Origin: a virus
Lineage: Duplodnaviria > Heunggongvirae > Uroviricota > Caudoviricetes
Reading direction: 5' to 3' (one strand)
IMG/VR virus record: IMGVR_UViG_3300032007_000002
Length of the DNA stretch: 64,000 nucleotides
The notes below the pieces were generated by a model, which was given only the letters and a program-made list of their open reading frames with translations, made no database searches and was not told where the DNA came from. Below are positions 1-64,000 of this stretch, one piece after another. Within the stretch, counting starts at the first letter, position 1, and every line of letters starts with the position of its first letter. A program made the position numbers and the translations under genes.

Positions 1-313
1 AGTTCTGCGCCATCGGCTGCATCATCGTTGACAGCAGCATCGCCATCCCTAACTCGGATGCAGGCTCGCGGCGATATACCGGATCCGGCTCGCCCTTCTG
101 TTCCTCGCGGACAGCCTGGACATTGCGCTCATGCTGCTTCTTGAAATTGTCGTTAAATTCCTTTTCGGTATCGTGGTCGGCCAGCGCAGCAAGCACGTTG
201 GTATAAATCGTGTCGCCTATATACGGCAACGCGACATTAAGCTCCTGAACCATCAGGTTCGGATTCTTGACGTCCTGTGACGCGGTTTGCTTTGTTGTAT
301 TCTGTTCAGCCAT
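1..313 (-). CDS. Partial late gene running off the left edge (MAEQNTTKQTASQDVKNPNL...); hypothetical virion protein
   Basis: Hand translation from the ATG at 313 is open to the window edge; TATAAACT motif upstream at 338-345. Not in the ORF track because it is truncated. Confidence 0.7.
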   Translation of the reverse strand, partial: MAEQNTTKQTASQDVKNPNLMVQELNVALPYIGDTIYTNVLAALADHDTEKEFNDNFKKQHERNVQAVREEQKGEPDPVYRREPASELGMAMLLSTMMQPMAQN

Positions 314-364
314 GACGACCCGTTACCACGCATCCCTAGTTTATATCCGCGAGGGGTCCATGAC

Positions 365-393
365 AAACAAGACGGCCGCCCGAAGGCGGCCGT
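365..393 (-). terminator. Intrinsic terminator after the methylase gene
   Basis: Minus strand reads ACGGCCGCC-TTCG-GGCGGCCGT then CTTGTTT; C(UUCG)G tetraloop. Confidence 0.75.
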
Positions 394-412
394 GGGACTT
401 GGAAAACTGCCG

Positions 413-1258
413 TTACTGGCGTGAAAAACGGCAGTACAGGCTTTCCTTGACGTGTACTATCTTTCCATTGCCGATTATCCGGCGGAACGACGACCCTCCG
501 CTGTCAATGAGCAGACGCTCGCCATAGATGTCTTCCGGGACATGGACGGTGTAGTCCTCTCCCTCTACCTCGCCGTCGAAACTCATGCAATAGTCGCACG
601 GGAGTTCGCGGAGATACGAATACAGGGCATCGCAGTCGATGGACCCGTAATACATGCCCTTCGTGTGGGCATACGGCGGGTCCAGATACATGAAGTCGTT
701 CGGGCCCGGCTTCACGCCGAGATACGTCCCGTGGTTGAAAACGACGTTGAACTCGTTCAGCTTGGATGACCATTCCCCGATGATGCGGTCCATCGTGTCG
801 GGGTGCATGCCGTTACGCGTCACATGGAACGAGTTGTTGAACTCTCCCTGCGCATTGTATCGGGGCATGCCGTTGGTCGTCGTCCGCATGATGAAGAACA
901 GGAACCTGGGGTCATGCCGCTCGTTGAACGATGCCCGGACATCGGCAAAGTACGCCTTCTTGCGTTCAAGATCGTCGTCCGCGTTCAGCTCGGTCCACAG
1001 ATGGCGATACGAACGCCGGATGTCGTCGGGCGAATGCTTGACGAGACGATACAGCTCGATTAGCGGCGCGTTCAGGTCACTGCACACATAATACTTGAAC
1101 TTCTCCGGGCAGTTGTTCAGTATGTAGAACAGAACGGAACAGCCACCGCAGAAAGGCTCGTAGTACGTGTTATACGAGCCCTTTACCGAGGCCAGGATGG
1201 CAGCGGCCTGCGACCGCTTCGACCCGGACCACTTGACGAGTGGATCAAGCCTTCCCAT
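413..1258 (-). CDS. dam: Dam-family (D12 class) N6-adenine DNA methyltransferase
   Basis: KWSGSK, YYEPFCGG (motif I), SDLN, RYNAQGEFN and YLDPPY (motif IV). Confidence 0.92.
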   Translation of the reverse strand: MGRLDPLVKWSGSKRSQAAAILASVKGSYNTYYEPFCGGCSVLFYILNNCPEKFKYYVCSDLNAPLIELYRLVKHSPDDIRRSYRHLWTELNADDDLERKKAYFADVRASFNERHDPRFLFFIMRTTTNGMPRYNAQGEFNNSFHVTRNGMHPDTMDRIIGEWSSKLNEFNVVFNHGTYLGVKPGPNDFMYLDPPYAHTKGMYYGSIDCDALYSYLRELPCDYCMSFDGEVEGEDYTVHVPEDIYGERLLIDSGGSSFRRIIGNGKIVHVKESLYCRFSRQ

Positions 1259-1431
1259 CAGTAGTCAAACTTCCCGCGACGTTCTTTCGCATACTTGTTG
1301 CGTTCACCTGCGAGCTTCTTCGCGTCGAACCCGCACTGCTTGCCGAAGGAGCGGGCCAGCTTGGACTGCTTTGCCCAGCGGGCGTTCTTCTGTTCTTCGG
1401 TCTCAAATTCCTTTTTCTGTTTGTCCTTCAT
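1258..1431 (-). CDS. Small basic hypothetical protein, 57 aa (MKDKQKKEFETEEQKNARWAKQSK...GKFDY)
   Basis: GGAG RBS upstream; its TGA overlaps the dam ATG; below the ORF-track cutoff. Confidence 0.7.
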   Translation of the reverse strand: MKDKQKKEFETEEQKNARWAKQSKLARSFGKQCGFDAKKLAGERNKYAKERRGKFDY

Positions 1432-1440
1432 TTGTTCTCC

Positions 1441-1640
1441 TTAAAGCGATTGGGTTTCCCTCGGTCTCATGTAAAGCCGCTGGTATTCCTTGATTGCGTA
1501 GTCGCGCAATACAAAGAACTCCGGCAACAGCATACGGTCGCAGTCGGCACTCGTGTTCGACGTAATCTGCGAGATGACCGCCTTGTCGTGCGCCACGTCC
1601 TCCGGCCTATATACCGGAAACGTACTGGTCGGTACGAAAG
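1441..1640 (-). CDS. Short downstream segment of the tail/baseplate chaperone, possibly a frameshift extension
   Basis: Open frame overlapping the end of 1607..2953 and filling the gap to the next RBS; no well-spaced RBS/start of its own. Confidence 0.5.
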
Positions 1641-2953
1641 GGATATACAATATCCACCTTTGCACCGCACACGGGGCAGACATGGATGACATGGTTTTCG
1701 GCGATGAGCGAATGGGAGTTCACGCTGTCGAACAAGATGTGGTAGTCATCAATGTTTCGGAGGTTGCGAAGGTAGTTGAACTTCGCAAGGTGGCGTTTCT
1801 TCTCATCCGGGTCGTCGATACCCTCGATTTCGATTACGGCTGCCGTCGCCGAAAGCTGCATGTGGGCCGTCTTCGGGGTCACGCCGTATGTCGCGACATA
1901 GTCCTTCAACCATTCCTGCATCGGCTGGTCGTGACGGCGCTTGCGCGGGTACACGTTGCACTCGCGACCGTCGCTGAAATGGAAGACGAAATAGCCTTCC
2001 GGCATGCTGGCCACAAGTTCCTTCGGATCGATGTTGGTTCGGAAGTCCATGTTCTTGAAGGAAATCTGGTAATCCGGGGATGTCTCCGCATATCCGCACT
2101 CGTGGCACTTGAAGCCGTCAGGATATGGAATCCCGATGTTCGGGAATGACGATATGCGGAGCCACTGGAAGATATATGCCTCGTCACACCACATGATTTC
2201 GCCCGGGAGGACGCCCTTCACGCGGCGCTGGAGGATTTCGTCGAAGATGTCCACAGTGTCATACGGCGTGGCGCCAGACAGGAGGAGGATGTCTTCGAGG
2301 GAAAGGCACTGGCCATAGACCGCGTTCTTGTAGAACAGACCCCTCGACGGAAGCGCCGTGATGAGCGAGTATGCGTCATAGTTGCGGCGTTCGGCGCCCA
2401 TGTTGTGGGGAACCGAGTTGTCCACCTGGTGTACAATCGGGGCCGGCTGCGGCTGGGGTTCCGGTGCGGGTGCAGGTTCCTGGCCGTATGCGGGGATGCC
2501 GGTAAGAATCGGATCGGGAATATGGCGCTCGGGAGCAGGGGCTTCCGGGAGCTGCATTGCCGCTGCCGGGATTTTCGGGAACTTCCTCGGGGCCGGGCGC
2601 TCGACACGGTCAGCCGGAACATACTCGGGCGGGAGCTGCGGCGATTGCTGAACGGCCTCGATTTCCTTGGACGGCTCCTCGGCAGGAACTGCTTCCTGTG
2701 CCGGAACCTGGCGCACCATCGGGCGCTTCCTGCGGGGAGGCTTCGGTGCAAGCGCAGCGCCCTGATCGAGTTTGGAGTTCATCCGGGCCATCATCTGGGC
2801 AGGAGTTTCCCCTTCCTGGAAATCCCCGTGCAGTTCGGCGCTCTTCTCTCGCGCAGCGTTCACATACGCGGCGACTTCCGGCGGAAGCTGAACTTCGCCA
2901 GCCTGCGGGACGCGTTCCGCCTGCGGAACCTGCTTGACCATGTTGTTCATCAT
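1607..2953 (-). CDS. Baseplate hub / tail assembly chaperone (T4 gp26/gp51-like) with a Pro-rich N-terminal extension
   Basis: LPSRGLFY motif, EDILLL, two CxxC pairs (CHECG, CPVCG); lies downstream of sheath and tube. Confidence 0.65.
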   Translation of the reverse strand: MMNNMVKQVPQAERVPQAGEVQLPPEVAAYVNAAREKSAELHGDFQEGETPAQMMARMNSKLDQGAALAPKPPRRKRPMVRQVPAQEAVPAEEPSKEIEAVQQSPQLPPEYVPADRVERPAPRKFPKIPAAAMQLPEAPAPERHIPDPILTGIPAYGQEPAPAPEPQPQPAPIVHQVDNSVPHNMGAERRNYDAYSLITALPSRGLFYKNAVYGQCLSLEDILLLSGATPYDTVDIFDEILQRRVKGVLPGEIMWCDEAYIFQWLRISSFPNIGIPYPDGFKCHECGYAETSPDYQISFKNMDFRTNIDPKELVASMPEGYFVFHFSDGRECNVYPRKRRHDQPMQEWLKDYVATYGVTPKTAHMQLSATAAVIEIEGIDDPDEKKRHLAKFNYLRNLRNIDDYHILFDSVNSHSLIAENHVIHVCPVCGAKVDIVYPFRTDQYVSGI

Positions 2954-3216
2954 TCCTCCGATACGAGCTCGTAATGGTATCGCGGACCGTTATACTGCTC
3001 GCCGTTCTTGAAAGTGCAGGACAGCTGCTCGCCGTCCTTGCAAGACTTGTTTCCGGCATCGACGGCCTCCTGGGCCTGTACCGGGTTGGTATAACCCTGT
3101 CCGAGAGAGACAAGGGTCTTCCCTACGGGAAGGGACCCGTCAACCGGATCCCCAAAGCCGTTAAGCTCGCGCCTGGCGAACATCACCAGGTCATAACGGG
3201 CCGCGTAGTACATCAC
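2950..3216 (-). CDS. Hypothetical protein, 88 aa
   Basis: Translationally coupled by 4-nt overlaps to both neighbours. Confidence 0.7.
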   Translation of the reverse strand: MMYYAARYDLVMFARRELNGFGDPVDGSLPVGKTLVSLGQGYTNPVQAQEAVDAGNKSCKDGEQLSCTFKNGEQYNGPRYHYELVSEE

Positions 3217-4688
3217 TTCGCGGCTTCCCCCGCTTCGATGGCTTCCGCCGCGGTGTCACCATCAGCAAGCATCTTCTTGATGGTGTCGGCACGTTCGGCA
3301 GAAACGAGCTTACCGCACATCACGCCGTAGTAGCTACCCATGATGGCGTCGCTGCCGACCATTCTGGTGTCAAGCAACTTGCGCTGTTTTTCGTGGGCGT
3401 TGTCCCAGCTTACGCAGGAACTCCACTTGGTGATGAGGGCCACGAACTTTTCGACCGTGATGGAGTGGCCGAAAGTGAGGCCGGTTTCCTTACAGATATG
3501 GACACCGTCATCGTAGTTGATGTCGTCAATCTGCGCGATTGCGACGGCACCGCATGCGACAGCTTCGAGAGCGTCCGTATCGGCATCGGCGACACAGTAG
3601 ATGCAGTCTGCCGGGTCATCCGGCATCGTGAGGATGACGAAGTCGAACGGCACGTCACGCTCGACAGCCTGCGTATGCAGGAGAGCGCGGTCGCTGAGAT
3701 TCGGGTGGGACCAGTGGACGATGTTCTTGATCTTCCCTTCGCAGAGAAGTTTGTACACGCGTTCCTGGAGGACGCCACCGGTGGAAATCGTGATGTCGGC
3801 CTTGTCGTGATAGTAGAAGATGTAGTTCTGGAGGGCGGTCGGGATAACCGGGCCCTTGAAGAGGATTTTCGGCTTGCGGATGCTGGAAGAGTTGCTGCCG
3901 GCACGCTTGAAAATCTTGTTGACCGGGTAGAAGCGTTCGCTCATGAACGTCGGGACAACGGCGATGTCCTTGTTGCCGACAAAGCGGAACGTACCGATGA
4001 GCTTTGCCATCTGGGTGTTCGGGACAACGAGGGCGTCACAGGACACGATGAGGTCTTCCACCGTCTTGACGTAGTTGACGGTATTGCTGCGGCCACTGCC
4101 AATCGGGCCTTCCCAGATAAATTCGTCGAGCGCGTAGATGAAACGGGTCGAGGAGATTGCGCGATATTCGGCAACATCCGCCAGGTATTCGTCACGTTCC
4201 TTAACGATTTCCTTGAGGGCCTTGGCGGCAGCCTGTTCTTCGTCGGTTTCCGTATGGTCAGGGCCACCGGCAGCGACTTCTGCTGCGGCAACCGCTTCTT
4301 CATACTTCTTGGAAGCTGCGGCAATTTCCTTTTCGAAGTCGTCAAGGTCTTCCTTCCAGCCAGGAAGGACATCTTCCGTTATGCGGAGGCGCTGTTCGTC
4401 AACAATGCGGGAAAGCTCACGGTTGGCGACGTTGTCGAACCACACGATGCTGAACTTGGAGAAGTCCGGCTTGAGCTGGCATGCGCGGGTGCTGTCCATC
4501 GTGACGAGGGAAATCTTGGCCGTCTTGCCGCTCGAATCGTAGAAACGGGCAAAATCTTCCATGGCAGTGATGCCGCGGAGATTATACATACGGGATGCGC
4601 CGTCTGTGATGAAGAGAATGTCGAAACGGTCAACCTGCTTGACGCGTTCGGCAACCTTCTGTTTAAGCATTTCCTTAATATCTGGCAT
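3213..4688 (-). CDS. Divergent GT-B (GT4-like) glycosyltransferase-fold protein with a coiled-coil insertion
   Basis: FIYALDEFIW, CDALVVPNTQMAKLI and DIAVVPTF match the spacing of phage GT4-like proteins; GAGG RBS. Confidence 0.55.
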   Translation of the reverse strand: MPDIKEMLKQKVAERVKQVDRFDILFITDGASRMYNLRGITAMEDFARFYDSSGKTAKISLVTMDSTRACQLKPDFSKFSIVWFDNVANRELSRIVDEQRLRITEDVLPGWKEDLDDFEKEIAAASKKYEEAVAAAEVAAGGPDHTETDEEQAAAKALKEIVKERDEYLADVAEYRAISSTRFIYALDEFIWEGPIGSGRSNTVNYVKTVEDLIVSCDALVVPNTQMAKLIGTFRFVGNKDIAVVPTFMSERFYPVNKIFKRAGSNSSSIRKPKILFKGPVIPTALQNYIFYYHDKADITISTGGVLQERVYKLLCEGKIKNIVHWSHPNLSDRALLHTQAVERDVPFDFVILTMPDDPADCIYCVADADTDALEAVACGAVAIAQIDDINYDDGVHICKETGLTFGHSITVEKFVALITKWSSCVSWDNAHEKQRKLLDTRMVGSDAIMGSYYGVMCGKLVSAERADTIKKMLADGDTAAEAIEAGEAAK

Positions 4689-4709
4689 TGTAGTACCTCA
4701 TTTATGGCA

Positions 4710-4724
4710 GAAAACTAGGTTTTC
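4710..4724 (-). promoter_or_regulatory. Class 2 motif GAAAACCTAGTTTTC, overlapping the upstream stop codon
   Basis: The AACCTAGTTT core recurs at 21165, 24151, 25131, 47718, 48498 and 60214, always on the coding strand ahead of a start. Confidence 0.75.
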
Positions 4725-5488
4725 TGTTCAATCAGTTTCGTCCCTTCCGAACTTTCGTCGGTAATCTGTGCGGGGGACCGGCTTGCGAACTCCCGGTCAA
4801 GGTCTTCCTTGCGCTTCTCCTCGGCCTTCTTGTCCCAAAGTTCGACAAGGTCGGCCATCTGGGTCGGGCTGAAATCGTAGGTCTGGTTCTCGACGTCCTC
4901 CTCCTTGACCTCGGGCTTGACATACTTCTCGTCGTAGTGTTCGCCTTCCTCGCGCAGCACCTGGACAACCTTGATCAGCTTGTCAAGGGACTGCTGGACG
5001 GAGTTCACCATCGTGGCGATGGCCGTGCACATGTTGGGCGGAGGGGAAACCGTGCCCATGAAGGTTTCCTTCATGGACATGAACAGCTCCTTGACATTCT
5101 CGTACATCTCGAACGCTTCCGACCTGATGCGCTCACGGTCGGAACGCAGCTGTTCCGGGTCAATCTTGGCATAGCCCTTGGCGACCTGCTGCTGGGCAGC
5201 GACGACATTGTTTGCCTGGTTCTGGAAGGAAGCTGCCGTCTTAGCGATGTTGGTCGTGTTCTTTTTCAGCACGGCAAGCGCCTGTTCGGTGGAGCCGTCA
5301 GGCAACCGCAGCTTGCTTTCGATTACCGCAAACGGGTTGGGTTTCTGTTTTGCAGCCCGGGGCGTAGGACGTTCGTCCATGCCGGCAAAGTCAATCGGGC
5401 CGGCGTCGACAGGCGGCTCATCCCCGTCCGACGTAAAGTCAAACGAGTGGAAAAAGTCCGTCGGCTGTATCTGCGAGTTCTGATCCAT
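4715..5488 (-). CDS. Hypothetical protein, possible terminase small subunit (gp16-like)
   Basis: Helix-Pro turn-helix core (RSDRERIRSEAFEM...PPPNM...LDKLIKV) and a C-terminal DFSPTQMADLV reminiscent of T4-like gp16; weak call. Confidence 0.4.
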   Translation of the reverse strand: MDQNSQIQPTDFFHSFDFTSDGDEPPVDAGPIDFAGMDERPTPRAAKQKPNPFAVIESKLRLPDGSTEQALAVLKKNTTNIAKTAASFQNQANNVVAAQQQVAKGYAKIDPEQLRSDRERIRSEAFEMYENVKELFMSMKETFMGTVSPPPNMCTAIATMVNSVQQSLDKLIKVVQVLREEGEHYDEKYVKPEVKEEDVENQTYDFSPTQMADLVELWDKKAEEKRKEDLDREFASRSPAQITDESSEGTKLIEQKT

Positions 5489-5491
5489 TTG

Positions 5492-6178
5492 CTATCCTGA
5501 TTTCTTCCGGTATTTATTCCATTCGTTTTCATCCGGGATAATCTTGCCGATTTCCACGCCGAACTGATAGACCGCTGTAAGGGCCTTCGCATTGCTGGGG
5601 TAATACCGTATCTGTTCTTGCCCAGCTTTCAGGAAATCAATGTATTCCTGCTGCCGGTCAACCATAGATTGGAGTTTAGAGACAGAATACTTGTCGAGTG
5701 CACGCATCTCGTCCGTATCGCCGTCTATATTGGTCTCCGTGTTGCCCTCAACGAGCGTATTTATCTCCGAGTTCGTAGGAGACCAGCCGATGCGCGTGTT
5801 GCGCATGCGTTCCAGCGTCCTTGCCTTCTTCTCGCGGAGCATCTTCTGCATGCTTTCCAGGCGGAGCTTTTCCTGCATGACGAGACCGGCCATCTCGATT
5901 GCGGCCGCGCCCATGTTGTATGTGCCGTTATAGACCATCTTGTGCAGGTCCGGGTCGCCCTCCTCGTTCGTGGAGTCCAGGGTGGCCATGAGGAAATCCC
6001 TGACCTTGATAATCTTCTCGTCCGTCTGGAGTTCCGAAATCGGGACACCCTTGGTCCGCTTCGGCTTCGGCTTAGGTGCCGACGCCACGACCTGCTCCTG
6101 CTGGGCCGTAAATTGCTGGGTAGCCTGTCTGGCCATCGCATCGGTGGCCTGCTTATATGCTGCAAATGGATCACTCAT
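5492..6178 (-). CDS. uvsY: UvsY-like recombination mediator
   Basis: TNSEINTLVEG...QEYIDFLKAGQEQIRYYPSNAKALTAVYQF parallels the T4 UvsY C-terminus; start taken at MSDPF just after a promoter motif. Confidence 0.6.
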   Translation of the reverse strand: MSDPFAAYKQATDAMARQATQQFTAQQEQVVASAPKPKPKRTKGVPISELQTDEKIIKVRDFLMATLDSTNEEGDPDLHKMVYNGTYNMGAAAIEMAGLVMQEKLRLESMQKMLREKKARTLERMRNTRIGWSPTNSEINTLVEGNTETNIDGDTDEMRALDKYSVSKLQSMVDRQQEYIDFLKAGQEQIRYYPSNAKALTAVYQFGVEIGKIIPDENEWNKYRKKSG

Positions 6179-6182
6179 GTCC

Positions 6183-6196
6183 AAAATATACCAAAA
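6183..6196 (-). promoter_or_regulatory. Class 1 promoter variant TTTTGGTATATTTT
   Basis: One mismatch to the recurring TTTTGCTATATTT; lies between a terminator and the ATG. Confidence 0.65.
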
Positions 6197-6211
6197 TTGG
6201 GGACCAAATAC

Positions 6212-6239
6212 AAGAAAGCCGGCCATCGCTGGCCGGCTT
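6212..6239 (-). terminator. Intrinsic terminator after the tail tube gene
   Basis: AAGCCGGCCA-4 nt-TGGCCGGCTT stem followed by TCTT on the minus strand. Confidence 0.75.
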
Positions 6240-6265
6240 GTGGGAGCTGAAACGTGTCCGGTTGA

Positions 6266-7024
6266 TTACGGCTTGTCACCCACAACTACATAGCCCTTCT
6301 TCGGGACGTAGATGTTCGGGCGGTCATACGCGAACGTTGCCGTCCACGTAGCGATGTCCGCCTGTTCCTTGTACTCCGGCGTCTGGTCAATCTTGACCTC
6401 GAACGGCCAGGCGTTGACGTAGCACACGCTCATGATGCAGTTGAGGTGGTGCCAGTCGAACATCTCGCAACGGATTGCCGCGTTGCGGAGAAGGCCGGAA
6501 TACTCGTTGCCGTAGTTCGCCTGCTGGCCAGCACCAAGATAAATCTTGTTGTTGCCTTCATTCGTCGTGCGGCTAGAGTCGGAGTCGAGCATCGCCGTGG
6601 TCGGGCTTTCGGAAAGAAGGCCGCAGTTGAAGAGCTGCTCCTTCCAGGCGACGAGCGTCTCGTAGGCCTTCAAGTCCTCATAGAGGTAGCCCTTGATGCT
6701 GAACTGGCCGGCAATGCCTTCCTGTCCAACGGGGACCTGGTGAGGGAAGTTCGAGTACACGATGCTCTTCTTGGCGATCTTGACGTTCGGCAGTTCCGGC
6801 ATCTTCAAGATGCGGATTGCGAACTCATGCTCACCGCCGCTGTTGGCGAACGAGTCCCCGTTGGAGGGCTCAACGCCGACAAGGCCGAAGATGCTGGTCG
6901 GGATGACCAAGCGTGCACGGGTGGTGCGCCACGGATCCGTGAGATGGTCAATGGCGCCGCCCCAGAAGGCGACCTTTTTCTGCTCTTCCGAGAGGGTATT
7001 GTATATTCCTTCGCTTCTTGCCAT
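6266..7024 (-). CDS. Tail tube protein (T4 gp19-like)
   Basis: Directly follows the sheath gene; ELPNV, AYETLVAW, NAWPFEV and WTATFAYD are gp19-family motifs. Confidence 0.8.
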   Translation of the reverse strand: MARSEGIYNTLSEEQKKVAFWGGAIDHLTDPWRTTRARLVIPTSIFGLVGVEPSNGDSFANSGGEHEFAIRILKMPELPNVKIAKKSIVYSNFPHQVPVGQEGIAGQFSIKGYLYEDLKAYETLVAWKEQLFNCGLLSESPTTAMLDSDSSRTTNEGNNKIYLGAGQQANYGNEYSGLLRNAAIRCEMFDWHHLNCIMSVCYVNAWPFEVKIDQTPEYKEQADIATWTATFAYDRPNIYVPKKGYVVVGDKP

Positions 7025-7036
7025 GATTCATTCTCC

Positions 7037-10000
7037 TTAGATCAGTGCGGTTGTGACCTGGTTGCCGTTTTCAGTCTTCACAAGTTCGGTCTTGAGCTGG
7101 ATCCAGCGGGCCGTCTTGGTCGGGCGAATACGGAGCCAAACATTGAGTTTGCCCTGGTCAATCACCGGTTGCGGGTTGTTGGTTTCGTTACAGATGCACT
7201 CTGCCATGTAGAAGCCGGACGGGCGGGCGTTCTTGATGGAGTCGAGCGATGCCTGGATGGTGGACTGGATGTCCGCACGGACTTCCGGCGTGTTCAGGTC
7301 GAACACGTAGTTGTCCAGGTAGTGGTAGTACATCTTGTGGATGCCGGCCACCAACATCGCAACGTGGATCTGGTTGAACGCAGTGTCTTCCATCTGCAAG
7401 GTCCAGTCGCCCCAGAAGAAGTTGCCCTTCTTGGTGCAGCGCGTCGGGTTGACGTGGATGTTGATGAGCCTTGCGATGTCGGACGTGGTGTCTTCCGGGT
7501 AAGAGTAGCGGCGCGGGTACTTCTCGGAAGTTCCCCATGCGCTCGGGACACCACCCTTCTTCTTACCGGCAGGCGGGTACCAGAAGATGGAGCCGCTGCG
7601 GTTTGCCGTCACGAGGGCAGCAATCTGAACGGACTTGTCGATGTCCACCACGTTGTGCGTGTAGAAGTTGTCCATCACGCGGCCCTTGCCGTCGTAGAGC
7701 GCGGCCCAGCGGCCGAGCGTAGTCGGGAAGGAGGTTGCGCCGTCATACTTCTTCAACGCCTTCGCGATTTCGGCTTCGCCGATACCGCCGAGGAGCGCGA
7801 AACAGTCCTTACGGGCTTCGCAAACCGTCATGATTGCGCTCATGACCTGCGTGTTGAGGGTTTCGATGTCCTTCATGCCGAAGTTGTTGATGTTCGTACC
7901 CGCGGAGACGAGGAACGAGACATCGGAGCCGTCCTTGTCGAGGAACAGGTTCCAGACCGTGGCGAGGGTGCTCGTGGACATGTTGTTGGCAGGCTGGTAA
8001 ACCCACACAGCGTCGTTCACGATAGCCGGGTCATCCGGGTTGAAGGAGATGCAGGTGCTTGAACCGTCGAGAACACCGTTGTAGATGGTCTGGGACAGGT
8101 CGTAGGAGTTGTTGTCCAGGAAGTTGTCGAGCACGCCGCTCTCGTTGAGGAGGAACGACACGCCGGTGTCCGCAAGTTCGAAGCCTGCGGCGTATTCGAT
8201 GGACAGCTGGGTCTGACCGTTGAGCACATACGGGACAACGGTTCCTTCGAACTCATACACGTTTCCGTTGAAGCGATACTGCACGTTGAGGAAGAGACGG
8301 GCGACGTTTTCGCCGTCGGCAGTCAGAGCATACACTTGCTTCGGGTTGCCGGTGAACTCGACGTCCTCATACTTCGTGGTAGCGAGGCCGAGGCCGAGGA
8401 AGGTTGCACCGATTTCAGCGCTTGCGAGGCACTTGCTGGACTTTTCGACGATGTACTGGTCCTTGCCCATACCCGGGTTGATGTAGGCCTTGCCGTCATA
8501 GTCGGCAACGAGCACCAGGTTGGTGTCGGTGACCAACAATGCACCGGTATCGGTTGCAAGGGCCTTGCCCTGGGTGGTCAGGCTGAACTGGGCAGCGTTC
8601 TGGGCAGCCGTCGGAACATAGAGCGAGTAGGCGCCGACCACGAAGAACTGGCCGATGTCAACGCTCTTGGTGAACTGGACCGTGTAGGAGATGCCTTCGC
8701 CGCGGAGCTTTTTCAGCGGGTCCTTGACGATGACAAAGCCACCGGTGAGACCAACCACAGTGAACGTCTGCGGATCCGGGTCAATGTAGGAATTGTCGCC
8801 ATCCGTAATGGCCAGCACGTCCCCGACCTGAACCTTGCCGTCCAAGTCAGTGTTTTCAATGGCCATCTTGGAGCACTCGACACCGTAGGTTTCGACACCG
8901 CCGGAAACTTCGGACCAGGTAGTGTCGTCGAGGGTGAGCACGGTTTCGATGGTATGTGCACTTGCATACACATCCATTGCGGCGCCGGTGAGGTCAATCA
9001 ACTGGTAGAAGTGTTCACCGGCAGTGTCGTCCATGCCTTCCGGGAGGGCGTCAAGGGTGATTTCGCCGGTCATCACGTTGATTGCCGTGATCTTGGCGGT
9101 GCCAACGACCGGGTTGTGCCACTTTTCCATGAACTCGGTAATTTCGGCTTCCGTGTTCACCTTGGTAGTGCCGGAGCCGAGCACGACAGCGACTGAATCG
9201 CCGACAGCGTATTCCAGCGCGGCGCTCGTGTCGAGCTTGAGCTTGTTGGCCTTCAAGTCGAAGGTGACGATGTCGTTCACGACTGCACGGTTGTTGTAAC
9301 CGACCGCGGAAGTGCGGAAGGCCTTGGCGATGGTCTTGACCACGTCGCCCCAGCTCTTTGCGTCGCTGATGTCGGCGAACACGCTGTCAACCTTTTCGCT
9401 GAACTCGGAGATGTAGGAAGATTCGACCGCGATGGAATCGAGGCCGGAACCGTCGAGCTCTTCGTTCGGGGTGCAGAGATACTTGGCAGCATTGGTAACG
9501 GTGACGGCCGTCGTGCTGTATTCGGTGTATGCGCCGGAAGAAGACACGATGAACTTCACTGTGATGACGTCGCCATCAAAGAGGGTCACGTTGCCGTCAG
9601 CATTTTCAATGCGGAACACACCTGCCGGGAGGGCGTTGCCGTCCACGTCAGTGGTCTTGAAGGAGATTGCGCCGAGCGAGTTGAACTCGTTGTTGATGAT
9701 GCGGACCGGGATGATACCGTTGTTGGCATCGTTCACGATGATGCAGGAACCGTTCGGGAGAGAATCCTTGACGGAGAAACGTTCGCCGGCAGCGAAGTCG
9801 GCAATGTTCATCACCGTGAAGGTCTTTGCGCCACGACCGGCAACGGCGGTCTTGACCGTGAGGTAGTCGAAGCCGTCGGCAACAGCAGTCGCGTCGCTGC
9901 AATAGAAGGCAACGGACGGACGGTTGTAGCTTTCCAGGTAGGAGCTGTCATCCGGGGACACGGAAACGTCGAACTCGTCGATTGAGAGAACGGTCGCGCT

Positions 10001-10783
10001 GGCGAACTGGTTGCTTGCGCCACCTTCCGTGATCGGGAAGTAGAGCTTTTCGCCGACCGAGAAGGTCGGACGGGCACCGAGGGTCAGGGTGAGCGTCTTG
10101 CTGACCAGGTTGGTCTGGACGTCGACGATGTCGTAGGACTCGTAGGCGCGGTTGGCGCTGCTCGGGTCGCTGTTGATAATCGCAAAGAGGACGGTGTCGG
10201 TCGGAGCCTTCTTGCGTTCGTTGTCATACCAGCGGCATGCCTTGCTGTCGGTGAACTCTTCACCGGCGCTTACTGCGAAGTCAACGTTCTTGCCGGACTT
10301 CACAGTCTCGGCGATGTTGTTGATCTTGCGGCGCACGCCGAAATCGGCGGCAGCATCGGTCTTGAAGCGGGTTGCCGCGAAGTGCTTCATCTGGAAAGAG
10401 TTCTTCGGCTGTCCGTCATACCGGAAAGCGTTGCGGTCGTAGGTCACGACGAACGCATCGGACTTGAGGTCCCTCTTGTACGGGCTGGACTTGTCGATTT
10501 CTTCGCCGTAGGGGCGAACGAACTCAACCACGCCACCGTTGTCGATGACGCCACGGGCGGCATACAGGCCCTGGTTGTATTTGGCATTGTTGTAGCCATA
10601 TCCGAGTATGGCATCCATCGCGCCGGAGTTCGAGATGTTGAGGATCTTGTTCATCTCGCCTTTTGCGGCGAAACCAACAATACCGGCAATGGCGGACGGG
10701 TTCTGAACCTCGCCATAGGCGGAATTATCCTCGATCGAAAGCAGAACTCCAGGGGCGCACAGGTCACCCATCTTTGTAGCCAT
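7037..10783 (-). CDS. Contractile tail sheath protein (gp18-like) with large insertions
   Basis: N-terminal APGVLLSIEDNS / IVGFAAKG; C-terminal CEARKDCFALL, FWYPPAG, VNP, FWGDWTL, FDLNTPEVR, CICNETNN, IRPTKTARWI. Confidence 0.92.
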   Translation of the reverse strand: MATKMGDLCAPGVLLSIEDNSAYGEVQNPSAIAGIVGFAAKGEMNKILNISNSGAMDAILGYGYNNAKYNQGLYAARGVIDNGGVVEFVRPYGEEIDKSSPYKRDLKSDAFVVTYDRNAFRYDGQPKNSFQMKHFAATRFKTDAAADFGVRRKINNIAETVKSGKNVDFAVSAGEEFTDSKACRWYDNERKKAPTDTVLFAIINSDPSSANRAYESYDIVDVQTNLVSKTLTLTLGARPTFSVGEKLYFPITEGGASNQFASATVLSIDEFDVSVSPDDSSYLESYNRPSVAFYCSDATAVADGFDYLTVKTAVAGRGAKTFTVMNIADFAAGERFSVKDSLPNGSCIIVNDANNGIIPVRIINNEFNSLGAISFKTTDVDGNALPAGVFRIENADGNVTLFDGDVITVKFIVSSSGAYTEYSTTAVTVTNAAKYLCTPNEELDGSGLDSIAVESSYISEFSEKVDSVFADISDAKSWGDVVKTIAKAFRTSAVGYNNRAVVNDIVTFDLKANKLKLDTSAALEYAVGDSVAVVLGSGTTKVNTEAEITEFMEKWHNPVVGTAKITAINVMTGEITLDALPEGMDDTAGEHFYQLIDLTGAAMDVYASAHTIETVLTLDDTTWSEVSGGVETYGVECSKMAIENTDLDGKVQVGDVLAITDGDNSYIDPDPQTFTVVGLTGGFVIVKDPLKKLRGEGISYTVQFTKSVDIGQFFVVGAYSLYVPTAAQNAAQFSLTTQGKALATDTGALLVTDTNLVLVADYDGKAYINPGMGKDQYIVEKSSKCLASAEIGATFLGLGLATTKYEDVEFTGNPKQVYALTADGENVARLFLNVQYRFNGNVYEFEGTVVPYVLNGQTQLSIEYAAGFELADTGVSFLLNESGVLDNFLDNNSYDLSQTIYNGVLDGSSTCISFNPDDPAIVNDAVWVYQPANNMSTSTLATVWNLFLDKDGSDVSFLVSAGTNINNFGMKDIETLNTQVMSAIMTVCEARKDCFALLGGIGEAEIAKALKKYDGATSFPTTLGRWAALYDGKGRVMDNFYTHNVVDIDKSVQIAALVTANRSGSIFWYPPAGKKKGGVPSAWGTSEKYPRRYSYPEDTTSDIARLINIHVNPTRCTKKGNFFWGDWTLQMEDTAFNQIHVAMLVAGIHKMYYHYLDNYVFDLNTPEVRADIQSTIQASLDSIKNARPSGFYMAECICNETNNPQPVIDQGKLNVWLRIRPTKTARWIQLKTELVKTENGNQVTTALI

Positions 10784-10816
10784 GATTTCCTCTCAGGTTG
10801 GTGATTTTACGCTTCT

Positions 10817-10871
10817 AGTTTAATAGGTGGGCACGTTTTTTCGTGGCATGCCGGCACCGGGGATATAAACT
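10817..10871. promoter_or_regulatory. Divergent pair of late-type promoters (ATTAAACT on minus, TATAAACT on plus)
   Basis: Motifs at 10817-10824 and 10864-10871 face the sheath gene and the 10910 gene. Confidence 0.7.
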
Positions 10872-10909
10872 ATGGTCGAAAACCACACAAAACGCCCGAA
10901 AGAGGAACC

Positions 10910-11974
10910 ATGGACGGAGTCGCAGTAAACGAAGAACTGAACAACATCAAGGACCGTTTCCCGGAGGAAACCGCCCTGGTCGAAAGTGTGCAGAAGCTGT
11001 TCAACAAGGAAGTGCAGATTATCTCGGACCGCAGCATCAGGGCCCTGAAAGCCTTCCCGATGCAGTTCACGAAGCGAATTCCGACAGCCGACGGCGAATG
11101 GACGACCCAGTTGCACATCTGGGCGGATAACCAGGTCGCCGAACTGCTCGACATCGACCCGCTCGTCCTCACCGCCCGCAACTCGGACGGCGAATGTGTC
11201 CTCATGAGCCTCCTCATGGCGGCAACTGGCCGCTTCACACAGCAGGTGAACTATCCGCTCATCCAGAAAATCCTCGACAAGGACATGCAGTTCCAGTATC
11301 TGACCGAGCCAGGCGACGAAAGCTCGGTCCAGACCGGCAACGTGTGGGACGAGGAAGACCTCGACCACAAGACCCCGCTCGAATACCTCGCCGACTTCGC
11401 GAAGGGAACTGGCGTCTTCGGCGGATGTGGGCAGGATCCCCTCGTGAGACAGATGCTCGAAAACTTTGCAGACCGCCCCGAACCGGACAATGGCCCCGGC
11501 GAACCGCTTTCCGACCCCAACTTCGATGAAAACCAGGCCAAGAAGGCCATCGAACAGTCGGAAGCCCAGCTCGCGACAACCGCGGAGACCAACCCGCAGA
11601 ATATTCCTACTGCGGACCAGATTGTCCAACAGCAGGAACAGGCCCAGCAGCCTGCCGCACCGGCACAGCCGGCAGCACCTGCCCAACCTGTCCAGCAAGC
11701 AGCACAGCAACCCCAGCCAGTCGCACAGCAACCGGCACAGCAGGTACAGCCTGCCCCTGTCCAAGCTCCGGCTCCGGCACCCGCACCGACCCAAGCTCCT
11801 GCACCGGCCCCGGCACCCGCCGAAGAGCCGACCGTTTCGGTCCGTGAACGCTGTAAGCAAATCCTCGAAAGCAACCCAACCGTGAACGACCCGGATGCTG
11901 CCCCGATCGCCGGAAGCAAGAAACTGCTCGAAGCGCTCGTCACCATCGGGAAGAACACAATAGACTTCTCGTAA
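10910..11974 (+). CDS. Ankyrin-like repeat protein with a Q/P/A low-complexity linker
   Basis: DGEWTTQLHIWA, RNSDGECVLMSL and DLDHKTPLEYLA resemble ankyrin hairpin-helix motifs; GAGG RBS. Confidence 0.5.
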   Translation: MDGVAVNEELNNIKDRFPEETALVESVQKLFNKEVQIISDRSIRALKAFPMQFTKRIPTADGEWTTQLHIWADNQVAELLDIDPLVLTARNSDGECVLMSLLMAATGRFTQQVNYPLIQKILDKDMQFQYLTEPGDESSVQTGNVWDEEDLDHKTPLEYLADFAKGTGVFGGCGQDPLVRQMLENFADRPEPDNGPGEPLSDPNFDENQAKKAIEQSEAQLATTAETNPQNIPTADQIVQQQEQAQQPAAPAQPAAPAQPVQQAAQQPQPVAQQPAQQVQPAPVQAPAPAPAPTQAPAPAPAPAEEPTVSVRERCKQILESNPTVNDPDAAPIAGSKKLLEALVTIGKNTIDFS

Positions 11975-12369
11975 TGAAACTCATTTTCTGTTCATTTCCG
12001 CTTTTCAATGAAATACTCCCCTCGCTAGACAGTGAGGGGATGTCTCTCCTGCACACAATGATCGGCAAGAACGACTATTCCACGAAAACCGTGGCATACC
12101 TTGTCGGCTCAAATGCAAAGAACGCCCTCCTCGGGGCGGTCATCTTCTCGCATACCGGGGACACCGGCGCGATCCATACATTGTGTGTCAGGGATGGCAT
12201 TCAAAAGAAAGGCCTTGGCACCCGTCTTGTGGACAGTGTCAAGGCCGGGTGTGCCACCGTAACCGTAAACGGGATACACACCGCATTAGATTTCTACAAG
12301 AAACTGGGGTTCGTTCCGGTCGATAAAGACGATCCGGGACCGGTCATTCCCCTTGTTTGGCATCGCTGA
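11974..12369 (+). CDS. GNAT-family acetyltransferase
   Basis: LCVRDGIQKKGLGTRLV (acetyl-CoA binding motif A) and ALDFYKKLGF. Confidence 0.88.
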   Translation: MKLIFCSFPLFNEILPSLDSEGMSLLHTMIGKNDYSTKTVAYLVGSNAKNALLGAVIFSHTGDTGAIHTLCVRDGIQKKGLGTRLVDSVKAGCATVTVNGIHTALDFYKKLGFVPVDKDDPGPVIPLVWHR

Positions 12370-13120
12370 AAAGCCCTTCCCGCATATCGTCAAACGCTAG
12401 AACCATAATCGGCTCCGGCTTGCCGTCCTTGACCCACTTGGTCAAGATTTCGTCGATTTTCTTTTCAGTATCGTCGCCGAACTGCGCCCTCATCAATTCG
12501 ACGCATTTGCCGTATTCATAGACGGGGACGGTATCGACCTGCATAGAGCATTCCGGGTCCGGGATGCCGGCATCCAACGCATCGGCTATGCCAATCATCG
12601 CCTCGCGAGGAAACTCTGGAATAATGCCCCCGACCTCGTTTTCTTCGAGTTTGTCGTCACGTTCACCTGGCTCAAAGGCATCATACATCACCGGGGCGCT
12701 TTCATGCAGATAAGGGAGCGACCTCTTGGTATTGTAGTCGAACCATTCCATGGCGTCCGTGTATGCACGGTCCTCCGGGGTCTCGCCTTCGTCAAGTTCA
12801 TCCGCGTTCGGAGTAAATGTCTTGGCAAGCTCGTCGATGCAACGGGAGCTCTCATATACGGAAACTACAACCGTTTCCAGTTTCTGGTTATCCGTGAGCT
12901 TGACTTGCTCCCCGTATTTTACGCGAGAGTAAGTCGGGCGCTTGACATCCTTCGGCTCCACTACGTAGGTAAACTTCGCCGTGCCAATCATCGCACCCTC
13001 CATATCATGAAGGAGGATGACATGTCCGGCCTCGTTATCCCGCTCGCAGGCAACCTTAATCCTTGCCTGGACTTCCTGTGACAGTGAGGCGATATATGCC
13101 TCGTCTTCGGAATTAGACAT
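12344..13120 (-). CDS. Phage hypothetical protein with an internal domain duplication
   Basis: AMIG...VYE..C.....P unit occurs twice; GGAG RBS before MSNSED. Confidence 0.75.
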   Translation of the reverse strand: MSNSEDEAYIASLSQEVQARIKVACERDNEAGHVILLHDMEGAMIGTAKFTYVVEPKDVKRPTYSRVKYGEQVKLTDNQKLETVVVSVYESSRCIDELAKTFTPNADELDEGETPEDRAYTDAMEWFDYNTKRSLPYLHESAPVMYDAFEPGERDDKLEENEVGGIIPEFPREAMIGIADALDAGIPDPECSMQVDTVPVYEYGKCVELMRAQFGDDTEKKIDEILTKWVKDGKPEPIMVLAFDDMREGLFSDAKQGE

Positions 13121-13139
13121 TTTGTATCTCCAATTTTTA

Positions 13140-13289
13140 TTACGGTTCCACGGCCATCGTTCGCAGCGTTTCCATGTGCTCATCGACTTTCGCGGCTTCG
13201 GCAAATGCCCGGTCAGCGGCTTCCGGGTCCGCCCCCTGGCTTGCCATGACTTCGGCCTGCTCGGGGGAAATCCCGAACAGGTCGGCCAA
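13140..13289 (-). CDS. Small hypothetical protein (LADLFGISPEQAEVM...)
   Basis: Fills the gap after the gp62-like gene; probable TTG start just after its stop. Confidence 0.45.
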   Translation of the reverse strand: MADLFGISPEQAEVMASQGADPEAADRAFAEAAKVDEHMETLRTMAVEP

Positions 13290-13290
13290 C

Positions 13291-13707
13291 TTACTTGCCT
13301 TTTCTGAACTTGGGGTACTTGGCCTGGATGACATCGTAGGCCTCCTCCACATACTTCCGGTCAATGACACCGGCCTTGACATTAGCCCAGGCGGAATTGT
13401 GCGACATGTCATAGACAACCATCACCTTGTTGATGAAGGCATCGCGGGCCGCAAGGACTTCGGTCTTCGCCCTGCACCACCGGTTGTCAACCTGCATGCC
13501 GCCAAGCGCCTTGAACGTCTTGGCCTGGAGTTCAAGCGGCAGCTTCGTAAAGTTGGTATTGTTGAGACCGTTCGCGATCTTGATGTACCTGCGGTCCATG
13601 GAAAGGGACTGCAAGACATTGTATGCCTTGAACTCGCCGATTTCCGCATCGCTCAGCGGGAGCTTCTCGATACGGTTATTCAGAAAGGTAAACGCATTGA
13701 ACCCCAT
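13291..13707 (-). CDS. Clamp loader small subunit (gp62-like)
   Basis: Follows gp44; FKAYNVLQSLSM, IANGLN, LPLELQ and VMVVYDMS pattern. Confidence 0.75.
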   Translation of the reverse strand: MGFNAFTFLNNRIEKLPLSDAEIGEFKAYNVLQSLSMDRRYIKIANGLNNTNFTKLPLELQAKTFKALGGMQVDNRWCRAKTEVLAARDAFINKVMVVYDMSHNSAWANVKAGVIDRKYVEEAYDVIQAKYPKFRKGK

Positions 13708-13716
13708 CGGCTCCCC

Positions 13717-14943
13717 CTATTGACGGCCCATGCCGTTCTGGCCCGACCAATGTTGCGGCTGGGCGCCCTGCTGGGCATACTGGACGCGCTGCTGCGGTTG
13801 TGGCTGTGCCTGGACCTGCGGGCGAGGTTGCATCTGTTGTTGCGGCTGTGCCTGCTGCATCGCGGCAAGCTGTTCGGCGGTAAGTTCCGGCGCCTTCTGC
13901 GGTGTCTGGAACCAGCCTACCTGATGGACAAGCATCGCGGTGGCGGACAGGTAACCAAACAGCATCGTTTCCGGGTCAACCTGGCCACGGGTGTCCGCGA
14001 GTGCATCCGCAGTAATCTTGCCGAACGAGAACAGGCCACGGTCGTTGATACGGTCGAACGCATATTTGCTGAACGGGATGTAAATGCTCATGGGGTCTTC
14101 CACATTGGAAGACAGATACATTCTGAGGCCACGGGGATCGTTGCGAATGACATAGTTCCAAATGTCGGCGATGGTCTGGGCGCTCGCGAAAATGCTGGGC
14201 CTGCCGACCACGTTTCCGCCATTCTTGAGGAAGGTCACGTGGAGGCTCACAATCATCGAGCGGATGTCCGGGTAGCATGCGTTGAACGTGTCGATAATCG
14301 TCTGGCGCTCATAGCGGCCGTTGACCGCAGCCACTTCCTGCTTCACGATAAATTCGAGGCGTTCGAAGATGGAGCGCTTGTAGAACTTGATTTCGTCATC
14401 GGTGCAACCGTGCAAAGAGAACTCGATGGGGATGCAGCGGGACTTGATGGCCGGGCGAACTTGCCAGATGTCGTTACAGGTCAGGATGAAACGGAGGGTC
14501 GCGGTCGAGGATTCGATTACCGACTGAAGTTCCTTGAAGAACTTCTCCGGGTTGAGCGCCTTGTCCACTTCGTCGATAATCACGAAACGCGGCTTGCCGT
14601 CGCTCACGCGGAACATCTTGTACTGTTCAATTTCGTTAATCACCTCGCTGGCCTTGCCATAGAGGAACTTGCTTTCCGTCCCGAGGATGTTCGGGATTGC
14701 CCTGGCAAGACTGGTCTTGCCGGTTCCCGGGCTGCCGGAATACAGGACATAGTTTCCGAAACTATTGAGTCGGAGGGCCGTATCGACCATGCGCCGGATT
14801 GACGGCGGGAGGATAATTTCATTGAGGGTCTTCCCTCGGTATTTTTCTTCCCACGGAAGGGAGAGTGGGGTTTCCTTGGACGGGTCCGCTTGCTTTGCAG
14901 CAGCGACCTGCGCACCCTTGGCAGTAAGCAAACTTGAAGACAT
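13717..14943 (-). CDS. Clamp loader AAA+ subunit (gp44/RFC-like) with a Gln-rich tail
   Basis: WEEKYR, Walker A GSPGTGKTS, Walker B IIDEVD, FILTCN, SRC motif, YPDIR. Confidence 0.93.
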   Translation of the reverse strand: MSSSLLTAKGAQVAAAKQADPSKETPLSLPWEEKYRGKTLNEIILPPSIRRMVDTALRLNSFGNYVLYSGSPGTGKTSLARAIPNILGTESKFLYGKASEVINEIEQYKMFRVSDGKPRFVIIDEVDKALNPEKFFKELQSVIESSTATLRFILTCNDIWQVRPAIKSRCIPIEFSLHGCTDDEIKFYKRSIFERLEFIVKQEVAAVNGRYERQTIIDTFNACYPDIRSMIVSLHVTFLKNGGNVVGRPSIFASAQTIADIWNYVIRNDPRGLRMYLSSNVEDPMSIYIPFSKYAFDRINDRGLFSFGKITADALADTRGQVDPETMLFGYLSATAMLVHQVGWFQTPQKAPELTAEQLAAMQQAQPQQQMQPRPQVQAQPQPQQRVQYAQQGAQPQHWSGQNGMGRQ

Positions 14944-14972
14944 TATATACCACTCGATAAAGTTTCTCGATG

Positions 14973-14995
14973 AAATATAGCAAAATCGCTAAACT
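14973..14995. promoter_or_regulatory. Back-to-back class 1 promoter (minus, for gp44) and TAAACT promoter (plus)
   Basis: AAATATAGCAAAA at 14973-14985; GCTAAACT at 14988-14995. Confidence 0.7.
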
Positions 14996-15001
14996 ATGTG
15001 C

Positions 15002-15319
15002 ATGGATAGGTCTTTCCCCAAATTCATCGCATCATTGGATGTCCTCGATCCGCAACTAAAGGCCAAAATCGGGACCCGCTACGAGTCATATCTCGAAGCG
15101 CTCGCCACCGACGTAATGCCGCAACAGGCAATCCCGGACATCGGGACCTGCGTCAACCTGCAGGTCGATAACCCGTATTTCGATGAAAAGACTTCAATAA
15201 AGGGAAAGCGTAAGGAAATCGCCGAGGAAGCAAAGCACAACCGGGGCGGGGCTACCAATTACCCGAAACCGGGAAGGACTACCCTCGGCCTGCCGGATAA
15301 CTGCACGGCGATTAGATAG
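15002..15319 (+). CDS. Small hypothetical late protein
   Basis: Fills the gap between gp44 and the polymerase; TAAACT 6 nt upstream of the ATG. Confidence 0.7.
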   Translation: MDRSFPKFIASLDVLDPQLKAKIGTRYESYLEALATDVMPQQAIPDIGTCVNLQVDNPYFDEKTSIKGKRKEIAEEAKHNRGGATNYPKPGRTTLGLPDNCTAIR

Positions 15320-18254
15320 CCTTCTTCTTCCTCGGACGGCAGAGGAGATTCTTCACTGCCTCGGATTCATCAAATTCAAGCTCTTCCGGCCATCCGACGG
15401 CCTTGAACAGGCGGCCCAGAACCTGGGCAACGCTCATCTTCCAGTGCTTCTCCCAGTCAGGCGTGAAGAGTTCAAGCAGGTGCGGAGGCATCTCGTCGCC
15501 GGTGTAGCAAATCACCGTGACGCCATACAGCGTGTCGGCCTTCTTGACGAACTTCATCTTGTCGCCGGCAGCAATCGGTTCATACGGGAACTGCGAAAGG
15601 ACCGGATCGAACTCGATGAGGTAGTTCCACACGGCAGCGGCCCTGCGACGCCAGTCAACCCTGGCAAGCTGTTCCTTCGGCATCCTGTACATCTCGGCGA
15701 GCGTAGGCGGCTCTTCCTTGACGCCGGACGGGCAGGACAGGTGGGTGAAGTCGTTCTTCTTGACGAGCTCGTAGTATTCGCGCTTCATTTCGAGGAGACG
15801 GTCACGCACCACCTTCTTGTCCATGGTGTTCAGCATGAGCGTCACCATGTCCATCATACGTTCGCGGGAGAACAGCGTGGTGGAGCTTCGGACGATTTCG
15901 AGACCGGTGATTGCGAACTCGGGCTTGACTTCGAGGGTTCCCTTGATCCACTTGCCGTTTTCCTTGTGGCCCTTGTCGAGATAGACAATATCTTCCATGC
16001 TCTCCACGAGACAGATATACTTCTTTTTCGCCGTGACAATGGCCTTGTGGATGCACTTTTCACGTTTGAGGAACAGCTCGTTGACGAAGTAGTTCCACTG
16101 CTGTGCGTAGGCGAGCATGAACTCGTCCAGCTTCTCTTCGAGAGCGACCGCGTCGAACATGCGGCAGAAGTCCGTCATGCGGTAGCGGTTGTAGATGATG
16201 CGGACATCGCCGTCCTGGACGATGCCGTCGGCGAACATAATCTGCATCTTCGTGAACCCGGTCTTCTCGTCCGGGACGCGGTTGCCCGGATCATTCCAGA
16301 CACCCGGCGCATACATCTTGCAGGCAGCCGCAAAGAACTTCTTCGCATCGTTTTCCTGTTCGACGGTAAATACCTTGGACAGGAAGCGCTGGTGTCCGCG
16401 GAACGCGACAATCTCGATGTTCTTTCCGGTGTGCGTTTCGAAGCCTTCCATGATGTCGCCGAACTTCACGAAGAATGAATCGGTATCGCCGTGGGACATG
16501 CGGCGCTGCTGTACGACGCCTTCGGAGTCAACTTCGGTGCCGACAAATGCCGGTTCGATCCTCGGGACATATCCGAACGTGTCGTAGAACCGCTTGTCTT
16601 CGACAAGCTCCTCGTTGATATACTTCGCCATGCCGTTGATGGTATACTTGATGAGCTGCTGGCCGTAGGCGGTAATTGATGCCGCGTTGTCCACGTCGTA
16701 GAGCGGGAAGAACGGGGAACCGAGCAAGCCGTAGAGGGAGTTGCCGAGCACCTTGTACACCTTCTGCATCATGTCGTAGACGCCGGTCATTTCCGCATCG
16801 CCCGCCTTCTTCGCGGCCTTCATCTTCTTCTTCAAGTTGGAACGGCCATCGAACAGAAGCCTCGTGACTTCCGGCACTACACCGACCTTGTCCTTTCGGA
16901 AGAATACCTGATACTGGCCGTTGTGTGTCCACGGAGAACGGATAAGGTTCTTCAATTCCTCTTCCGGGACCTGGTAGTCGATGGGGTAGACCACCTTCAT
17001 TTCCGGCGAGGTGTTGAACGTCATCATGATGGACGGGTAAAGGGAACGGTAGTCGTATGAGACCAGTTTTTCCTTGTAGCCCGGGATAGCATACACGAAC
17101 GCGCCAGGAAACTCCTCCTTTTCCTGTGCGCGTAATGGCGGGAATGTTCGACCTGTCTTGTGCAGATGGTTCAGGACAAACCCGACCAGCATTTTCTTCG
17201 ACTCGAACACGAACGAGAACGGAACCCTGGCTTCCGCAGATGCGGAGACCGCCAGGTGGAACATCTTTTCCTTCTGTTCGATCTTCTTCAGGAGGCGGAC
17301 GTCCTGCATGTTATACAGGATGAACATGTCCCAGTGGTTCTTCCAGGACAGGTAGCCTTCGGGAAGCGGAGCCTTGTGCTCGCCGACCGTGATTTCGCCG
17401 ATGTAGTCCAATTTGTAGGACGGCTGTTCGGAGAAGGTGTACTTGCGGTAGAGGTCGAGGAAGTCGATGACTTCCGTGCCCGCGATGTGGAGGTCGCCGT
17501 CTCGCTGGTCAACCCATGCACGCTTCTCGGCAGCCGGGAGCCTGGACATGAGCTTGAGCGGGATCTTCAACTTCGCCGCTCTGTTGACCATGTAGGTAGT
17601 ATCGTATGTGAAGTTCCAGCCGGACAGGATTGACACGTTGTTGTTGCCAATCTCGGTGAACAGCCTGGTCAGGAGTTCGCCTTCGGTCTTACAGAGGACA
17701 TAGCGGCCGTTGTCCTTGGCCATCTCGTCCTTCACCGACTGGCTGACGTCCTTCGCCACGCCGTAGGTGATATAGTTGTCCGTCTTGGAAAAATAAATCG
17801 TTACGCAGTTGATCGGGTAAGCGGCCACGCTCGCGCGTGGAAACTTACCGGTGGTCTCCACCTCAATATCGAGGAAGCAGAGGTTGATTTTCGACATGTC
17901 TGCTTTGAGCATGCCGGCGTTTGCATAGAAGCGGGAAAGGAACCTCGCCCTCGGGTCGATGTCGATTTCTGCAAGGTGGTTGCGCGGACCGGAGAACTGA
18001 TGTCGGATTTCCCTCTCGTCCTTCGTATGCCGCTGGACGGCAAACATCTCGTTGCCGTAAATGTCGCGCATGCCGCACGGTTTTGCGCCGAATTGTCCCC
18101 GTATATTGGTATAGAACGTGTTGATGTTCTGCAACACGTCCATAGTGCCATCCATGTACCACAGGAACATTCTGTCCTTTTCCGGGTCATGGTAGATGGC
18201 CTCCCACATTTTGGGAGTTTTTGTTTCTGTATTAGATACAGGTATCTCCGGCAT
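15312..18254 (-). CDS. Family B DNA polymerase (T4 gp43-like)
   Basis: Exonuclease motifs FLDIEV, SGWN and YNMQDV; polymerase motifs DYRSLYPS, KVLGNSLYG, HGDTDS, KKKY, GLEIVRSST. Confidence 0.97.
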   Translation of the reverse strand: MPEIPVSNTETKTPKMWEAIYHDPEKDRMFLWYMDGTMDVLQNINTFYTNIRGQFGAKPCGMRDIYGNEMFAVQRHTKDEREIRHQFSGPRNHLAEIDIDPRARFLSRFYANAGMLKADMSKINLCFLDIEVETTGKFPRASVAAYPINCVTIYFSKTDNYITYGVAKDVSQSVKDEMAKDNGRYVLCKTEGELLTRLFTEIGNNNVSILSGWNFTYDTTYMVNRAAKLKIPLKLMSRLPAAEKRAWVDQRDGDLHIAGTEVIDFLDLYRKYTFSEQPSYKLDYIGEITVGEHKAPLPEGYLSWKNHWDMFILYNMQDVRLLKKIEQKEKMFHLAVSASAEARVPFSFVFESKKMLVGFVLNHLHKTGRTFPPLRAQEKEEFPGAFVYAIPGYKEKLVSYDYRSLYPSIMMTFNTSPEMKVVYPIDYQVPEEELKNLIRSPWTHNGQYQVFFRKDKVGVVPEVTRLLFDGRSNLKKKMKAAKKAGDAEMTGVYDMMQKVYKVLGNSLYGLLGSPFFPLYDVDNAASITAYGQQLIKYTINGMAKYINEELVEDKRFYDTFGYVPRIEPAFVGTEVDSEGVVQQRRMSHGDTDSFFVKFGDIMEGFETHTGKNIEIVAFRGHQRFLSKVFTVEQENDAKKFFAAACKMYAPGVWNDPGNRVPDEKTGFTKMQIMFADGIVQDGDVRIIYNRYRMTDFCRMFDAVALEEKLDEFMLAYAQQWNYFVNELFLKREKCIHKAIVTAKKKYICLVESMEDIVYLDKGHKENGKWIKGTLEVKPEFAITGLEIVRSSTTLFSRERMMDMVTLMLNTMDKKVVRDRLLEMKREYYELVKKNDFTHLSCPSGVKEEPPTLAEMYRMPKEQLARVDWRRRAAAVWNYLIEFDPVLSQFPYEPIAAGDKMKFVKKADTLYGVTVICYTGDEMPPHLLELFTPDWEKHWKMSVAQVLGRLFKAVGWPEELEFDESEAVKNLLCRPRKKKAI

Positions 18255-18260
18255 ATTCGG

Positions 18261-18273
18261 AAATATAGCAAAA
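18261..18273 (-). promoter_or_regulatory. Class 1 promoter TTTTGCTATATTT, probably giving a leaderless polymerase mRNA
   Basis: Exact motif; TATATT hexamer 7 nt from the ATG with no SD sequence. Confidence 0.75.
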
Positions 18274-18323
18274 AACGGACCGGCATTGCCAGTCCGATTT
18301 AATTTTTCTGCGCAAGCGAACAG

Positions 18324-18953
18324 TTACTTCTTGGTGAACTCTGCCTTCGCTTCCTTGATGTGGGACATAATCTTGTCGATATTGTCCTTTTTCTTGCCGT
18401 CGGCACCTGCGCCGAGACGGGTTTTCACGAACTTGCCGAGGAGGTCCCAGCGTCTCGGGTCGGAAAGGGTGCCCTTCATGAACTTCTTGTTGTCCTTGGC
18501 GTCACTTTCCATGCCTGATGCCGCGCTCTTGGCCTTGCTGTCGAAAGCCGGCTTCTGGGGAGGGGTAGTGGTAACGCACTCGACCTGGACGCCCTTGGCG
18601 GCCTTCACTTCCGGGTCAGTCGTAGTGAGGGACTGGGTCACGACCTTGGTTCCGCCTGGACCGGCGGTCTTCTTCAAGTCAACAGTCTCGTTTTCAGTCT
18701 GCTGCTTGACGTCCTTTTCGGGCGCGGTCTTGGCCTTGCCGACCTTGGAATTCTTGGAGAGCACGAGCGACTTACCGCCGCTGCACCACTTGTTGGTATC
18801 AAAGACTTCACCGTTGAACATCTTGATGCCTTCGCACATAGGCTTCGGGTTGTCAGTCTCGTTGAACGGTTTGTCGATGATCGGCTGACTGCAGATGCCT
18901 TCGAGGATGGCCTGCACCTTTTCGTCGCCATAAATATCGAATGCCTGTGACAT
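18324..18953 (-). CDS. Lys-rich hypothetical late protein
   Basis: GGAG RBS before MSQAF; TCTAAACT at 18986-18993. Confidence 0.75.
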   Translation of the reverse strand: MSQAFDIYGDEKVQAILEGICSQPIIDKPFNETDNPKPMCEGIKMFNGEVFDTNKWCSGGKSLVLSKNSKVGKAKTAPEKDVKQQTENETVDLKKTAGPGGTKVVTQSLTTTDPEVKAAKGVQVECVTTTPPQKPAFDSKAKSAASGMESDAKDNKKFMKGTLSDPRRWDLLGKFVKTRLGAGADGKKKDNIDKIMSHIKEAKAEFTKK

Positions 18954-19014
18954 TGGGTAAACTCCGGTGATTGGACTTTTTACTAAGTTTAGAAGATGTC
19001 CCCGTTTTTGCCCG

Positions 19015-19230
19015 TCAGGCAAAACGGCTGAACCCGATGTTCGAGCAGAGGACTGCAACGGACAGTTTCTTGGGTCCCTTCTTGCGGATGCGCAGCCTCT
19101 TTCGGACCGGCTTCACGGGTTTCTGGGCAGGAGCCTGAGCGGCCACAGCCGGAACTTCCGGCGTGATTACCTTCTCCGGTTCGCTGTTTCCGGTGATTTC
19201 TTGTTCTGTGGTCTGTTTCTTTCGTGCCAT
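19015..19230 (-). CDS. Small basic protein (MARKKQTTEQ...)
   Basis: TATAAACT 7 nt upstream of the ATG; K/R-rich C-terminal half. Confidence 0.65.
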   Translation of the reverse strand: MARKKQTTEQEITGNSEPEKVITPEVPAVAAQAPAQKPVKPVRKRLRIRKKGPKKLSVAVLCSNIGFSRFA

Positions 19231-19236
19231 ACTTGT

Positions 19237-19269
19237 CAGTTTATAGCAAAACCGGGAACCTATAAACTG
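19237..19269. promoter_or_regulatory. Divergent TATAAACTG promoter pair
   Basis: CAGTTTATAG...CTATAAACTG inverted repeat between divergent genes. Confidence 0.8.
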
Positions 19270-19293
19270 TATTCGAACAATTCCGGCGGCACA

Positions 19294-19941
19294 ATGAACA
19301 CTACCGAGTCCCAAATCCAGCTTTCACCCTCCGAACTCTACCATCCGGGCGTTTCCCCGGCAATCCAGGACCTGTCCCGCAAATCGGGCATGCCCGAGAC
19401 GGAAGTCGCATCAATCTACGCCCAGACCGAGCGTGACGAAAAGAACGACGCCGCGGAAAACCCGGACAAGATCGTCATGGACGTCTACGGGAACTGCCGC
19501 TTCGGCGACAAGGTGTGGAGCGAGACCAGGAAGAAGGTGCTGACCCCGGAAGAAACCGAAAGCGACTCGGAAAAGGAACTCGAAGATACGCTTGCCGACA
19601 TGAGCACCATGTTCTCTCCCGAAGAAGAACAGAAATCCCCCGGGGGCGCGGGTGAAATCGAAGACGCGTTTGCCGCCAGTCTCGCACCAAGCATCGACAA
19701 CAACTCGCTCGGGTTTTCCGACGAGGACATGGCCCTCACGAACTCCGTCGCCGACGCGGCAGCTGCCGACTACGACCTCCCGGACGACACCGAACCGTTC
19801 GGGACCGACACTTTCACTGACATCGACCCCAATGTCACGCCGGACAACGTGAACTCCGCACCGGACGGCACCCCGGCCCCGACCGGCGGAGAAAAAACTC
19901 CATTGGAAGAAACCAAGGAAGAAGAGACAGTCCCGGCCTAG
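19294..19941 (+). CDS. Acidic hypothetical late protein
   Basis: Start MNTTESQ downstream of the promoter; ends at a bidirectional terminator. Confidence 0.75.
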   Translation: MNTTESQIQLSPSELYHPGVSPAIQDLSRKSGMPETEVASIYAQTERDEKNDAAENPDKIVMDVYGNCRFGDKVWSETRKKVLTPEETESDSEKELEDTLADMSTMFSPEEEQKSPGGAGEIEDAFAASLAPSIDNNSLGFSDEDMALTNSVADAAAADYDLPDDTEPFGTDTFTDIDPNVTPDNVNSAPDGTPAPTGGEKTPLEETKEEETVPA

Positions 19942-19956
19942 AACGCCATGAAATTC

Positions 19957-19989
19957 AAAAGGCCTCCCGTTCGGGAGGCCTTTCTGTTT
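19957..19989. terminator. Bidirectional intrinsic terminator
   Basis: AAAAGGCCTCCC-GTTC-GGGAGGCCTTTCTGTTT between convergent genes. Confidence 0.85.
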
Positions 19990-20002
19990 TGTCCAATCGA
20001 AA

Positions 20003-21148
20003 TTACGACTTGGAATAGGTGCACTTCCTGGACATGAGCCCCGTGTTGAAGAACGCGAGGAACTTGCTTTCGCCGTCATCGGAAACGGACCACTCGACCT
20101 TGGCGCCGGAACTCATGATGATGGTTCGGAGGAAGATGTCATACGGCATCTTGAACACCTTGTTCGGCGCATGGACTTCGCACTCGCGGACAGTAAAGTT
20201 GTAGTCCACGCGGTCCGTCTTTGCGACCACCATGATCGTGTTGTCGTCGGAGGTATGGAGTTCGATTTCCTTCGCCGGAAGAATTTTCTTCATGTGTGCG
20301 ATGGAGAGAACCAGGCCCGAACCCGGGATGGTGGCAAACTTCGAGAGGCCGGCGTTGTTGAACGTCTGAACCTGCGTATCGAGGAACGGGAACGAGATGG
20401 AAAGGTCGTCGTCGCGAACCGCGATGCGCTTCGATGTGAAGTCGAGTTCCATCGTCACGACCATGTCAATCTTAATCTTCGCGAGCACGTTGAAGATGAC
20501 GGACGGAAGCCTGATGGAGAAATCCTTCGGTTTTTCGTCTTCGCTCGCAGCGGCATGCGCCTGGTTGTTGAAAACCGTAGCCATGCAGAAATGGTCGTCA
20601 CCGATGCGGAAGGAAATGACACCGTTCTTGCGGTGCATCTCGATATACGGGAATCCGTAAGTGCTGTCGCCGACCATGGCCATGTCGAGCTGGCCAACGA
20701 CGATGGTTTCGTCGAGGTCGAACTTCGGAATGTCAGGCACCTTGTCGGCAGGCTGCACTTCGAGGCCGCACTCGAAGTTGAACTCGTCGCTGTCCTTAGC
20801 AAGGAACCCGAAGACGAACAGCTTGCCGTCAACGAAGCTCATGCCGGCAAGGATTGCATCCTCATCGTCAACCATGTTGATGTCGCATGCCGCGCAGAAC
20901 TCGTTGGCATAAACGACCACGTCCTGCGGAAGCGGATCGGAACCCTTTGCCGCATTGGCCTTGGCAACTATGCCGTTACCGGTAGTGAACGTAGCTTCGA
21001 CGGAACCGTCATAGGACGGGCGGGTCGATATTCGGACACAGAGACCCGGGTCGTAGGAACAGCTTTCCTTGATAAGGCCAATGGCTTGACGGAAATTCCC
21101 TTCCTTGGTCGGGAACATGAGCATCTTTTCAATGTTTGTCTTCTGCAT
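20003..21148 (-). CDS. Divergent DnaN (beta-clamp)-like protein
   Basis: 381 aa with a three-fold alpha/beta pattern: DVVVYANEF, FSIRLPSVIFNVL and FKMPYDIFLRTI at equivalent positions. Confidence 0.55.
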   Translation of the reverse strand: MQKTNIEKMLMFPTKEGNFRQAIGLIKESCSYDPGLCVRISTRPSYDGSVEATFTTGNGIVAKANAAKGSDPLPQDVVVYANEFCAACDINMVDDEDAILAGMSFVDGKLFVFGFLAKDSDEFNFECGLEVQPADKVPDIPKFDLDETIVVGQLDMAMVGDSTYGFPYIEMHRKNGVISFRIGDDHFCMATVFNNQAHAAASEDEKPKDFSIRLPSVIFNVLAKIKIDMVVTMELDFTSKRIAVRDDDLSISFPFLDTQVQTFNNAGLSKFATIPGSGLVLSIAHMKKILPAKEIELHTSDDNTIMVVAKTDRVDYNFTVRECEVHAPNKVFKMPYDIFLRTIIMSSGAKVEWSVSDDGESKFLAFFNTGLMSRKCTYSKS

Positions 21149-21164
21149 ATTAAAACCTCTTGGC

Positions 21165-21208
21165 GAAAACTAGGTTTTCTCCAACAAAAACGGGGCCAGA
21201 CGGCCCCG
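21165..21208 (-). promoter_or_regulatory. Terminator hairpin (21191-21208) followed by a class 2 motif (21165-21179)
   Basis: CGGGGCC-4 nt-GGCCCCG with a T-tract on minus, then GAAAACCTAGTTTTC and a GAGG RBS. Confidence 0.75.
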
Positions 21209-21234
21209 CGGTAATGGTATATCCAGTATGTCGG

Positions 21235-22704
21235 CTAGACGACGTTCTGGAAAATCTGGTCATACCTGGACGTAGTGTCCTCGCTCTCGTCCGGCTGGAA
21301 CTGGTCCTGCGCAAGCGCGTTGTCTTCCGCGAGGGAGCCGAACACGCCAGAGTCGGTAGCTCCGGTAGCTCCGGCAGCAGGACCTTCCGGCGCGGGAGTA
21401 GCCACGCTGAACTCGTCGCCCGGCTTGACCGACGTTTCGTCATACGGGTCGTTCGGGAGCTGGAGTGCGGTCATCTCGGCATCCGGGTTGTGCATGCTTC
21501 CCTGGGAGTCGAACATGTCAGGAAGGATCTTGCCAAGCTGTTCCTTGAAGTGGTCCGGCGTGGTGTACTCGTCTTCGAGCGCAGTGAACACGGCTTCCCA
21601 CTTTTCTTTCGGGAGACGGACATCGGTTTCGCTTTCCGGGACCGGACGGCTCGGATCAGTCGTCATGTCGTTCTTGATAAACCCGAAGAGCTTACCGAAC
21701 GCGTTGATGATTTCCTGGTCCTTCATGTCCTTGATACCAGCGAACCCGTTGAGCTGCTTGTCCATGCCGAGGATAACCGGGGTTTCTTCGGCAGAGCTTG
21801 CGATGATTTCCGCCATGTGGTCGGTTGCGCCATTTTTCAGGATGGTGGCGTTTTCCGTCGCGAACTCGGTATAGGTCGGGTCGTTGGCCTGAACACCGCC
21901 GGCAGTCGGGTCGGTCATCTGTTCGTTGGCCTGCTCGGCATCGGAGACCACCTGGTTCGGGTCGTCGCCTTCCGGCTCGGCAGCAAAATCTTCCGGGCCA
22001 AAGCCATTCGGGCCAGCTTGCTGCTGTTGTTCCATGAGGATGCGGCGGGTTTCCCTCATGTCGCGACCAAGCTGCCACCCGACGGACTCGACCATGCGGG
22101 TTTCCGGGTTGAGCCCAGGTTCCACCGGCTTGTTTTCGGGCAACACCGAGTCGAGGTCGTTATAGAGAAGGTCGTCCATGTTGGCCGGCGCATCTTCCGC
22201 GGCGAAAGCGTCAATCGTTTCGAGGATGCGGTTGCCGAAGTTCTTGACGTAGTCCTCGCTCTCGATACCGAGTTCGAGCTTCTTGATTTCCCCGTTCTCG
22301 TTCGTCACGATGACGGAAATGTCGCCCTTGGTGTTCGGGTAGAGGATGTCAACGGTAAACATCTTTCCGCGACGCGAGACGCGAAGCAGGCAGCGGGACT
22401 TCTCTGCGTCGATACTTTCCAGGTTGAGACGGATGCCCTTGTTGGCCGTCTGCTCGGCGGCTTCCTGCATGATGTCCTTGACATTCTTGCGGGTCTTGTT
22501 GTCGAAGAACGGATTGCGCTCGCTGTAAATTCGGCGGTCCCATTCCTCGGAAATCTGGTTGCCAATCGGTTCCATGACGCCCTTGGTCATGGCCTTGATG
22601 AGCTTGTCCTTCGCAGGCACAATCGGTCCGCTCTCGGTTGAGACGACCTTAAAGCCCTTCAACTTCGTAATCAGTTCACTTTTGTCGTATTGCGTCACGG
22701 CCAT
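21235..22704 (-). CDS. Acidic hypothetical late protein, possibly head-associated
   Basis: Long ORF with typical codon usage; TATAAACT at 22732-22739; alternative start at 22731. Confidence 0.8.
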   Translation of the reverse strand: MAVTQYDKSELITKLKGFKVVSTESGPIVPAKDKLIKAMTKGVMEPIGNQISEEWDRRIYSERNPFFDNKTRKNVKDIMQEAAEQTANKGIRLNLESIDAEKSRCLLRVSRRGKMFTVDILYPNTKGDISVIVTNENGEIKKLELGIESEDYVKNFGNRILETIDAFAAEDAPANMDDLLYNDLDSVLPENKPVEPGLNPETRMVESVGWQLGRDMRETRRILMEQQQQAGPNGFGPEDFAAEPEGDDPNQVVSDAEQANEQMTDPTAGGVQANDPTYTEFATENATILKNGATDHMAEIIASSAEETPVILGMDKQLNGFAGIKDMKDQEIINAFGKLFGFIKNDMTTDPSRPVPESETDVRLPKEKWEAVFTALEDEYTTPDHFKEQLGKILPDMFDSQGSMHNPDAEMTALQLPNDPYDETSVKPGDEFSVATPAPEGPAAGATGATDSGVFGSLAEDNALAQDQFQPDESEDTTSRYDQIFQNVV

Positions 22705-22768
22705 GGTAAATATCCAGTGCGGTTTCCCCATAGTTTATAAAAATGCCCCGGCTCCGCGCCGGGGTTCT

Positions 22769-23731
22769 TTATTCGCTTTCCTTCTCGGTGGAATCCACTC
22801 CGCCGAGGTGGACAAGATGGTCATAGTTGCCGTCGCCCTCGTCAACCACCGGAGGGGCGGCTTCCGCACCGCCTCCGCTGAACGCGTCCAGGTTCTCGGT
22901 GGGGTCGTCCCTGCGCATTTTCTCGGCATGCAACGCATAGGCCTCGGCCATCTCGTCAAGGTCGATGTCGAAGAGGTCGGTCGGGAGCCATTCACCCTCG
23001 AAGATGCGCTTCGCGTGGTTGAACCGGTCGATGTCGTTCGCTGTCCACACCTTGAAGGTATGGCCGAACATGTTGGTATGGTAGCCAAGCGGCATGATTT
23101 CCGGGATGCCGCCAACGAGGAGAACTTCCTTGCCGACGAACTGGAACGAGTTGTCCCCCCGGACATACCTGATTGCCGCAGAAACGCTGCAATCGACGGC
23201 ATAGACACCGTATAGGTGGCCACCGGTGACATAGAGGTTCCCGTGGTAGAAATCTTCCCACTGGTCAAGGAACATCAACACCTGCTCAGAATTGATCTGC
23301 CCGTCGGTGACTATGCCGTTCCCGGTATAGTAGTCCTTCGCGTAGGTCATGATGTCCGTCCCGTCGGGAACGATACCCAGCGAGGATGCGACCCTGGACT
23401 TGCCGTTGAACAGGCGGGTGACCATGAGTTCCCCATCGGAGCCGAGCGCGGCGTGCGCGTAGTCGGACCCGTCAAAGGACGGCAACGAGGATAGGATGAA
23501 GATGGTCCCGGCGTCCACATAAACAATCAGCTGTTCGGCATGGATGTAGCCGAGCGTACCTGACGCTATGTAGAACTTTATCGGGGTGTACCAGAGGTTG
23601 CGGTCCGCACGGATTGCTGCGCACCGGTCCATGAACTCCAACGACAGGTCATGCCCGTCAAAGTCGCTCATGAATACGTTGAACGTGCTGTCGACCGTGG
23701 TGAGGCCGATCCTCTGGGACGGCAACTGCAT
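22769..23731 (-). CDS. Hypothetical protein, 320 aa
   Basis: Operonic ORF; followed by a hairpin at 22746-22764. Confidence 0.75.
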   Translation of the reverse strand: MQLPSQRIGLTTVDSTFNVFMSDFDGHDLSLEFMDRCAAIRADRNLWYTPIKFYIASGTLGYIHAEQLIVYVDAGTIFILSSLPSFDGSDYAHAALGSDGELMVTRLFNGKSRVASSLGIVPDGTDIMTYAKDYYTGNGIVTDGQINSEQVLMFLDQWEDFYHGNLYVTGGHLYGVYAVDCSVSAAIRYVRGDNSFQFVGKEVLLVGGIPEIMPLGYHTNMFGHTFKVWTANDIDRFNHAKRIFEGEWLPTDLFDIDLDEMAEAYALHAEKMRRDDPTENLDAFSGGGAEAAPPVVDEGDGNYDHLVHLGGVDSTEKESE

Positions 23732-23733
23732 CC

Positions 23734-24129
23734 TTACTTACCTTCCGGCTGAGCGTCGGCAGTTTCGCCTTCCGGCTTCGGGAAAATCGGGCGAAGCAAG
23801 GCGAGGGCGTCACGGATTTCGCGAGACGATTCGGAACCGCCGTTGGTCTCCTTGATGATTTCGTCGAGATACTTGACGAAATCACGGACACCTTCGAGAG
23901 TCGGGCCAAGCATGTCCGCGGTGTATTCGCGGGTATACTCGGTATTGTTCGGCTTGGCGATACCGTCAACGATTTCCACGGTATAGCCGGCTGCCCTTTC
24001 CTCGTCGTTAAGGACGAGCTGGTCGATAAGCGCATCGACCGTGAGACGGACGGTGATCGTGCATGGGATGCGGCCGATGAACCTGATGAGTTTGTACCGC
24101 TGTTCGAGTGTTAGTTTGACTGAGTTCAT
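23734..24129 (-). CDS. Hypothetical protein, 131 aa
   Basis: Preceded by the class 2 motif at 24151-24165. Confidence 0.75.
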   Translation of the reverse strand: MNSVKLTLEQRYKLIRFIGRIPCTITVRLTVDALIDQLVLNDEERAAGYTVEIVDGIAKPNNTEYTREYTADMLGPTLEGVRDFVKYLDEIIKETNGGSESSREIRDALALLRPIFPKPEGETADAQPEGK

Positions 24130-24155
24130 GACAATTTACCCTGTTTGGTTGAAAA

Positions 24156-25106
24156 CTAGGTTTTCTCGTGGAGCTGGCGAAGGTAGTCGTATGCCGCCCG
24201 CTCGGCATCCGACTTGCACGGGGCGAGCCGGAACTTGACGCGTATCTTCAACCCGTCGGCAGTCACCGTCTCGACGACCGTGTCCTGGCTGTTCGCCGGG
24301 ATGCAAATTCTGACCGTCTCGTCGCCGCACTGGACAGCCACCCACTTGCCGAGAACGAGATCCTCGGGGAAGATTTCCGGCCCATCCACGACAAGCACGC
24401 CATCCGCGATGGAACAGTTCTCGGGAAGCTCCGGGTTGAAGGTCACGATGAGATTGCCGTTACATCCACCAAAGTGGCCGGCGTTGCCCTTCCCGGTCAT
24501 GCGGGTCTCCATCATGCCCGGCCTGTAAATCAGGTTCTGGGTAATCTGGCGACGGTTCTCGCCGTTATTGCAATACGGGCACTTCTCGATGATGTTGATG
24601 CCGGTCCCGTTGCACTTGTTGCACTTCCTGAACCGGTGGGTAGTCGGGTCGCGATACCTGCCGTTACCGCCGCACTGGCTGCACTTTGCCGCCTTGGCAG
24701 CTCCGGTACCGTCACATTCGAGGCATGTGGAACGGCGCTCGAACTGCACGGGCATCATGGGGCACCCGTGCATGAACACGGAAAACGGGATATTCACTGT
24801 GAGATGGATGTCGGAACCGTTGACCGCGGTCCTGGATTCGGGCTTCTTGCCGAAATTCCTCGCAACGGTCGGCGTGCCGAGAACGGATGCGTAGAGTTCG
24901 AATTCCGCCAGGTAGGAGTGCTTCTTGTCATACTCCTTACGCTTCTCGGGAGTCCCAATCTGCGCATAGGCCTCGTTGAGTTCAGCCATGCGCTGCTCGG
25001 ACCCACCCTTGTCCGGGTGGGCTTCCTTGCATAGGCGCCGGTAGGCCTTCTTGATGTCTTCGTCGGAGTCGGAGAGCTTTACGCCGAGAATGGTATATGG
25101 ATTCAT
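24156..25106 (-). CDS. dnaJ: DnaJ-like co-chaperone
   Basis: J-domain NPYTILGV...HPDKGG; CxxCxGxG zinc-finger repeats; GNLIV C-terminal domain. Confidence 0.93.
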   Translation of the reverse strand: MNPYTILGVKLSDSDEDIKKAYRRLCKEAHPDKGGSEQRMAELNEAYAQIGTPEKRKEYDKKHSYLAEFELYASVLGTPTVARNFGKKPESRTAVNGSDIHLTVNIPFSVFMHGCPMMPVQFERRSTCLECDGTGAAKAAKCSQCGGNGRYRDPTTHRFRKCNKCNGTGINIIEKCPYCNNGENRRQITQNLIYRPGMMETRMTGKGNAGHFGGCNGNLIVTFNPELPENCSIADGVLVVDGPEIFPEDLVLGKWVAVQCGDETVRICIPANSQDTVVETVTADGLKIRVKFRLAPCKSDAERAAYDYLRQLHEKT

Positions 25107-25133
25107 GTCTAGCCCGCTTGATACGGGCGTAAA

Positions 25134-25658
25134 CTAGGTTTTCTTCCGAAAATCCATGTAGTCGATACCGGTGGCACGGCGGAACGCACCGAGCGTAGCC
25201 TCACATGCTGCAGCGAGGCTGCTTATTGCGCTACCGTTCGGGTCGGCATCAAGGCCGTCGGCACCCTGGTAGAAGGGTTCCCGGAAGCTGGACGGATCCG
25301 CGCGGAGACGGTCAAAGAGCTTCTTGATTTCCGCAGCGGCGTTCGAGTTCGGATGGTCCTTGGCAAGGCTGTCAACGGTATTGCTCACGATGACCAGCCC
25401 AGCCGGAGTGTTGCGGTCATCGACCGCATCGCCCATCGGCGCACCGGCGGCATCGGCCTGCGCGGCAACCATGTTGGCTGCGGCTGCCACGCCAGCATCG
25501 GAAAAATTGGACGTGCAGGTAAAATCCTTCACGGAATAGTACGGAACAGTAGAGCGTTCGCCCGGGGTGCTGGAATACGCATCCCATGGCGTGGCGCACT
25601 TCTTCGTCTTGGTACCCTTCTTCTTCTCGGGTTCACCTGCAGTTACAAGCTGGGTCAT
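25134..25658 (-). CDS. Hypothetical protein
   Basis: GGAGG RBS before MTQLV; follows the giant ORF. Confidence 0.7.
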   Translation of the reverse strand: MTQLVTAGEPEKKKGTKTKKCATPWDAYSSTPGERSTVPYYSVKDFTCTSNFSDAGVAAAANMVAAQADAAGAPMGDAVDDRNTPAGLVIVSNTVDSLAKDHPNSNAAAEIKKLFDRLRADPSSFREPFYQGADGLDADPNGSAISSLAAACEATLGAFRRATGIDYMDFRKKT

Positions 25659-25659
25659 G

Positions 25660-28600
25660 TTACTTTGCCTCCTTGCCGCCCTGGGTCTGGACAAACTTAC
25701 GGGCTTCGTTATACAACTGGGTTGACTTGCGTTCCGGATTCTCAGCTTCCGCGTTCGGGTCGTTGGCAGCCAGGAGTTCCTTGTACTTGGCAGCCTGCTT
25801 GTCCATCAGCTCGCGGTGCTTCGCGGCGACCTTCTTGTTGAAGTCAGCCTGACCGGATGCAGCAGTTTTTGCCTTGCTGACATCAGCTTTAGACTGAGCT
25901 TCCGCCTGACGTTCGGCCTCCGCCATCAACTGTTCGTCAAGCGCCGGGTCAATCGGACGATGATCCTTGAACTTTGACGGGTCAGCCTTTTCGGCATTGG
26001 CGAGCAGACGCTGATACACCATGTTTTCGTAGCGGTTCTTTGCCTGGGTTACCGGGGAAACCGGTTTGCCGGGTGCTTTCGGCTTAGCCGGGGCAGGTTC
26101 TTCTGCGGCCGGCGTCCACTTTGCCCCACACGAAGTGAGTGCAGACACGGTTGCCGTCTTGGCATCCTTGCCGGCTTCCACTGCCTGTGCAGTCTTGCGC
26201 ATGGCCTTGTCGAACACAGTCGAGCCGATTGATGTTTTGAACCCATCCACAGTAACTACGTAGCCATCGCCGCGCTTGTCGCTAGTGTCGTTTTTAATAT
26301 CGACACCCTGCTTAAACAGATACGCAATTACTTCCTGCGTAGCCTCGTCTTCGCGAACTTCATTCATGCTAAGGAAGTCACGAACGTTGGTATTCGGGGT
26401 AAACCCGCCACTCGTATCCTTGTCCGACAGGTCAGGCTTAATGTCAGACGGCTTCACGCCAGCATATTCGCTGCACAGATTACGCAGACGCTCGATAAAC
26501 TCCTGGCGAGTCTTCGGCTTGCCGAGAGACAATGCCTTGCTACGAACTTCCATAATCGGCGGGAAGAGCTTCACGGCTTCAGCAATCTGCTTCTTACGGA
26601 ATTCGGCAAGGTCATCCTGGCTCATTCCCTTCGGCGGCAATTTGCAGAGAAGATCGATGGCCTTATCAACGTCAGTAATGTCAAACTCCTTGCCCGGGCG
26701 GTCAATCAGCTTGACACATTCGTCAGCAACCTGATCCTTCTGCCGTTCTACGTCAGCAGCATCGGCACTGTCCTTCATACGCAAGAAATCAGGAATCGCA
26801 TTCGAAGAAATCATGCGCTGAATGACCATCGAAACAGCCGGGAACTGTGACTTCATTTGGTGACGGGACTTGTCAGAATAGAAATATTCGTCGAACACTT
26901 CCCGGAAGTCGTCTCCCGTGACAGTACCGGGCAGCTCTTTCAGCAATTTGCCGATAGTGCCGTCGGTCCCTTCTGCCCGGTGAACCTTTTCTGCGAGTTT
27001 ATTCTCCTCTGCCCTACCGCGAGCGGCATAGAATTGTTCAAGAATCTTATCAATATCGGACGCAGCATCGTTACGGTCGATAAGGTCAAACGACTCCAAC
27101 TCCTTGAATACATCCGCAATGTCTTTGCGGGTATGCGAAATCTCGTCTCGTTCGCCGACTTCGGTAAAATACCTGTGGGCCAGATGACGCACTTCATCCT
27201 CACCGAGTTCCGGCGGGAGCTTACTGAGGACCTCGAAAATCTTTTGTGCACGGCTGGCGGTGAACAGATTGTTCGGGTCGTTTTCGTTACGATACTTGCC
27301 ATCGGACTTAATTTTGGAATTCGCATACATACGAGACGGCGAAGTAGCCATTTCATACGACAGAGCATAACGTTCAACGTCGCCATTCAACGCAAAGACA
27401 AAGTCCGCCAGCGGCATAGACCCATCCGCAATCTTGGGCAACAGTTCAGAACTCAGTTCATTCTTGATATCGTCATCGGATTTGGTGCGGCGAGCACGAA
27501 CGGTGGTATCGAACTTGTTCTTTGCATCAGGCGTATAGCCAGTGTCCACGGACAGCTTAATCAGTTTTTGTGCAATGGAGACGCGAACGTCCTCAATGAA
27601 CTTGTTAAGCTCCGCATCAGACGGCGACGTCACAGAAGAGAAGTCACCCTCAATCCCGCATGCCTTGGCAATGTCATCAAACGTCATGCCACCAGGCACG
27701 TCAGTTGCCTTGCCATCCGGCCCATAATGGACCTGCACCTTTCGGGTCTTTGTGTTATAGTCACCGCGGGTACGGAAATCGGAATCCGGGTCGGGGGACG
27801 AGACCGACAAATTTTTCGAATACACACCGACCGGGACACCCTTCATAAGTGCAGCAATGTCCGCCTTTGTGGAATGATACTGTTTGTCGTTCTTCCGTTC
27901 ATCGTCGAAAATGTCGTTCACGATTAAGTTCATGATGCCATTTCCGGCAAGACCGGTAAACGCCTTGACCGGGTTCTGGTTCAATGCAGGACGCAGCATC
28001 TTACCAATGGTATTCTTCATGTTGACGGCATCATCTTCGGCAGCGTTCTCGTCGCCGTTGACATACCCAAGTATCTGTGCAAGGTGGGCAGCCAGCTTAC
28101 GCATCTTCGTGTCCGAATTGATGCGGCGCATCATTGCCACGTTGTACAGACGCATGCTGTCATGCGTTCCCGCCGATGTCGGATAAGCCTTCCTTGATGA
28201 GTCATCGACACGCTTGTAAGGGTTATTTTCCTTCGGGGAGACAACCAAACGAGCGAATGAATCAACAATATCATCCGTATCACCCATCGGTTCGGCTGCA
28301 ACAATTTCTGACGGCTTGAACCCATCCGGTGCGGCAACCATGTGCTTGTACTTGCGGCCATCAAATCCGGTAGCCTTTTCTTGAAGGAGACCCTCATCCG
28401 GTGCCGCAACTTTCTTATACATCGCATCAAGACCCGCAATAACCTTACTGGCAACGACAAGAACATCTTCCTTCTGGACAGACCCGCGTTCTTTGATGAC
28501 CTTAGTCAGCAACGCGTCACCTTCCAAAAGAACCTCGTTCAACTTCGCCGCGGCACCAAACTTGAGCGAACGGCTGATGTCGTCGATTTCGGCAGATGCG

Positions 28601-31600
28601 GCATCCAGCGCGGAACGAAGCACACGGTCAGGGGTCTGACTATTGCTTGCTTTAATCATGCCATCGCCCACAATCGTAATGAGCTTGTCAACCACATTGG
28701 AAAGACGAGTTCTGACAAGGGTTTCCGGTGTAACCGGGGCATTGGTATTGTCGGCAATGTCAGTCAACTTGGAAAGCTGTGCACGGGAACCATCATACAA
28801 TTCAAGTGCAAAGCGCATGCCATCGGCGAGCTTGTCTCCACGATCGGTAATCTGCTTAATCGCGCCGATACCATACGCATCGGCATCACTCGGGTTCGTC
28901 GAACCAATGATGTCGCTGTATTCGGCCTGCCCACGCGGCGGAGCAGCCGGTTCGGACGGCAGATCGTCATAAGAAGTCCCATCGGCGTATGAGCCCGGCG
29001 TCAATCCGGCGCCCGATGCGACTGCCTTTACGCCAACATCCTTGGAAACCGGTTCAGAACCAGTCGCCACGGCAGCAAGTTCAATGACCTTTTCAAACGC
29101 ATAGAAATCATTCAAGCGATCAATGGCGGTCAATGCACCTTTGGCGTCTCCCCCCGCGGAAAGCGATCCGCGAACTGCACCAACAACCTTCTTTACGGCA
29201 TCACGGCCTTCAATGCCATCATACTTACTGAACATTGCGTTGGCAACGTCATCATAGAAACTATTGACGGCTTCGATAACCTTGCGGTATGGCGTGTTGT
29301 CATTATTGAGGTTATCATACGAGAACCCGAGGCACCACTCGTCAAACTGAGTTCTGGCAGCAGAATACATGGTGTCGGTAAGTTTTTCGTCGAACCAACC
29401 AGTAGAGCCCTTGACCAACTTGGCACATGCCGGAAGATCTCCCTGTTCCACCTGTTCGAGCAAGTCAAGAATTTCATCCGGCGTATCTTCCACACCGATG
29501 ATGCTTGCTGCCTTGAGGTAGCGGCGAACCAAGCTCTTCAACTCGGTAGCATGGCCATTAAGACCAGCTCCGCTTTCAAACTGTTCAATCGCCGCGGCAG
29601 GGTCATTCCCGGCGGAACGCATGTAATTGACGAAAATGCCACGAGAAATGCCCAATGCGCCATTCTTGTCATACATCAACGCGGCCACAGCAGAGACCTT
29701 ATCGTCTTCGGCTTCATAACCCATGCGACGAACATCGTAATTAGCACCGCCAGCCCACTTGGAAATGAGCGCTGCCTTAACATCCTGCATGGTCTTTTCA
29801 CGGATAAGTCGCTCGTCATTGTCACCGCCACGCCCCATCAGCATGTCAATGATGATAGACTTGGACACCTTGTTGACCACATCGGTCATTTGGCCGGTGG
29901 TAATCATTTTTGTTCCGTTTCGTGAACCCGGGACAAACGCTTCGGCAACATCATGACGGAAACGACCGTATGAACCCTTGATTGTATTCAATACGCCAAG
30001 GGCAACCCCAGCATCCGCGGCCAGCTTCGGATCAGCCGTAGTCTGCTTACGAAGGGTGGAAACAACGGACCGCTTGGCCTCTTCGGACAAGTTGAACTCA
30101 TCGTCGACAGCGGAAATCTGGTCAGTAACCTTCCCAAACTGCTTGTTCCGAAGGTTCTCCGCCGATTGCTGCATGACATCGGAAACGGCTGCAGCATCTT
30201 CGGCCGGAGCATTAGGATCCATCAGCGCAGCATCCTGTTGCAATCCGCCATCGACCATGTATGAGAACGGCGCAAGACCCTTGCACACGACCCAGCCACG
30301 CTGGTTGTTGTGGAAAGGCACGTAAAGCACCATCGGAAGGACATAATTATCCAAATCCGTAGAATCTGCGATTGAGAGGGTGACTTCGTCGCCATACACA
30401 TTAAGGCTGACCGTAGCGCCTTTATCGGTCCGGGAAACTCCCTTATTGATAATTTTGGACGACGTGGCAATGCCCGTCGGACGCATATATCCATCCTGGT
30501 TCCCTCGGCGAAGCGAGCCTGCGCCAGTAGTTCCGCCTTCCATCTTAGCAGTTTCAATATTCAGGACACCCATATCCGTTTTGAGACGGACAGTAGTATT
30601 GCTACTGCTTTCGCGCCGGTTTACACCAACGAACTTGTCCAATATGACCGTTCTCGCGGCATCATTGTCAATGAGGCCGATGGCATCAATGAGCTCGGAC
30701 CTAGCCTCGATTGCGCGTGTCAAATCAGAACATACCTTACGAACAGCAGTATTGAAAACCCTTGCAAGCCGGGGCTTGTCAGCCGCCAACGACATTCCCT
30801 TGCAGTGACCAGTCGGCTGGCCGTCTTCATTGACTTCCTGCGTGAAGAAATCGGGTTCAATGGAGGTAATCGCATCATTGAAAATTGCAGAGTAGCCGGT
30901 TTCGCAGGCCAGCACAAGCTCCGGCAAATAGTTAGCCTTGTCGCCATACAGCGTTTCGGCATTACCGAACAGCTGATAAAAGTGGCGAAACCCGAACTTA
31001 GTGAGACCATTGATCTTGTCCGGTGTCACTTCTACCGTATTTTCCGCGGCCACATCGCCAGGCAAGTTAAAATCAATGCCAAGGGACTGTGCGATGGTCG
31101 CTGCACCACTAGCCATACCCGCCGACGCATTTGCATACGCCTTGGCGATAAGGTCTCTACCGACAACGGCCCAGACAATCGGCTGGTACAACTTTGCACC
31201 GACTGCCCGAGTTATGCGGGCATCACGCGCCAGCGTCTGCTCTGCTGCGGCTAGTTTATCACTGTATTTTGCGGAAAGCGTATCAAGAATTTTCTGAGCC
31301 GTTCCCGGAACCGCATAGGAGTGAGATTGGGCGCTCGCAATCAACGTCTGCAATACGCTCTGGCCAACCTGGGCAAGCAAAGCGATTTTTTGCGGGTTGT
31401 AGTCAGGATCGTCAGTGGCGTTCTGGTTCGGATTTGCCTTGGTCGGGCGAGTCTTGGAACGAAGCGCCAGCATAGCTGCCTCGACGCACTCAATAAACTT
31501 GTTTCTGCCAGCCTCGGTGTCCTTAATAACTTCGTCGGGATCTTTCAGACCGCACGCCTCACCAAACTGCCTATACAATTCAGCAGTCTTCTTGAACAGT

Positions 31601-31647
31601 TCGTTCGCGCTAATCGGTGCCTTACCGGCAGTCGCGTTCGGGTTCAT
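25660..31647 (-). CDS. Giant hypothetical late protein, 1995 aa; probable virion/internal protein
   Basis: Uninterrupted ORF, GAGG RBS, TATAAACT at 31680-31687; no catalytic motif recognised. Confidence 0.85.
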   Translation of the reverse strand: MNPNATAGKAPISANELFKKTAELYRQFGEACGLKDPDEVIKDTEAGRNKFIECVEAAMLALRSKTRPTKANPNQNATDDPDYNPQKIALLAQVGQSVLQTLIASAQSHSYAVPGTAQKILDTLSAKYSDKLAAAEQTLARDARITRAVGAKLYQPIVWAVVGRDLIAKAYANASAGMASGAATIAQSLGIDFNLPGDVAAENTVEVTPDKINGLTKFGFRHFYQLFGNAETLYGDKANYLPELVLACETGYSAIFNDAITSIEPDFFTQEVNEDGQPTGHCKGMSLAADKPRLARVFNTAVRKVCSDLTRAIEARSELIDAIGLIDNDAARTVILDKFVGVNRRESSSNTTVRLKTDMGVLNIETAKMEGGTTGAGSLRRGNQDGYMRPTGIATSSKIINKGVSRTDKGATVSLNVYGDEVTLSIADSTDLDNYVLPMVLYVPFHNNQRGWVVCKGLAPFSYMVDGGLQQDAALMDPNAPAEDAAAVSDVMQQSAENLRNKQFGKVTDQISAVDDEFNLSEEAKRSVVSTLRKQTTADPKLAADAGVALGVLNTIKGSYGRFRHDVAEAFVPGSRNGTKMITTGQMTDVVNKVSKSIIIDMLMGRGGDNDERLIREKTMQDVKAALISKWAGGANYDVRRMGYEAEDDKVSAVAALMYDKNGALGISRGIFVNYMRSAGNDPAAAIEQFESGAGLNGHATELKSLVRRYLKAASIIGVEDTPDEILDLLEQVEQGDLPACAKLVKGSTGWFDEKLTDTMYSAARTQFDEWCLGFSYDNLNNDNTPYRKVIEAVNSFYDDVANAMFSKYDGIEGRDAVKKVVGAVRGSLSAGGDAKGALTAIDRLNDFYAFEKVIELAAVATGSEPVSKDVGVKAVASGAGLTPGSYADGTSYDDLPSEPAAPPRGQAEYSDIIGSTNPSDADAYGIGAIKQITDRGDKLADGMRFALELYDGSRAQLSKLTDIADNTNAPVTPETLVRTRLSNVVDKLITIVGDGMIKASNSQTPDRVLRSALDAASAEIDDISRSLKFGAAAKLNEVLLEGDALLTKVIKERGSVQKEDVLVVASKVIAGLDAMYKKVAAPDEGLLQEKATGFDGRKYKHMVAAPDGFKPSEIVAAEPMGDTDDIVDSFARLVVSPKENNPYKRVDDSSRKAYPTSAGTHDSMRLYNVAMMRRINSDTKMRKLAAHLAQILGYVNGDENAAEDDAVNMKNTIGKMLRPALNQNPVKAFTGLAGNGIMNLIVNDIFDDERKNDKQYHSTKADIAALMKGVPVGVYSKNLSVSSPDPDSDFRTRGDYNTKTRKVQVHYGPDGKATDVPGGMTFDDIAKACGIEGDFSSVTSPSDAELNKFIEDVRVSIAQKLIKLSVDTGYTPDAKNKFDTTVRARRTKSDDDIKNELSSELLPKIADGSMPLADFVFALNGDVERYALSYEMATSPSRMYANSKIKSDGKYRNENDPNNLFTASRAQKIFEVLSKLPPELGEDEVRHLAHRYFTEVGERDEISHTRKDIADVFKELESFDLIDRNDAASDIDKILEQFYAARGRAEENKLAEKVHRAEGTDGTIGKLLKELPGTVTGDDFREVFDEYFYSDKSRHQMKSQFPAVSMVIQRMISSNAIPDFLRMKDSADAADVERQKDQVADECVKLIDRPGKEFDITDVDKAIDLLCKLPPKGMSQDDLAEFRKKQIAEAVKLFPPIMEVRSKALSLGKPKTRQEFIERLRNLCSEYAGVKPSDIKPDLSDKDTSGGFTPNTNVRDFLSMNEVREDEATQEVIAYLFKQGVDIKNDTSDKRGDGYVVTVDGFKTSIGSTVFDKAMRKTAQAVEAGKDAKTATVSALTSCGAKWTPAAEEPAPAKPKAPGKPVSPVTQAKNRYENMVYQRLLANAEKADPSKFKDHRPIDPALDEQLMAEAERQAEAQSKADVSKAKTAASGQADFNKKVAAKHRELMDKQAAKYKELLAANDPNAEAENPERKSTQLYNEARKFVQTQGGKEAK

Positions 31648-31679
31648 TCACGCCTCGCTTAGATATTCTTTGCGACCAT

Positions 31680-31747
31680 AGTTTATAGATGGGACACCGG
31701 TTTCGGCAGGCATCCACATGGACAGGAACGGGGTCAAAATATAAACT
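31680..31747. promoter_or_regulatory. Divergent TATAAACTATGG promoter pair
   Basis: CCATAGTTTATA (31677-31687 region) and TATAAACTATGG (from 31740). Confidence 0.8.
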
Positions 31748-31772
31748 ATGGGCACATGCGGCCAGGTATATT

Positions 31773-33809
31773 ATGACACCAGAACAGATAGCCCAAAAGT
31801 TTACACTCTCCAATGCGGATGTTCAGAAAGCAGTCGCCGATGCGCAGGCTGCCGCAGGGGGACCCCTTTCGCTTGAAGACGAAAAGCGTGCAATAGCCGA
31901 TGCCGCCCGGAATAAAGACCTAATGACCCCGGACGAGTGCGCCGAGTTCAAAACGGTAGAGGACTCCGACCTCAAGCCAATTCTCGATACAATAAAAAAC
32001 GCGGGCACCCTTAAAACGCCCAAAGACGCCATCCTGGATGCTGTCGTTACCGAATATATCCAGTTGGCGGTCGAGGACAGTGCCGGAAACCCGGAAGCAA
32101 GCCCATATCAGCTATTCCAAGATTATTTGAGGGACCTCGGAACCCTCGGCGAACGCAGAAAGTTAAAAGTAAAAATTTTAAAACTCGACCAAGAGATTTC
32201 GCCAAACAAGGATGACACGCCGGAGGAGCCATTAGTAAAAAATGACCCACCCCCACCCAACGAACAGGCGAACCAGCAGGAAACCGCACCCGTTGAACCC
32301 AAACCAGACGTGCAAGAACTCCCGGCTGAACCCGCTGACGGGGGAAAGGCCAAGAAACCCCGCAAATCCGCCCCAAAGAAGGCTGACCTAAAAGCAGCCC
32401 TTGACGAGCAGGCGACAAAAATGCAAGCCGCATTCCAGCAAGAACGGGCCAAAATGCAAGCCGACTTCAACCAGCAGCTGGAAGCCGCAAAAACGGGTTT
32501 TGAAGCTAAGCAAAAGGCCCTTATTGACGATTTTGATGCACAAAAGGAAAAAATCGTCGCGGACTGCGAAAACGAAATTGCAAAAATCAAGGCAGCAACC
32601 AGCAGTGCAAACCAGGCCGATGCCGATGCGGCTACCCAACAGGCTCTCGAAAACGCAAAACAAGAGATAGCCGAGCTCAAAACGTCCTATGGCCAGCAGA
32701 TCCGGGAATTGCAATCCACCCAGGAAGCCCAAAAGAAGGAATTGACGGAAGCCAACGAGGCAAAAATCCAGGAACTGCAGGCATCATTTGCTACGCAACT
32801 CCAAGAGCTGCAAGCCCAACTCGGGACAGCTGCGTCAGAAAAGCAAACACTGGAAGAACAGCTCCGTGCTGCCCAGTCGGAAAACGAGGCGCTCAAAAAC
32901 CAGGAGCACCACGAAGAAAGCGCACCAAATGGCGACGACGAGGGCGACGATGATGATATTCTGCGCCGTACAGGACATATTATCGAACCGGCCGATCCGA
33001 ACGACACGCCCCGTGAGGAAAGGGCCATTCATGAAGATGGGCCGCACGACACAGGCGATGGCGGTCCTGCACATGCAGAATACACCAAGCCGGAGCGCAT
33101 GGGCGCAGACACGACGGCAATGGACGAATGGAACCAGGCGGTAGTTACCCGTTTCGGCTTCCCGTTTATCAACTTCGCCTGCCGGGACATCACCAACCTG
33201 CTCAACGGGGACGATGTCACCAGGAAACGTGCCTACGCAAACATCAAGGACCAGCTCCGCCAGCTTGCCCACCTGCAGACCAGGGGCATCCTCGGCGGGA
33301 TGTGGGATTCCATGATGGAAAGCCCCATCATGCTGTTGAAGACGCTGAAATCCAGCTCATACAGCAAGTGCTACCTGAATACGCTCATCGCCAACGGTCG
33401 CGAAGTCCGCGATACGCCGGATGGCGCCAACCTTACCGTCAGGCCGACCATCTACGGCGACGTGAAGTTCCGTGTCCGCAAGCCGGAGGAAATCCCGATC
33501 AACTTCGTCAACAAGTTCTTTGTCGAGGTTGACCCGTATAGGCAGCTTGGCGTATATCGCAAGTGGACAGGGAACCCCAACGGGACAACGCCGGAGGCAT
33601 ACCTCGACGACAATGCAATCCCGTACACGTCAGTTCTCGCCCCGACGGCAAAGACCAGTTTCAGCCGCAGCGACCTCAGCACCGGTTCGTTCCTGTCCAG
33701 GGTGACCGGGTTCAGGAAGGCTAACTCGATGGTGACCTGTTCAATCGACGGCCACCGCGGCGGTTTCATCATCCCGGCACATATCGCGGACGTCCTGTTC
33801 GCATACTAG
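31773..33809 (+). CDS. Coiled-coil late protein
   Basis: Long central heptad region rich in Q/E/A/K with a globular C-terminus; start MTPEQ placed after the promoter. Confidence 0.8.
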   Translation: MTPEQIAQKFTLSNADVQKAVADAQAAAGGPLSLEDEKRAIADAARNKDLMTPDECAEFKTVEDSDLKPILDTIKNAGTLKTPKDAILDAVVTEYIQLAVEDSAGNPEASPYQLFQDYLRDLGTLGERRKLKVKILKLDQEISPNKDDTPEEPLVKNDPPPPNEQANQQETAPVEPKPDVQELPAEPADGGKAKKPRKSAPKKADLKAALDEQATKMQAAFQQERAKMQADFNQQLEAAKTGFEAKQKALIDDFDAQKEKIVADCENEIAKIKAATSSANQADADAATQQALENAKQEIAELKTSYGQQIRELQSTQEAQKKELTEANEAKIQELQASFATQLQELQAQLGTAASEKQTLEEQLRAAQSENEALKNQEHHEESAPNGDDEGDDDDILRRTGHIIEPADPNDTPREERAIHEDGPHDTGDGGPAHAEYTKPERMGADTTAMDEWNQAVVTRFGFPFINFACRDITNLLNGDDVTRKRAYANIKDQLRQLAHLQTRGILGGMWDSMMESPIMLLKTLKSSSYSKCYLNTLIANGREVRDTPDGANLTVRPTIYGDVKFRVRKPEEIPINFVNKFFVEVDPYRQLGVYRKWTGNPNGTTPEAYLDDNAIPYTSVLAPTAKTSFSRSDLSTGSFLSRVTGFRKANSMVTCSIDGHRGGFIIPAHIADVLFAY

Positions 33810-33818
33810 GAGACTGCA

Positions 33819-34835
33819 ATGCTAACTAATGTCCTCAAAACCAACCTGATAGCATTTCTCGAAGCGAACATGGCCGACATTTCCAAGGGCACCGACGCAG
33901 GACGCGCCCAGCGTTCCAAGTCGCTGCTCCACTACTACCGCGGTCTAGGAAAGGACCGCGAGGGTAATGCCGTAATCCGGTGGAAAATCCCGTCCCAGAC
34001 CAAGGAAAACGTCATGTACGACTGCTACATCGCCGTGATACCGGCGGGCAAGCAGTCCCTGTTCGCGCTCGCGAAGTCCAGGAGGGACATCCGTTCCCGC
34101 ATGGAGGCGATCAAGAACGCCGATGTCAAGTGCTTCTGCACCTGTCCCGACTTCAACTGGTCGGGCGCCAGATACAACATGAAGCACAAGATGGGCAGCC
34201 TCGAAGAAGGCTTCGAGTCCGTTCCTGGGGTGCCGGACGGCTCCGACATCAAGCCGGTCGTCAGAGATCCGCAGGGAAAGATACTCGTCTGCAAGCACCT
34301 GCTCGCCGCCTTCAAGGGCATGAAAACCAACGCAACCAGCATCATGAAGGATGCCGCAAACTCGCGCTTCACACCAAACGACGGACAGGAAAAACGGGCC
34401 GAGTCCGCCACCGGGGAATTTTTCAAGACCGAAAAGACTGTCCGCAACAAGCCCGAGAAGGAACCGGTCGAGGTGGACAAGGAACTGCTCGAAGAGGCAC
34501 CGGCAAAGGTCGATGCCGCCGAAGAAGCGCTCAACAGCCTTGCCTTCGCGACCGAAAAACTGGACGAAACTACCCCGAAGGCCCCGGAAGAAAACGTCAA
34601 GGCGGCAGTCGAGGAAGTCGAACAGCCGACGGCCGAACCTACGGAAGAAAACACGAAGGAAAGCCTTAGCGAAGTCGGCCTGGGTGAAACCGAAACACAA
34701 CAGGCCCCAGAGCCGGAACCTGCACAGGAACAGAAACCGAAACCGCCCGCTGAAACGCCAGAAGAATACGCACGGCGAAATACCGGGGATCTTAGCGATG
34801 ACGATGCCGAATACCTAATGTCGTTATTCAGCTAA
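33819..34835 (+). CDS. SWIM zinc-finger protein with an acidic tail
   Basis: CFCTCPDF...VCKHLLAA (CxC-xn-CxH); AGGAG RBS. Confidence 0.8.
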   Translation: MLTNVLKTNLIAFLEANMADISKGTDAGRAQRSKSLLHYYRGLGKDREGNAVIRWKIPSQTKENVMYDCYIAVIPAGKQSLFALAKSRRDIRSRMEAIKNADVKCFCTCPDFNWSGARYNMKHKMGSLEEGFESVPGVPDGSDIKPVVRDPQGKILVCKHLLAAFKGMKTNATSIMKDAANSRFTPNDGQEKRAESATGEFFKTEKTVRNKPEKEPVEVDKELLEEAPAKVDAAEEALNSLAFATEKLDETTPKAPEENVKAAVEEVEQPTAEPTEENTKESLSEVGLGETETQQAPEPEPAQEQKPKPPAETPEEYARRNTGDLSDDDAEYLMSLFS

Positions 34836-34891
34836 CCCAGTTTCCCGGAAAAATACCGTAACCTTTCTAAACTAACCTCAGAATAACTCCA

Positions 34892-35320
34892 ATGGAGAAA
34901 ACCATGGCTTCTAACCAGAAACTCTACGACCGCGTGTGCAAGGCAGCTGACACGTACACAACCCCCTCCAATGCTCCCCTTATGGAAGCCGTGAAGGAAA
35001 TGGGCAAGGTGTACTTCATGGAAGCTATCCTTGACAGCAAGAAGGTATGCCCCTACTGCGACAAGGATGGCCAATCCAACTACACCTGGGACAAGAACGG
35101 CAAGTTGACCCTCCGCCTCCCGTTCAAGATGCAGTGTCTTAACTGCCAGGGAAGACACTATCTCACCGACGACAACGCGAAGGAAGACTTCCTCAACCAG
35201 GATCACGAAAACCCGGAAGATCTGGACATCTTCGACCAGATGAACGCTGCCGAGTTCGGTGGTTCTGACGAGCGCGGCTGGGCAACCACGACCGACGACC
35301 TCGACCCGGACAACCGCTAG
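34892..35320 (+). CDS. Zinc-ribbon hypothetical protein
   Basis: CPYC...CLNC; TCTAAACT at 34866-34873; true start may be the second Met (34904) after GGAG. Confidence 0.75.
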   Translation: MEKTMASNQKLYDRVCKAADTYTTPSNAPLMEAVKEMGKVYFMEAILDSKKVCPYCDKDGQSNYTWDKNGKLTLRLPFKMQCLNCQGRHYLTDDNAKEDFLNQDHENPEDLDIFDQMNAAEFGGSDERGWATTTDDLDPDNR

Positions 35321-35349
35321 TCGGGTTCATTACACATCAATGCTTAAAT

Positions 35350-35390
35350 AAAAAGAGAACCCCGCGCCGGCGCGGGGTTTTCTGGTTTCT
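35350..35390. terminator. Bidirectional terminator
   Basis: Perfect palindrome AACCCCGCGCCGGCGCGGGGTT flanked by A and T tracts between convergent genes. Confidence 0.85.
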
Positions 35391-35964
35391 ACGGCCAGGT
35401 TTTCCGCCCGGCGAAGCACCACTCGTGGGCCTCCTTCGGAGTATAGCCCCACTTGACCATCTCGTCTTCCAGTTCCTTCCGGTAGAAGTCCCTGCGGGTA
35501 AGTCGGTATTCGGACGGGATCATCGGGACGGAGACCTTCCGGCCCATTTCCAGCTTGCGCTTTGCGAGCACCGGAACAGGGTCGTCCCCGTCCTTAGTCA
35601 GGTAGTCAAAGGCGTTCCCGACCAGTTCGACGATCTGTTCGACCGTCTTCGGGAGCTTCTTGCGGACCATCTTCCGGTAGGCACGGTTCACATCGCACAG
35701 GACCTTGGACAGGATGTCGAAGTCCTCCCAGTCCACATGGGACATCGGGCCGAACTGGAACGTAGCTCCGTCGCGCCCCGCGCCGAAGCTGCCGACAAAC
35801 GGGTAATACGGGACAAGGTCCTTGTCGCTTTCGTTGCGGACCATGTCCTTCCCGACGAATATCCGTATGTTCCTGCGGTATTCCTCCGATGAAGTCCTGC
35901 CTTCCGCGTCGGCGTGCATGTAGAGAAAATCGTATAAGTCGCTCTTTCCAGAAAACCTTGACAT
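35389..35964 (-). CDS. Hypothetical phage protein (MSRFSGKSDLYD...)
   Basis: GGGAG RBS; operonic position. Confidence 0.75.
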   Translation of the reverse strand: MSRFSGKSDLYDFLYMHADAEGRTSSEEYRRNIRIFVGKDMVRNESDKDLVPYYPFVGSFGAGRDGATFQFGPMSHVDWEDFDILSKVLCDVNRAYRKMVRKKLPKTVEQIVELVGNAFDYLTKDGDDPVPVLAKRKLEMGRKVSVPMIPSEYRLTRRDFYRKELEDEMVKWGYTPKEAHEWCFAGRKTWP

Positions 35965-35965
35965 G

Positions 35966-36433
35966 TCAAATCTCCCTTGCGTTGTCAACGCCGTGTTTCA
36001 TGATGCACTTCCGGCAGAACGGAAGGATGTAGCCCTGCGTAACATACTTGGCCGGGCGGCCGCACTCGCAGCAGGTATGCCCGGTATCGCTTTCCATGTC
36101 CCATATCAGGTCGTCCAGCTGTCTCACGCACTCATCGGACAACACGCCGGACCAGTATAGCCTGGCCTCCCCGTATTTTTCCTTCGCGTCGATGATGTGG
36201 AAACTGCAGAGCTCCCCGTAACGTTTCAGCAAGGACTTGATGCGGCGGAGATGACGAACAATGACGCGGCGCCACCCGTCAGGATAGCTGTCGAGCAGGG
36301 TATACGAGAAGTCGTAGTCCTCGATGCGACCACCGTCCACCGCCCTCGGTTCGAGGAACGGGAACCGCCAGACGAGCCAGCGGTTACGGAGACTGGTGAG
36401 CGCAGTCAGAAAATGTCGTTTTGGTTTGGGCAT
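35966..36433 (-). CDS. Phage hypothetical protein with KEKYG.R.Y motif and zinc ribbon
   Basis: AKEKYGEARLY, TCCECGRP, PFCRKC. Confidence 0.8.
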   Translation of the reverse strand: MPKPKRHFLTALTSLRNRWLVWRFPFLEPRAVDGGRIEDYDFSYTLLDSYPDGWRRVIVRHLRRIKSLLKRYGELCSFHIIDAKEKYGEARLYWSGVLSDECVRQLDDLIWDMESDTGHTCCECGRPAKYVTQGYILPFCRKCIMKHGVDNAREI

Positions 36434-38106
36434 CAGGAAACCTTAGCCAAGCACGGCTGCATTACCGACTGAAAACTATGTTCTCGCGGGTCTGCGGTTT
36501 CCACGGTTCCATGCCCACGCATGGCAAGCGCGTGATAATGACGCTCGATTGCGGAGCGGATCTTCTCCGCGTCACGCTGCGCCGTAGTGGACGGGCGGAG
36601 GATTTCCATTTCCGCCACAGTCATTGTCGGGATGCCTGTCCTGATGAGCTCGGCGTCCATGATTTCCTTCACCGCGTTGACATACTCTGCCGGGACAATG
36701 AGGGAGTCATGGACGGTGCACACGGGGCACCCGATGAACAGGCGCACCAGCGGGATGACGCCCTTGAACACGAAGTCACTTTCGGTGGACTGCATCTCGT
36801 GGGAGAGCGCGGCATAGTTGTCACGCTTCATCGAGTCGATGCAGCGGAGAAGCGTCGGGAAGTCGCGCTTCCAGACCTGGCGCAGCTTCGACCTGACATA
36901 GTGCTTCGCGCGGTCGAAGATAATCGGCGCATACAGGAAAGCGAGCCATTCCTTCTTCACCGTCTTTCTGTCGTTCATGCCGATTTGCTCGGCAAAATAC
37001 TCGTAAATACGGCCTTCGCGGAGCAGTGAACTGAACCGGTCGAGCTCGTCGGAAATCAGCTTCCCGGTAGCCGCGGATTCTTCCGGTCGCCAGAACGGTG
37101 TCAGCTTTACGAACCTCGGTTCCGGGACCATCAGCGGATCGGTGGCAAGGCGCTTCCACATGCCGAACACGCTGCAGAGGAAGGCCGCCTGGGAACTCCT
37201 GATGTCAACGCTGCCGACCGGCGCACCGTCGCAGGACATGCACTGCTCGCGGATTTCCTTCTTCAAGGAGGTAACGTTCGTGTGGACACGGCCATAACGG
37301 TCCTTGACGACATAGGCCGCAATAGGGTCCTCGCCCATGCGGCCAAAGCGCTCGACCTTGTCCATTTCGCCATCCACGCGTTCCTGCGGCACGGTTCCGC
37401 TGTCGGCAAGCCCCTGCATGGTGGCCCTTGCCTTTTCCGCGTCAATCTTGAAGTGAGCCAGGTCGTCATACATGTTGGCGACGTCGTCCTGCTCAAGAAG
37501 GTATTCCTTCCTGCGGACCGCGTCGAGATACAGGCGGCGCTTGGTGAAGATGCTCTCGAACTTGTAGGATCGGAGGGAACCGACCGGGTGGTGCTCGCCG
37601 TTGCCGCACTTGGACTTCCAGCGCGTCCAGAGGTAGCGGAGGTAGTAGGTGGCATAGGCCTCGCCGAGCCAGTAGGCCTTCGAGACGCCCTTGCACTTGG
37701 TAGTGGACTTGCGGTAAGAAGCCGTGTGGCAGATGAACCCGTGGTCGGTCAGCCACTTTACGCAGGCCGGATAGCCGGTCCCTGCGCGATAGCGGAACAG
37801 CGTGCTGTAAAGGTTGCAGTACCAGGAGCTCTCGTGGGTGCGGACGCCGGCGATGTTGTCGTCCTTGAACTTCTCGGACAGGCCCTTGCAGACGTCAAAA
37901 AGGATGACGAGCATGGACTCGTAGAGGCAAAGACGCTGTCTCTTGCCTAAAGCCGAGAAGGAAAGGTCTGCATTGAAGGCAATCTCGAAGGAACGGAAGA
38001 GGAGGGAAGGAAGAAGACAGGTTGGAGAGAAGTCGGACCACGACCGATGGTCGTAGTTGATGTAGGTGTAGTCCAGGGACCCCCGCTTCATGCCACATGT
38101 GTCCAA
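36433..38106 (-). CDS. Small PolA/T7-RNAP-superfamily polymerase-like protein (TV-Pol-like), candidate primase/initiator
   Basis: DRYGRVHTN, motif A VDIRSSQ, motif B-like RKTVKKEWLAFLY, MQSTES, motif C TVHDS; GGAGG RBS with TTG start. Confidence 0.7.
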   Translation of the reverse strand: MDTCGMKRGSLDYTYINYDHRSWSDFSPTCLLPSLLFRSFEIAFNADLSFSALGKRQRLCLYESMLVILFDVCKGLSEKFKDDNIAGVRTHESSWYCNLYSTLFRYRAGTGYPACVKWLTDHGFICHTASYRKSTTKCKGVSKAYWLGEAYATYYLRYLWTRWKSKCGNGEHHPVGSLRSYKFESIFTKRRLYLDAVRRKEYLLEQDDVANMYDDLAHFKIDAEKARATMQGLADSGTVPQERVDGEMDKVERFGRMGEDPIAAYVVKDRYGRVHTNVTSLKKEIREQCMSCDGAPVGSVDIRSSQAAFLCSVFGMWKRLATDPLMVPEPRFVKLTPFWRPEESAATGKLISDELDRFSSLLREGRIYEYFAEQIGMNDRKTVKKEWLAFLYAPIIFDRAKHYVRSKLRQVWKRDFPTLLRCIDSMKRDNYAALSHEMQSTESDFVFKGVIPLVRLFIGCPVCTVHDSLIVPAEYVNAVKEIMDAELIRTGIPTMTVAEMEILRPSTTAQRDAEKIRSAIERHYHALAMRGHGTVETADPREHSFQSVMQPCLAKVS

Positions 38107-38279
38107 AGTTACCCTCCGGTATGCGCCCCATTGGTCTATTCGGGAACGACGGTTAAGAATCTATAAAAAACTTTCCGTCTTCGGAAGAGGTTTATATCAA
38201 AAAACTCCAGAATTCTGCCCCCTGCGGGCTTGAAAATATAAACTAGGGGCGTATTTAACATATATATGGAAGGTGGACC
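38107..38279. other. AT-rich divergence point, candidate replication origin
   Basis: Global gene-orientation switch; A-tracts; TTCCG-TCTT-CGGAA hairpin; divergent promoter motifs at 38188-38204 and 38237-38244. Confidence 0.45.
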
Positions 38280-41200
38280 ATGGCAGTCATACCCGAAGCG
38301 CTGGTCAAGAAGGAAGCCGGCATCGAAATTCTCAACGACAGGAGCCGCCCGGGGACGGAAACCCTCTGGATGCTGATTGCAGTCCTGTCCAAGTCGGCTG
38401 TGTTTACCGGGACAAAGGGTACGCTTATGGACAAGTACCTTGCATATATCGGGGACCCGGAGACGGTAAATGCGACTTGCGTCGCCCAGTATAGGGTGAC
38501 ATCGACCCAGGTTGCCCAGGCATGTGAACATAAATTTACATTCAACCCAGCAAAGTTCTCGCTTGACCTCGGGGACAACTCATACGACTTGTTTGGTGTC
38601 CCGATGGATCCGCTTTTCTATGGCGCGGTTTTTGCCAACCGAAAGATGGTTGGCGTCATCGACGATACTGACCGCCGTCGCATCAAGCAGGCGTTTGTTG
38701 AAGCGTTGCCCATTGTTGGAAAACTTGCCAAGGTCAACCCGGCAGTGCTGCAACAGATTGGCCCGGCGGGTACGGTCAAGAAGTTTGGACCGATTACACG
38801 GGCGCTCTTCGCCGAAGACGGGACGGTTGACGCCGACATGATTGGTGAACTGTTCGAACTTTGCAATACGGGCGCAAGAACTCTTACCGGAAAGGATGAG
38901 GACGTCCCGGAGTTGGATGGTGCCCATCCCGAAGTGTTGGCAATCGCCAATAAGACGAGTGCGCTCAGTAAGTTCACGGATGACGAGTTCGAGTCATCGG
39001 TGTATGCTCGTTTGGGGGATGTTGCGGCAAGGAATGCCCGCCAGAAGATGCGGTCCGAATTGCAGACGGACAACAAGAAGCCGCAGTTCTTCGTGTTCAA
39101 GCAGGACATTGCGACGGCAAAGGAATATCTGGCCGAACAGGGGAAGCCCCATACCGAATTTGATGCAATCGGCATGCTTGCCGATACCAAGCGAACCGGT
39201 GACCGCAGGTTCCCGCGTTGGGGTGTGATATACCCGGCAAAGTGCATGATTTGCGGTTCGCGAAACCTAATCCTTGGTGACGCCGCGTCGAAGGTGGGCG
39301 GAAAGTGGGAAAACCTTTATTCTGACATTGCCAATTTGAACGATACTTCGGTTTTTGCGGAAGACCCGAAGAAGGGCGATAAAATACGCGCCGAAGTTTT
39401 GCGCGAACTGGTCCATAATGGACAGAAAGGCGAATCACTGGATTTAAGCACGGGGACGGAAACCATTACCGTGCGCCCGCCGTATGCGGTAACCTTTACC
39501 GGTCCTGATGCTGAAGCCAAGATAAATGGCGTCATGAAACTTTTGTATAACGTCGCTACAGGTATCAGGACCCCGCAGAAGACGGTTGCGACTGAGGAGA
39601 TGGCTGCAACCGGCAAGGAAGGCGACAGCATGACTGACTCCGTCGAATACCAGATGTCGAAGGCCATGGAACAAGGCGCGATCGAGAAGGGTAGTGACGA
39701 ACTGCGTGAAATCATCAATGTCCCGAACGAAAATAAGGTGTTTGATGCCGCGGTTCGTATCTTCAAGGAGTTCCCGGAGCTCCAGAAGACCGACGTGTTC
39801 CAGAAAAACAAGGACCTGTTCGCCAAGTATCGTGCCGGACAGCATGAACTTCATTCTACGGGCGCGAACAAGGACCTTCCGCTTGATGAAGATGAGATTG
39901 CTACGCTTGCGGCGGAAACTATTCATGCGATGATAGATAGCCGCGGTGCGGTAGTGACACGTTTCTTCGATCCGTCCAGGTTCCGCATTGTCGAACGTCT
40001 TGGCATTCCGTATATTGCGAACTGGGGGCTTACTGACCAGGGCGAGTATTTGATGCAGCAGTATACGGAAAAAATGAATGAACGTGAGGGGCAGTATGCC
40101 GGCAGCAAGTTTGACGGCGCCACTGTCAGGAACATGTTCCCGTACATGCTGTTGAGACGTCAGTTTGACGCGATGGGCAACAAATGGGCCAGCGGCGCAA
40201 TCAGGGACCTGGTTGCGTTTGAGAGCGACTTGAAGGATTTTCTCGTAAGCCGCCCGGAGCCGGTAGCTGATGCTAATTCGAAGACACTTGGCGAGTTCAA
40301 GGCATCGGTCATGAATGGCATCCAGGGAACGCCCAATGACGCGGCGAAGGCCTTGTCTGGCGAAATTCAGAAATTGAAGGCCCAGATTAACCTGGGTAAC
40401 CTTGGTGTGACCCTTGGTGATGCGTCGGAAGAAGTTATTTCGACCGAAGGTTATGACGAGCTCATGTGCACGCTGTTTGCGCACCAGTATCAGGACCAGG
40501 AGGCCCGCATAAAGTATTACCGCGGCCATTTGAGCGGCACCGGTGAGAAGAGCGGTATTTTGGACATGATGCAATGTTCTCATCTTAGCGAATTGGGTGA
40601 GAAGCTGATGCAGCGGAACCATGACTTGTTTGATGACATTGCGGTTGTCGCGCATGACAAGTATGAGGCAATGCTTGACGACAAGGTGGATGCCGCAAAA
40701 CGTAAGCAGCTCCGCATCGAAGCCGACAATGTCATCTTTGAAATGTTTGACATGGCGGTCGTGAATGCTGCCGTGAAGGGCATTGGTGCAATCATTGCCG
40801 CAATTTCCCCGGTCTTGCTGAACGGCGGGTCTATTCCGCTGGTCGGCATTGTGTCGTCGGCGGAATTTGGCCATACTTTTGACATTGCCGTCAAGTATGT
40901 TACCAGCCCTGAGCCGGAAACATTGACGATGGGTCCGATTGGGTTACTGCTTGACAGTTTCCTCGGCAAGTATTATGATTTCGGTGACAGTGTTGTTGCC
41001 GCGATTGGTAACCCGTTGAAGGAAGGCGATTACGAAGGGCTTGGCGAAGTCCTGCGGCATATCTATTTGACTGACCGAGACGTGGGAGAAATGTCCATTA
41101 TCACTATCCCTGGCCTGCGTCCTACTCCGAAACCGATACCGACTGGTAAACTCAATACCGAGGTGCGCAACATTGACCGCGCTGGGGATCGTGCTGGCAG

Positions 41201-41561
41201 TATTCGTAATGCACATGACGACAAGTGGCTTGCCTCTGTGATGCCGAATGATGAAGATGACGGGGACCTGCTTAAGCAGATCCGTCAGATGAAGGCCGAA
41301 CGAGCACTCGCACTTCAAAAGAAGAACGGCACCCAGCCTGCTGCCGAGCAGAAACCGGCCGAAACCGAGACCAAGGCCAAGGAAGCGCCGGAACAGACGC
41401 CGGAAAACATTGACTGGTCTACCACGATGTCGGATGTTGCTGCCCATGCAAACGATCGTGCCGTCGATGATGAGCAGACGCCAGATGCTGCCGAAGGCTA
41501 CAACTATGCCGAAACGTTCGATGACGGGTATAGTGAAGACGAACCTACGCGTGATTTCTAA
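38280..41561 (+). CDS. Large hypothetical late protein, 1093 aa
   Basis: Long ORF with TATAAACT upstream, a CMICG knuckle and an acidic tail. Confidence 0.85.
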   Translation: MAVIPEALVKKEAGIEILNDRSRPGTETLWMLIAVLSKSAVFTGTKGTLMDKYLAYIGDPETVNATCVAQYRVTSTQVAQACEHKFTFNPAKFSLDLGDNSYDLFGVPMDPLFYGAVFANRKMVGVIDDTDRRRIKQAFVEALPIVGKLAKVNPAVLQQIGPAGTVKKFGPITRALFAEDGTVDADMIGELFELCNTGARTLTGKDEDVPELDGAHPEVLAIANKTSALSKFTDDEFESSVYARLGDVAARNARQKMRSELQTDNKKPQFFVFKQDIATAKEYLAEQGKPHTEFDAIGMLADTKRTGDRRFPRWGVIYPAKCMICGSRNLILGDAASKVGGKWENLYSDIANLNDTSVFAEDPKKGDKIRAEVLRELVHNGQKGESLDLSTGTETITVRPPYAVTFTGPDAEAKINGVMKLLYNVATGIRTPQKTVATEEMAATGKEGDSMTDSVEYQMSKAMEQGAIEKGSDELREIINVPNENKVFDAAVRIFKEFPELQKTDVFQKNKDLFAKYRAGQHELHSTGANKDLPLDEDEIATLAAETIHAMIDSRGAVVTRFFDPSRFRIVERLGIPYIANWGLTDQGEYLMQQYTEKMNEREGQYAGSKFDGATVRNMFPYMLLRRQFDAMGNKWASGAIRDLVAFESDLKDFLVSRPEPVADANSKTLGEFKASVMNGIQGTPNDAAKALSGEIQKLKAQINLGNLGVTLGDASEEVISTEGYDELMCTLFAHQYQDQEARIKYYRGHLSGTGEKSGILDMMQCSHLSELGEKLMQRNHDLFDDIAVVAHDKYEAMLDDKVDAAKRKQLRIEADNVIFEMFDMAVVNAAVKGIGAIIAAISPVLLNGGSIPLVGIVSSAEFGHTFDIAVKYVTSPEPETLTMGPIGLLLDSFLGKYYDFGDSVVAAIGNPLKEGDYEGLGEVLRHIYLTDRDVGEMSIITIPGLRPTPKPIPTGKLNTEVRNIDRAGDRAGSIRNAHDDKWLASVMPNDEDDGDLLKQIRQMKAERALALQKKNGTQPAAEQKPAETETKAKEAPEQTPENIDWSTTMSDVAAHANDRAVDDEQTPDAAEGYNYAETFDDGYSEDEPTRDF

Positions 41562-41564
41562 GGA

Positions 41565-43862
41565 ATGGCTATGGCCGAATACGTTAAGCTGACAGTCAAC
41601 AATAGCGAGCACCGGGGTGACGACTACTACGTCAAGCTCACCCTGGCCAACGCCGATGCGGATGCCGAATACCGCGCCCGGACGTTCTTCTACTTCTCCG
41701 GGATGAACGGGTATTCCGGCAAGGCCGGTTACGGGCTATTTGGTAGTTTCGGTAACGGGTCCTATGTCCGCTATGACGACTGGGACAGCTCGTTCAGGCC
41801 ACCGCGTTCCGATGCGGACGCGTTCAATAACGAAGTCATCGTCGGGTTTGTCGGCGGTGTCGCCGAGCTTACCCTTTCCGGCAAGACCGAGAAGGGCGAG
41901 ACCGTGCCGCTGGACGATACGCTTTCCGGCCATTCCGTCGGGGACACTGTTACGCAGTTCCTCGTGGAGAAGCTGGACCATTCTGTCCCGATACTGTCCG
42001 TGTCTAGCGCGGGCGGCATCGTCACCGTCGTGACCGAGGGGCCCCATGCTTTCGATGACGGCGATGCGATTAGCATTTACGGCATCCCGGAAGGGGACAC
42101 TTCCGACCACCTCATGGGTGTTTCGGGAGAGCGCTACATGGGAACCTTCCGCGTGTCGGTCAACCCGGCAACGCCGAACCGGTTCACATACACGACTGGC
42201 CACTATTCCAATCCGGCAGCGCCTTATTCCGCTCTGGCCTCGGCTACGGCATCCAAGTGGACGCCGTGTACCTACGCGTTCCAGAACGCCACGATTGAGC
42301 CGGGCGACGACGACGTGTCCGTCGAGGTGTCTGGGCTGGGCAGGTCTGTCCGCGAAGGCGACTATGTCATGCTCACCGACTATAACGGCAGCCCGATACT
42401 TGACGTATGCGTTGCCGTGAAGCAGGTGGTTACCGTCGACAAGGTCGTCTTGGACTGCCCGCCGAGCATCGGTTCCGGTAGCGGCTACGGGATCCGTTTC
42501 TGTGGTTCCGCCCCGTCCCGTGCGATACCGGTGAACTGGCCCGCCTATGCGCTGGCCATACTGGAAAACTCTACCGTCTATGACCACACCGTGAACACGG
42601 TCAAGGTAGTCCCTACGAGGGACTCCGCGTTTTCCGCTACCGGCGGGACTGCGCGTGGCAAGGACACCGAGCTCGAAGTGTCTTCGAATTCCGTTGCCGT
42701 CTTCGGTTTTACGCCTCCGCTTGCGCTTGCCACTGACGATGCGGGTGCGGTTCTCAACCTGTTCGTTACCGGCATGACCAGTAGCCAGGGTACGCTCGTC
42801 ATTTACCAGATGAAGTCGTCCGGGTGGGAATACTCCATGCCGCTCGACACCGTGAAGGGCCTCATCAGCGACGTTCCCATCGCGAGCGCGGACATAAGGA
42901 ACCCAGGACTTGACGGGGGACCCGACACTTACATTTCTGTCCAGATACCCGGATCGGTTATCCGCAGGTGGATGACCGAGAGCAACCGTTACCCGATGGA
43001 TTTTGCCGTCATGTATGTGGGCACCGGGAAGGCCTATGTCCTTTCGTCGGAGTCCGAACATCCGCCATACATGGACATCAGCGGTGGTGCGAAGGCTGTC
43101 GAGGACCCGGAACTTTTCGCGATTGCCCCGCAGGTTCCGCATGCCGCGCCGGGCTCCCTTGTCCGGTTCACCGTCCAGGATGGGGCGGAGATTGACGACA
43201 GCGTGTTCTCCGATACGTTCTGGTTCGTGAGCCAGCGCGGGGAACGCCCGGAGACCGAGGCGTTCATCGTTTCCGGCTCCAACAAGTATATCGACGTGAT
43301 TGTCCCGGACGGGCTGAACGGCGACTACGTTGCCGTGCTGCGCGGGAAGCGTGCGGACGGTTCCGAGATTGACCTTACCGACGACACATGCCGTTTCTAT
43401 GTTGACGGCAACCCGCAGATGCGCGTGGTCAAGCTGGCCGACAAGATTGCCCCGGGCACGATCGGTTCCAGCAAGGTCGGCATCCGCGGCATATACACCA
43501 GGGACTTCGCGTTCGACGGGTTTGTCGACATTACCGACGGTAACTCGCTCATCCAGAACGTGTACAGCATCCTGCTCACGCGCAGGGGCGAGCGACTGTT
43601 CATGCCGTCCTTCGGGACGACCCTGGAAGACAAGATTTTCGACCTCCTCATGGACGGCGAGGAAGACGACATCCTTGCCGAGTGCATCGGGGAACTCCGC
43701 GAGCACGAACCGAGGGTCGAGGTCTCTATGCCCGACTCGTCCGTCGTCGTTGACGAGGGCGGTAACGGCATGGTCATTACGCTCGGTCTGATAATGCCCA
43801 CCGGCGTCCGGCAGGTCATCAGGCTTCCGTTCAAGCAGAGGGGAACCGGATGGCGCGGCTAG
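41565..43862 (+). CDS. Multidomain baseplate protein with a C-terminal gp25/GPW wedge domain
   Basis: SLIQNVYSILLTRRGERLFMPSFGTTL...HEPRV is the gp25 signature; the N-terminal ~640 aa are beta-rich. Confidence 0.85.
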   Translation: MAMAEYVKLTVNNSEHRGDDYYVKLTLANADADAEYRARTFFYFSGMNGYSGKAGYGLFGSFGNGSYVRYDDWDSSFRPPRSDADAFNNEVIVGFVGGVAELTLSGKTEKGETVPLDDTLSGHSVGDTVTQFLVEKLDHSVPILSVSSAGGIVTVVTEGPHAFDDGDAISIYGIPEGDTSDHLMGVSGERYMGTFRVSVNPATPNRFTYTTGHYSNPAAPYSALASATASKWTPCTYAFQNATIEPGDDDVSVEVSGLGRSVREGDYVMLTDYNGSPILDVCVAVKQVVTVDKVVLDCPPSIGSGSGYGIRFCGSAPSRAIPVNWPAYALAILENSTVYDHTVNTVKVVPTRDSAFSATGGTARGKDTELEVSSNSVAVFGFTPPLALATDDAGAVLNLFVTGMTSSQGTLVIYQMKSSGWEYSMPLDTVKGLISDVPIASADIRNPGLDGGPDTYISVQIPGSVIRRWMTESNRYPMDFAVMYVGTGKAYVLSSESEHPPYMDISGGAKAVEDPELFAIAPQVPHAAPGSLVRFTVQDGAEIDDSVFSDTFWFVSQRGERPETEAFIVSGSNKYIDVIVPDGLNGDYVAVLRGKRADGSEIDLTDDTCRFYVDGNPQMRVVKLADKIAPGTIGSSKVGIRGIYTRDFAFDGFVDITDGNSLIQNVYSILLTRRGERLFMPSFGTTLEDKIFDLLMDGEEDDILAECIGELREHEPRVEVSMPDSSVVVDEGGNGMVITLGLIMPTGVRQVIRLPFKQRGTGWRG

Positions 43863-44767
43863 TACAGAGGGTCGGGTCGTTCTACATCGTCTACATGGAC
43901 GGTGCCTCGACCGGCTGGCGGAAAGTCGCCGAGGAGTTCGGCATGATCCGTGGTGGCGAGCCGCTGTCGTCTACCGTAATCCGCGAAGGGTTTTCCATGG
44001 TGAACGAGTATGGCGAGACCATGACGGGTACCCGGGTTACCGGGCGTTCCGTTGACATGGTCATTACCGAGGCGTCGGTCACCGGCGTGGTCGGCCGTAG
44101 CTCGGACCTCGTATCCATGCTGAACCATTTCCCGTCGAGTTCCTTCAAGCTGGGCGGGAAGACATTTTTCGGAAAGTACAGGACGGGCAACAGCCCGGGA
44201 CAGATGGTCTATGACCGGAACGGGACGTCGTTCCGCGTCGGCGTTGACGCATACCCGGACGTGGAGGCGATAAACGGCCTCGCATCCCGTCTTTCCGATG
44301 ATAACGGGCACATCTTCACTCCCGTTATCGCAAGGTACGTCTATACTGCCAGGGAGATGCCGAAGAACATGAAGGCTGTCGGCTATTTCGACCTGCGGAA
44401 CTATCTGCAGCTGGTACGTTCCGACATGAGCCGGCTGTTCATCGACAGGTCCGGGACTGACACCGACCTCGCTCTCGCGCTGCCGACTGGCCGCAAGCTG
44501 GGGGTCCGGGTGGTGTCCGCGGTGGGCGGGCGCATCGACATAGAGATATTTGGGCACACTGGCGTCATGGAGACCGGCGGGGCGAAGAATTACCGCCCGA
44601 TGGTAGTCCTGACGCTGGAACCGCTTCGCATCCGGGAGATGCGGTTCCCTATCCAGAAGGTGACGTTTGGCAAGACGACGGTCTTCATGACCCCGATAAT
44701 GTCGCTTTCGGGCGCCTGGGAGAGTTTGCATGGCGGAATTGACCTGTTGGCTCCTCCGGGCAAATAA
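43850..44767 (+). CDS. Hypothetical protein, 305 aa
   Basis: Overlaps the end of the gp25-fusion gene. Confidence 0.7.
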   Translation: MARLVQRVGSFYIVYMDGASTGWRKVAEEFGMIRGGEPLSSTVIREGFSMVNEYGETMTGTRVTGRSVDMVITEASVTGVVGRSSDLVSMLNHFPSSSFKLGGKTFFGKYRTGNSPGQMVYDRNGTSFRVGVDAYPDVEAINGLASRLSDDNGHIFTPVIARYVYTAREMPKNMKAVGYFDLRNYLQLVRSDMSRLFIDRSGTDTDLALALPTGRKLGVRVVSAVGGRIDIEIFGHTGVMETGGAKNYRPMVVLTLEPLRIREMRFPIQKVTFGKTTVFMTPIMSLSGAWESLHGGIDLLAPPGK

Positions 44768-44855
44768 ATGGCAGTTCCGGCCTTGGATTCCCGAGTTCAA
44801 AATGGTATTTTTAGTAAAAACAAGTCCAAACACTGTATCACGGAGATAACAAGAT

Positions 44856-46109
44856 ATGGCAAAGAAAGCTGCTACTGTCGCAGACGATAACTTTTCGTTC
44901 TGCCGCGGAATGAAGACACACGACCGGTATGTTGACGCCAAGGTTGACCACCCGGACTTCGGTTTCCTCGACACGGGTTCCTACGCCCTCAACGCACTCA
45001 TGTGCGGTGACATTTACGGCGGTTACCCGAAAAACGCCTTCATCATGGCTGCCGGTAAGAAGGGTACCGGTAAGTCCGTTCTCGGCAAGAACACCTTCAT
45101 CCGTCCGCTGATGAAGGAAGGTTACTACGCTTTCCACTACGACACGGAAAACGAAGGCATGAACGAGCGTAAGCTCATCGAGGAGAACGGCTACATAGAA
45201 GGCCAGTTCTCGCTCATCAAGGAAGCTACTACGGTCGAACAGCTGTTCATTTCCGTTTCCGGTCTTCTTGACCAGCTCGAAAAGGACCGCGGCGATGCAG
45301 TCGAAGTGAAGCGCAAGGTCTGCATCATCATCGACTCCCAGGGTCAGCTTTCTACCAGCCAGAGCCTTGCCCACGCAAAGAAGGAAAATATTACAGCCGA
45401 CCAGACCAAGGCCAAGCGTCTCAACGAAATGTATCGCGGTATCGTGAACCGTTGCGGCAACCTCGGCATCCCGGTGTTCGTCACGAACCACGTCTATGCC
45501 CAGATTGGCCAGATGTTCGGCGACCCGACCACCATTGCCGGTGGCGAAGGCGGCCAGCACTCCCCGTCCATCATCATGCTCATGCGCAAGACTTACGAAA
45601 AGTTCGAAAACGGCGTTATCCAGGGCGTGGTGTTCATTGCGAAGATTATCAAGAGTCGTTTTGTCCGCGACAAGCTCGAAGTGCCTATCTACCTCGACTA
45701 CAAGCACGGCCTTGACCGTTACTACGGCTTGCAGCGCTTCGCCGAATCTGCCGGGCTCCTCGTCGAATACAAGAAGAAGGACTTCCCGGATCTTGAACCG
45801 GCCCGCGATGCGAACGGCCAGGTTGTTCGCAAGAAGTGCTATGTCCTGAAGGACCCGAACCGCGACCCGAAGACCTGGCTCGTCGTTCCCGAGACGAAGC
45901 TCCGTCGCAAGGAAACGATTGGCACAATCCTCGATCCTATTAACCAGTGGGTCAAGGAGAACTTCAAGTACACGGCCCCGACCCTCTGGACCGGCGAGTT
46001 CAATGCCGACGAGGACTATATCCCCACCGACGCCGACAAGATGTCCGTCGATGACGATTACGCCCCGGCAGAACCGCCCATGGAACAGTCGGGTGACTCC
46101 GAAGAATAG
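44856..46109 (+). CDS. uvsX: UvsX/RecA-like recombinase
   Basis: DTGSYALNAL, GKKGTGKS, YDTE, IIIDS, TNHVY, GGEG, KSRF, GLDRYYGL. Confidence 0.95.
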   Translation: MAKKAATVADDNFSFCRGMKTHDRYVDAKVDHPDFGFLDTGSYALNALMCGDIYGGYPKNAFIMAAGKKGTGKSVLGKNTFIRPLMKEGYYAFHYDTENEGMNERKLIEENGYIEGQFSLIKEATTVEQLFISVSGLLDQLEKDRGDAVEVKRKVCIIIDSQGQLSTSQSLAHAKKENITADQTKAKRLNEMYRGIVNRCGNLGIPVFVTNHVYAQIGQMFGDPTTIAGGEGGQHSPSIIMLMRKTYEKFENGVIQGVVFIAKIIKSRFVRDKLEVPIYLDYKHGLDRYYGLQRFAESAGLLVEYKKKDFPDLEPARDANGQVVRKKCYVLKDPNRDPKTWLVVPETKLRRKETIGTILDPINQWVKENFKYTAPTLWTGEFNADEDYIPTDADKMSVDDDYAPAEPPMEQSGDSEE

Positions 46110-46111
46110 CT

Positions 46112-46124
46112 TTTTGCTATATTT
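46112..46124 (+). promoter_or_regulatory. Class 1 promoter TTTTGCTATATTT
   Basis: Exact recurring motif upstream of the helicase gene. Confidence 0.75.
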
Positions 46125-46188
46125 CTGTGGAGTTGAAATCGGGCGGTCCTTTCGGGGCCGTCCGGTTATACCGTAAAGAGATACAAAG

Positions 46189-47715
46189 ATGCCAGACGTT
46201 TTTCAACCGCAGGTCCTGGATTTTGGTCGCGAGGAACTCATATTGCAGACGTTCTTTGCGCGGCCTACCGTTGCCAGGGCGATGTTGCCGATTCTTGATG
46301 TGGGCTTGTTCGACAATAACGGGAACAAGTCGCTTGTCAAGCTAATCCGCACGTTTATCAAGAAGTACAATAAGCTCCCGAACTCACAGGAAATTTACAC
46401 GAGCCTGGAACCGGTCGGGATAGGGGGCGAGGTCAGGGACAGGTTGAAGTTCATCTGCGGGTCTCCCCTGCAGAAGATGGACGACAAGTATTGTTCCGAC
46501 ATGATTGAGAGTTTTTACCGGGAAAAGAAATTCCACGGGATTTTGGTCAAGCAGGCGGAGCACTGGCACAACCACGAGATGGATGCCGTCCGGGCGATGA
46601 TACCGGAAGTCCAGCGTGTCCTCGCGTTCTCGCTTTCCACCAACATCGGCCAGGAGTTCATCCAGGATGCTGTCGAGATGATGCGGCGCCTGAACAACCC
46701 GGAAGAAAGTATTCCGACCAGGATTTCCGCGCTTTCGATTTTCACAAACCAGAACCGTGACCCGGGCAAGTTCCACGGCGGGTATTACCGCGCAGCGGTT
46801 TCCCTTATTTTCGGCCAGCCCAACAAGGGTAAGACCCTTTGCATGGTGTCGGAAGGCGCCTTTGCAATCGAGAACGGCTACAACGTGGTCTATATCACCC
46901 TCGAAATGGGCGAGGAGAAAATCTGGAACCGTCTTGCCGCGAACGTTACCGGCAAGCCGCACTGGGAGTTCTTCGGCCGCAACGAGGAAGAGGTTGCACA
47001 GGAACTCAACGACTATGCGACGATGGTCAGCGCGAAGATCGGGAAGCCCTACGGGATGTTCCGCATCCTCGACTTGCCGACCACGACTACGCCGGAAGAG
47101 ATTAACACGTACCTCGACGAAATCGAGGCGGCTACCGGACGCAAGGTCGATCTGCTTATCGTTGACTACCTCGGTATCGCGAAACCGAACAAGGGTGGCG
47201 CCAACGGGAACAACATGTTCCAGGATGGCGTGGAAAAGTGCGAACAGCTCCGCGACATCGCGAAGAAACGCCGCATCGCGGTGCTTTCCGCGGTCCAGTT
47301 CAATAGGACGGGCTACCACAACATCTTCGCGGGCATGGAGAACGTGGAAGGTTCCAGCGGCTACAACAACACCGCCGACCTTATCTACTCGCTCACCAGC
47401 AACGACGCGATGAACGAGAACTGCTTCCGCATGAACATCATCCTGAAAAGCCGTTTCGGACCGGCGGGCAAGTCCTTCTCCACGAAGTGCGACTTCACCA
47501 CCATGCGGTGGCAGGCTACTACGCCGGAGGAAGAGGAGCAGTGGCAGGTACTCGTGAAGCAGGAAATGGAAGAGCAGCGTGCGCTTCGCGCCGGTGGCGG
47601 TGGGGGCAAGCGCGTCCCGGTGGATCCGTCCATCGAGCAGGTGTCCCCGGGTTCTACCGGAAACCTCCGTCCCGGAACTTCCAACAACTTGCTTACCGGC
47701 AGAAAGGCGTCGTAA
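46189..47715 (+). CDS. Replicative DnaB-family helicase (gp41-like)
   Basis: GQPNKGKT, YITLEMGE, IVDYL, SAVQFNR, TADL, LKSRFG. Confidence 0.93.
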   Translation: MPDVFQPQVLDFGREELILQTFFARPTVARAMLPILDVGLFDNNGNKSLVKLIRTFIKKYNKLPNSQEIYTSLEPVGIGGEVRDRLKFICGSPLQKMDDKYCSDMIESFYREKKFHGILVKQAEHWHNHEMDAVRAMIPEVQRVLAFSLSTNIGQEFIQDAVEMMRRLNNPEESIPTRISALSIFTNQNRDPGKFHGGYYRAAVSLIFGQPNKGKTLCMVSEGAFAIENGYNVVYITLEMGEEKIWNRLAANVTGKPHWEFFGRNEEEVAQELNDYATMVSAKIGKPYGMFRILDLPTTTTPEEINTYLDEIEAATGRKVDLLIVDYLGIAKPNKGGANGNNMFQDGVEKCEQLRDIAKKRRIAVLSAVQFNRTGYHNIFAGMENVEGSSGYNNTADLIYSLTSNDAMNENCFRMNIILKSRFGPAGKSFSTKCDFTTMRWQATTPEEEEQWQVLVKQEMEEQRALRAGGGGGKRVPVDPSIEQVSPGSTGNLRPGTSNNLLTGRKAS

Positions 47716-47748
47716 ATAACCTAGTTTTCCTCGTGGAGGCTAGTTATT

Positions 47749-48507
47749 ATGCGCATCGCCGGTATAGACCCTTCGATTTTTTCGACGGGCATGGTAATAA
47801 TGGACCTCGACGACAAGCTCGAGGTCTCTTCTATTAAGTTCCGCGGCTATACTACAATCGAGAAGTATGCCATCGAGGAGGACAATGTGAAGATTACCCA
47901 CATTGCCCCTGCGCTGAAATATGACAAGATGTCGATGCCGCACCGTATGTCGCTCGCCTATCCGCTCATTACGGAAGCCATGGAGGGTGTCCAGTATGCG
48001 GGCATCGAGGACTATGCGTATTCCAAGTTGAAGAAGGGTTCCGGCTCCATTGTCCAGGTCTGCGAGTTTTGCGGCGGTGTCCGCTATGCGCTGTTCCAGG
48101 CCGGGATTGGCTATCTCAATTATGGCATTCGCCAAATCAAGCGCTATGCTACCGGCAAGGGTTCTAACGAGGACGACGAGAAGATGCCGATGTGCCTGGC
48201 CTTCAAGGCGAGGTTCCCGCAATACTATCCGTCCGCGGTCTTCGACAAGCTGCGCCAGTTCGAGTCCCCGATGGCCGACTTGTGCGATGCGTTCTGGATG
48301 TGCGAAATTCTCCACCAGCACCTGCGCTACGAGCAATTTGGGGAGGAGGCCCTTTCCGAGGCCGACCTCCTGTTCCTGACCACGACGACTACTGCCGGGG
48401 CATCTTCGCTGGCGGATTCCTCGATTATAATGAAGGGCGTCGAATACGACCGCCCGAAGCGCAAGCCCAGGAAGCGCAAGAAGGCGAAAACGGGCCCGAA
48501 AACCTAG
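47749..48507 (+). CDS. RuvC-like Holliday junction resolvase
   Basis: IAGIDPS..STG, IEDYAY, IKRYATGKG, DLCDAF. Confidence 0.85.
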   Translation: MRIAGIDPSIFSTGMVIMDLDDKLEVSSIKFRGYTTIEKYAIEEDNVKITHIAPALKYDKMSMPHRMSLAYPLITEAMEGVQYAGIEDYAYSKLKKGSGSIVQVCEFCGGVRYALFQAGIGYLNYGIRQIKRYATGKGSNEDDEKMPMCLAFKARFPQYYPSAVFDKLRQFESPMADLCDAFWMCEILHQHLRYEQFGEEALSEADLLFLTTTTTAGASSLADSSIIMKGVEYDRPKRKPRKRKKAKTGPKT

Positions 48508-48537
48508 TTTCCGGCAGGAAAGTATAACGAGGCCTGT

Positions 48538-48966
48538 ATGTTCAGGACACCCGACGGGAAGAAGATTGCGGATGCGACTTCTGAACAGATTTTCAACGAG
48601 ATTAACGAATCCCTGAAAAAACCGCGGTACGAAGGCGACGCATGTATCGTCCTTACCATGCCTGCGAACCTTATCGCCAAGGCGGCCGAGAAGTTCAACG
48701 CAGCCATTTACGAGGCGTACCGCGACCTCGAAGACGAGAAGACTGGGATGACGCGCATCCTTGTCGCCATCGAACAGTATGTCGAGGTCGAGCGCTTGGC
48801 GCTCATGCTTGACAATGACATCAAGCTGATTCTCGCGAAGGAACACAATATCAAGGCAGACGAGGACGACATCGAGAACGCCAAGGCACACGCGGCGGAC
48901 GTGCTGTCCCACGAAGAGACCGAGACGGGCGAAGCCCCGGCCGGTATGGAGGATTTCAATGAGTAA
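48538..48966 (+). CDS. Hypothetical protein; weak resemblance to late transcription coactivator gp33
   Basis: VEVERLALMLDNDIKLILAKE helix pattern and position upstream of gp32; the function call is weak. Confidence 0.45.
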   Translation: MFRTPDGKKIADATSEQIFNEINESLKKPRYEGDACIVLTMPANLIAKAAEKFNAAIYEAYRDLEDEKTGMTRILVAIEQYVEVERLALMLDNDIKLILAKEHNIKADEDDIENAKAHAADVLSHEETETGEAPAGMEDFNE

Positions 48967-49786
48967 GTTTGTTGTACCGAATTTCAGGACGGCGGAAGCG
49001 AATTATAGGGCCGACGCGAAAGTGCGCAGCCACGCAAAGGCTGTCGAACTGCTTCCGGCTGTCGCCGCTACGCTGAACCTTCCGGTTGACCCGAAACGTC
49101 CGATGGACCCGAACGACCTCCATGCGGCAGGGACCGCAGTCGCGGTCGCCACGCCAGCATACACGAAGTGGCTCGCGTCCGTGCAGGAGCGCAACCCGCT
49201 TATCGGTCGCAAGCGCACGGACAAGGACGGTAACGTCATTGGCGACATGTTCGAGGCTGCGCCGGAATACGAGGCCGACGACGAGCAGACCAAGGCGTCG
49301 GAACCGATGCCGCAGGAAACCGTCGACCAGATTGGCCAGTTCAAGACGGACGCGGACGGCATCAACCGCTACCACATCAACGATGACTACGAGCCGTATA
49401 TGCCGAAGGAATTTGATCCGAAGCTGGACGGCGCCGCTGCCAAGCTCTCCGACCTATACGTCATCCAGAATGCTGTCGAAAAGCGCATCGGCTTCGACTT
49501 CAAGGATGTCATGGACGGCGTCATGGACGACTTGAAGGAGTTCCACATCGACGACCTCGATTTCGAGATGCCGGCCGAGGAAGACCTGAAAGCGAAGGTG
49601 CAGAAGGCAATCGGAGTGGCGGAGACCCGCCTGCGCCTGACCGACCAGTCCAAGCGGAACGCCGAACCCGAAGCCCCGGCCGAACCTGCAAAGGCGCCGG
49701 AAACGGTCGATGACATCTGCCGTCGCATTGCCGGAAAGTCTAAACAGGTGTCGGAAAAACTGGAGTCCAGTTCCGATGGAAAGTGA
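48959..49786 (+). CDS. Hypothetical acidic protein
   Basis: GGAGG RBS; overlaps both neighbours. Confidence 0.75.
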   Translation: MSKFVVPNFRTAEANYRADAKVRSHAKAVELLPAVAATLNLPVDPKRPMDPNDLHAAGTAVAVATPAYTKWLASVQERNPLIGRKRTDKDGNVIGDMFEAAPEYEADDEQTKASEPMPQETVDQIGQFKTDADGINRYHINDDYEPYMPKEFDPKLDGAAAKLSDLYVIQNAVEKRIGFDFKDVMDGVMDDLKEFHIDDLDFEMPAEEDLKAKVQKAIGVAETRLRLTDQSKRNAEPEAPAEPAKAPETVDDICRRIAGKSKQVSEKLESSSDGK

Positions 49787-50027
49787 AACCCGCCCGGCGC
49801 CGTTCGGCAGCCGGGAGCGTCTTGTCCAGGATATGCCCTGGCTTGAAAAGTGTAGTGTGACCGAGTCCAACGCGCATGCGGCGATCTGCGAAGGTTCCAG
49901 CGGCGTGTATGAGGTCAGCCGCAACGGGCGGACGGCCAACGTCATCGCCACGAAGGACTACACTTACATGTGGCCGGGGTTCTTTGGCGGCGAAGTGGCT
50001 GCCATGAGATACCTGTTCCAGAACTGA
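49776..50027 (+). CDS. Small hypothetical protein
   Basis: GGAG upstream of MESET; overlaps the previous stop. Confidence 0.55.
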   Translation: MESETRPAPFGSRERLVQDMPWLEKCSVTESNAHAAICEGSSGVYEVSRNGRTANVIATKDYTYMWPGFFGGEVAAMRYLFQN

Positions 50028-50069
50028 TGTAAAAATCTTTTTACTCTAAAACGTTCCAGTTCCCATGAT

Positions 50070-50113
50070 TTTTGCTATATTTCACGGGAACAGGGACTTT
50101 TATATTATAAACT
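50070..50113 (+). promoter_or_regulatory. Tandem class 1 and class 3 promoters for the SSB gene
   Basis: TTTTGCTATATTT at 50070-50082 and TATAAACT at 50106-50113. Confidence 0.7.
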
Positions 50114-50167
50114 TGTAATACCTAAGTTCCAAACAACGTGGTCGATTTGACCAAAGAGGTGAAAACA

Positions 50168-51745
50168 ATGACTCAACAGTACAACGATCCCAGCGTCCAG
50201 CAGATGGACGTCCTCGCTTGCGGCGCTCCCGCTGCAGCTCCCGAAAACCTCGGTTCTGGGGAAAGAAAAGAAAACCCCAACGTGTGGAAGCCGACCGGCA
50301 TTACCGGACCTGGCATGGAATACAAGGCGCGTGTGCGTCTCCTCCCCCGCGGTCTCGAGGGCCTCAAGAAAAATCTCTATCCGTCCGTGTGTCTCAAGAC
50401 CCACTTCTTGAAGAACCCGGCAGACGGCAAGACCCTCAAGGTTGTCCTTTGCCGCGAATCCCTTCCGGGACAGACTTGCCCGATTTGTAAGGCAATCGGC
50501 AAGATTTTCAACAGCATCAAGAAGCAGCAGCAACAGCAGGGTGCCAATGAAAAGGCTGCTAAGGAAGTTGCAAAGACTTATTGCAAGAACCTCTGGGCAG
50601 ACGAATACTGGTATTCCAACGTCCTCATCCGCACCGACGCACAGCATTCCGAATTTAACAACAAGATTAAGTGGTGGAAGCACACCCCCAAGGTTGAGCA
50701 GATGCTTGACGCTCCTTGCCGTGTGAACCCGAACGCCCCGGTCCAGGCTGCCGCCCAGGTCGATCCGAATGACGAATTTGCTATCCAGAAGGCAAAGCAG
50801 GCCGAAGCAAATAAGCAGGAATTCTTCATTCCGTATGACCCGCGTCATGGGCGCGACTTCTTCGTTACCCCGTCCTGGGACAGCGAAACCAGTCGTGTCA
50901 CTTACACTACCTGTTCATGGGCAGACAAGAGCACTCCGCTCGCCAACACTGACCAGGAAATGCTTGCCATCCTCCAGGCATGCCCGGACTTGAACGAACT
51001 TTACAAGGATATGCCGGACGAAGCCAAGGCAGAAGCTGAATGGGCAGACTTCTGGCGCCTCGTCAATGAAGCCCAGAACCCGGCTGCTGCTGGTTTCCAG
51101 GGACAGCAGGCTCAGCATGGTGGCTACCAGGCCCAGAACGGTGGTGCCGCAAATGGCATCATCCCGACTACCCAGGCCCCGTTCACCATGCCCGGTACAC
51201 AGCAGCAACAGCAGACTGGTTACAACCAGGGTGCCCCGATGAACCAGGTCAGCGGTGCCGAATACTTCGGTAACGCAGCCGCTCCGGCAAATGACCCGCT
51301 CGCCATCGGTGGCGGTCAGGCTCCGGCCCAGACGGGCTTTGCGGCCCCGGCAAACGATCCGCTTGCTCTCGGCGGTGGACAGCAGAACTTCGGTGCTCCG
51401 GCAAACGATCCGCTCGCGGTCGGTGGCGGTGTGCAGCAGAACTATGCCGCCCCGGCCCAGCAGCAGGCACAGCCGGCATATACCGCTCCCGCAGCCAACC
51501 CGGCCGAACCGGTGAACGACATGCTTTCGTTCGGTGGCCAGCCGCAGTATGGCAATCCTCAGTACCAGGCTGCAGGAAATCCGGGCTTTGTTGCCCAGAC
51601 TCCGGCCCAGCAGCAGCAACCGCAGGGCAATTTCGCGCCCACGATGAAGCCGCAGGCCCAGCCCGGTTATTCTCAGGCCCAGACCCAGCCGCTCATGAAC
51701 GAGTTGCCGGGCGGTGCCGATGAAGACATCGACCTCCCGTTCTAA
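50168..51745 (+). CDS. Single-stranded DNA-binding protein (gp32-like) with a long disordered tail
   Basis: WKPT, ARVRLLP, H...C...CPIC zinc site, YWYSNVLIRTD..H.E.N.KI, PYDPRHGRDF; ends DEDIDLPF. Confidence 0.9.
   Translation: MTQQYNDPSVQQMDVLACGAPAAAPENLGSGERKENPNVWKPTGITGPGMEYKARVRLLPRGLEGLKKNLYPSVCLKTHFLKNPADGKTLKVVLCRESLPGQTCPICKAIGKIFNSIKKQQQQQGANEKAAKEVAKTYCKNLWADEYWYSNVLIRTDAQHSEFNNKIKWWKHTPKVEQMLDAPCRVNPNAPVQAAAQVDPNDEFAIQKAKQAEANKQEFFIPYDPRHGRDFFVTPSWDSETSRVTYTTCSWADKSTPLANTDQEMLAILQACPDLNELYKDMPDEAKAEAEWADFWRLVNEAQNPAAAGFQGQQAQHGGYQAQNGGAANGIIPTTQAPFTMPGTQQQQQTGYNQGAPMNQVSGAEYFGNAAAPANDPLAIGGGQAPAQTGFAAPANDPLALGGGQQNFGAPANDPLAVGGGVQQNYAAPAQQQAQPAYTAPAANPAEPVNDMLSFGGQPQYGNPQYQAAGNPGFVAQTPAQQQQPQGNFAPTMKPQAQPGYSQAQTQPLMNELPGGADEDIDLPF
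51281..51430 (+). repeat. Three coding repeats APANDPLA(I/L/V)GGG
   Basis: GC(T/C)CCGGCAAA(T/C)GA(C/T)CCGCT occurs three times. Confidence 0.85.
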
Positions 51746-51763
51746 TACGGTTTGATTTGAACG

Positions 51764-51818
51764 GAGCCGCCCCTGTGCCATACACGGGGGCGGTTCTTGT
51801 ATTGTTTTTGCTATATTT
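51764..51818 (+). terminator. Terminator after SSB, followed by the class 1 promoter for primase (51806-51818)
   Basis: GAGCCGCCCCTGTG-CCATA-CACGGGGGCGGTTC stem plus T-rich tract. Confidence 0.8.
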
Positions 51819-51826
51819 CATGCAAC

Positions 51827-53008
51827 ATGGGTTTACGTTTTGATAACATACCGCTATCCGCCTATGACGGGATCATTCGCAAGTTGTTCGGGCACCTGAA
51901 TTTGCAGGACAAGATGAACCACTACGAATGCGTATGTCCATTCTGTGGGGACATGAAGCAGGCGCACAAGCGAAAGTTATGGATTTACAAGGACACCTGG
52001 AAGACAACGTGCTTCAAGGGGTGTTTCGACGGGTCCCTGCTGAAGTTCTTGCAGGAAAATTACCCGGATGAATACCATGAACTTATCACCTATGCCATAA
52101 CCGATGACGACAACCGGGCAGGCGACAAGAAGCCTGCCGAAAAGCCGCTGGTTCAGCGTGTCGTCCCGACCCTTCCGTTTATGCCCGGAGAGCTCGTGTC
52201 TCTTTCAGACCCGACCGACCCGCTGGCGAAGAAGGCCAGGGACATCTGCGCCGGCCGAAGGATCCGCAAGGACGTGTATGAGACATGGTTTGCCTGCCGG
52301 ACTGGCGAGCAGTTTTATCACCGCAACCCGGACGGCTCCATCCAGTATTATCCGGGCACGACACGGCCGATAGGCAACGAATATCGTCACCGCATCATCA
52401 TGCCATACTACAAGTTCGGCGGGTTGTGGGGACAGTTCGATGCCCGAGACATGGATCCGAAAAGCGAACAGCGGTACCTGAACTTCAAGGGAGTTCGGCG
52501 CGAGGCATACAACATCGACTTTGTCGATTTTACCAAGCGTTTCTACATCCTCGAAGGATTGCTGGACTCGACGTTTATCCGCAATTCAATCGCCATTGGC
52601 GGCATTTCCCATCTTGCCGAGACGATGGCCGATAACCCGAAAATCAGGAAGTATATCAATAACGCGGTAGTTATATGGGATAACCCGTATAACGATGTCG
52701 CCGGTCGCCAGGCTTCCGTTTCCGCGATTTCCAAGCAGTTCAGGTGGTTCGACTGGGAAGGAATAGCATCGAAGGATATCAACGCCGCTGTCCTTGCCGG
52801 GGAGATGCCTTTGGACAGTTCCGGCTACGTGGACCCGGCGTTCCTCGAAAGGCGCATCCGCGAAAAGGATATGGCAGACATCGTCATGACGATGCGCTTT
52901 GGCAATATTCAGAAGGATATGTTCAAGGCGAAGATGGAAGCGCGGCGGAACGCCATGAAGAACAACACGCATATCCAGAACAACAAACATTCAATTTCCT
53001 TTATCTAG
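51827..53008 (+). CDS. DNA primase (gp61-like)
   Basis: Zinc domain CPFCGD...CFKGC; RIIMP; TOPRIM motifs EGLLDS, WDN, KDIN. Confidence 0.92.
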   Translation: MGLRFDNIPLSAYDGIIRKLFGHLNLQDKMNHYECVCPFCGDMKQAHKRKLWIYKDTWKTTCFKGCFDGSLLKFLQENYPDEYHELITYAITDDDNRAGDKKPAEKPLVQRVVPTLPFMPGELVSLSDPTDPLAKKARDICAGRRIRKDVYETWFACRTGEQFYHRNPDGSIQYYPGTTRPIGNEYRHRIIMPYYKFGGLWGQFDARDMDPKSEQRYLNFKGVRREAYNIDFVDFTKRFYILEGLLDSTFIRNSIAIGGISHLAETMADNPKIRKYINNAVVIWDNPYNDVAGRQASVSAISKQFRWFDWEGIASKDINAAVLAGEMPLDSSGYVDPAFLERRIREKDMADIVMTMRFGNIQKDMFKAKMEARRNAMKNNTHIQNNKHSISFI

Positions 53009-53014
53009 TCCATT

Positions 53015-55192
53015 ATGCCGGCAAAGACTACTATCGCAAACATGAAGTTGGGAGTCCGCAAGCGCCTCGTGAAGTTCGAGGTGCAGTATGGCTCGTTCAC
53101 CAATTTCGAGAACGTCTCTCGCGTCGGCGACGACGAGTATCTCACCGCTCGCCGTATCGCGAAGGTGTTCGGCATAAGCCAGGAATTTCTGTCCGAGCTC
53201 GGGTTGCTTTCCAGGGTGGATTATATCGTCTGCCAGAACCGGACGAAGGCATACCTGTGGAAGCAGGTCGTCGCCGAGATGTATCGCCGGGGGTTTACCG
53301 TGAAGGTCCCGGACCACCCGATGGCCGAGGTGAACGTGGACACGCTCGTTGCCGATACCGGCGTGGACGTGAAGAACTTCTACAAGCAGATCAAGCTCGG
53401 GCGCATCACGCCTCACCGCAGGCCGGGCGAACGATACCTGTATGTGTACATGGGCGAGTATGACAAGTTCCTCCGCAGTTACTTCCTCCCGGATAGCCTC
53501 CGGTGGATAGGGAGCCAGCCGCTGGGTTCCGGCGAGGCCGCGATTTTCTGCGGCTACAAGGACACTGCAGCATTTACTGCCGCGATTGCCCGCGGGGTGA
53601 TGCCGGTCCATCGCATCCAGGGTGTCAAGGGAGCCCGCCGCAAGATTACCAAGTCGGACCTCGCGTCGTGGCTGGAAAACTGTCGGAAGACCTTCCGCAG
53701 GAACCCACTTCCCGATGCGCTTCCGGTAAAGCTCGCGGCTATGTACATGCGCCGGAGCGTGTGGCAGTTCAAGAAGATTACGAAACACCTCGAAGTCGTC
53801 CCGGGCCGCCCGGGCTACTACACCAGGGAGAGCATGGACCGGTGGTACATGCGCGAGTGGTGCATGAAGGCATACGGGGAACATTCCTGCTATTACACCC
53901 CTGCCCAGATATGTGCGAAGTTCAACCGCACCGTCGGGTGGGTGAACGAGTTCATCGTCGGCAAGTGCGACGTCTACACGACCCGCCGGTATGTGATGAC
54001 GCAGGAAGAATTTCGTAAGAACTATGTAGGAAAGCCGGACCAGTATCCTTTCATCTACGGGTATCACAAGCCTGCCGTGGAAGCCATCGTGAAGGCCTCG
54101 CCCGAGATGCACACCATCCCGGAAATCGACGATGCCCGCGAGGGTGTCCACCGTCACCCGCATGGTGTCCGGCAGCTTACCCAGTCCAAGGAAGAGAGCA
54201 TCAGGATGAAGATTGCGGCCGGCATGCGCAAGACGATGAAGCGCAAGGCGAAGGACGCGAAGGAACATGCGCCGGAGGCGCCACTTCCGATCAGGAAGAA
54301 CTCGATTGAGCTCGGCATCAAGGCATCCCTGCAAAGGAACGCGCTGGAACGCGACGCCAAGTACAGGGAGGAACGCAAGAGGGCGCATGCCGCGGAGAAG
54401 GAGCAGAACGAACTGCGCCAGATACTGGGCATCACGCCGAAACGCGAGCGGGTAACCCCGAAGATGCTGCTGCAGACGTCGAAGGTCCCGTTGAATGTCT
54501 ATGTCGTCCACACGCTTGGCTACTCGTCGGGCATGTTTACCGACCGCATGCCCGAGAAGGACGCCTACGTGGTCAGGTCGCCCGAGCTGTATCTTCCGGT
54601 AAAGTCGAACAAGGAGCAGTCCAACTCGTTCAGCCTCGTGTCCAATGCCTATGACAAGGTGATCTCGTTCAAGCCGGCGGTGCCTCCCGCGTGGTATGTG
54701 CTCGTGGGCGGCAACACCGTCATCAACGACATGGGGTTCCCGGAAAAACTGGATGCCGTCCCGCCGGAAGTCGCTGCGGTCGGCGCCTTCGGCTACGAGA
54801 ATTTCCTGCATAACGGATCGTGGATAGACGGCCCGTCATACGGCATCTATTCGACGTTCCCGACGGACTTGAAGTCGAGCGAGTGGGTAATGGGCAAGCG
54901 TTCGGTGAACAGTTCGCATCAGGTGGTTGTCCTCGACGGCCCGTTCATCGCCGTCCGCGGTATTTACGGCGATGTCCTCGGAGACTTGCGCCAGTTCTCG
55001 CCGCTGGTTGAGGGCGATGTCGGCCAGCGTATGGTGGCCGCGGTCGTTTCGATAGTCCTCACCCGAATGGGTCTGAAGCTGATGCAGATTCCGGTTGAGT
55101 GCTCCATGTGCTCCGACCAGCCGATAAAGCCCGGGACACTGGAATGGAACCGTATCGAGGATCTCCTAATCAAGTTTTATCGGCACACTTGA
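53015..55192 (+). CDS. Multi-HTH (MerR/Xis-like) protein fused to a degenerate GT-A (GT2-like) domain
   Basis: About five HTH-like units (e.g. YLTARRIAKVFGIS, LGSGEAAIFCGY..IARGVMP); C-terminal SLVSNAYD, AAVGAFG, VVVLDGPFIAVR. Confidence 0.65.
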   Translation: MPAKTTIANMKLGVRKRLVKFEVQYGSFTNFENVSRVGDDEYLTARRIAKVFGISQEFLSELGLLSRVDYIVCQNRTKAYLWKQVVAEMYRRGFTVKVPDHPMAEVNVDTLVADTGVDVKNFYKQIKLGRITPHRRPGERYLYVYMGEYDKFLRSYFLPDSLRWIGSQPLGSGEAAIFCGYKDTAAFTAAIARGVMPVHRIQGVKGARRKITKSDLASWLENCRKTFRRNPLPDALPVKLAAMYMRRSVWQFKKITKHLEVVPGRPGYYTRESMDRWYMREWCMKAYGEHSCYYTPAQICAKFNRTVGWVNEFIVGKCDVYTTRRYVMTQEEFRKNYVGKPDQYPFIYGYHKPAVEAIVKASPEMHTIPEIDDAREGVHRHPHGVRQLTQSKEESIRMKIAAGMRKTMKRKAKDAKEHAPEAPLPIRKNSIELGIKASLQRNALERDAKYREERKRAHAAEKEQNELRQILGITPKRERVTPKMLLQTSKVPLNVYVVHTLGYSSGMFTDRMPEKDAYVVRSPELYLPVKSNKEQSNSFSLVSNAYDKVISFKPAVPPAWYVLVGGNTVINDMGFPEKLDAVPPEVAAVGAFGYENFLHNGSWIDGPSYGIYSTFPTDLKSSEWVMGKRSVNSSHQVVVLDGPFIAVRGIYGDVLGDLRQFSPLVEGDVGQRMVAAVVSIVLTRMGLKLMQIPVECSMCSDQPIKPGTLEWNRIEDLLIKFYRHT

Positions 55193-55208
55193 TGACCGTA
55201 ACTGTATT

Positions 55209-55221
55209 TTTTGCTATATTT
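55209..55221 (+). promoter_or_regulatory. Class 1 promoter TTTTGCTATATTT
   Basis: Exact motif upstream of the clamp gene. Confidence 0.75.
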
Positions 55222-55246
55222 CATAAAAATTGAAACGAGACGAACC

Positions 55247-56092
55247 ATGGCATCATTGACATTTTCGGAACAATTTTATGCGGTCTTGCAGAAGGTAGTC
55301 AAGGCATTGCCGCAGACACCGGTCCTTCTGTTCAAGGAAGACGGGTTTTCCCGCCTGTCTTATTCCAAGAACGGCCTGCTTTTCCACATCGCGGCATCGC
55401 CGGATGACTTCAACTATGAAGGTGAGATGATTGGCCTTTCCTCGCTGCGCGAGTTCAACGACTATGTCACCGCAATCGGCTACCCGAAGGGTGGCGAAAT
55501 CAGCCTAGTGCGCGAAATTTCCATGTCCGGCCACGCATACGACTTCGTGAAGTTCATCGGCAACAAGAAGACGCTCCGCTGCCGCATGGTGGACCTGGCC
55601 TTCTTTACCGAAGACAGTAAGGACATCCCGGCGATGCCGGACGAAAACCCGCTCGCGCTCGCAGGCAAGCTGTGCCTTACCCAGGAAGCAATCAAGGATT
55701 TGTTCAGGAGCCGTAAGCTGGCCCCGGGTTGCGACAACGTGACCATTACCTGCTACGAGAACAAGATTACCGTGACCCTCCGAGGCACGGTCGGCCAGCA
55801 GGTTGACCTCGACTACACGTACCCGAACATTACCGTCGATACAGAAATCATTAAGCAGGCCTACGCCAACTCGGTCCTCCGCATGTTCCCGATCGAGATG
55901 TTCAAGATTATGGACTCGATGGGCATGGACTATACGGTAGAGCTTCGCTACGCGCCGGGCGCGAACGGTGGTCAGATGGCCCTGTGTTCCTATGCGTCAA
56001 TCCCGGGCGCAAACGGCCAGACGATTACGGTGTACATCGGAACGGTCGAGTCCGAAGCGGCTACGATTGCAAATATTGACATGGTTCGCTAG
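55247..56092 (+). CDS. Sliding clamp (T4 gp45-like)
   Basis: TFSEQFYAVLQK, IGLSSLREF and LTQEAIKDLFRSRK...DNVTITCYENKI align by eye with gp45. Confidence 0.75.
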   Translation: MASLTFSEQFYAVLQKVVKALPQTPVLLFKEDGFSRLSYSKNGLLFHIAASPDDFNYEGEMIGLSSLREFNDYVTAIGYPKGGEISLVREISMSGHAYDFVKFIGNKKTLRCRMVDLAFFTEDSKDIPAMPDENPLALAGKLCLTQEAIKDLFRSRKLAPGCDNVTITCYENKITVTLRGTVGQQVDLDYTYPNITVDTEIIKQAYANSVLRMFPIEMFKIMDSMGMDYTVELRYAPGANGGQMALCSYASIPGANGQTITVYIGTVESEAATIANIDMVR

Positions 56093-56100
56093 GAGGCCGC

Positions 56101-56577
56101 ATGAACAGGTCTTCTCATTTCATCGAGGTGTATGGAGTCCGCAATGCCAGGAAGGGCATCTCGAAGCCCGATGCCGTTGTGTCGGTCACTCCGCGTCCGT
56201 ATATCGCCAACGGCAGGCCGCAGTATGAAATCACGATTGAGGCCGAGCTCGCCGGTGGCGAAGGCGAGACGCTTCCGCCGGAAGTTCTGACGACTTTAAT
56301 CCAGGAGGCCGGGAAATCCTGCGTGAACCGATGCGTGGCCGACCTCATGCTTCTCTATGCGAAGCAGTCCAAGACGGCCATGCCGCTGAACATCTACAAC
56401 GACACCGATAACAAGCTGGTTGTCGGCCACCGCTACAAGGCGGTCCTCGTCGGGTTAAATACCGATGCCGGCAAGATGTTCTATCTCGTGCGCAAGTCCG
56501 TGTTCGATGCCGGAAACGACGAGACGGTCGAAAAGATGATCCGTGAACTCTGTTCCGATATGGGGGTCCTTGAATGA
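56101..56577 (+). CDS. Hypothetical protein
   Basis: AGGAGG RBS; coupled to uvsW. Confidence 0.75.
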   Translation: MNRSSHFIEVYGVRNARKGISKPDAVVSVTPRPYIANGRPQYEITIEAELAGGEGETLPPEVLTTLIQEAGKSCVNRCVADLMLLYAKQSKTAMPLNIYNDTDNKLVVGHRYKAVLVGLNTDAGKMFYLVRKSVFDAGNDETVEKMIRELCSDMGVLE

Positions 56578-58397
56578 GCCTGACGTCCAGGGTGACAGTC
56601 ATGTTTGTTCCAGGAGACGCGTTCAACTGCCGCGTCGACTATTACGGCAGTTCTGTTCAGGACCTGAACAGGGTGAACAACTACGTCTATACCTCGATGC
56701 AGTTCTATGACGAGGGCAAGGGCTTCATGGCGAAGTCCCTCGGGATGAACAAGCACGAGTGCGTGGTCGAATTTTTCGACCGCAAGACGCGCATGCTTCC
56801 GGTCGGCCTTATCCCGCGCGTAGCCAAGCTGTTGCGCACCGAGTTCGGTGTCGGCGTGAAGATTGGCCTCGCCAAGGAAATCGACGACATGTTCAGGCCT
56901 CCGCATGGACCGGTGACGGAGCAGGCCATCCGTTCCTATGCGAGCACTCTGAACATACACAACGCGAAGACCGGCAAGCCGCTCGTCCCGTATGACCACC
57001 AGATTAGGCTCGCGACCCGTGCACTCAACGGAAGGCGCATTTCCCTGCTGGCGTGCACCAGCGCGGGCAAGTCGCTTTCGATGATGATTATTGCCAGGTA
57101 TCTGCTCGAACGCGAGCACCGTCGCCGTGTCCTCATCATCGTCCCGTCTACTAACCTCGTGGAACAGCTTTTCAGCGACTTCCATGACGACTACGGATGG
57201 GACCACGCCGGCCTGTATTGCACTCTGCTGCACTCGACCTCGACGGACAAGCTGACGAAGTCCGAGAAGGCCCGCCTGGAAGCGCTCAACCTCGGCGAAG
57301 AGGCCAAGCTGAAACCGATTACGATTTCGACCTGGCAGACCCTGCAGAACAAGCGGGCGTCCTTCTTCGAGGTGTTCGATGCGGTGATCGTGGACGAGGC
57401 GCACTCCACCCGCGGTCAGAAGCTGCGCGAAATCCTGTCCTTGTGCGAGAACGCCAATAACTTCAAGGTTGGCGTTTCGGGAACCCTACCGGATGATGGC
57501 CTTGACGCCGGGTATATCGAGAGCGGTCTCGGACGCAAGGAGGAGATTGTCCACCTCCATGAACTGGTGGAGAAGGGCATCCTTACGCCGGTGCAGGTGG
57601 AGGCGGTGTTCATCCCGTACCCGCCCAAGCTCCGCCCGAAGATTAAGAGCATGCACTACGACACCGAGTTCGACATGGCCACGGAGAACAGCTCCCGCAA
57701 GGACATCATCGACATGCTCATTCGTGCCGGCAAGATTACGACTGCGGAAAACACGGTTATCCTGTTCCGCTACATCGACAACCTGGAAATGGTGATGAAC
57801 TTCCTGAAGGAGCGCCACCCGGAGTTCAAGTATTTCGTAATCAAGGGTGACGTCCCGACCGACGAGCGAGAAGAAATCCGCAAGTCCATCGAGGCGAGCA
57901 CGGGAAACATCATCATCGCGACCTACGGCTGCATGCAGCAGGGCGTGAACATCAAGCTGCTGCATAACCTCATCATGGCGGATCCGGCGAAGAGCCCCTA
58001 CATGGTGGTGCAGTCAATCGGCCGTATTGTCCGTAAGCATCCGGCCAAGCCGCTTGCAAGGGTGTTCGACCTGGTTGACGATGCGTCTTACATGGGCCGT
58101 CCGTGTCGCGGGAAGCCGGCGCAGCTCCAGATGAACGGGCTTCTGCGCCAGTTCGCCAAGTTCAGGAAGTCCTACTACGATGCCGACAAGATTCCGGTGA
58201 ACCGCATCGACCTCGAAGGTATTTACTGCGTGAGTATCACCGAGGAGGATATCATGGAGCGCATCTTGAAGGCTATCGAGGCGGCAAAGGCCGCCAAGGC
58301 GAAGAAGGACGCGGCAAAGGGCAACCAGCAGGCATCCGGCAGCGTGTACAAGAAGAAATTTTTCTTAAATCCATTCCAACAGCAAGGAGTAGTCTAA
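56574..58397 (+). CDS. uvsW: UvsW-like SF2 helicase
   Basis: [42 protein letters not shown]. Confidence 0.95.
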
Positions 58398-58834
58398 TGA
58401 TGACTAAGCAGATTAAAATTCAGTATCTCAATGACAGTATCAAGCGCCTCGAATATGTCGATGGCAAATCCGACTGGATCGACCTCGCCGCGGCCGAAAC
58501 CGTTACGCTTAAAGCCGGCGAACTCGCGAAGATTCCGCTTGGTGTCGCAATGAAGCTCCCGGAAGGCTTCGAAGCTCATGTCATTCCGCGCAGCTCCACT
58601 TTCAAGAACTACGGCGTGCTCCAGGCTAACTCCATGGGCCTCATCGACTGCAGCTACTGCGGTCCGAACGACTGGTGGATTTTCCCGGCCTACGCAACCC
58701 GCGACGTGACCATCGAAAAGGGTGCCCGCATCGCCCAGTTCCGTATCATGGAAAACCAGCCGAAGCTCGTCTTTGAAGAATGCCGCCTCGAAGGCGCTGA
58801 CCGCGGCGGTTTTGGCAGCACGGGGATCAAGTAA
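58397..58834 (+). CDS. dut: Trimeric dUTPase
   Basis: [33 protein letters not shown]. Confidence 0.95.
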
Positions 58835-60210
58835 TGCAGCCCGGGTATTTGACAGAGCCGAGGGTGACGTCGTACCCGTATGTGGGGAACCGCCTGGTCG
58901 TTATCGACTGGGCTTCCCTTTCGTACCACCTGATGTTCTCCATGAAGACACCCGCTGCCAAGAAGACCCTCGGACTTATGGGTGCGGACGACGAACTTCT
59001 CAGGTGGCGTAACATGATGTTCCAGCGTGTCCTTGACTACATCGCGCTGTTCAACCCGCGCCAGCTCATCTTCGCCCTTGAAGGCAAGCACGCGTGGCGC
59101 AAACAGTTCGTCAAGGACTATTACGCCGAACATGCCGACGTCTATGTGGACAAGAAATATTACTACGTGTGCTCGGACAACTACGCATACGCGGTAAGGC
59201 TCCTGTCCACTGACGAGGACGGTGGCCGGAATTTCGAGGTGACGCCCATCAAGGCGAAAGAACGCGATTTCTTGCAGGATCCGACGAAGATTACCGCGCA
59301 CCGCAAGCTCGGCAAGCTCCCGAAGGAGAAGCAGGAGATGCTGTGGGACATCACCACGGATTCCGGCAAGCCGATTCTACCGGCATACAAGGGACAGCGA
59401 AAGAGCAAGGACTGGCCGTTCTTCGTGGAGAAGTCCTACTGGATGTCCTACAAGGACGAGTTCGCGAAGGAAATCGCCCCGGTGTTCCGTGCGCGGGCAA
59501 TCGGCGTGGATTGCGCGGAAGGTGACGACATCGTCTATGCCTCCGCCATGAAGTATGCGCCGCATTGCGATGACGTAATCATCATCACCCGCGACTCCGA
59601 CTTGAGCCAGATTGACCTCCCGAACCTCAAAATCTTCAACCATGTGTCGGAAACGTTTACCGTATGCAAGTACCCGAAGGCATACCTCGACGCGAAGGTG
59701 CTCTCGGGCGATACGTCCGATAACATTTCCGGCATGGCGTTCGTTGACGAGAAGACCGGCAAGTTCAAGCCCGGCAAGGCGAACCAGCTGGGCGAGCCGA
59801 CCGCGATCAAGCTGCTCGAAAACTGCTCTGCGGTTTACGACGTGGCCAAGGAGAACGGTTGGGCGGACCAGTATATGCGCAACAGGACCCTGATTGACCT
59901 CAGCATGGTCCCGCAGGACGTCAAGGATGTCATCACCGAGGCGATTTCCGCACCGGAACCGGAAGTTCCCGACGACCGTCCCATGGAGATGACCGGGATT
60001 TCCTCCGCCAGGGCGTCCACGGTGAAGCAGTTGCGCTCCTTCGGGTTCTACCTGCTGAACAACAAGGCCGACGTTGACCGCGATCCGTCCATCTTCAAGG
60101 CCGATGTCTACCGCAAGGAGGCGCCGACCCTGGGCGATAAGGTCAGTGAACAGGAGCTCGTGGACTTCGACAACATCGACATGTTCTCGGGTCCGGGCGT
60201 GTCCTTCTAG
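58834..60210 (+). CDS. rnh: T4 RNase H-like 5'-3' exonuclease / flap endonuclease
   Basis: VIDW, WRK, YKGQRK, EGDDI, RDSDLSQ, GDTSDNI, RNRTLIDL. Confidence 0.92.
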   Translation: MQPGYLTEPRVTSYPYVGNRLVVIDWASLSYHLMFSMKTPAAKKTLGLMGADDELLRWRNMMFQRVLDYIALFNPRQLIFALEGKHAWRKQFVKDYYAEHADVYVDKKYYYVCSDNYAYAVRLLSTDEDGGRNFEVTPIKAKERDFLQDPTKITAHRKLGKLPKEKQEMLWDITTDSGKPILPAYKGQRKSKDWPFFVEKSYWMSYKDEFAKEIAPVFRARAIGVDCAEGDDIVYASAMKYAPHCDDVIIITRDSDLSQIDLPNLKIFNHVSETFTVCKYPKAYLDAKVLSGDTSDNISGMAFVDEKTGKFKPGKANQLGEPTAIKLLENCSAVYDVAKENGWADQYMRNRTLIDLSMVPQDVKDVITEAISAPEPEVPDDRPMEMTGISSARASTVKQLRSFGFYLLNNKADVDRDPSIFKADVYRKEAPTLGDKVSEQELVDFDNIDMFSGPGVSF

Positions 60211-60250
60211 TCAAAAACCTAGTTTTCGTGGAAAAGAAAAGGTTGACGAT

Positions 60251-61873
60251 ATGTACCTTAACTGTCTTCTCCACGTATCGGGCGAACGCCCGTTAGAACT
60301 TACCGAGTGGCTGGATTTCCACCTTGCCCTCGGTTTTGACTGTGTCTATGTCTACGATTCGGGGAACCGCCCCTGGATTGACGGCATTTGCGAACGTTAT
60401 GGCGAAAAGGTGCGCCTCATGCCCCGTATCGAGGGCGGGTGGACCAAGCGCCGTGACATCGTGGCCGACCACCTTTCCAAGCGCAAGAGCCCGGAATGGT
60501 GTATCTGCCTCATGGACAACGAATACGTGTGGATTGACTTCCGCCAGGTGCGCTCGCTCAAGGACTATATCCAGATAGCCGGTATGAGAACCCGCAGCAG
60601 GGCAATCACCGGCTATTTCGTCTATATGGGCGCCAAGAACCCGATGCCGAACCGCGTAGGTTCCGTCATCGACTGCTTCACCCACACTCGCCCGAACCCG
60701 CAGGGCAAGGTCGCGCCGAACGGCAAGACGCTTTTCGGTGGCGAAACCTTCTTCCTTTATGATCGCATGGGCATGCAGCCTCTCGCCGGTCCTATCCAGC
60801 CTACCTGCGCTGAATGGGTTGACGGCAACGGGGCCCGTCTGACGAAGCAGGCGCTCGATGCGGCAAACGCAAACGGCTTCAACTCCCTCAACTACGCGAT
60901 GCGTATTTACAAGTACGCGGTGCTTTCCGACAAGGAAATGAACTATGCCGTGGGTGAGGAACGCCCGGTCGGCTATACCCAGCTCGACCTCTCCATGCAG
61001 AACCTCCGCAAGTTCCTTCTCGGCGCACCGGTGGTGGAAGAGTCAGAAACGCTTTTCACCAAGCCGGCTGACTTCGACGAGGCTGCGGACGCAGTGAAGA
61101 ACGGTCCGGCCCGCACCGACACCCTGTTCGACGTGAACCTCCCGGGTCTCCCGATTACCCGCGCAAAGCTCGACCAGCTCATCCTCGAAGGCAACTACTA
61201 CGAGGACGTGGTCGAATACCTGAACGCCCGCGGCATCGAGTTCAACCAGGACATCCTTCTCAACGCGTTCGACAAGGAACGCCAGACCATTATTGACAGC
61301 TCCCCGGTATATCGCCAGGTGCAGGAACTGATCGACGACGGTCGCTCCGTCAAGGAAATCTCCAAGATTACCGGTATCGCCGAAGTGACCCTTGACCGCA
61401 TGTCCGCTGCGTTGAAGGTCCTTGATATCAGGACCGGCGTCATCACGGAAGATGTCATCGCCAAGGCAGTCGGCGCATTCGAGGAAGCCGAGGAAAAGGC
61501 CATGTCCGCAAAGGAAATCGAGCAGAACGATGCCCGGTTTGCCGAAGTCAACGCGAAGCGTGCAGCCGCGCAGAAGAAGTCCCGCGAGAACCGCGCCTTG
61601 AAGAAGGCGGGCAAGCAGGTTCAGAAGAAGACCGCCGAAGACGACCTCCCCATGGACATCCTCTCCAGCGGCGAGCAGGGAGCCCTCGACAAGGCCCTTG
61701 ACGCGCTCGGAACGGACGACGACATGCCGAGTGCGGAAGCCATCGCGGCAATCGAGGAAACCCACGAGGAAAAGGCACCGGTGACGGTAGTCATCGACCC
61801 GGTGGTTCCCGAGACGCCCGCCCCGGTCGTCGAAGCCCCGGCTGCCCCTGCCCCGAAGAAGGGTAAGAAATAG
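60251..61873 (+). CDS. GT92/GT2-like glycosyltransferase-fold domain fused to a C-terminal HTH and a disordered tail
   Basis: EWLDFHLALGFDCVYVYDS and WCICLMDNEYV; HTH VQELIDDGRSVKEISKITGIAEVTLDRM; class 2 motif at 60214-60227. Confidence 0.7.
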   Translation: MYLNCLLHVSGERPLELTEWLDFHLALGFDCVYVYDSGNRPWIDGICERYGEKVRLMPRIEGGWTKRRDIVADHLSKRKSPEWCICLMDNEYVWIDFRQVRSLKDYIQIAGMRTRSRAITGYFVYMGAKNPMPNRVGSVIDCFTHTRPNPQGKVAPNGKTLFGGETFFLYDRMGMQPLAGPIQPTCAEWVDGNGARLTKQALDAANANGFNSLNYAMRIYKYAVLSDKEMNYAVGEERPVGYTQLDLSMQNLRKFLLGAPVVEESETLFTKPADFDEAADAVKNGPARTDTLFDVNLPGLPITRAKLDQLILEGNYYEDVVEYLNARGIEFNQDILLNAFDKERQTIIDSSPVYRQVQELIDDGRSVKEISKITGIAEVTLDRMSAALKVLDIRTGVITEDVIAKAVGAFEEAEEKAMSAKEIEQNDARFAEVNAKRAAAQKKSRENRALKKAGKQVQKKTAEDDLPMDILSSGEQGALDKALDALGTDDDMPSAEAIAAIEETHEEKAPVTVVIDPVVPETPAPVVEAPAAPAPKKGKK

Positions 61874-61887
61874 CATCCTCCGGGAAA

Positions 61888-61929
61888 TTTGCTATATTTT
61901 AGTGCGTAGCAATGTGCTGCGCACTTTTT
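61888..61929 (+). promoter_or_regulatory. Class 1 promoter overlapped by a terminator-like hairpin
   Basis: TTTGCTATATTT followed by AGTGCGTAGCA-ATG-TGCTGCGCACT and TTTT. Confidence 0.65.
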
Positions 61930-61943
61930 ATATAAGGTTAAAT

Positions 61944-64000
61944 ATGTCCCAAATCAAATTCAAGAAGCTCACATTCAGAAATTTCATGTCCTACGGGAAC
62001 ACCACGAACACGTTCGAGTTCAAGGACGGCCTGATTATGTGCTACGGCTCCAACGGTTTCGGCAAGTCCACGATCGTCGAGGCGCTCAACTTCGCGCTCT
62101 ACGGCAACTCCTACCGTGGCGGCAACAAGCCGGACCTCATCAACACGATGAACCCGGGTGCCGAACTCAGCGTGGAACTTGAATTTGCCATTTGCAAGCC
62201 TGGTACCGAGGAATGGCAGGACTGCCGCGTTATCAGGACGATGAAGGCCGGCGAAAAGAACGCCAAGGGCGAAAAGACGGTCAAGAGCAAGTTTGACCTC
62301 TTCCTCCTCGAAGACGATAGGTGGATCGTACAGAACAAGCGTGCCGGTTTCTCCCAGGACGACTTCGAGGAGAACTACCTCGGGTTCAACGAGACGCTCT
62401 TCAAGAGCAGCATCGCCTTCAATACGCAGGAAGCACAGCCGTTCATGTCGCTTCCGGCCCAGAAACGCCGTGACATCACCGAAAGCCTCATCATGATGCA
62501 GCTCGGTCCGTGGAAGAAGGCCAACAACAAGCGCCTCAACGAGGCCACCATCGCGTTCGACGTTGCTTCCAACGAATACAAGCGTCTTAACGAGACCATT
62601 GCCAACCTGGACCAGATACTTGTCCAGATGAAGGAAGAAAAGAAGGGCAACATTGCCGACATGAAGGCCGAAATCGAGCGAAACAACGCCCAGATTGAAG
62701 CCAACAAGGTCGAAGCGGCTTCAACTTTGACGCCGATTGCCGGTCATGAGCAGAAGATTGCCCTCATTCAGCAGCAGATTGACCAAAAGAACGCCGAAAA
62801 TGCCACAAAGCAGTCTGAAATTGACGGCATTGATGCAAAAAACAAGGAACTGAACACAAAGATCGTGTCGGAAACCGAGTTGAACAACCGAATTCGGGTT
62901 CTCGAAAACGGAAAGAACGCCGTTGCGATGAAGTCCAACTTCGAAACTGCATTAAATTGCGCAAAGTCTCGTCTGGCATCGGTCGAAAGCGAATATGCTG
63001 CACTCGGCAAGGACGCAATCGTCGCCGAGAAGACTGAACTGGAAAAGCAGAAGCAGGCGGCCGGCAACCGCCGCAACGAAATCGGCAACCGTGCCACCAA
63101 GCTGACGACCGAAATCTCCTTCATCGACAGTAACATCAAAGAGCTTACTCGCCAGGCAAACGAATTGAAGGCCAAGGCCGAAGCAGTGAAACCGGGTGTC
63201 CCGTGTCCGCTCTGCGGAAAACCGTCCACGGAGGATGATGTCGAGCACACCAAGGCCGAGCTCAACAAGCAGCTTGACGGGCTTCGCGAGAAGTGCCGCG
63301 GCCTGGTTATCGACAAGAAGTCCAAGCAGTCCGAAATTACTAGCGGTGCCACCGAAATTGCCAACATTGACGCCAATGTTGCCCAGATTGACCAGCGCCT
63401 TACCGAAATCGGGTTCAAGATTTCCGAAATCGGCGTGTTCGAAAACAGTTCGCTCTATCCGGCAAGGGCTGCCGTGAAGAACGCCCAGGACAGCTATGAC
63501 GGCTGCCTTGAAACGATTGCAAAAATGGGCATCGAGGTCAGCGCCATCGAGAGCGAGCTCGCCTCGATTTCCGCCTCGTTCGCAAACAACAATGCGATCC
63601 GTGAAGAAATCCACATGAACAACGATGCCATATCGCAGATCCGCACGGCAATCGCATCCAACGGCATAACAATTTCCGACCTCAAGGGAGAAATCAACGA
63701 AATCCGTTCAACGATTTCTTCTATCCGCTCCCAGCACGACAGCATCCTTTCCCGCAACACGCAGATTGAGGATCGCAACTCCGACATTGCGAAGAAGATT
63801 GCCGAAATGGAAAGCGCCGACGCAAGCGACGCTGTCGGGACGACGGAACGTAGCCTTGCTAATGCGAAGCGTGACCGCGATGCCGCCCGTGACCGCATGA
63901 ACGAAACGAGCGACACGAAGGCAATCTGCAATGCGATTACTGAACTCTGCGCCGATGACGGCATGAAGAAGATGGTGTTTGACGTGTTCATCCCGAGCTT
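61944..64000 (+). CDS. SbcC/Rad50-like recombination ATPase (gp46-like), truncated at the window edge
   Basis: Hand translation: FRNFMSYGN, Walker A GSNGFGKST, long coiled coil with a CPLCG zinc hook. Confidence 0.93.
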   Translation, partial: MSQIKFKKLTFRNFMSYGNTTNTFEFKDGLIMCYGSNGFGKSTIVEALNFALYGNSYRGGNKPDLINTMNPGAELSVELEFAICKPGTEEWQDCRVIRTMKAGEKNAKGEKTVKSKFDLFLLEDDRWIVQNKRAGFSQDDFEENYLGFNETLFKSSIAFNTQEAQPFMSLPAQKRRDITESLIMMQLGPWKKANNKRLNEATIAFDVASNEYKRLNETIANLDQILVQMKEEKKGNIADMKAEIERNNAQIEANKVEAASTLTPIAGHEQKIALIQQQIDQKNAENATKQSEIDGIDAKNKELNTKIVSETELNNRIRVLENGKNAVAMKSNFETALNCAKSRLASVESEYAALGKDAIVAEKTELEKQKQAAGNRRNEIGNRATKLTTEISFIDSNIKELTRQANELKAKAEAVKPGVPCPLCGKPSTEDDVEHTKAELNKQLDGLREKCRGLVIDKKSKQSEITSGATEIANIDANVAQIDQRLTEIGFKISEIGVFENSSLYPARAAVKNAQDSYDGCLETIAKMGIEVSAIESELASISASFANNNAIREEIHMNNDAISQIRTAIASNGITISDLKGEINEIRSTISSIRSQHDSILSRNTQIEDRNSDIAKKIAEMESADASDAVGTTERSLANAKRDRDAARDRMNETSDTKAICNAITELCADDGMKKMVFDVFIPS

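Follow-up and report, generated by a model that had tools for sequence, protein, structure and literature searches.

A compact polymerase of the family A type, with its own predicted DNA-binding domain, is encoded at the main divergent gene switch of a huge T4-like phage. The gene heads a small operon there, on or within a few kilobases of the point at which the strand skew of related phages undergoes a replication-type reversal, and it is conserved, in synteny, across a clade of huge T4-like phages of the rumen and gut. Because the polymerase is placed where the strand composition of related phages puts the start of replication, it may be a dedicated replication starter. Our best reading, which we hold tentatively, is that it is an origin-proximal primase-polymerase.

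The polymerase gene and its operon

We analysed a window of 64,000 nucleotides, the whole stretch of phage DNA. The phage occurs in bovine rumen metagenomes, in 14 DNA runs. The first-pass annotation had described the polymerase as a protein of 557 amino acids. That open reading frame (36433–38106, opening with a TTG at 38106) is real, but the likely start is an ATG at 38091, which gives a protein of 552 amino acids; a strain 95–99% identical carries a 1-nt deletion at 38105, between the two candidate start codons. Two smaller genes complete the minus-strand operon (Table 1). The 155-aa gene has no family match in Pfam, PHROGs or NCBIfam, and the 199-aa gene, absent from more distant relatives, likewise has no family match. 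RNA-library contigs from two sheep-gut studies cover all three genes, and a contig spanning 35374–38007 includes sequence of the polymerase together with the 155-aa gene. In the four RNA libraries the polymerase operon is covered and the region 38.4–41.5 kb is in no contig, a pattern that is not evidence of differential expression.

Sequence searches placed the polymerase in no established family. No Pfam, PHROGs or NCBIfam model matched it, phmmer against PDB sequences returned nothing relevant and tblastn against plasmids gave no match; the plasmid search with a distant family member found one Hymenobacter hypothetical protein. Pfam, PHROGs and NCBIfam also gave no match for the 1093-aa gene, the 1995-aa giant gene or the three conserved genes on the opposite strand. 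The enzyme is an extra polymerase, as first proposed, since a PolB (15312–18254) and a DnaG-type primase (51797–53008) are both present. These belong to a T4-type replisome that also comprises a clamp loader, a gp41-like helicase and gp32. That the phage already encodes a DnaG-type primase is a point against an origin primase.

Table 1. Features of the polymerase operon and the adjoining divergent gap
Feature	Position	Strand	Basis
Polymerase gene, winged-helix-like domain plus minimal PolA-type core	36433..38091	-	Open reading frame; AF2 model (pLDDT 85, pTM 0.83); relatives of 26–99% identity
N-terminal domain, aa 1–200, winged-helix-like, presumed DNA-binding module	37492..38091	-	Stand-alone AF2 model, pLDDT 91
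Polymerase core, aa ~201–487: thumb helices, beta-hairpin with R268, palm D296 and D462, fingers R375/K379/Y387	36631..37491	-	Structural alignment, Foldseek, invariant columns
155-aa gene, start overlapping the polymerase stop, C-terminal CxxC...CxxC	35966..36433	-	Open reading frame; close relatives only, 56% identity in L005
199-aa gene, third of the operon	35389..35988	-	Open reading frame; 69% identical in L005
Divergent intergenic region, 188 bp, between polymerase gene and 1093-aa/baseplate block	38092..38279		Sequence, AT ranking, footprint alignment of four relatives
TTTTTTATAGATTCT, promoter-like box for the polymerase operon	38156..38170	-	Conserved where relatives' polymerases are 46–76% identical
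TATAAACTAGGG, late-type promoter-like box, lying 31 nt ahead of the 1093-aa gene	38237..38248	+	Conserved in 4/4 aligned relatives

The position and neighbours of the polymerase are kept across phage relatives of 34–99% identity. In all relatives examined, transcription leading away from a replication/recombination or baseplate–replication block begins with this gene, and its neighbours include UvsX-, UvsW-, FEN- and Rad50-like genes. Beside it there is no conserved SSB-like or helicase partner, the downstream genes varying by subclade. Neither the protein nor the operon contains a helicase domain, fused or linked, of the D5-like kind found with TV-Pol; the nearest helicases are the gp41-like and UvsW-like genes, 8–18 kb off.

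The divergent gap carries ordinary promoters

The gap next to the polymerase had been singled out as an AT-rich site of orientation flip. It is divergent and richer in AT than the window (56% against 44%), but ranks only fifth among 120-nt stretches by AT content, and gene orientation switches at least five times in the window. What the gap holds are recognisable, ordinary promoters, without unusual structure. The TTTTTTATAGATTCT box is followed by a conserved leader of ~50–60 nt (38100–38150) and resembles the TTTGCTATATTT box ahead of replication genes. One RNA contig stops at 38140, by the leader, which is a weak hint. We found no iterons or significant inverted repeats in 37900–38400, and no convincing conserved RNA structure in the leader.

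The motif TATAAACTAKGG occurs in six exact copies in the window, with 0.05 expected, and every copy lies just upstream of a gene start. We considered TATAAACTAKGG as a T7-style promoter for this enzyme and set it aside, as it precedes structural genes and resembles T4-type late promoters. Both classes of promoter-like motif in the window look sigma-dependent.

Strand composition reverses near the polymerase in related phages

A turn in strand skew had been proposed at this site. The raw GC-skew upturn is real, at ~36.0–37.5 kb, but it stems mostly from gene orientation (codon position 1 being rich in G) and from the composition of two large genes. Corrected for orientation, this phage shows only a small shift (+0.02 to +0.07), which a 98%-identical contig (G001) places no more closely than within a 39-kb interval.

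Weak in this phage, the inflection nonetheless survives correction for codon position and gene orientation in two long relatives, whose reversals lie on the polymerase ortholog or within ~2–4 kb of it. In the first of these (G002C26, 317 kb) the raw cumulative GC-skew has its minimum at 208,107 and the orientation-corrected GC3 skew at 207,360, and the best two-arm split is at 208 kb (support 206–209 kb), with the ortholog at 209,900–211,330. Genes of both orientations shift the same way (Mann–Whitney p=3e-7 and 8e-7), as do intergenic bases. This best split is 1–4 kb downstream of the ortholog, not in the gap upstream of it. In the second (G003C66, 148 kb) the raw minimum is at 78,251 and the best split at 78 kb, with the ortholog at 76,600–78,066 (p=0.002 and 0.003). 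Genes diverge from the skew-reversal point on both arms.

The suggestion that homologues in other large phages sit at inflections stands for the two related long contigs, where the ortholog is at the main divergent gene switch. It does not hold for two distant phages of ~635 kb, whose ~430-aa homologues lie away from inflections. Nor do the three syntenic phages count as independent observations, and proximity to the origin is expected for any gene beside the replication module. Terminal overlap is absent from all three long related contigs, which are therefore not demonstrably complete genomes.

A winged-helix-like domain precedes a minimal polymerase core

The structural models divide the protein in two. 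Its N-terminal part has a winged-helix-like fold spanning residues ~25–180, the best structural matches of which are, with few exceptions, DNA-binding proteins of the winged-helix type (Fur, Z 6.8; the ORC/Cdc6 WH domain, TFE, MarR and plasmid Rep), all of them weak, with every Z below 8 and Foldseek E values of at least 0.12. The domain is presumed from its modelled fold to bind DNA. The absence of an exonuclease domain noted at first is borne out: the polymerase match begins at ~residue 200, and the residues before it are winged-helix-like rather than exonuclease-like. Neither an exonuclease of the Pol I type nor a vestige of one lies N-terminal to the polymerase domain, and Pfam, PHROGs and NCBIfam revealed no nuclease domain in the protein and no nuclease neighbour.

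The remainder is confidently predicted to fold as the palm and fingers core of a family A polymerase (residues ~200–487), as the first-pass annotation had proposed from motifs. The AF2 model, Foldseek and structural alignment (VIA) all give this fold, and a non-polymerase fold was not seen. The best 50 Foldseek matches are all of Pol I type. Structural alignment placed Pol theta, Klenow and T7 DNA polymerase at Z 11.0–11.8 over 236–243 aa at 3.6–4.3 Å, Pol theta (4x0p) matching with Z 11.6 over 240 aa at 3.6 Å and Klenow with Z 11.3; Pol nu followed at Z 9.8.

The palm motifs named at the outset are genuine. They are conserved in 60 relatives as D264xxG267R268-H270, D296-I-K/R-S-S-Q301, R375xxxK379...F/Y387, Q434..E437-S and T-V-H461-D462-S. 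D296 (motif A) and D462 (motif C), the two aspartates of the PolA/T7-RNAP superfamily palm, are invariant in the 60 sequences, as is R268 of the T/DxxGR hairpin. Motif B follows the pattern R375xxxK379xxx[F/L]xxx[F/Y]387, which hhalign placed on R518/K522/Y526/Y530 of T7 DNA polymerase (E=0.027). With all catalytic residues invariant among these relatives, the polymerase is predicted to be catalytically intact. Between R268 and D296 lie only 28 residues, and these contain a six-residue helix. CcPol has a short helix there too, argued to leave room for the initiating nucleotide (PMC7581432).

The wider family resides in mobile elements

The family extends to ~1,800 clusters, most of them beside integrases, resolvases and transposases; a subclade of 500–585 aa is the syntenic gene of the huge T4-like phages. 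Distant members adjoin integrase, resolvase, IS630-type and IS110 transposase genes in MAGs of Planctomycetota, Verrucomicrobiota and Bacteroidota (contexts seen around members P0041, P0036 and P0064). Their distribution is patchy, with members in 5/81 genomes of one planctomycete family. This setting matches the description of TV-Pol carriers (PMC2579912).

Alternative activities of the enzyme

Several features recall RNA polymerases. It is possible, though unlikely, that the gene encodes a minimal, DNA-dependent RNA polymerase of the single-subunit type (compare N4 RNAPII or the T7 enzyme), one that transcribes a subset of phage genes and is linked to replication indirectly or only through R-loop primer transcripts. 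Yeast mitochondrial RNA polymerase leads the structural alignment rows (Z 11.8; T7 RNAP, 9.5; N4 RNAPII, 8.6), but DNA polymerases score equally, and their superpositions have r.m.s.d.'s of 3.6–4.3 Å where those of the RNA polymerases have 11–12 Å. Searched against PDB sequences, the family profile retrieved only N4 RNAPII (E=0.3, aligned over motifs B and C). Pfam RNA_pol (PF00940) touches 1/60 members (E=0.0055, below the cut-off) and leaves this protein unmatched, and DNA_pol_A (PF00476) matches neither the protein nor any of the 60 relatives at E≤0.01. The RNA polymerase matches are weak.

Individual residues point both ways. Motif C reads HDS in T7-type RNA polymerases and HDE in Pol I, and the family has HDS. 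The position equivalent to T7 Tyr639, which is an invariant Tyr in T7-like RNA polymerases, is Phe in 37 of the 60 members. An invariant Gln301 lies five residues past the motif A Asp and so, by a count without gaps rather than by superposition, occupies what we take to be the position of the steric-gate Glu in Pol I and of a Gly in T7 RNAP. The hhalign alignment to T7 RNAP was spurious, motif C being put on the GR hairpin; motif A therefore has no residue-level alignment, and for Gln301 the steric-gate assignment is one of ungapped counting only. Context is similarly divided. Promoter-dependent single-subunit RNA polymerases need an extra DNA-binding domain (PMC7581432), and the analogous phage protein divPolA2 is likewise suspected to be an RNA polymerase (PMC11348598). 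Yet integrase/transposase elements, the home of most family members, offer no obvious task for a transcriptase, and the sigma-dependent look of both motif classes in the window also argues against this reading.

We consider it improbable, too, that the enzyme is an auxiliary primer-dependent DNA polymerase acting in repair, translesion synthesis, gap filling or recombination-dependent replication, with no role in initiation. Its proximity to the skew reversal would then follow from the adjoining replication and recombination genes. The good matches with the lowest r.m.s.d.'s are indeed repair-type family A enzymes (Pol theta, Pol nu and Klenow), the missing proofreading domain fits a low-fidelity accessory enzyme, and the UvsX-, UvsW-, FEN- and Rad50-like neighbours would suit such a role, repair being also among the options that Yutin et al. 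give for divPolA2 (PMC11348598). Unusual for repair polymerases, however, are both the fused winged-helix-like domain and the short thumb-to-palm segment. The home of the wider family in self-replicating mobile elements points away from repair, and the sole characterised relative is a primase (PMC7581432).

That the gene is a captured remnant of a TV-Pol-type mobile element, kept for a non-replication reason such as selfish maintenance or anti-defence, is very unlikely: most of the clusters are patchy and lie in mobile-element contexts, and TV-Pol elements do integrate in phage genomes such as that of Ma-LMM01 (PMC2579912), but the polymerase adjoins no integrase, resolvase or transposase in the phage relatives, its location and flanking genes are kept at identities from 34% to 99%, and every catalytic residue is retained.

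Proposed role at the origin

The reading of the enzyme as an origin-proximal primase-polymerase can be set out in three steps. The N-terminal domain would direct the enzyme to the origin or to DNA near it; the minimal polymerase would make the first primer de novo; and the T4-type replisome, with its PolB, clamp loader, gp41-like helicase, DnaG-type primase and gp32, would take over. De novo priming, the type of nucleotide used, the priming site and the role in initiation are what we infer. Such a mechanism would resemble that of SCCmec CcPol-MP, and also the priming at origins by T7 and mitochondrial RNA polymerases. It is possible, though less likely than not, that the protein goes as far as to be a dedicated origin initiator, which replaces or supplements R-loop/recombination initiation by uniting in one polypeptide a winged helix that recognises the origin and a minimal PolA core that primes de novo.

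Family A polymerases are textbook primer-dependent enzymes and, to our knowledge, CcPol-MP is the only relative shown to prime, for which it requires a separate SSB. A compact, well-folded PolA with its own predicted DNA-binding domain, fixed at the apparent origin of phage genomes of >300 kb, is a test case for how a PolA core can start chains and for how huge T4-like phages choose where replication starts. It represents a third lineage of divergent extra PolA in phages that have a replicative polymerase, with positional evidence that the other two lack. If the enzyme is indeed a dedicated origin initiator, it would be the first self-targeting family A primase-polymerase in that role for a large virus genome.

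Comparison with known systems

At the primary origin of T7 its RNA polymerase, and in mitochondria POLRMT, make primers for a separate replicative polymerase; both are PolA-superfamily enzymes with a DNA-recognition module. Priming by POLRMT is cited in PMC2579912. These are bona fide transcriptases of ~900–1,200 aa that match Pfam RNA_pol, whereas the protein described here has 552 aa and no match to an RNA-polymerase model.

The divergent divPolA1 and divPolA2 proteins of Caudoviricetes (Yutin et al. 2024, PMC11348598) are likewise extra PolA-like proteins beside a regular replicative polymerase, and lack an active exonuclease. divPolA2 also has a novel N-terminal globular domain and the same pattern of structural matches (mitochondrial RNA polymerase, Z ~12; N4 RNA polymerase, Z ~9). 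It differs in having variable neighbourhoods in phages of 80–130 kb, as against fixed synteny at the main strand switch in phages of >300 kb. An hhalign comparison with the divPolA2 representative AUR84708 was marginal (E=0.025, probability 1.9%), its 52 columns covering the GR hairpin and motif A.

The likeness to TV-Pol (Iyer, Abhiman and Aravind 2008, PMC2579912) is one of architecture and context. Shared are the two-helix thumb, the beta-hairpin with its invariant Arg, the two-Asp palm and the RxxxK fingers; judged by model secondary structure and invariant residues, the minimal module of thumb, hairpin-Arg, palm and HTH-fingers without a nuclease is present here. TV-Pol proteins, too, are never nuclease-linked, have 400–600 aa, often with an extra N-terminal domain, and occur in resolvase, integrase and IS630-type transposase contexts in Planctomycetota, Bacteroidota and Verrucomicrobiota. 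In contrast to TV-Pol, our protein has no D5-like helicase as fusion or neighbour, its N-terminal domain is alpha/beta and winged-helix-like where TV-PolN is predicted to be all-helical, and its gene is a stable syntenic one of huge T4-like phages rather than mobile-element cargo. A profile search of Microcystis phage Ma-LMM01, a named TV-Pol carrier, gave no candidate and so no direct sequence link to a named TV-Pol, an empty result that is uninformative.

One TV-Pol relative alone has been characterised: CcPol-MP, a primase-polymerase that uses dNTPs and begins synthesis at a site beside its own operon (PMC7581432). CcPol depends on a separate SSB with an OB fold (MP), encoded directly downstream, and the helicase Cch2 comes next. 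Here there is no conserved downstream partner, the next gene being the CxxC...CxxC 155-aa gene in close relatives and unrelated genes in other subclades, and no helicase follows in the operon; DNA binding would instead come from the fused domain. CcPol also keeps part of the exonuclease fold, of which this protein has none. Both this enzyme and the CcPol-MP of SCCmec/PolA-SSB primases (PMC7581432, PMC10061031) have a family A catalytic domain, N-terminal accessory domains that are reduced, and a short helix ahead of motif A, both stand at the head of a small operon, and for both de novo priming next to the enzyme's own gene is proposed.

Fold and active site of the polymerase

The protein is securely assigned as a minimal, exonuclease-less PolA-superfamily polymerase, predicted to be active and carrying an additional winged-helix-like domain. 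It matches no model in Pfam, PHROG or NCBIfam; an exhaustive search recovered 1,792 cluster representatives at E≤1e-3. The AlphaFold model, built from 13 relatives, is confident (pLDDT 85, pTM 0.83), and its residues ~200–487 superpose on family A polymerases. Z scores are 11.8 for yeast mitochondrial RNA polymerase, 11.6 for Pol theta (4x0p; 240 aa at 3.6 Å), 11.3 for Klenow, 11.0 for T7 DNA polymerase, 9.5 for T7 RNA polymerase and 8.6 for N4 RNAPII, with r.m.s.d.'s above 11 Å for the yeast mitochondrial and T7 RNA polymerases. The top Foldseek matches are all Pol I-type enzymes.

Residues R268, R281, D296, Q301, Y363, K379, P412, K422, E437, H461 and D462 are invariant in 60 diverse relatives. 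They map to the T/DxxGR hairpin, motifs A, B and C (TVHDS) and the Q..E element, bearing out the PolA/T7-RNAP palm motifs recognized in the first-pass annotation. Motif B reads R375xxxK379xxx[F/L]xxx[F/Y], which hhalign sets on R518/K522/Y526/Y530 of T7 DNA polymerase. Because its catalytic-motif residues are invariant, the polymerase should be active. The 552-aa protein lacks an exonuclease domain, as had been claimed.

Residues 1–200, modelled separately (pLDDT 91), match almost exclusively winged-helix DNA-binding domains (Fur, ORC/Cdc6, TFE, MarR and plasmid Rep), with modest scores (best Z 6.8; Foldseek E at least 0.12). On both counts we term this region a putative winged-helix-like domain, with moderate confidence.

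The polymerase operon and the adjoining gap

The polymerase ORF is genuine. The ATG at 38091, giving 552 aa, is its likelier start; the closest relative uses the corresponding ATG, which an AGGAGG box precedes. A strain 95–99% identical has a 1-nt deletion at 38105. A 188-bp gap divides the ORF from a long plus-strand block holding a 1093-aa gene and a gp25-like baseplate gene, then UvsX-like, gp41-like, gp32-like, primase, UvsW-like, FEN and Rad50-like genes. The gene inventory of the window agrees with the T4-like replisome, including PolB and primase, that had been described. RNA-library contigs (four libraries from two sheep-gut studies; strains 90–99% identical) cover the operon; being contigs, they prove only presence in RNA libraries, not level, strand or ends.

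Coordinates of features in the window
Feature	Coordinates	Strand	Remark
Polymerase gene	36433-38091 (ORF to 38106)	minus	first of three co-oriented genes
win_155	35966-36433	minus	155 aa; second gene, after polymerase
win_199	35389-35988	minus	199 aa; third gene, after polymerase
RNA-library contig	35374-38007		2.6 kb
Conserved leader	38100-38150	minus	~50-60 nt
Gap	38092-38279
PolB	15312-18254		upstream of polymerase locus
Clamp-loader ATPase			upstream of polymerase locus, with PolB
1995-aa ORF	25660-31647	minus	no Pfam or PHROG match
DnaJ-type co-chaperone	24156-25106	minus	complete
AT3-positive range	31689-34835	plus
AT3-positive range	10910-11974	plus
TATAAACTAKGG	334-345	minus
TATAAACTAKGG	10864-10875	plus
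TATAAACTAKGG	22728-22739	minus	annotated start codon is the ATG within the motif
TATAAACTAKGG	31676-31687	minus
TATAAACTAKGG	31740-31751	plus
TATAAACTAGGG	38237-38248	plus	one of six exact TATAAACTAKGG copies
TTTGCTATATTT	14973-14984	minus
TTTGCTATATTT	18261-18272	minus
TTTGCTATATTT	46113-46124	plus
TTTGCTATATTT	50071-50082	plus
TTTGCTATATTT	51807-51818	plus
TTTGCTATATTT	55210-55221	plus
TTTGCTATATTT	61888-61899	plus
TTTGCTATATTT	6184-6195	minus

The gap had been called AT-rich. Its AT content is indeed 56%, against 44% for the window, but it ranks only fifth among 120-nt stretches. Exact copies of TATAAACTAKGG (six in the window, 0.05 expected) each closely precede a gene start, among them the starts of the 1995-aa giant gene and of the baseplate block, and probably represent a T4-like late promoter class. 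The copy in the gap, TATAAACTAGGG, is most simply the T4-like late promoter of the baseplate block. On the polymerase strand, the gap contains a conserved TTTTTTATAGATTCT box similar to TTTGCTATATTT, which has seven exact copies and one near copy in the window (0.11 expected). These stand before helicase, gp32, primase, clamp-loader, PolB and Rad50-like genes, making TTTGCTATATTT a second promoter-like class that serves replication genes; it resembles the Bacteroidota -7 element TAnnTTTG. Several annotated ORF starts overlapping TTTGCTATATTT are probably placed too far upstream.

The leader that separates the promoter-like box from the start codon of the polymerase is conserved in nucleotide sequence among relatives with polymerases just 46–76% identical. 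No conserved RNA structure was found in it, and it may bind a protein or have a regulatory role. A search of the gap region found no iterons or notable inverted repeats. The gap resembles a divergent promoter region and carries nothing that specifically marks an origin.

Strand skew and conserved gene order

A cumulative skew minimum had been expected near 38.2 kb. A local minimum of raw cumulative GC skew exists, but at ~36–37.5 kb, within the gene or immediately 3′ to it. Per-gene analysis of the window, which has at least five strand switches, shows that bulk skew tracks gene orientation, coding strands being G-rich at codon position 1 and C-rich at positions 2 and 3. The 1995-aa and 1093-aa genes contribute heavily to the V-shaped local dip, and once genes are split by orientation, plus-strand GC3 shifts by only +0.02 to +0.07 across the locus. 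For G001, a 98% identical contig of 172 kb, support for the best two-arm split extends over a 39-kb interval with an edge at the gene. Elsewhere in G001 (~30–65 kb), GC skew falls steeply and steadily (about -2,100 cumulative over 65 kb) before flattening abruptly near 63–64 kb; this break is the contig's strongest inflection at the 20–40 kb scale and is unrelated to the polymerase locus.

The pattern is far sharper on two contigs of relatives. G002C26 (317 kb; gene at 209,900–211,330) has its raw cumulative GC-skew minimum at 208,107, its orientation-corrected GC3 minimum at 207,360 and its best two-arm split at 208 kb (support 206–209 kb), with shifts of +0.13 in plus-strand genes (p=3e-7), +0.19 in minus-strand genes (p=8e-7) and +0.13 in intergenic DNA. 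G003C66 (148 kb; gene at 76,600–78,066) has its raw minimum at 78,251 and its best split at 78 kb (support 73–87 kb), with shifts in plus-strand (p=0.002) and minus-strand (p=0.003) genes. In both contigs the reversal survives codon-position correction, which had been named beforehand as a refutation test, and genes on both arms diverge from the split points. This is the signature expected of a bidirectional replication origin, though a resolution of a few kilobases does not tell the upstream gap apart from what lies downstream of the operon; nor are the three phages independent observations, as their synteny is shared. In LR756504 and LR745206 (~635-kb phages with ~430-aa homologues), the gene lies away from any major inflection.

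Subclade proteins (500–585 aa, 34–99% identical to the window polymerase) come from contigs of rumen/gut metagenomes, the longest being 431 kb. In every case the ortholog is the first gene transcribed away from a long opposite-strand replication/recombination or baseplate-replication block, and is followed by three conserved opposite-strand genes and a ~2,000-aa giant gene. Counterparts of the 1995-aa ORF (~2,000–2,160 aa, same orientation and distance relative to the polymerase gene) occur in every relative examined (loci L001, L004, L005 and L007, and G003C66). The genes immediately 3′ of the ortholog vary: win_155 and win_199 are found in close relatives only, two other relatives have in common an unlike gene of 166–183 aa, and no universal SSB-like or helicase partner adjoins the polymerase among the subclade relatives compared.

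Three window genes, within the two AT3-positive ranges tabulated, have strongly positive third-position AT skew (+0.24 to +0.39), against -0.1 to -0.5 in almost all others; two of the three sit in the block that keeps its synteny with the polymerase throughout the relatives. Their bias may mark distinct codon usage, or a different origin or expression. The DnaJ-type protein retains its J domain, CXXCXGXG zinc centre and C-terminal domain. Some huge-phage contigs that carry the polymerase together with T4-like replication genes have been placed in bacterial MAG bins: L011 (148 kb) and L013 (317 kb) in Prevotella sp. and Bacteroidaceae MAGs, and L012 in a Fibrobacter sp. MAG. These are likely binning artefacts, or host hints for Prevotella and Bacteroidaceae.

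Function of the polymerase

Distant family members (370–560 aa) adjoin phage-type integrases, resolvases, IS630-type DDE and IS110 transposases, and ParB-like and HTH genes, on contigs from Planctomycetota, Verrucomicrobiota and Bacteroidota; within a single planctomycete family, just 5 of the 81 genomes have one. We tentatively favour an origin-proximal primase-polymerase, because the family's home is self-replicating mobile elements, CcPol-MP gives a precedent, a DNA-binding-type domain is fused in place of a separate SSB, and the position at the skew reversal is conserved. The first-pass observations were largely right, and priming at the adjacent site is a plausible reading of them, short of proof.

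That the protein is instead an RNA polymerase is unlikely. In its favour are the HDS of motif C and faint matches to N4 RNAPII and Pfam RNA_pol; against it, most family members have Phe at the Y639 position, an invariant Gln lies five residues past the motif A Asp, and sigma-type explanations are available for both promoter classes in the window. An accessory repair-type DNA polymerase is similarly doubtful, and a domesticated mobile-element remnant is improbable. The unusually informative genomic position makes the candidate primase-polymerase worth a bench test.

Relation to known PolA-type systems

TV-Pol has been described in the same gene contexts and taxonomic range (PMC2579912), and all four structural features defining the minimal TV-Pol module are found in the phage protein. 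A profile search of Ma-LMM01 gave no match, and no named TV-Pol was tied to the protein by sequence; membership of the phage family in TV-Pol is therefore likely, short of proof. Of that group's relatives, only CcPol-MP, from SCCmec, has been characterized: it is a primase-polymerase that uses dNTPs, requires a separate OB-fold protein and initiates at a site adjoining its own operon (PMC7581432, PMC10061031). Two other extra PolA-like proteins are known in phages with a regular polymerase (Yutin et al., PMC11348598). One of these, divPolA2, has the same structural-match pattern as the phage protein, with marginal sequence similarity (E=0.025).

What the first reader, a model, noticed from the sequence alone, without database searches (positions are those of the whole stretch)
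53015..55192. Array of ~5 MerR/Xis-type HTH domains fused to an apparently dead GT2-like glycosyltransferase
Seen: tandem HTH-like units, a basic helical linker, then a GT-A-like domain (SNAYD, VGAFG, VVVLDGPFIAVR). The expected HxD/DxD metal-binding position reads GGNT, and the terminal HxS reads MCS. The gene lies between primase and the gp45 clamp. Inference: either a sequence-targeted DNA sugar-modifying or sugar-reading protein, or a transcription factor that uses a pseudo-GT domain to sense nucleotide sugars. I know of no characterised protein with this architecture.
Basis: partly seen in the sequence, partly recalled or inferred. Interest (0 to 1): 0.78.

Follow-up and report, generated by a model that had tools for sequence, protein, structure and literature searches.

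The report
Primase-coupled DNA-binding glycosyltransferase-like phage protein
A giant rumen phage makes, together with its DNA primase, a 725-residue protein that joins a row of excisionase-type DNA-binding domains to a sugar-transferase-shaped domain lacking the usual catalytic acids; the pairing with primase is kept in every related phage examined, so it is probably an undescribed part of the replication machinery.

Summary
ORF 53015-55192 (+) is a real gene under strong purifying selection (dN/dS about 0.07). It encodes an array of Xis/MerR-type winged HTH units. Four are well supported and a fifth rests on secondary-structure pattern only. A basic tether and helical linker follow, then a confidently modelled GT-A domain (pLDDT 90). 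Its nearest structure is majastridin (Z 17.0), followed by viral Glyco_tranf_2_5 clusters.

The canonical DxD slot (GGNT, residues 565-568) holds no conserved acid in the 27 long-form representatives. D572 and R648 are invariant in all 37 representatives, and several other polar residues are conserved within each lineage. "Dead" is therefore plausible but not shown.

New here:
- The linker plus GT-A core is a family found almost only in large T4-like phage contigs.
- Apart from two loci whose flank is missing, primase lies directly upstream of it in all 29 IMG/VR loci. It usually overlaps the primase stop (TAATG/TGATG behind a GGAGG). The PCNA-fold clamp lies directly downstream.
- A shorter form lacks the HTH array.
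- Near-complete relatives show no second thymidylate-synthase-like hydroxymethylase and no Tet/JBP hit.
- All five genomes searched keep a second GT-like protein (Glyco_tranf_2_4).

Best reading: a DNA-anchored, replisome-associated GT-A protein; whether it catalyses anything, and on what acceptor, is unknown. No paper describing it was found. The scan has noted only this same stretch before.

The parts
53015..55192 (+). Whole gene, 725 aa (P0001)
   Evidence: Open frame; 41 homologue clusters; dN/dS 0.07.
53126..53302 (+). wHTH unit 1 (residues 38-96)
   Evidence: VIA-align: Xis, MerR, BldC and TerS-N domains, best 4j2n at Z 5.9, rmsd 2.4 over 51 residues.
53312..53494 (+). wHTH unit 2 (residues 100-160)
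   Evidence: DSSP pattern; hhalign to unit 3 93.6% and to unit 4 84.5%.
53507..53695 (+). wHTH unit 3 (residues 165-227), the most basic unit
   Evidence: Pfam HTH_17 at 191-224, E 3.6e-5, below the cut-off; mean net charge +8.5 across the family.
53702..53884 (+). wHTH unit 4 (residues 230-290)
   Evidence: hhalign to unit 3 89.8% and to unit 1 49.6%.
53885..54109 (+). Unit 5 (residues 291-365), HTH-like by secondary structure only
   Evidence: DSSP pattern; no profile similarity to units 1-4. It holds the family's most conserved N-terminal residues: I299, K302, F303, W309, G349.
54110..54259 (+). Basic, probably disordered tether (residues 366-415)
   Evidence: pLDDT below 50 for 367-393; mean net charge +5.2 across the family.
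54260..54454 (+). Conserved helical linker (residues 416-480), shared with the short-form family
   Evidence: Profile matches of short proteins start at profile position about 420; R468 and L471 nearly invariant.
54455..55189 (+). GT-A fold domain (residues 481-725), majastridin / Glyco_tranf_2_5-like
   Evidence: AF2 pLDDT 90.3; 2qgi Z 17.0, rmsd 3.3 over 202 residues; Atlas TM 0.68-0.70 to PF13712 clusters.
54707..54718 (+). GGNT (residues 565-568), the topological DxD slot between strand beta-4 and the short strand after it
   Evidence: DSSP E81-86 and E89-91 of the model. Column counts: at 565 and 566 the 27 long forms have one acid each; at 567 and 568, none. The short form has D at 566 in 5 of 10.
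54728..54730 (+). D572 codon, invariant Asp
   Evidence: 37 of 37 representatives.
54956..54958 (+). R648 codon, invariant Arg of the GPFIAVRG strand
   Evidence: 37 of 37 representatives.
51797..53008 (+). Context: DNA primase, whose stop lies 6 nt before the start of this gene
   Evidence: phrog_47, E 3e-29; junction sequence; stop/start overlap in relatives.
55211..56092 (+). Context: PCNA/gp45-fold sliding clamp (probable start at Met13, nt 55247)
   Evidence: Atlas structural matches to PCNA clusters, TM 0.67-0.70; no Pfam or PHROG hit.
60251..61873 (+). Context: second GT-like protein of the module (P0050)
   Evidence: Pfam Glyco_tranf_2_4, 31.4 bits, above the 27.5 cut-off; a homologue in 5 of 5 related jumbo-phage records.

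Best explanation
This is a DNA-anchored accessory protein of the phage replication machinery. The five N-terminal Xis/MerR-type winged helices and the basic tether hold it on duplex DNA, much as a pre-assembled excisionase or BldC head-to-tail filament would. The conserved helical linker carries a divergent Glyco_tranf_2_5 / majastridin-type GT-A domain. The protein is made together with primase by translational coupling, so it would act at or just behind the fork. The most likely job is nucleotide-sugar binding and co-replicative sugar transfer to phage DNA or to a DNA-bound replisome protein. The site would be non-canonical and probably metal-independent, built around invariant D572 and R648 rather than a DxD. 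Shown: gene, folds, domain order, conservation, purifying selection, synteny and coupling. Inferred: DNA binding, ligand, catalysis and acceptor.
For: Folds and family:
- GT-A fold at high confidence, nearest to majastridin and to viral PF13712 clusters.
- Four of 37 relatives give sub-threshold Glyco_tranf_2_5 matches.
- wHTH units are supported by structure, profile comparison and Pfam.
- The N-terminal half carries a conserved positive charge, about +19 on average.

Linkage to the replisome:
- Primase lies directly upstream on the same strand in 27 of the 29 IMG/VR loci; in the other two (L026 and L027) it lies about 180 nt upstream, and in L038 the upstream flank is missing. The clamp lies directly downstream in 28 of 29; in L037 the downstream flank is missing.
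- The same order holds in L001, L005 and L006. In the short-form loci L003 and L008 one extra gene sits before the clamp.
- The start codon overlaps the primase stop (TAATG or TGATG, behind GGAGG) in at least 19 loci.

Selection and active-site conservation:
- dN/dS is 0.02-0.06 for the HTH array and 0.09-0.17 for the GT domain.
- D572 and R648 are invariant in 37 of 37. H635, D641, D666 and D/E695 are conserved in the long form.

Precedents:
- T4 alpha-glucosyltransferase co-purifies with the gp45 clamp (PMC13216743).
- GT-A-fold phage DNA glycosyltransferases exist (bioRxiv 10.1101/2023.12.21.572611).
- A second GT-like protein, Glyco_tranf_2_4, is kept in 5 of 5 related genomes.
Against: - The DxD slot has no conserved acid in the long form.
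- The helix where GT2 enzymes carry the ED base reads V-A-A-V-V-S here. Known phage GT-A DNA glycosyltransferases keep R...DDD...EDY/F (bioRxiv 10.1101/2023.12.21.572611).
- The N-terminal, nucleotide-binding half of the domain is the least conserved and least confident part (pLDDT 63-70 in blocks 41-60).
- No source of hydroxylated bases was found. Thymidylate-synthase-family hits are absent from two of three relatives that are at least 91% complete, and the hits that do occur look like canonical ThyA (418-436 bits). There was no Tet/JBP hit, but that search also rang in none of the control genomes, so it is uninformative.
- Tandem winged-helix arrays in solved structures (UFL1, RPC62, SelB, ScpB) are often protein or RNA scaffolds rather than DNA readers.
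- The short form works without any HTH array.
Confidence: 0.38

Rival explanations
1. Pseudo-enzyme regulator. The GT-A domain no longer transfers sugar but binds a nucleotide or nucleotide-sugar. Through the HTH array it couples that signal to replication initiation or priming, or to transcription.
For: The DxD slot and the ED helix both lack their acids in the long form, while other pocket residues stay conserved. The nearest solved structure, majastridin, is deposited only as an atp-operon ORF product and in complex with UDP (PDB entry titles). The long and short forms conserve different polar residue sets, which suggests a remodelled site. No base-hydroxylating enzyme was found.
Against: The short form has no DNA-binding array, so the core function cannot be that of a transcription factor. 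No regulated promoter or repeated operator was found; tandem repeats are absent from the intergenic DNA. Translational coupling to primase suggests a stoichiometric partner rather than a low-copy regulator.
Confidence: 0.3
2. Purely structural replisome factor. The wHTH array and the GT-A domain are protein-protein and DNA scaffolds, for example a primase or helicase loader or an origin-binding factor, with no small-molecule ligand.
For: The best whole-array matches are tandem winged-helix scaffolds, though weak. The N-terminal model is rigid (pTM 0.76). Primase-X coupling is conserved. Most invariant residues are G, P or W.
Against: Invariant D572 and R648, and conserved H, D and Y residues in the C-terminal half, fit a pocket better than a surface. 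GT-A domains used only as scaffolds are rare (general knowledge).
Confidence: 0.17
3. Ordinary glycan glycosyltransferase acting on host surface polysaccharide or on virion proteins, which happens to sit in the replication module.
For: Jumbo phages carry many glycosyltransferases for polysaccharide modification (PMC7824862). Glyco_tranf_2_5 members occur in Acinetobacter lipooligosaccharide outer-core loci (PMC4172580).
Against: It is fused to a five-unit DNA-binding array. Its position between primase and clamp, with stop/start overlap, is invariant. The catalytic acids are missing. No sugar-nucleotide biosynthesis genes lie nearby.
Confidence: 0.05

Closest known systems
Majastridin (Rhodobacter blasticus atp-operon ORF6; PDB 2nxv, 2qgi)
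   Same: Single-domain GT-A fold. It is the best structural match (Z 17.0, rmsd 3.3 over 202 residues), well above the next match at 13.5.
   Different: No detectable sequence relation (no PDB hit even at E 10). It is a bacterial stand-alone protein with no HTH array and no replication context.
Pfam Glyco_tranf_2_5 (PF13712), including stand-alone phage proteins of about 220-230 aa
   Same: Nearest family by language-model features (0.97), by Atlas structure (TM 0.68-0.70) and in BFVD (A0A6J7XBW3, E 2.8e-12). The GAVG-FGY and DGPF-A-RG blocks align to profile positions 83-147 in one relative.
   Different: The window protein gives no Pfam hit. Only 4 of 37 relatives match, all below the cut-off. 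There is no acid at the DxD slot. It has an added linker and HTH array, and it is coupled to primase.
Phage DNA glycosyltransferases: T4 alpha-GT and beta-GT, and the 5mYOX-associated GT-A enzymes / JGT
   Same: A sugar-transferase fold encoded in or near the replication genes. T4 alpha-GT binds the clamp (PMC13216743). GT-A DNA glycosyltransferases exist (bioRxiv 10.1101/2023.12.21.572611).
   Different: The T4 enzymes are GT-B. The GT-A DNA enzymes keep R...DDD...EDY/F, which is absent here. No hydroxymethylase or dioxygenase partner was found.
Xis / BldC / TraN-type MerR-like winged HTH proteins
   Same: The unit fold matches. BldC and excisionases assemble head-to-tail on DNA (established knowledge, recalled, not tested here). 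TraN of pIP501 carries two such folds in one chain (4pm3 and 4p0y).
   Different: Here four to five units sit in one polypeptide, packed into one predicted body and fused to an enzyme-like domain.

Membership tests
GT-A glycosyltransferase fold superfamily | Single Rossmann-like alpha/beta/alpha domain with the GT-A strand order | tested here: met
   AF2 pLDDT 90.3. There are 78 Foldseek PDB hits at E<=1e-3, and the listed rows are GT-A or related nucleotide-diphospho-sugar transferase folds. VIA Z 17.0 to 2qgi and 11.9 to SpsA.
Pfam Glyco_tranf_2_5 (PF13712) | Profile match at or above the gathering score (27 bits) | tested here: not met
   No hit for P0001. Four of 37 relatives match (best E 4.9e-5); the one match seen in detail, P0013, scored 14.5 bits, below the cut-off. 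The six-frame family search also found nothing in six related phage records.
Catalytically competent GT-A (GT2-like) | Acidic DxD/HxD at the end of beta-4 that binds the metal and diphosphate | tested here: inconclusive
   The slot was mapped by model topology only: residues 565-568 read GGNT. At 565 and 566 the 27 long forms have one acid each. Invariant D572 lies four residues further on, after the next short strand. No residue-level alignment to a real family member could be obtained.
Catalytically competent GT-A (GT2-like) | Catalytic base (ED-type acid) in the helix after the G....R strand | tested here: inconclusive
   Helix 671-685 has no conserved acid in the long form. The short form keeps H673 (10 of 10) and D/E677 (8 of 10). 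The mapping is by topology, not by superposition.
Catalytically competent GT-A (GT2-like) | Binds an NDP-sugar and transfers the sugar | not testable with these tools
   Needs biochemistry.
HTH_17 / excisionase-MerR winged HTH (PF12728) | Profile match at or above the gathering score (27 bits) | tested here: inconclusive
   P0001 scores 21-24 bits, below the cut-off. Sixteen of 26 relatives match, best E 7.2e-9. P0024 also touches BldC and excisionase NCBIfam models weakly.
HTH_17 / excisionase-MerR winged HTH (PF12728) | beta-alpha-alpha-hairpin fold superposable on Xis/MerR domains | tested here: met
   Unit 1: 4j2n Z 5.9, rmsd 2.4 over 51 of 54 residues, followed by many Xis, MerR and BldC rows. 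Units 2-4 share its DSSP pattern and match each other. Unit 5 rests on pattern only.
HTH_17 / excisionase-MerR winged HTH (PF12728) | Binds duplex DNA | not testable with these tools
   Only conserved positive charge supports it.
Phage DNA glycosyltransferases of GT-A type (5mYOX-associated, JGT-like) | R...DDD...EDY/F active-site motifs | tested here: not met
   No DDD and no ED in P0001 or in the long-form consensus. The motif definition comes from bioRxiv 10.1101/2023.12.21.572611.
Phage DNA glycosyltransferases (any fold) | Genome also encodes an enzyme that makes a hydroxylated base (TS-like hydroxymethylase or Tet/JBP dioxygenase) | tested here: inconclusive
   PF00303 is absent from G003 and G004 (91-93% complete). 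It is present only as a canonical-looking ThyA in G001 and G006. PF12851 gave no hit, but it also rang in no control genome.

The most novel reading that the evidence does not exclude
A GT-A-fold protein is a genuine, stoichiometric subunit of the primosome in a whole clade of jumbo T4-like phages. It would do one of two things. It could glycosylate nascent DNA, the RNA primer or a replisome protein by a route that needs no hydroxymethylated base. Or it could act as a nucleotide-sugar checkpoint that ties priming to the host's metabolic state. In one sub-lineage it has gained a built-in five-unit excisionase-like DNA clamp.
Probability: 0.25. Interest if true: 0.85.

Novelty: new variant of a known kind. 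Interest (0 to 1): 0.62.

Why it matters
T4-type replisomes are among the best understood, and no sugar-transferase-fold component is known in them. A protein of this fold that is always translated with primase would be one of two things: a new way of marking phage DNA as it is made, which bears on evasion of restriction and CRISPR and on sequencing or engineering of such phages; or a new kind of replisome accessory factor. The five-unit Xis-type array in one chain is also a natural single-chain model of excisionase or BldC filaments on DNA.

Tried and rejected
- BLAST self-comparison found no repeats.
- tblastn against 50,697 INPHARED phage records found no match.
- PHROGs and NCBIfam gave no family for P0001.
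- Profile searches of PDB sequences with A2, A4, P0024 and P0029 found nothing related. No residue-level alignment to majastridin or any GT could therefore be made.
- hhalign of the domain profile against a real Glycos_transf_2 gene from L008 gave no alignment.
- The family search for PF13712 in six related phage records found no bona fide member to align with.
- Complex prediction of the clamp with residues 360-725 scored 0.01. The verdict was "no answer", so it is not evidence either way.
- In short-form phages the extra gene between X and the clamp is not a detached HTH array (hhalign probability 0.1-0.2%).
- A profile search for the HTH array fused to other domains found only fragments.
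- No tandem or regularly spaced repeats that could be a five-site operator were found, including around 38.05-38.35 kb.
- The C-terminal EDLLIKFY looks like a PIP box, but the model places it in the last helix of the fold (model residues 230-244, pLDDT blocks 86-93). It was rejected as a free clamp-binding peptide.
- The alignment-based IMG/VR scan with all 37 domains failed for lack of a conserved stretch. It succeeded with a narrower alignment.
Full report
**The gene.** Frame 53015-55192 (+) is open for 725 codons. It lies in a T4-type replication block with these genes in order:
- UvsX/RecA-like (44856-46109)
- DnaB-type helicase (46189-47715)
- three small unknown ORFs
- gp32 (50138-51745)
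- primase (51797-53008)
- this gene
- a PCNA-fold clamp (55211-56092)
- a 158-aa unknown ORF
- a UvsW-like helicase (56574-58397)
- a dUTPase-family gene
- a FEN/RNase H
- a second GT-like protein (60251-61873)
- gp46/SbcC.

The window's own assembly is not held. A 172-kb IMG/VR record carries a 97% identical copy. Relatives sit on contigs of 250-415 kb, so this is a jumbo or mega-phage; earlier notes of this scan call it a rumen phage. Against 95-97% identical copies, dN/dS is 0.07 overall: 0.02-0.06 for the HTH array, 0.03-0.04 for the linker and 0.09-0.17 for the GT domain. A 606-codon antisense ORF overlapping the gene is therefore an artefact.

**Family.** An exhaustive HMMER search of 1.84 billion cluster representatives found 41 proteins. 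About 25 are full-length long forms of 660-780 aa. Ten are short forms of 270-394 aa. These short forms match only from the helical linker onward and begin with an acidic, aromatic stretch followed by a basic stretch in place of the HTH array. A word-indexed search found 46 clusters (at 90% identity), almost all of them further short forms. None carries a precomputed Pfam domain or an informative name.

**N-terminal half.** The AF2 model of residues 1-400 (pLDDT 81, pTM 0.76) repeats a strand-helix-helix-hairpin-helix pattern five times.
- An all-against-all structural search places unit 1 on excisionases, MerR domains, BldC, the pSK1 Par protein and a small-terminase N-domain. The best match is Pukovnik Xis at Z 5.9, rmsd 2.4 over 51 of 54 residues. 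These Z values are low in absolute terms because the domain is only about 50 residues, but the list is uniform.
- Units 2-4 match each other by profile comparison (84-94% probability). Unit 1 matches unit 4 weakly (50%). Unit 5 matches nothing.
- Sixteen of 26 family members hit Pfam HTH_17, best E 7e-9. The window protein itself stays below the cut-off.
- Whole-array Foldseek matches are weak and go to tandem winged-helix scaffolds: UFL1, RPC62, SelB, ScpB and TraN.
- Net charge is conserved and positive. Unit 3 averages +8.5, the tether +5.2, and the whole array about +19.

DNA binding is therefore a reasonable inference but has not been shown.

**C-terminal domain.** The AF2 model of residues 480-725, built from a 37-sequence alignment, has pLDDT 90.3 and pTM 0.89.
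- Foldseek returns 78 PDB hits at E<=1e-3, and the listed ones are GT-A or related nucleotide-diphospho-sugar transferase folds.
- Re-alignment puts majastridin first (2qgi, Z 17.0, rmsd 3.3 over 202 residues). Heparosan synthase follows at 13.5, K4CP at 13.0 and SpsA at 11.9.
- After the protein's own family, the ESM Atlas gives viral and bacterial Glyco_tranf_2_5 clusters at TM 0.68-0.70, and 0.97 by sequence features.
- The top BFVD hit is a phage protein named "Glycosyltransferase like family", E 2.8e-12.
- By sequence, only 4 of 37 relatives touch PF13712 (the one seen in detail scored 14.5 bits, below the 27-bit cut-off), and the window protein does not.

So the fold is certain, the family relationship is distant, and formal membership is not met.

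**Is the domain dead?** In the model, strand beta-4 is W560-G565 and the next short strand is T568-I570. In GT-A enzymes the DxD sits in the loop between these two strands (established fold knowledge, recalled, not tested here).

Across the 27 long forms, columns 565 and 566 hold one acid each and columns 567 and 568 are mostly T or S. The short forms have D at 566 in 5 of 10. The helix where GT2 enzymes carry the ED base has no conserved acid in the long forms, whereas the short forms keep H673 (10 of 10) and D/E677 (8 of 10). Known phage GT-A DNA glycosyltransferases keep R...DDD...EDY/F (bioRxiv 10.1101/2023.12.21.572611), and that signature is absent here.

Three points count against a simple "dead" verdict:
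- D572 and R648 are invariant in all 37 representatives.
- The long forms conserve H635, D641, D666, D/E695 and several aromatic residues.
- The domain is under purifying selection.

Metal-independent GT-A enzymes that use basic residues in place of a DxD are known (GT14, recalled, not tested here). No residue-level alignment to a real GT could be obtained. The model's coordinates cannot be inspected with these tools. Catalytic status therefore stays open.

**Context, the main new evidence.** Of the 29 IMG/VR loci found with a domain profile, 28 have flank on the upstream side, and all 28 carry primase upstream on the same strand. In 26 it is directly upstream; in L026 and L027 the called start lies about 180 nt further on. 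L038 lacks that flank. The clamp lies directly downstream in 28 of 29; L037 lacks that flank. The same order holds in L001, L005 and L006. In the short-form loci L003 and L008 one extra unknown gene sits before the clamp. One divergent member, L007, sits next to a prohead protease instead.

In at least 19 loci the ATG shares its A with the primase stop (TAATG or TGATG), and GGAGG lies 8-9 nt upstream inside the primase gene. This is a classic arrangement for translational coupling. The window has a 6-nt spacer and no GGAGG. The core of the family (linker plus GT-A) is therefore a long-standing partner of the primase gene, and the HTH array is a later addition in one branch.

**Is there an acceptor?** Thymidylate-synthase-family genes are absent from two of three relatives that are at least 91% complete. 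Where present they score 418-436 bits over the full profile, as canonical ThyA would. Tet/JBP gave no hit, but that search also rang in none of the control genomes, so it says little. The known routes to hydroxylated bases are thus not supported, which weakens the plain DNA-glycosylation reading.

It is kept in all five related genomes searched. Two GT-like proteins co-conserved with the replication genes keep some sugar chemistry on DNA or on the replisome in play. T4 offers a precedent in alpha-GT, which co-purifies with gp45 (PMC13216743).

**Verdict.**
- The best reading (0.38) is a DNA-anchored, primase-coupled GT-A protein that binds a nucleotide-sugar and probably transfers it through a non-canonical site.
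- Close behind (0.30) is a non-catalytic ligand-sensing subunit.
- Next (0.17) is a pure scaffold or loader.
- An ordinary glycan transferase is unlikely (0.05).

No Pfam, PHROG, NCBIfam or PDB family and no paper covers this architecture. Both folds are known; the fusion and the replisome linkage are new.

Noticed in passing
window 47718, 48501 and 60216 (+); 4712, 21167, 24153 and 25131 (-): AACCTAGTTT occurs 7 times exactly and twice more with one mismatch, against 1.6 expected. The three + strand copies lie about 25-35 nt upstream of ORF starts (47749, 48538, 60251), including the second GT-like gene, so it is probably a phage promoter element. None precedes the gene studied here.
   Followed up: partly
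window 60251-61873 (+): A second GT-like protein (Pfam Glyco_tranf_2_4, 31.4 bits, above the cut-off) with a long charged C-terminal half. Homologues are present in 5 of 5 related jumbo-phage records, but not next to the primase-clamp block.
   Followed up: partly
L003 5881-6699; L008 8137-9078: Phages with the short form carry an extra gene of 272-313 aa, with no known family, between the GT-like gene and the clamp. It is not a detached HTH array.
   Followed up: partly
L005, L014-L016, L019-L025, L028-L036 junctions: The primase genes end in ...GGAGGTnnnnnTTC-TAATG or TGATG. A Shine-Dalgarno-like GGAGG is embedded in the primase coding sequence and serves the next gene. The window's own lineage has lost both the overlap and the GGAGG.
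   Followed up: yes
window 56101-56577 (+): A 158-aa ORF between the clamp and the UvsW-like helicase has no Pfam hit. A 161-aa gene holds the same position in L001.
   Followed up: no
window 51340-51456: A 54-nt tandem repeat (2.2 copies) lies inside the low-complexity Q/G/A/P tail of gp32, matching the APANDPLAxGGG repeats.
   Followed up: no
P0001 residues 696-699 and alignment column 606: Many long-form members conserve three cysteines (C606 in 17 of 27, C696 in 17 of 27, C699 in 16 of 27; C-S-M-C near the C-terminus). This could be a metal or disulfide site. The window protein has G at 606.
   Followed up: no
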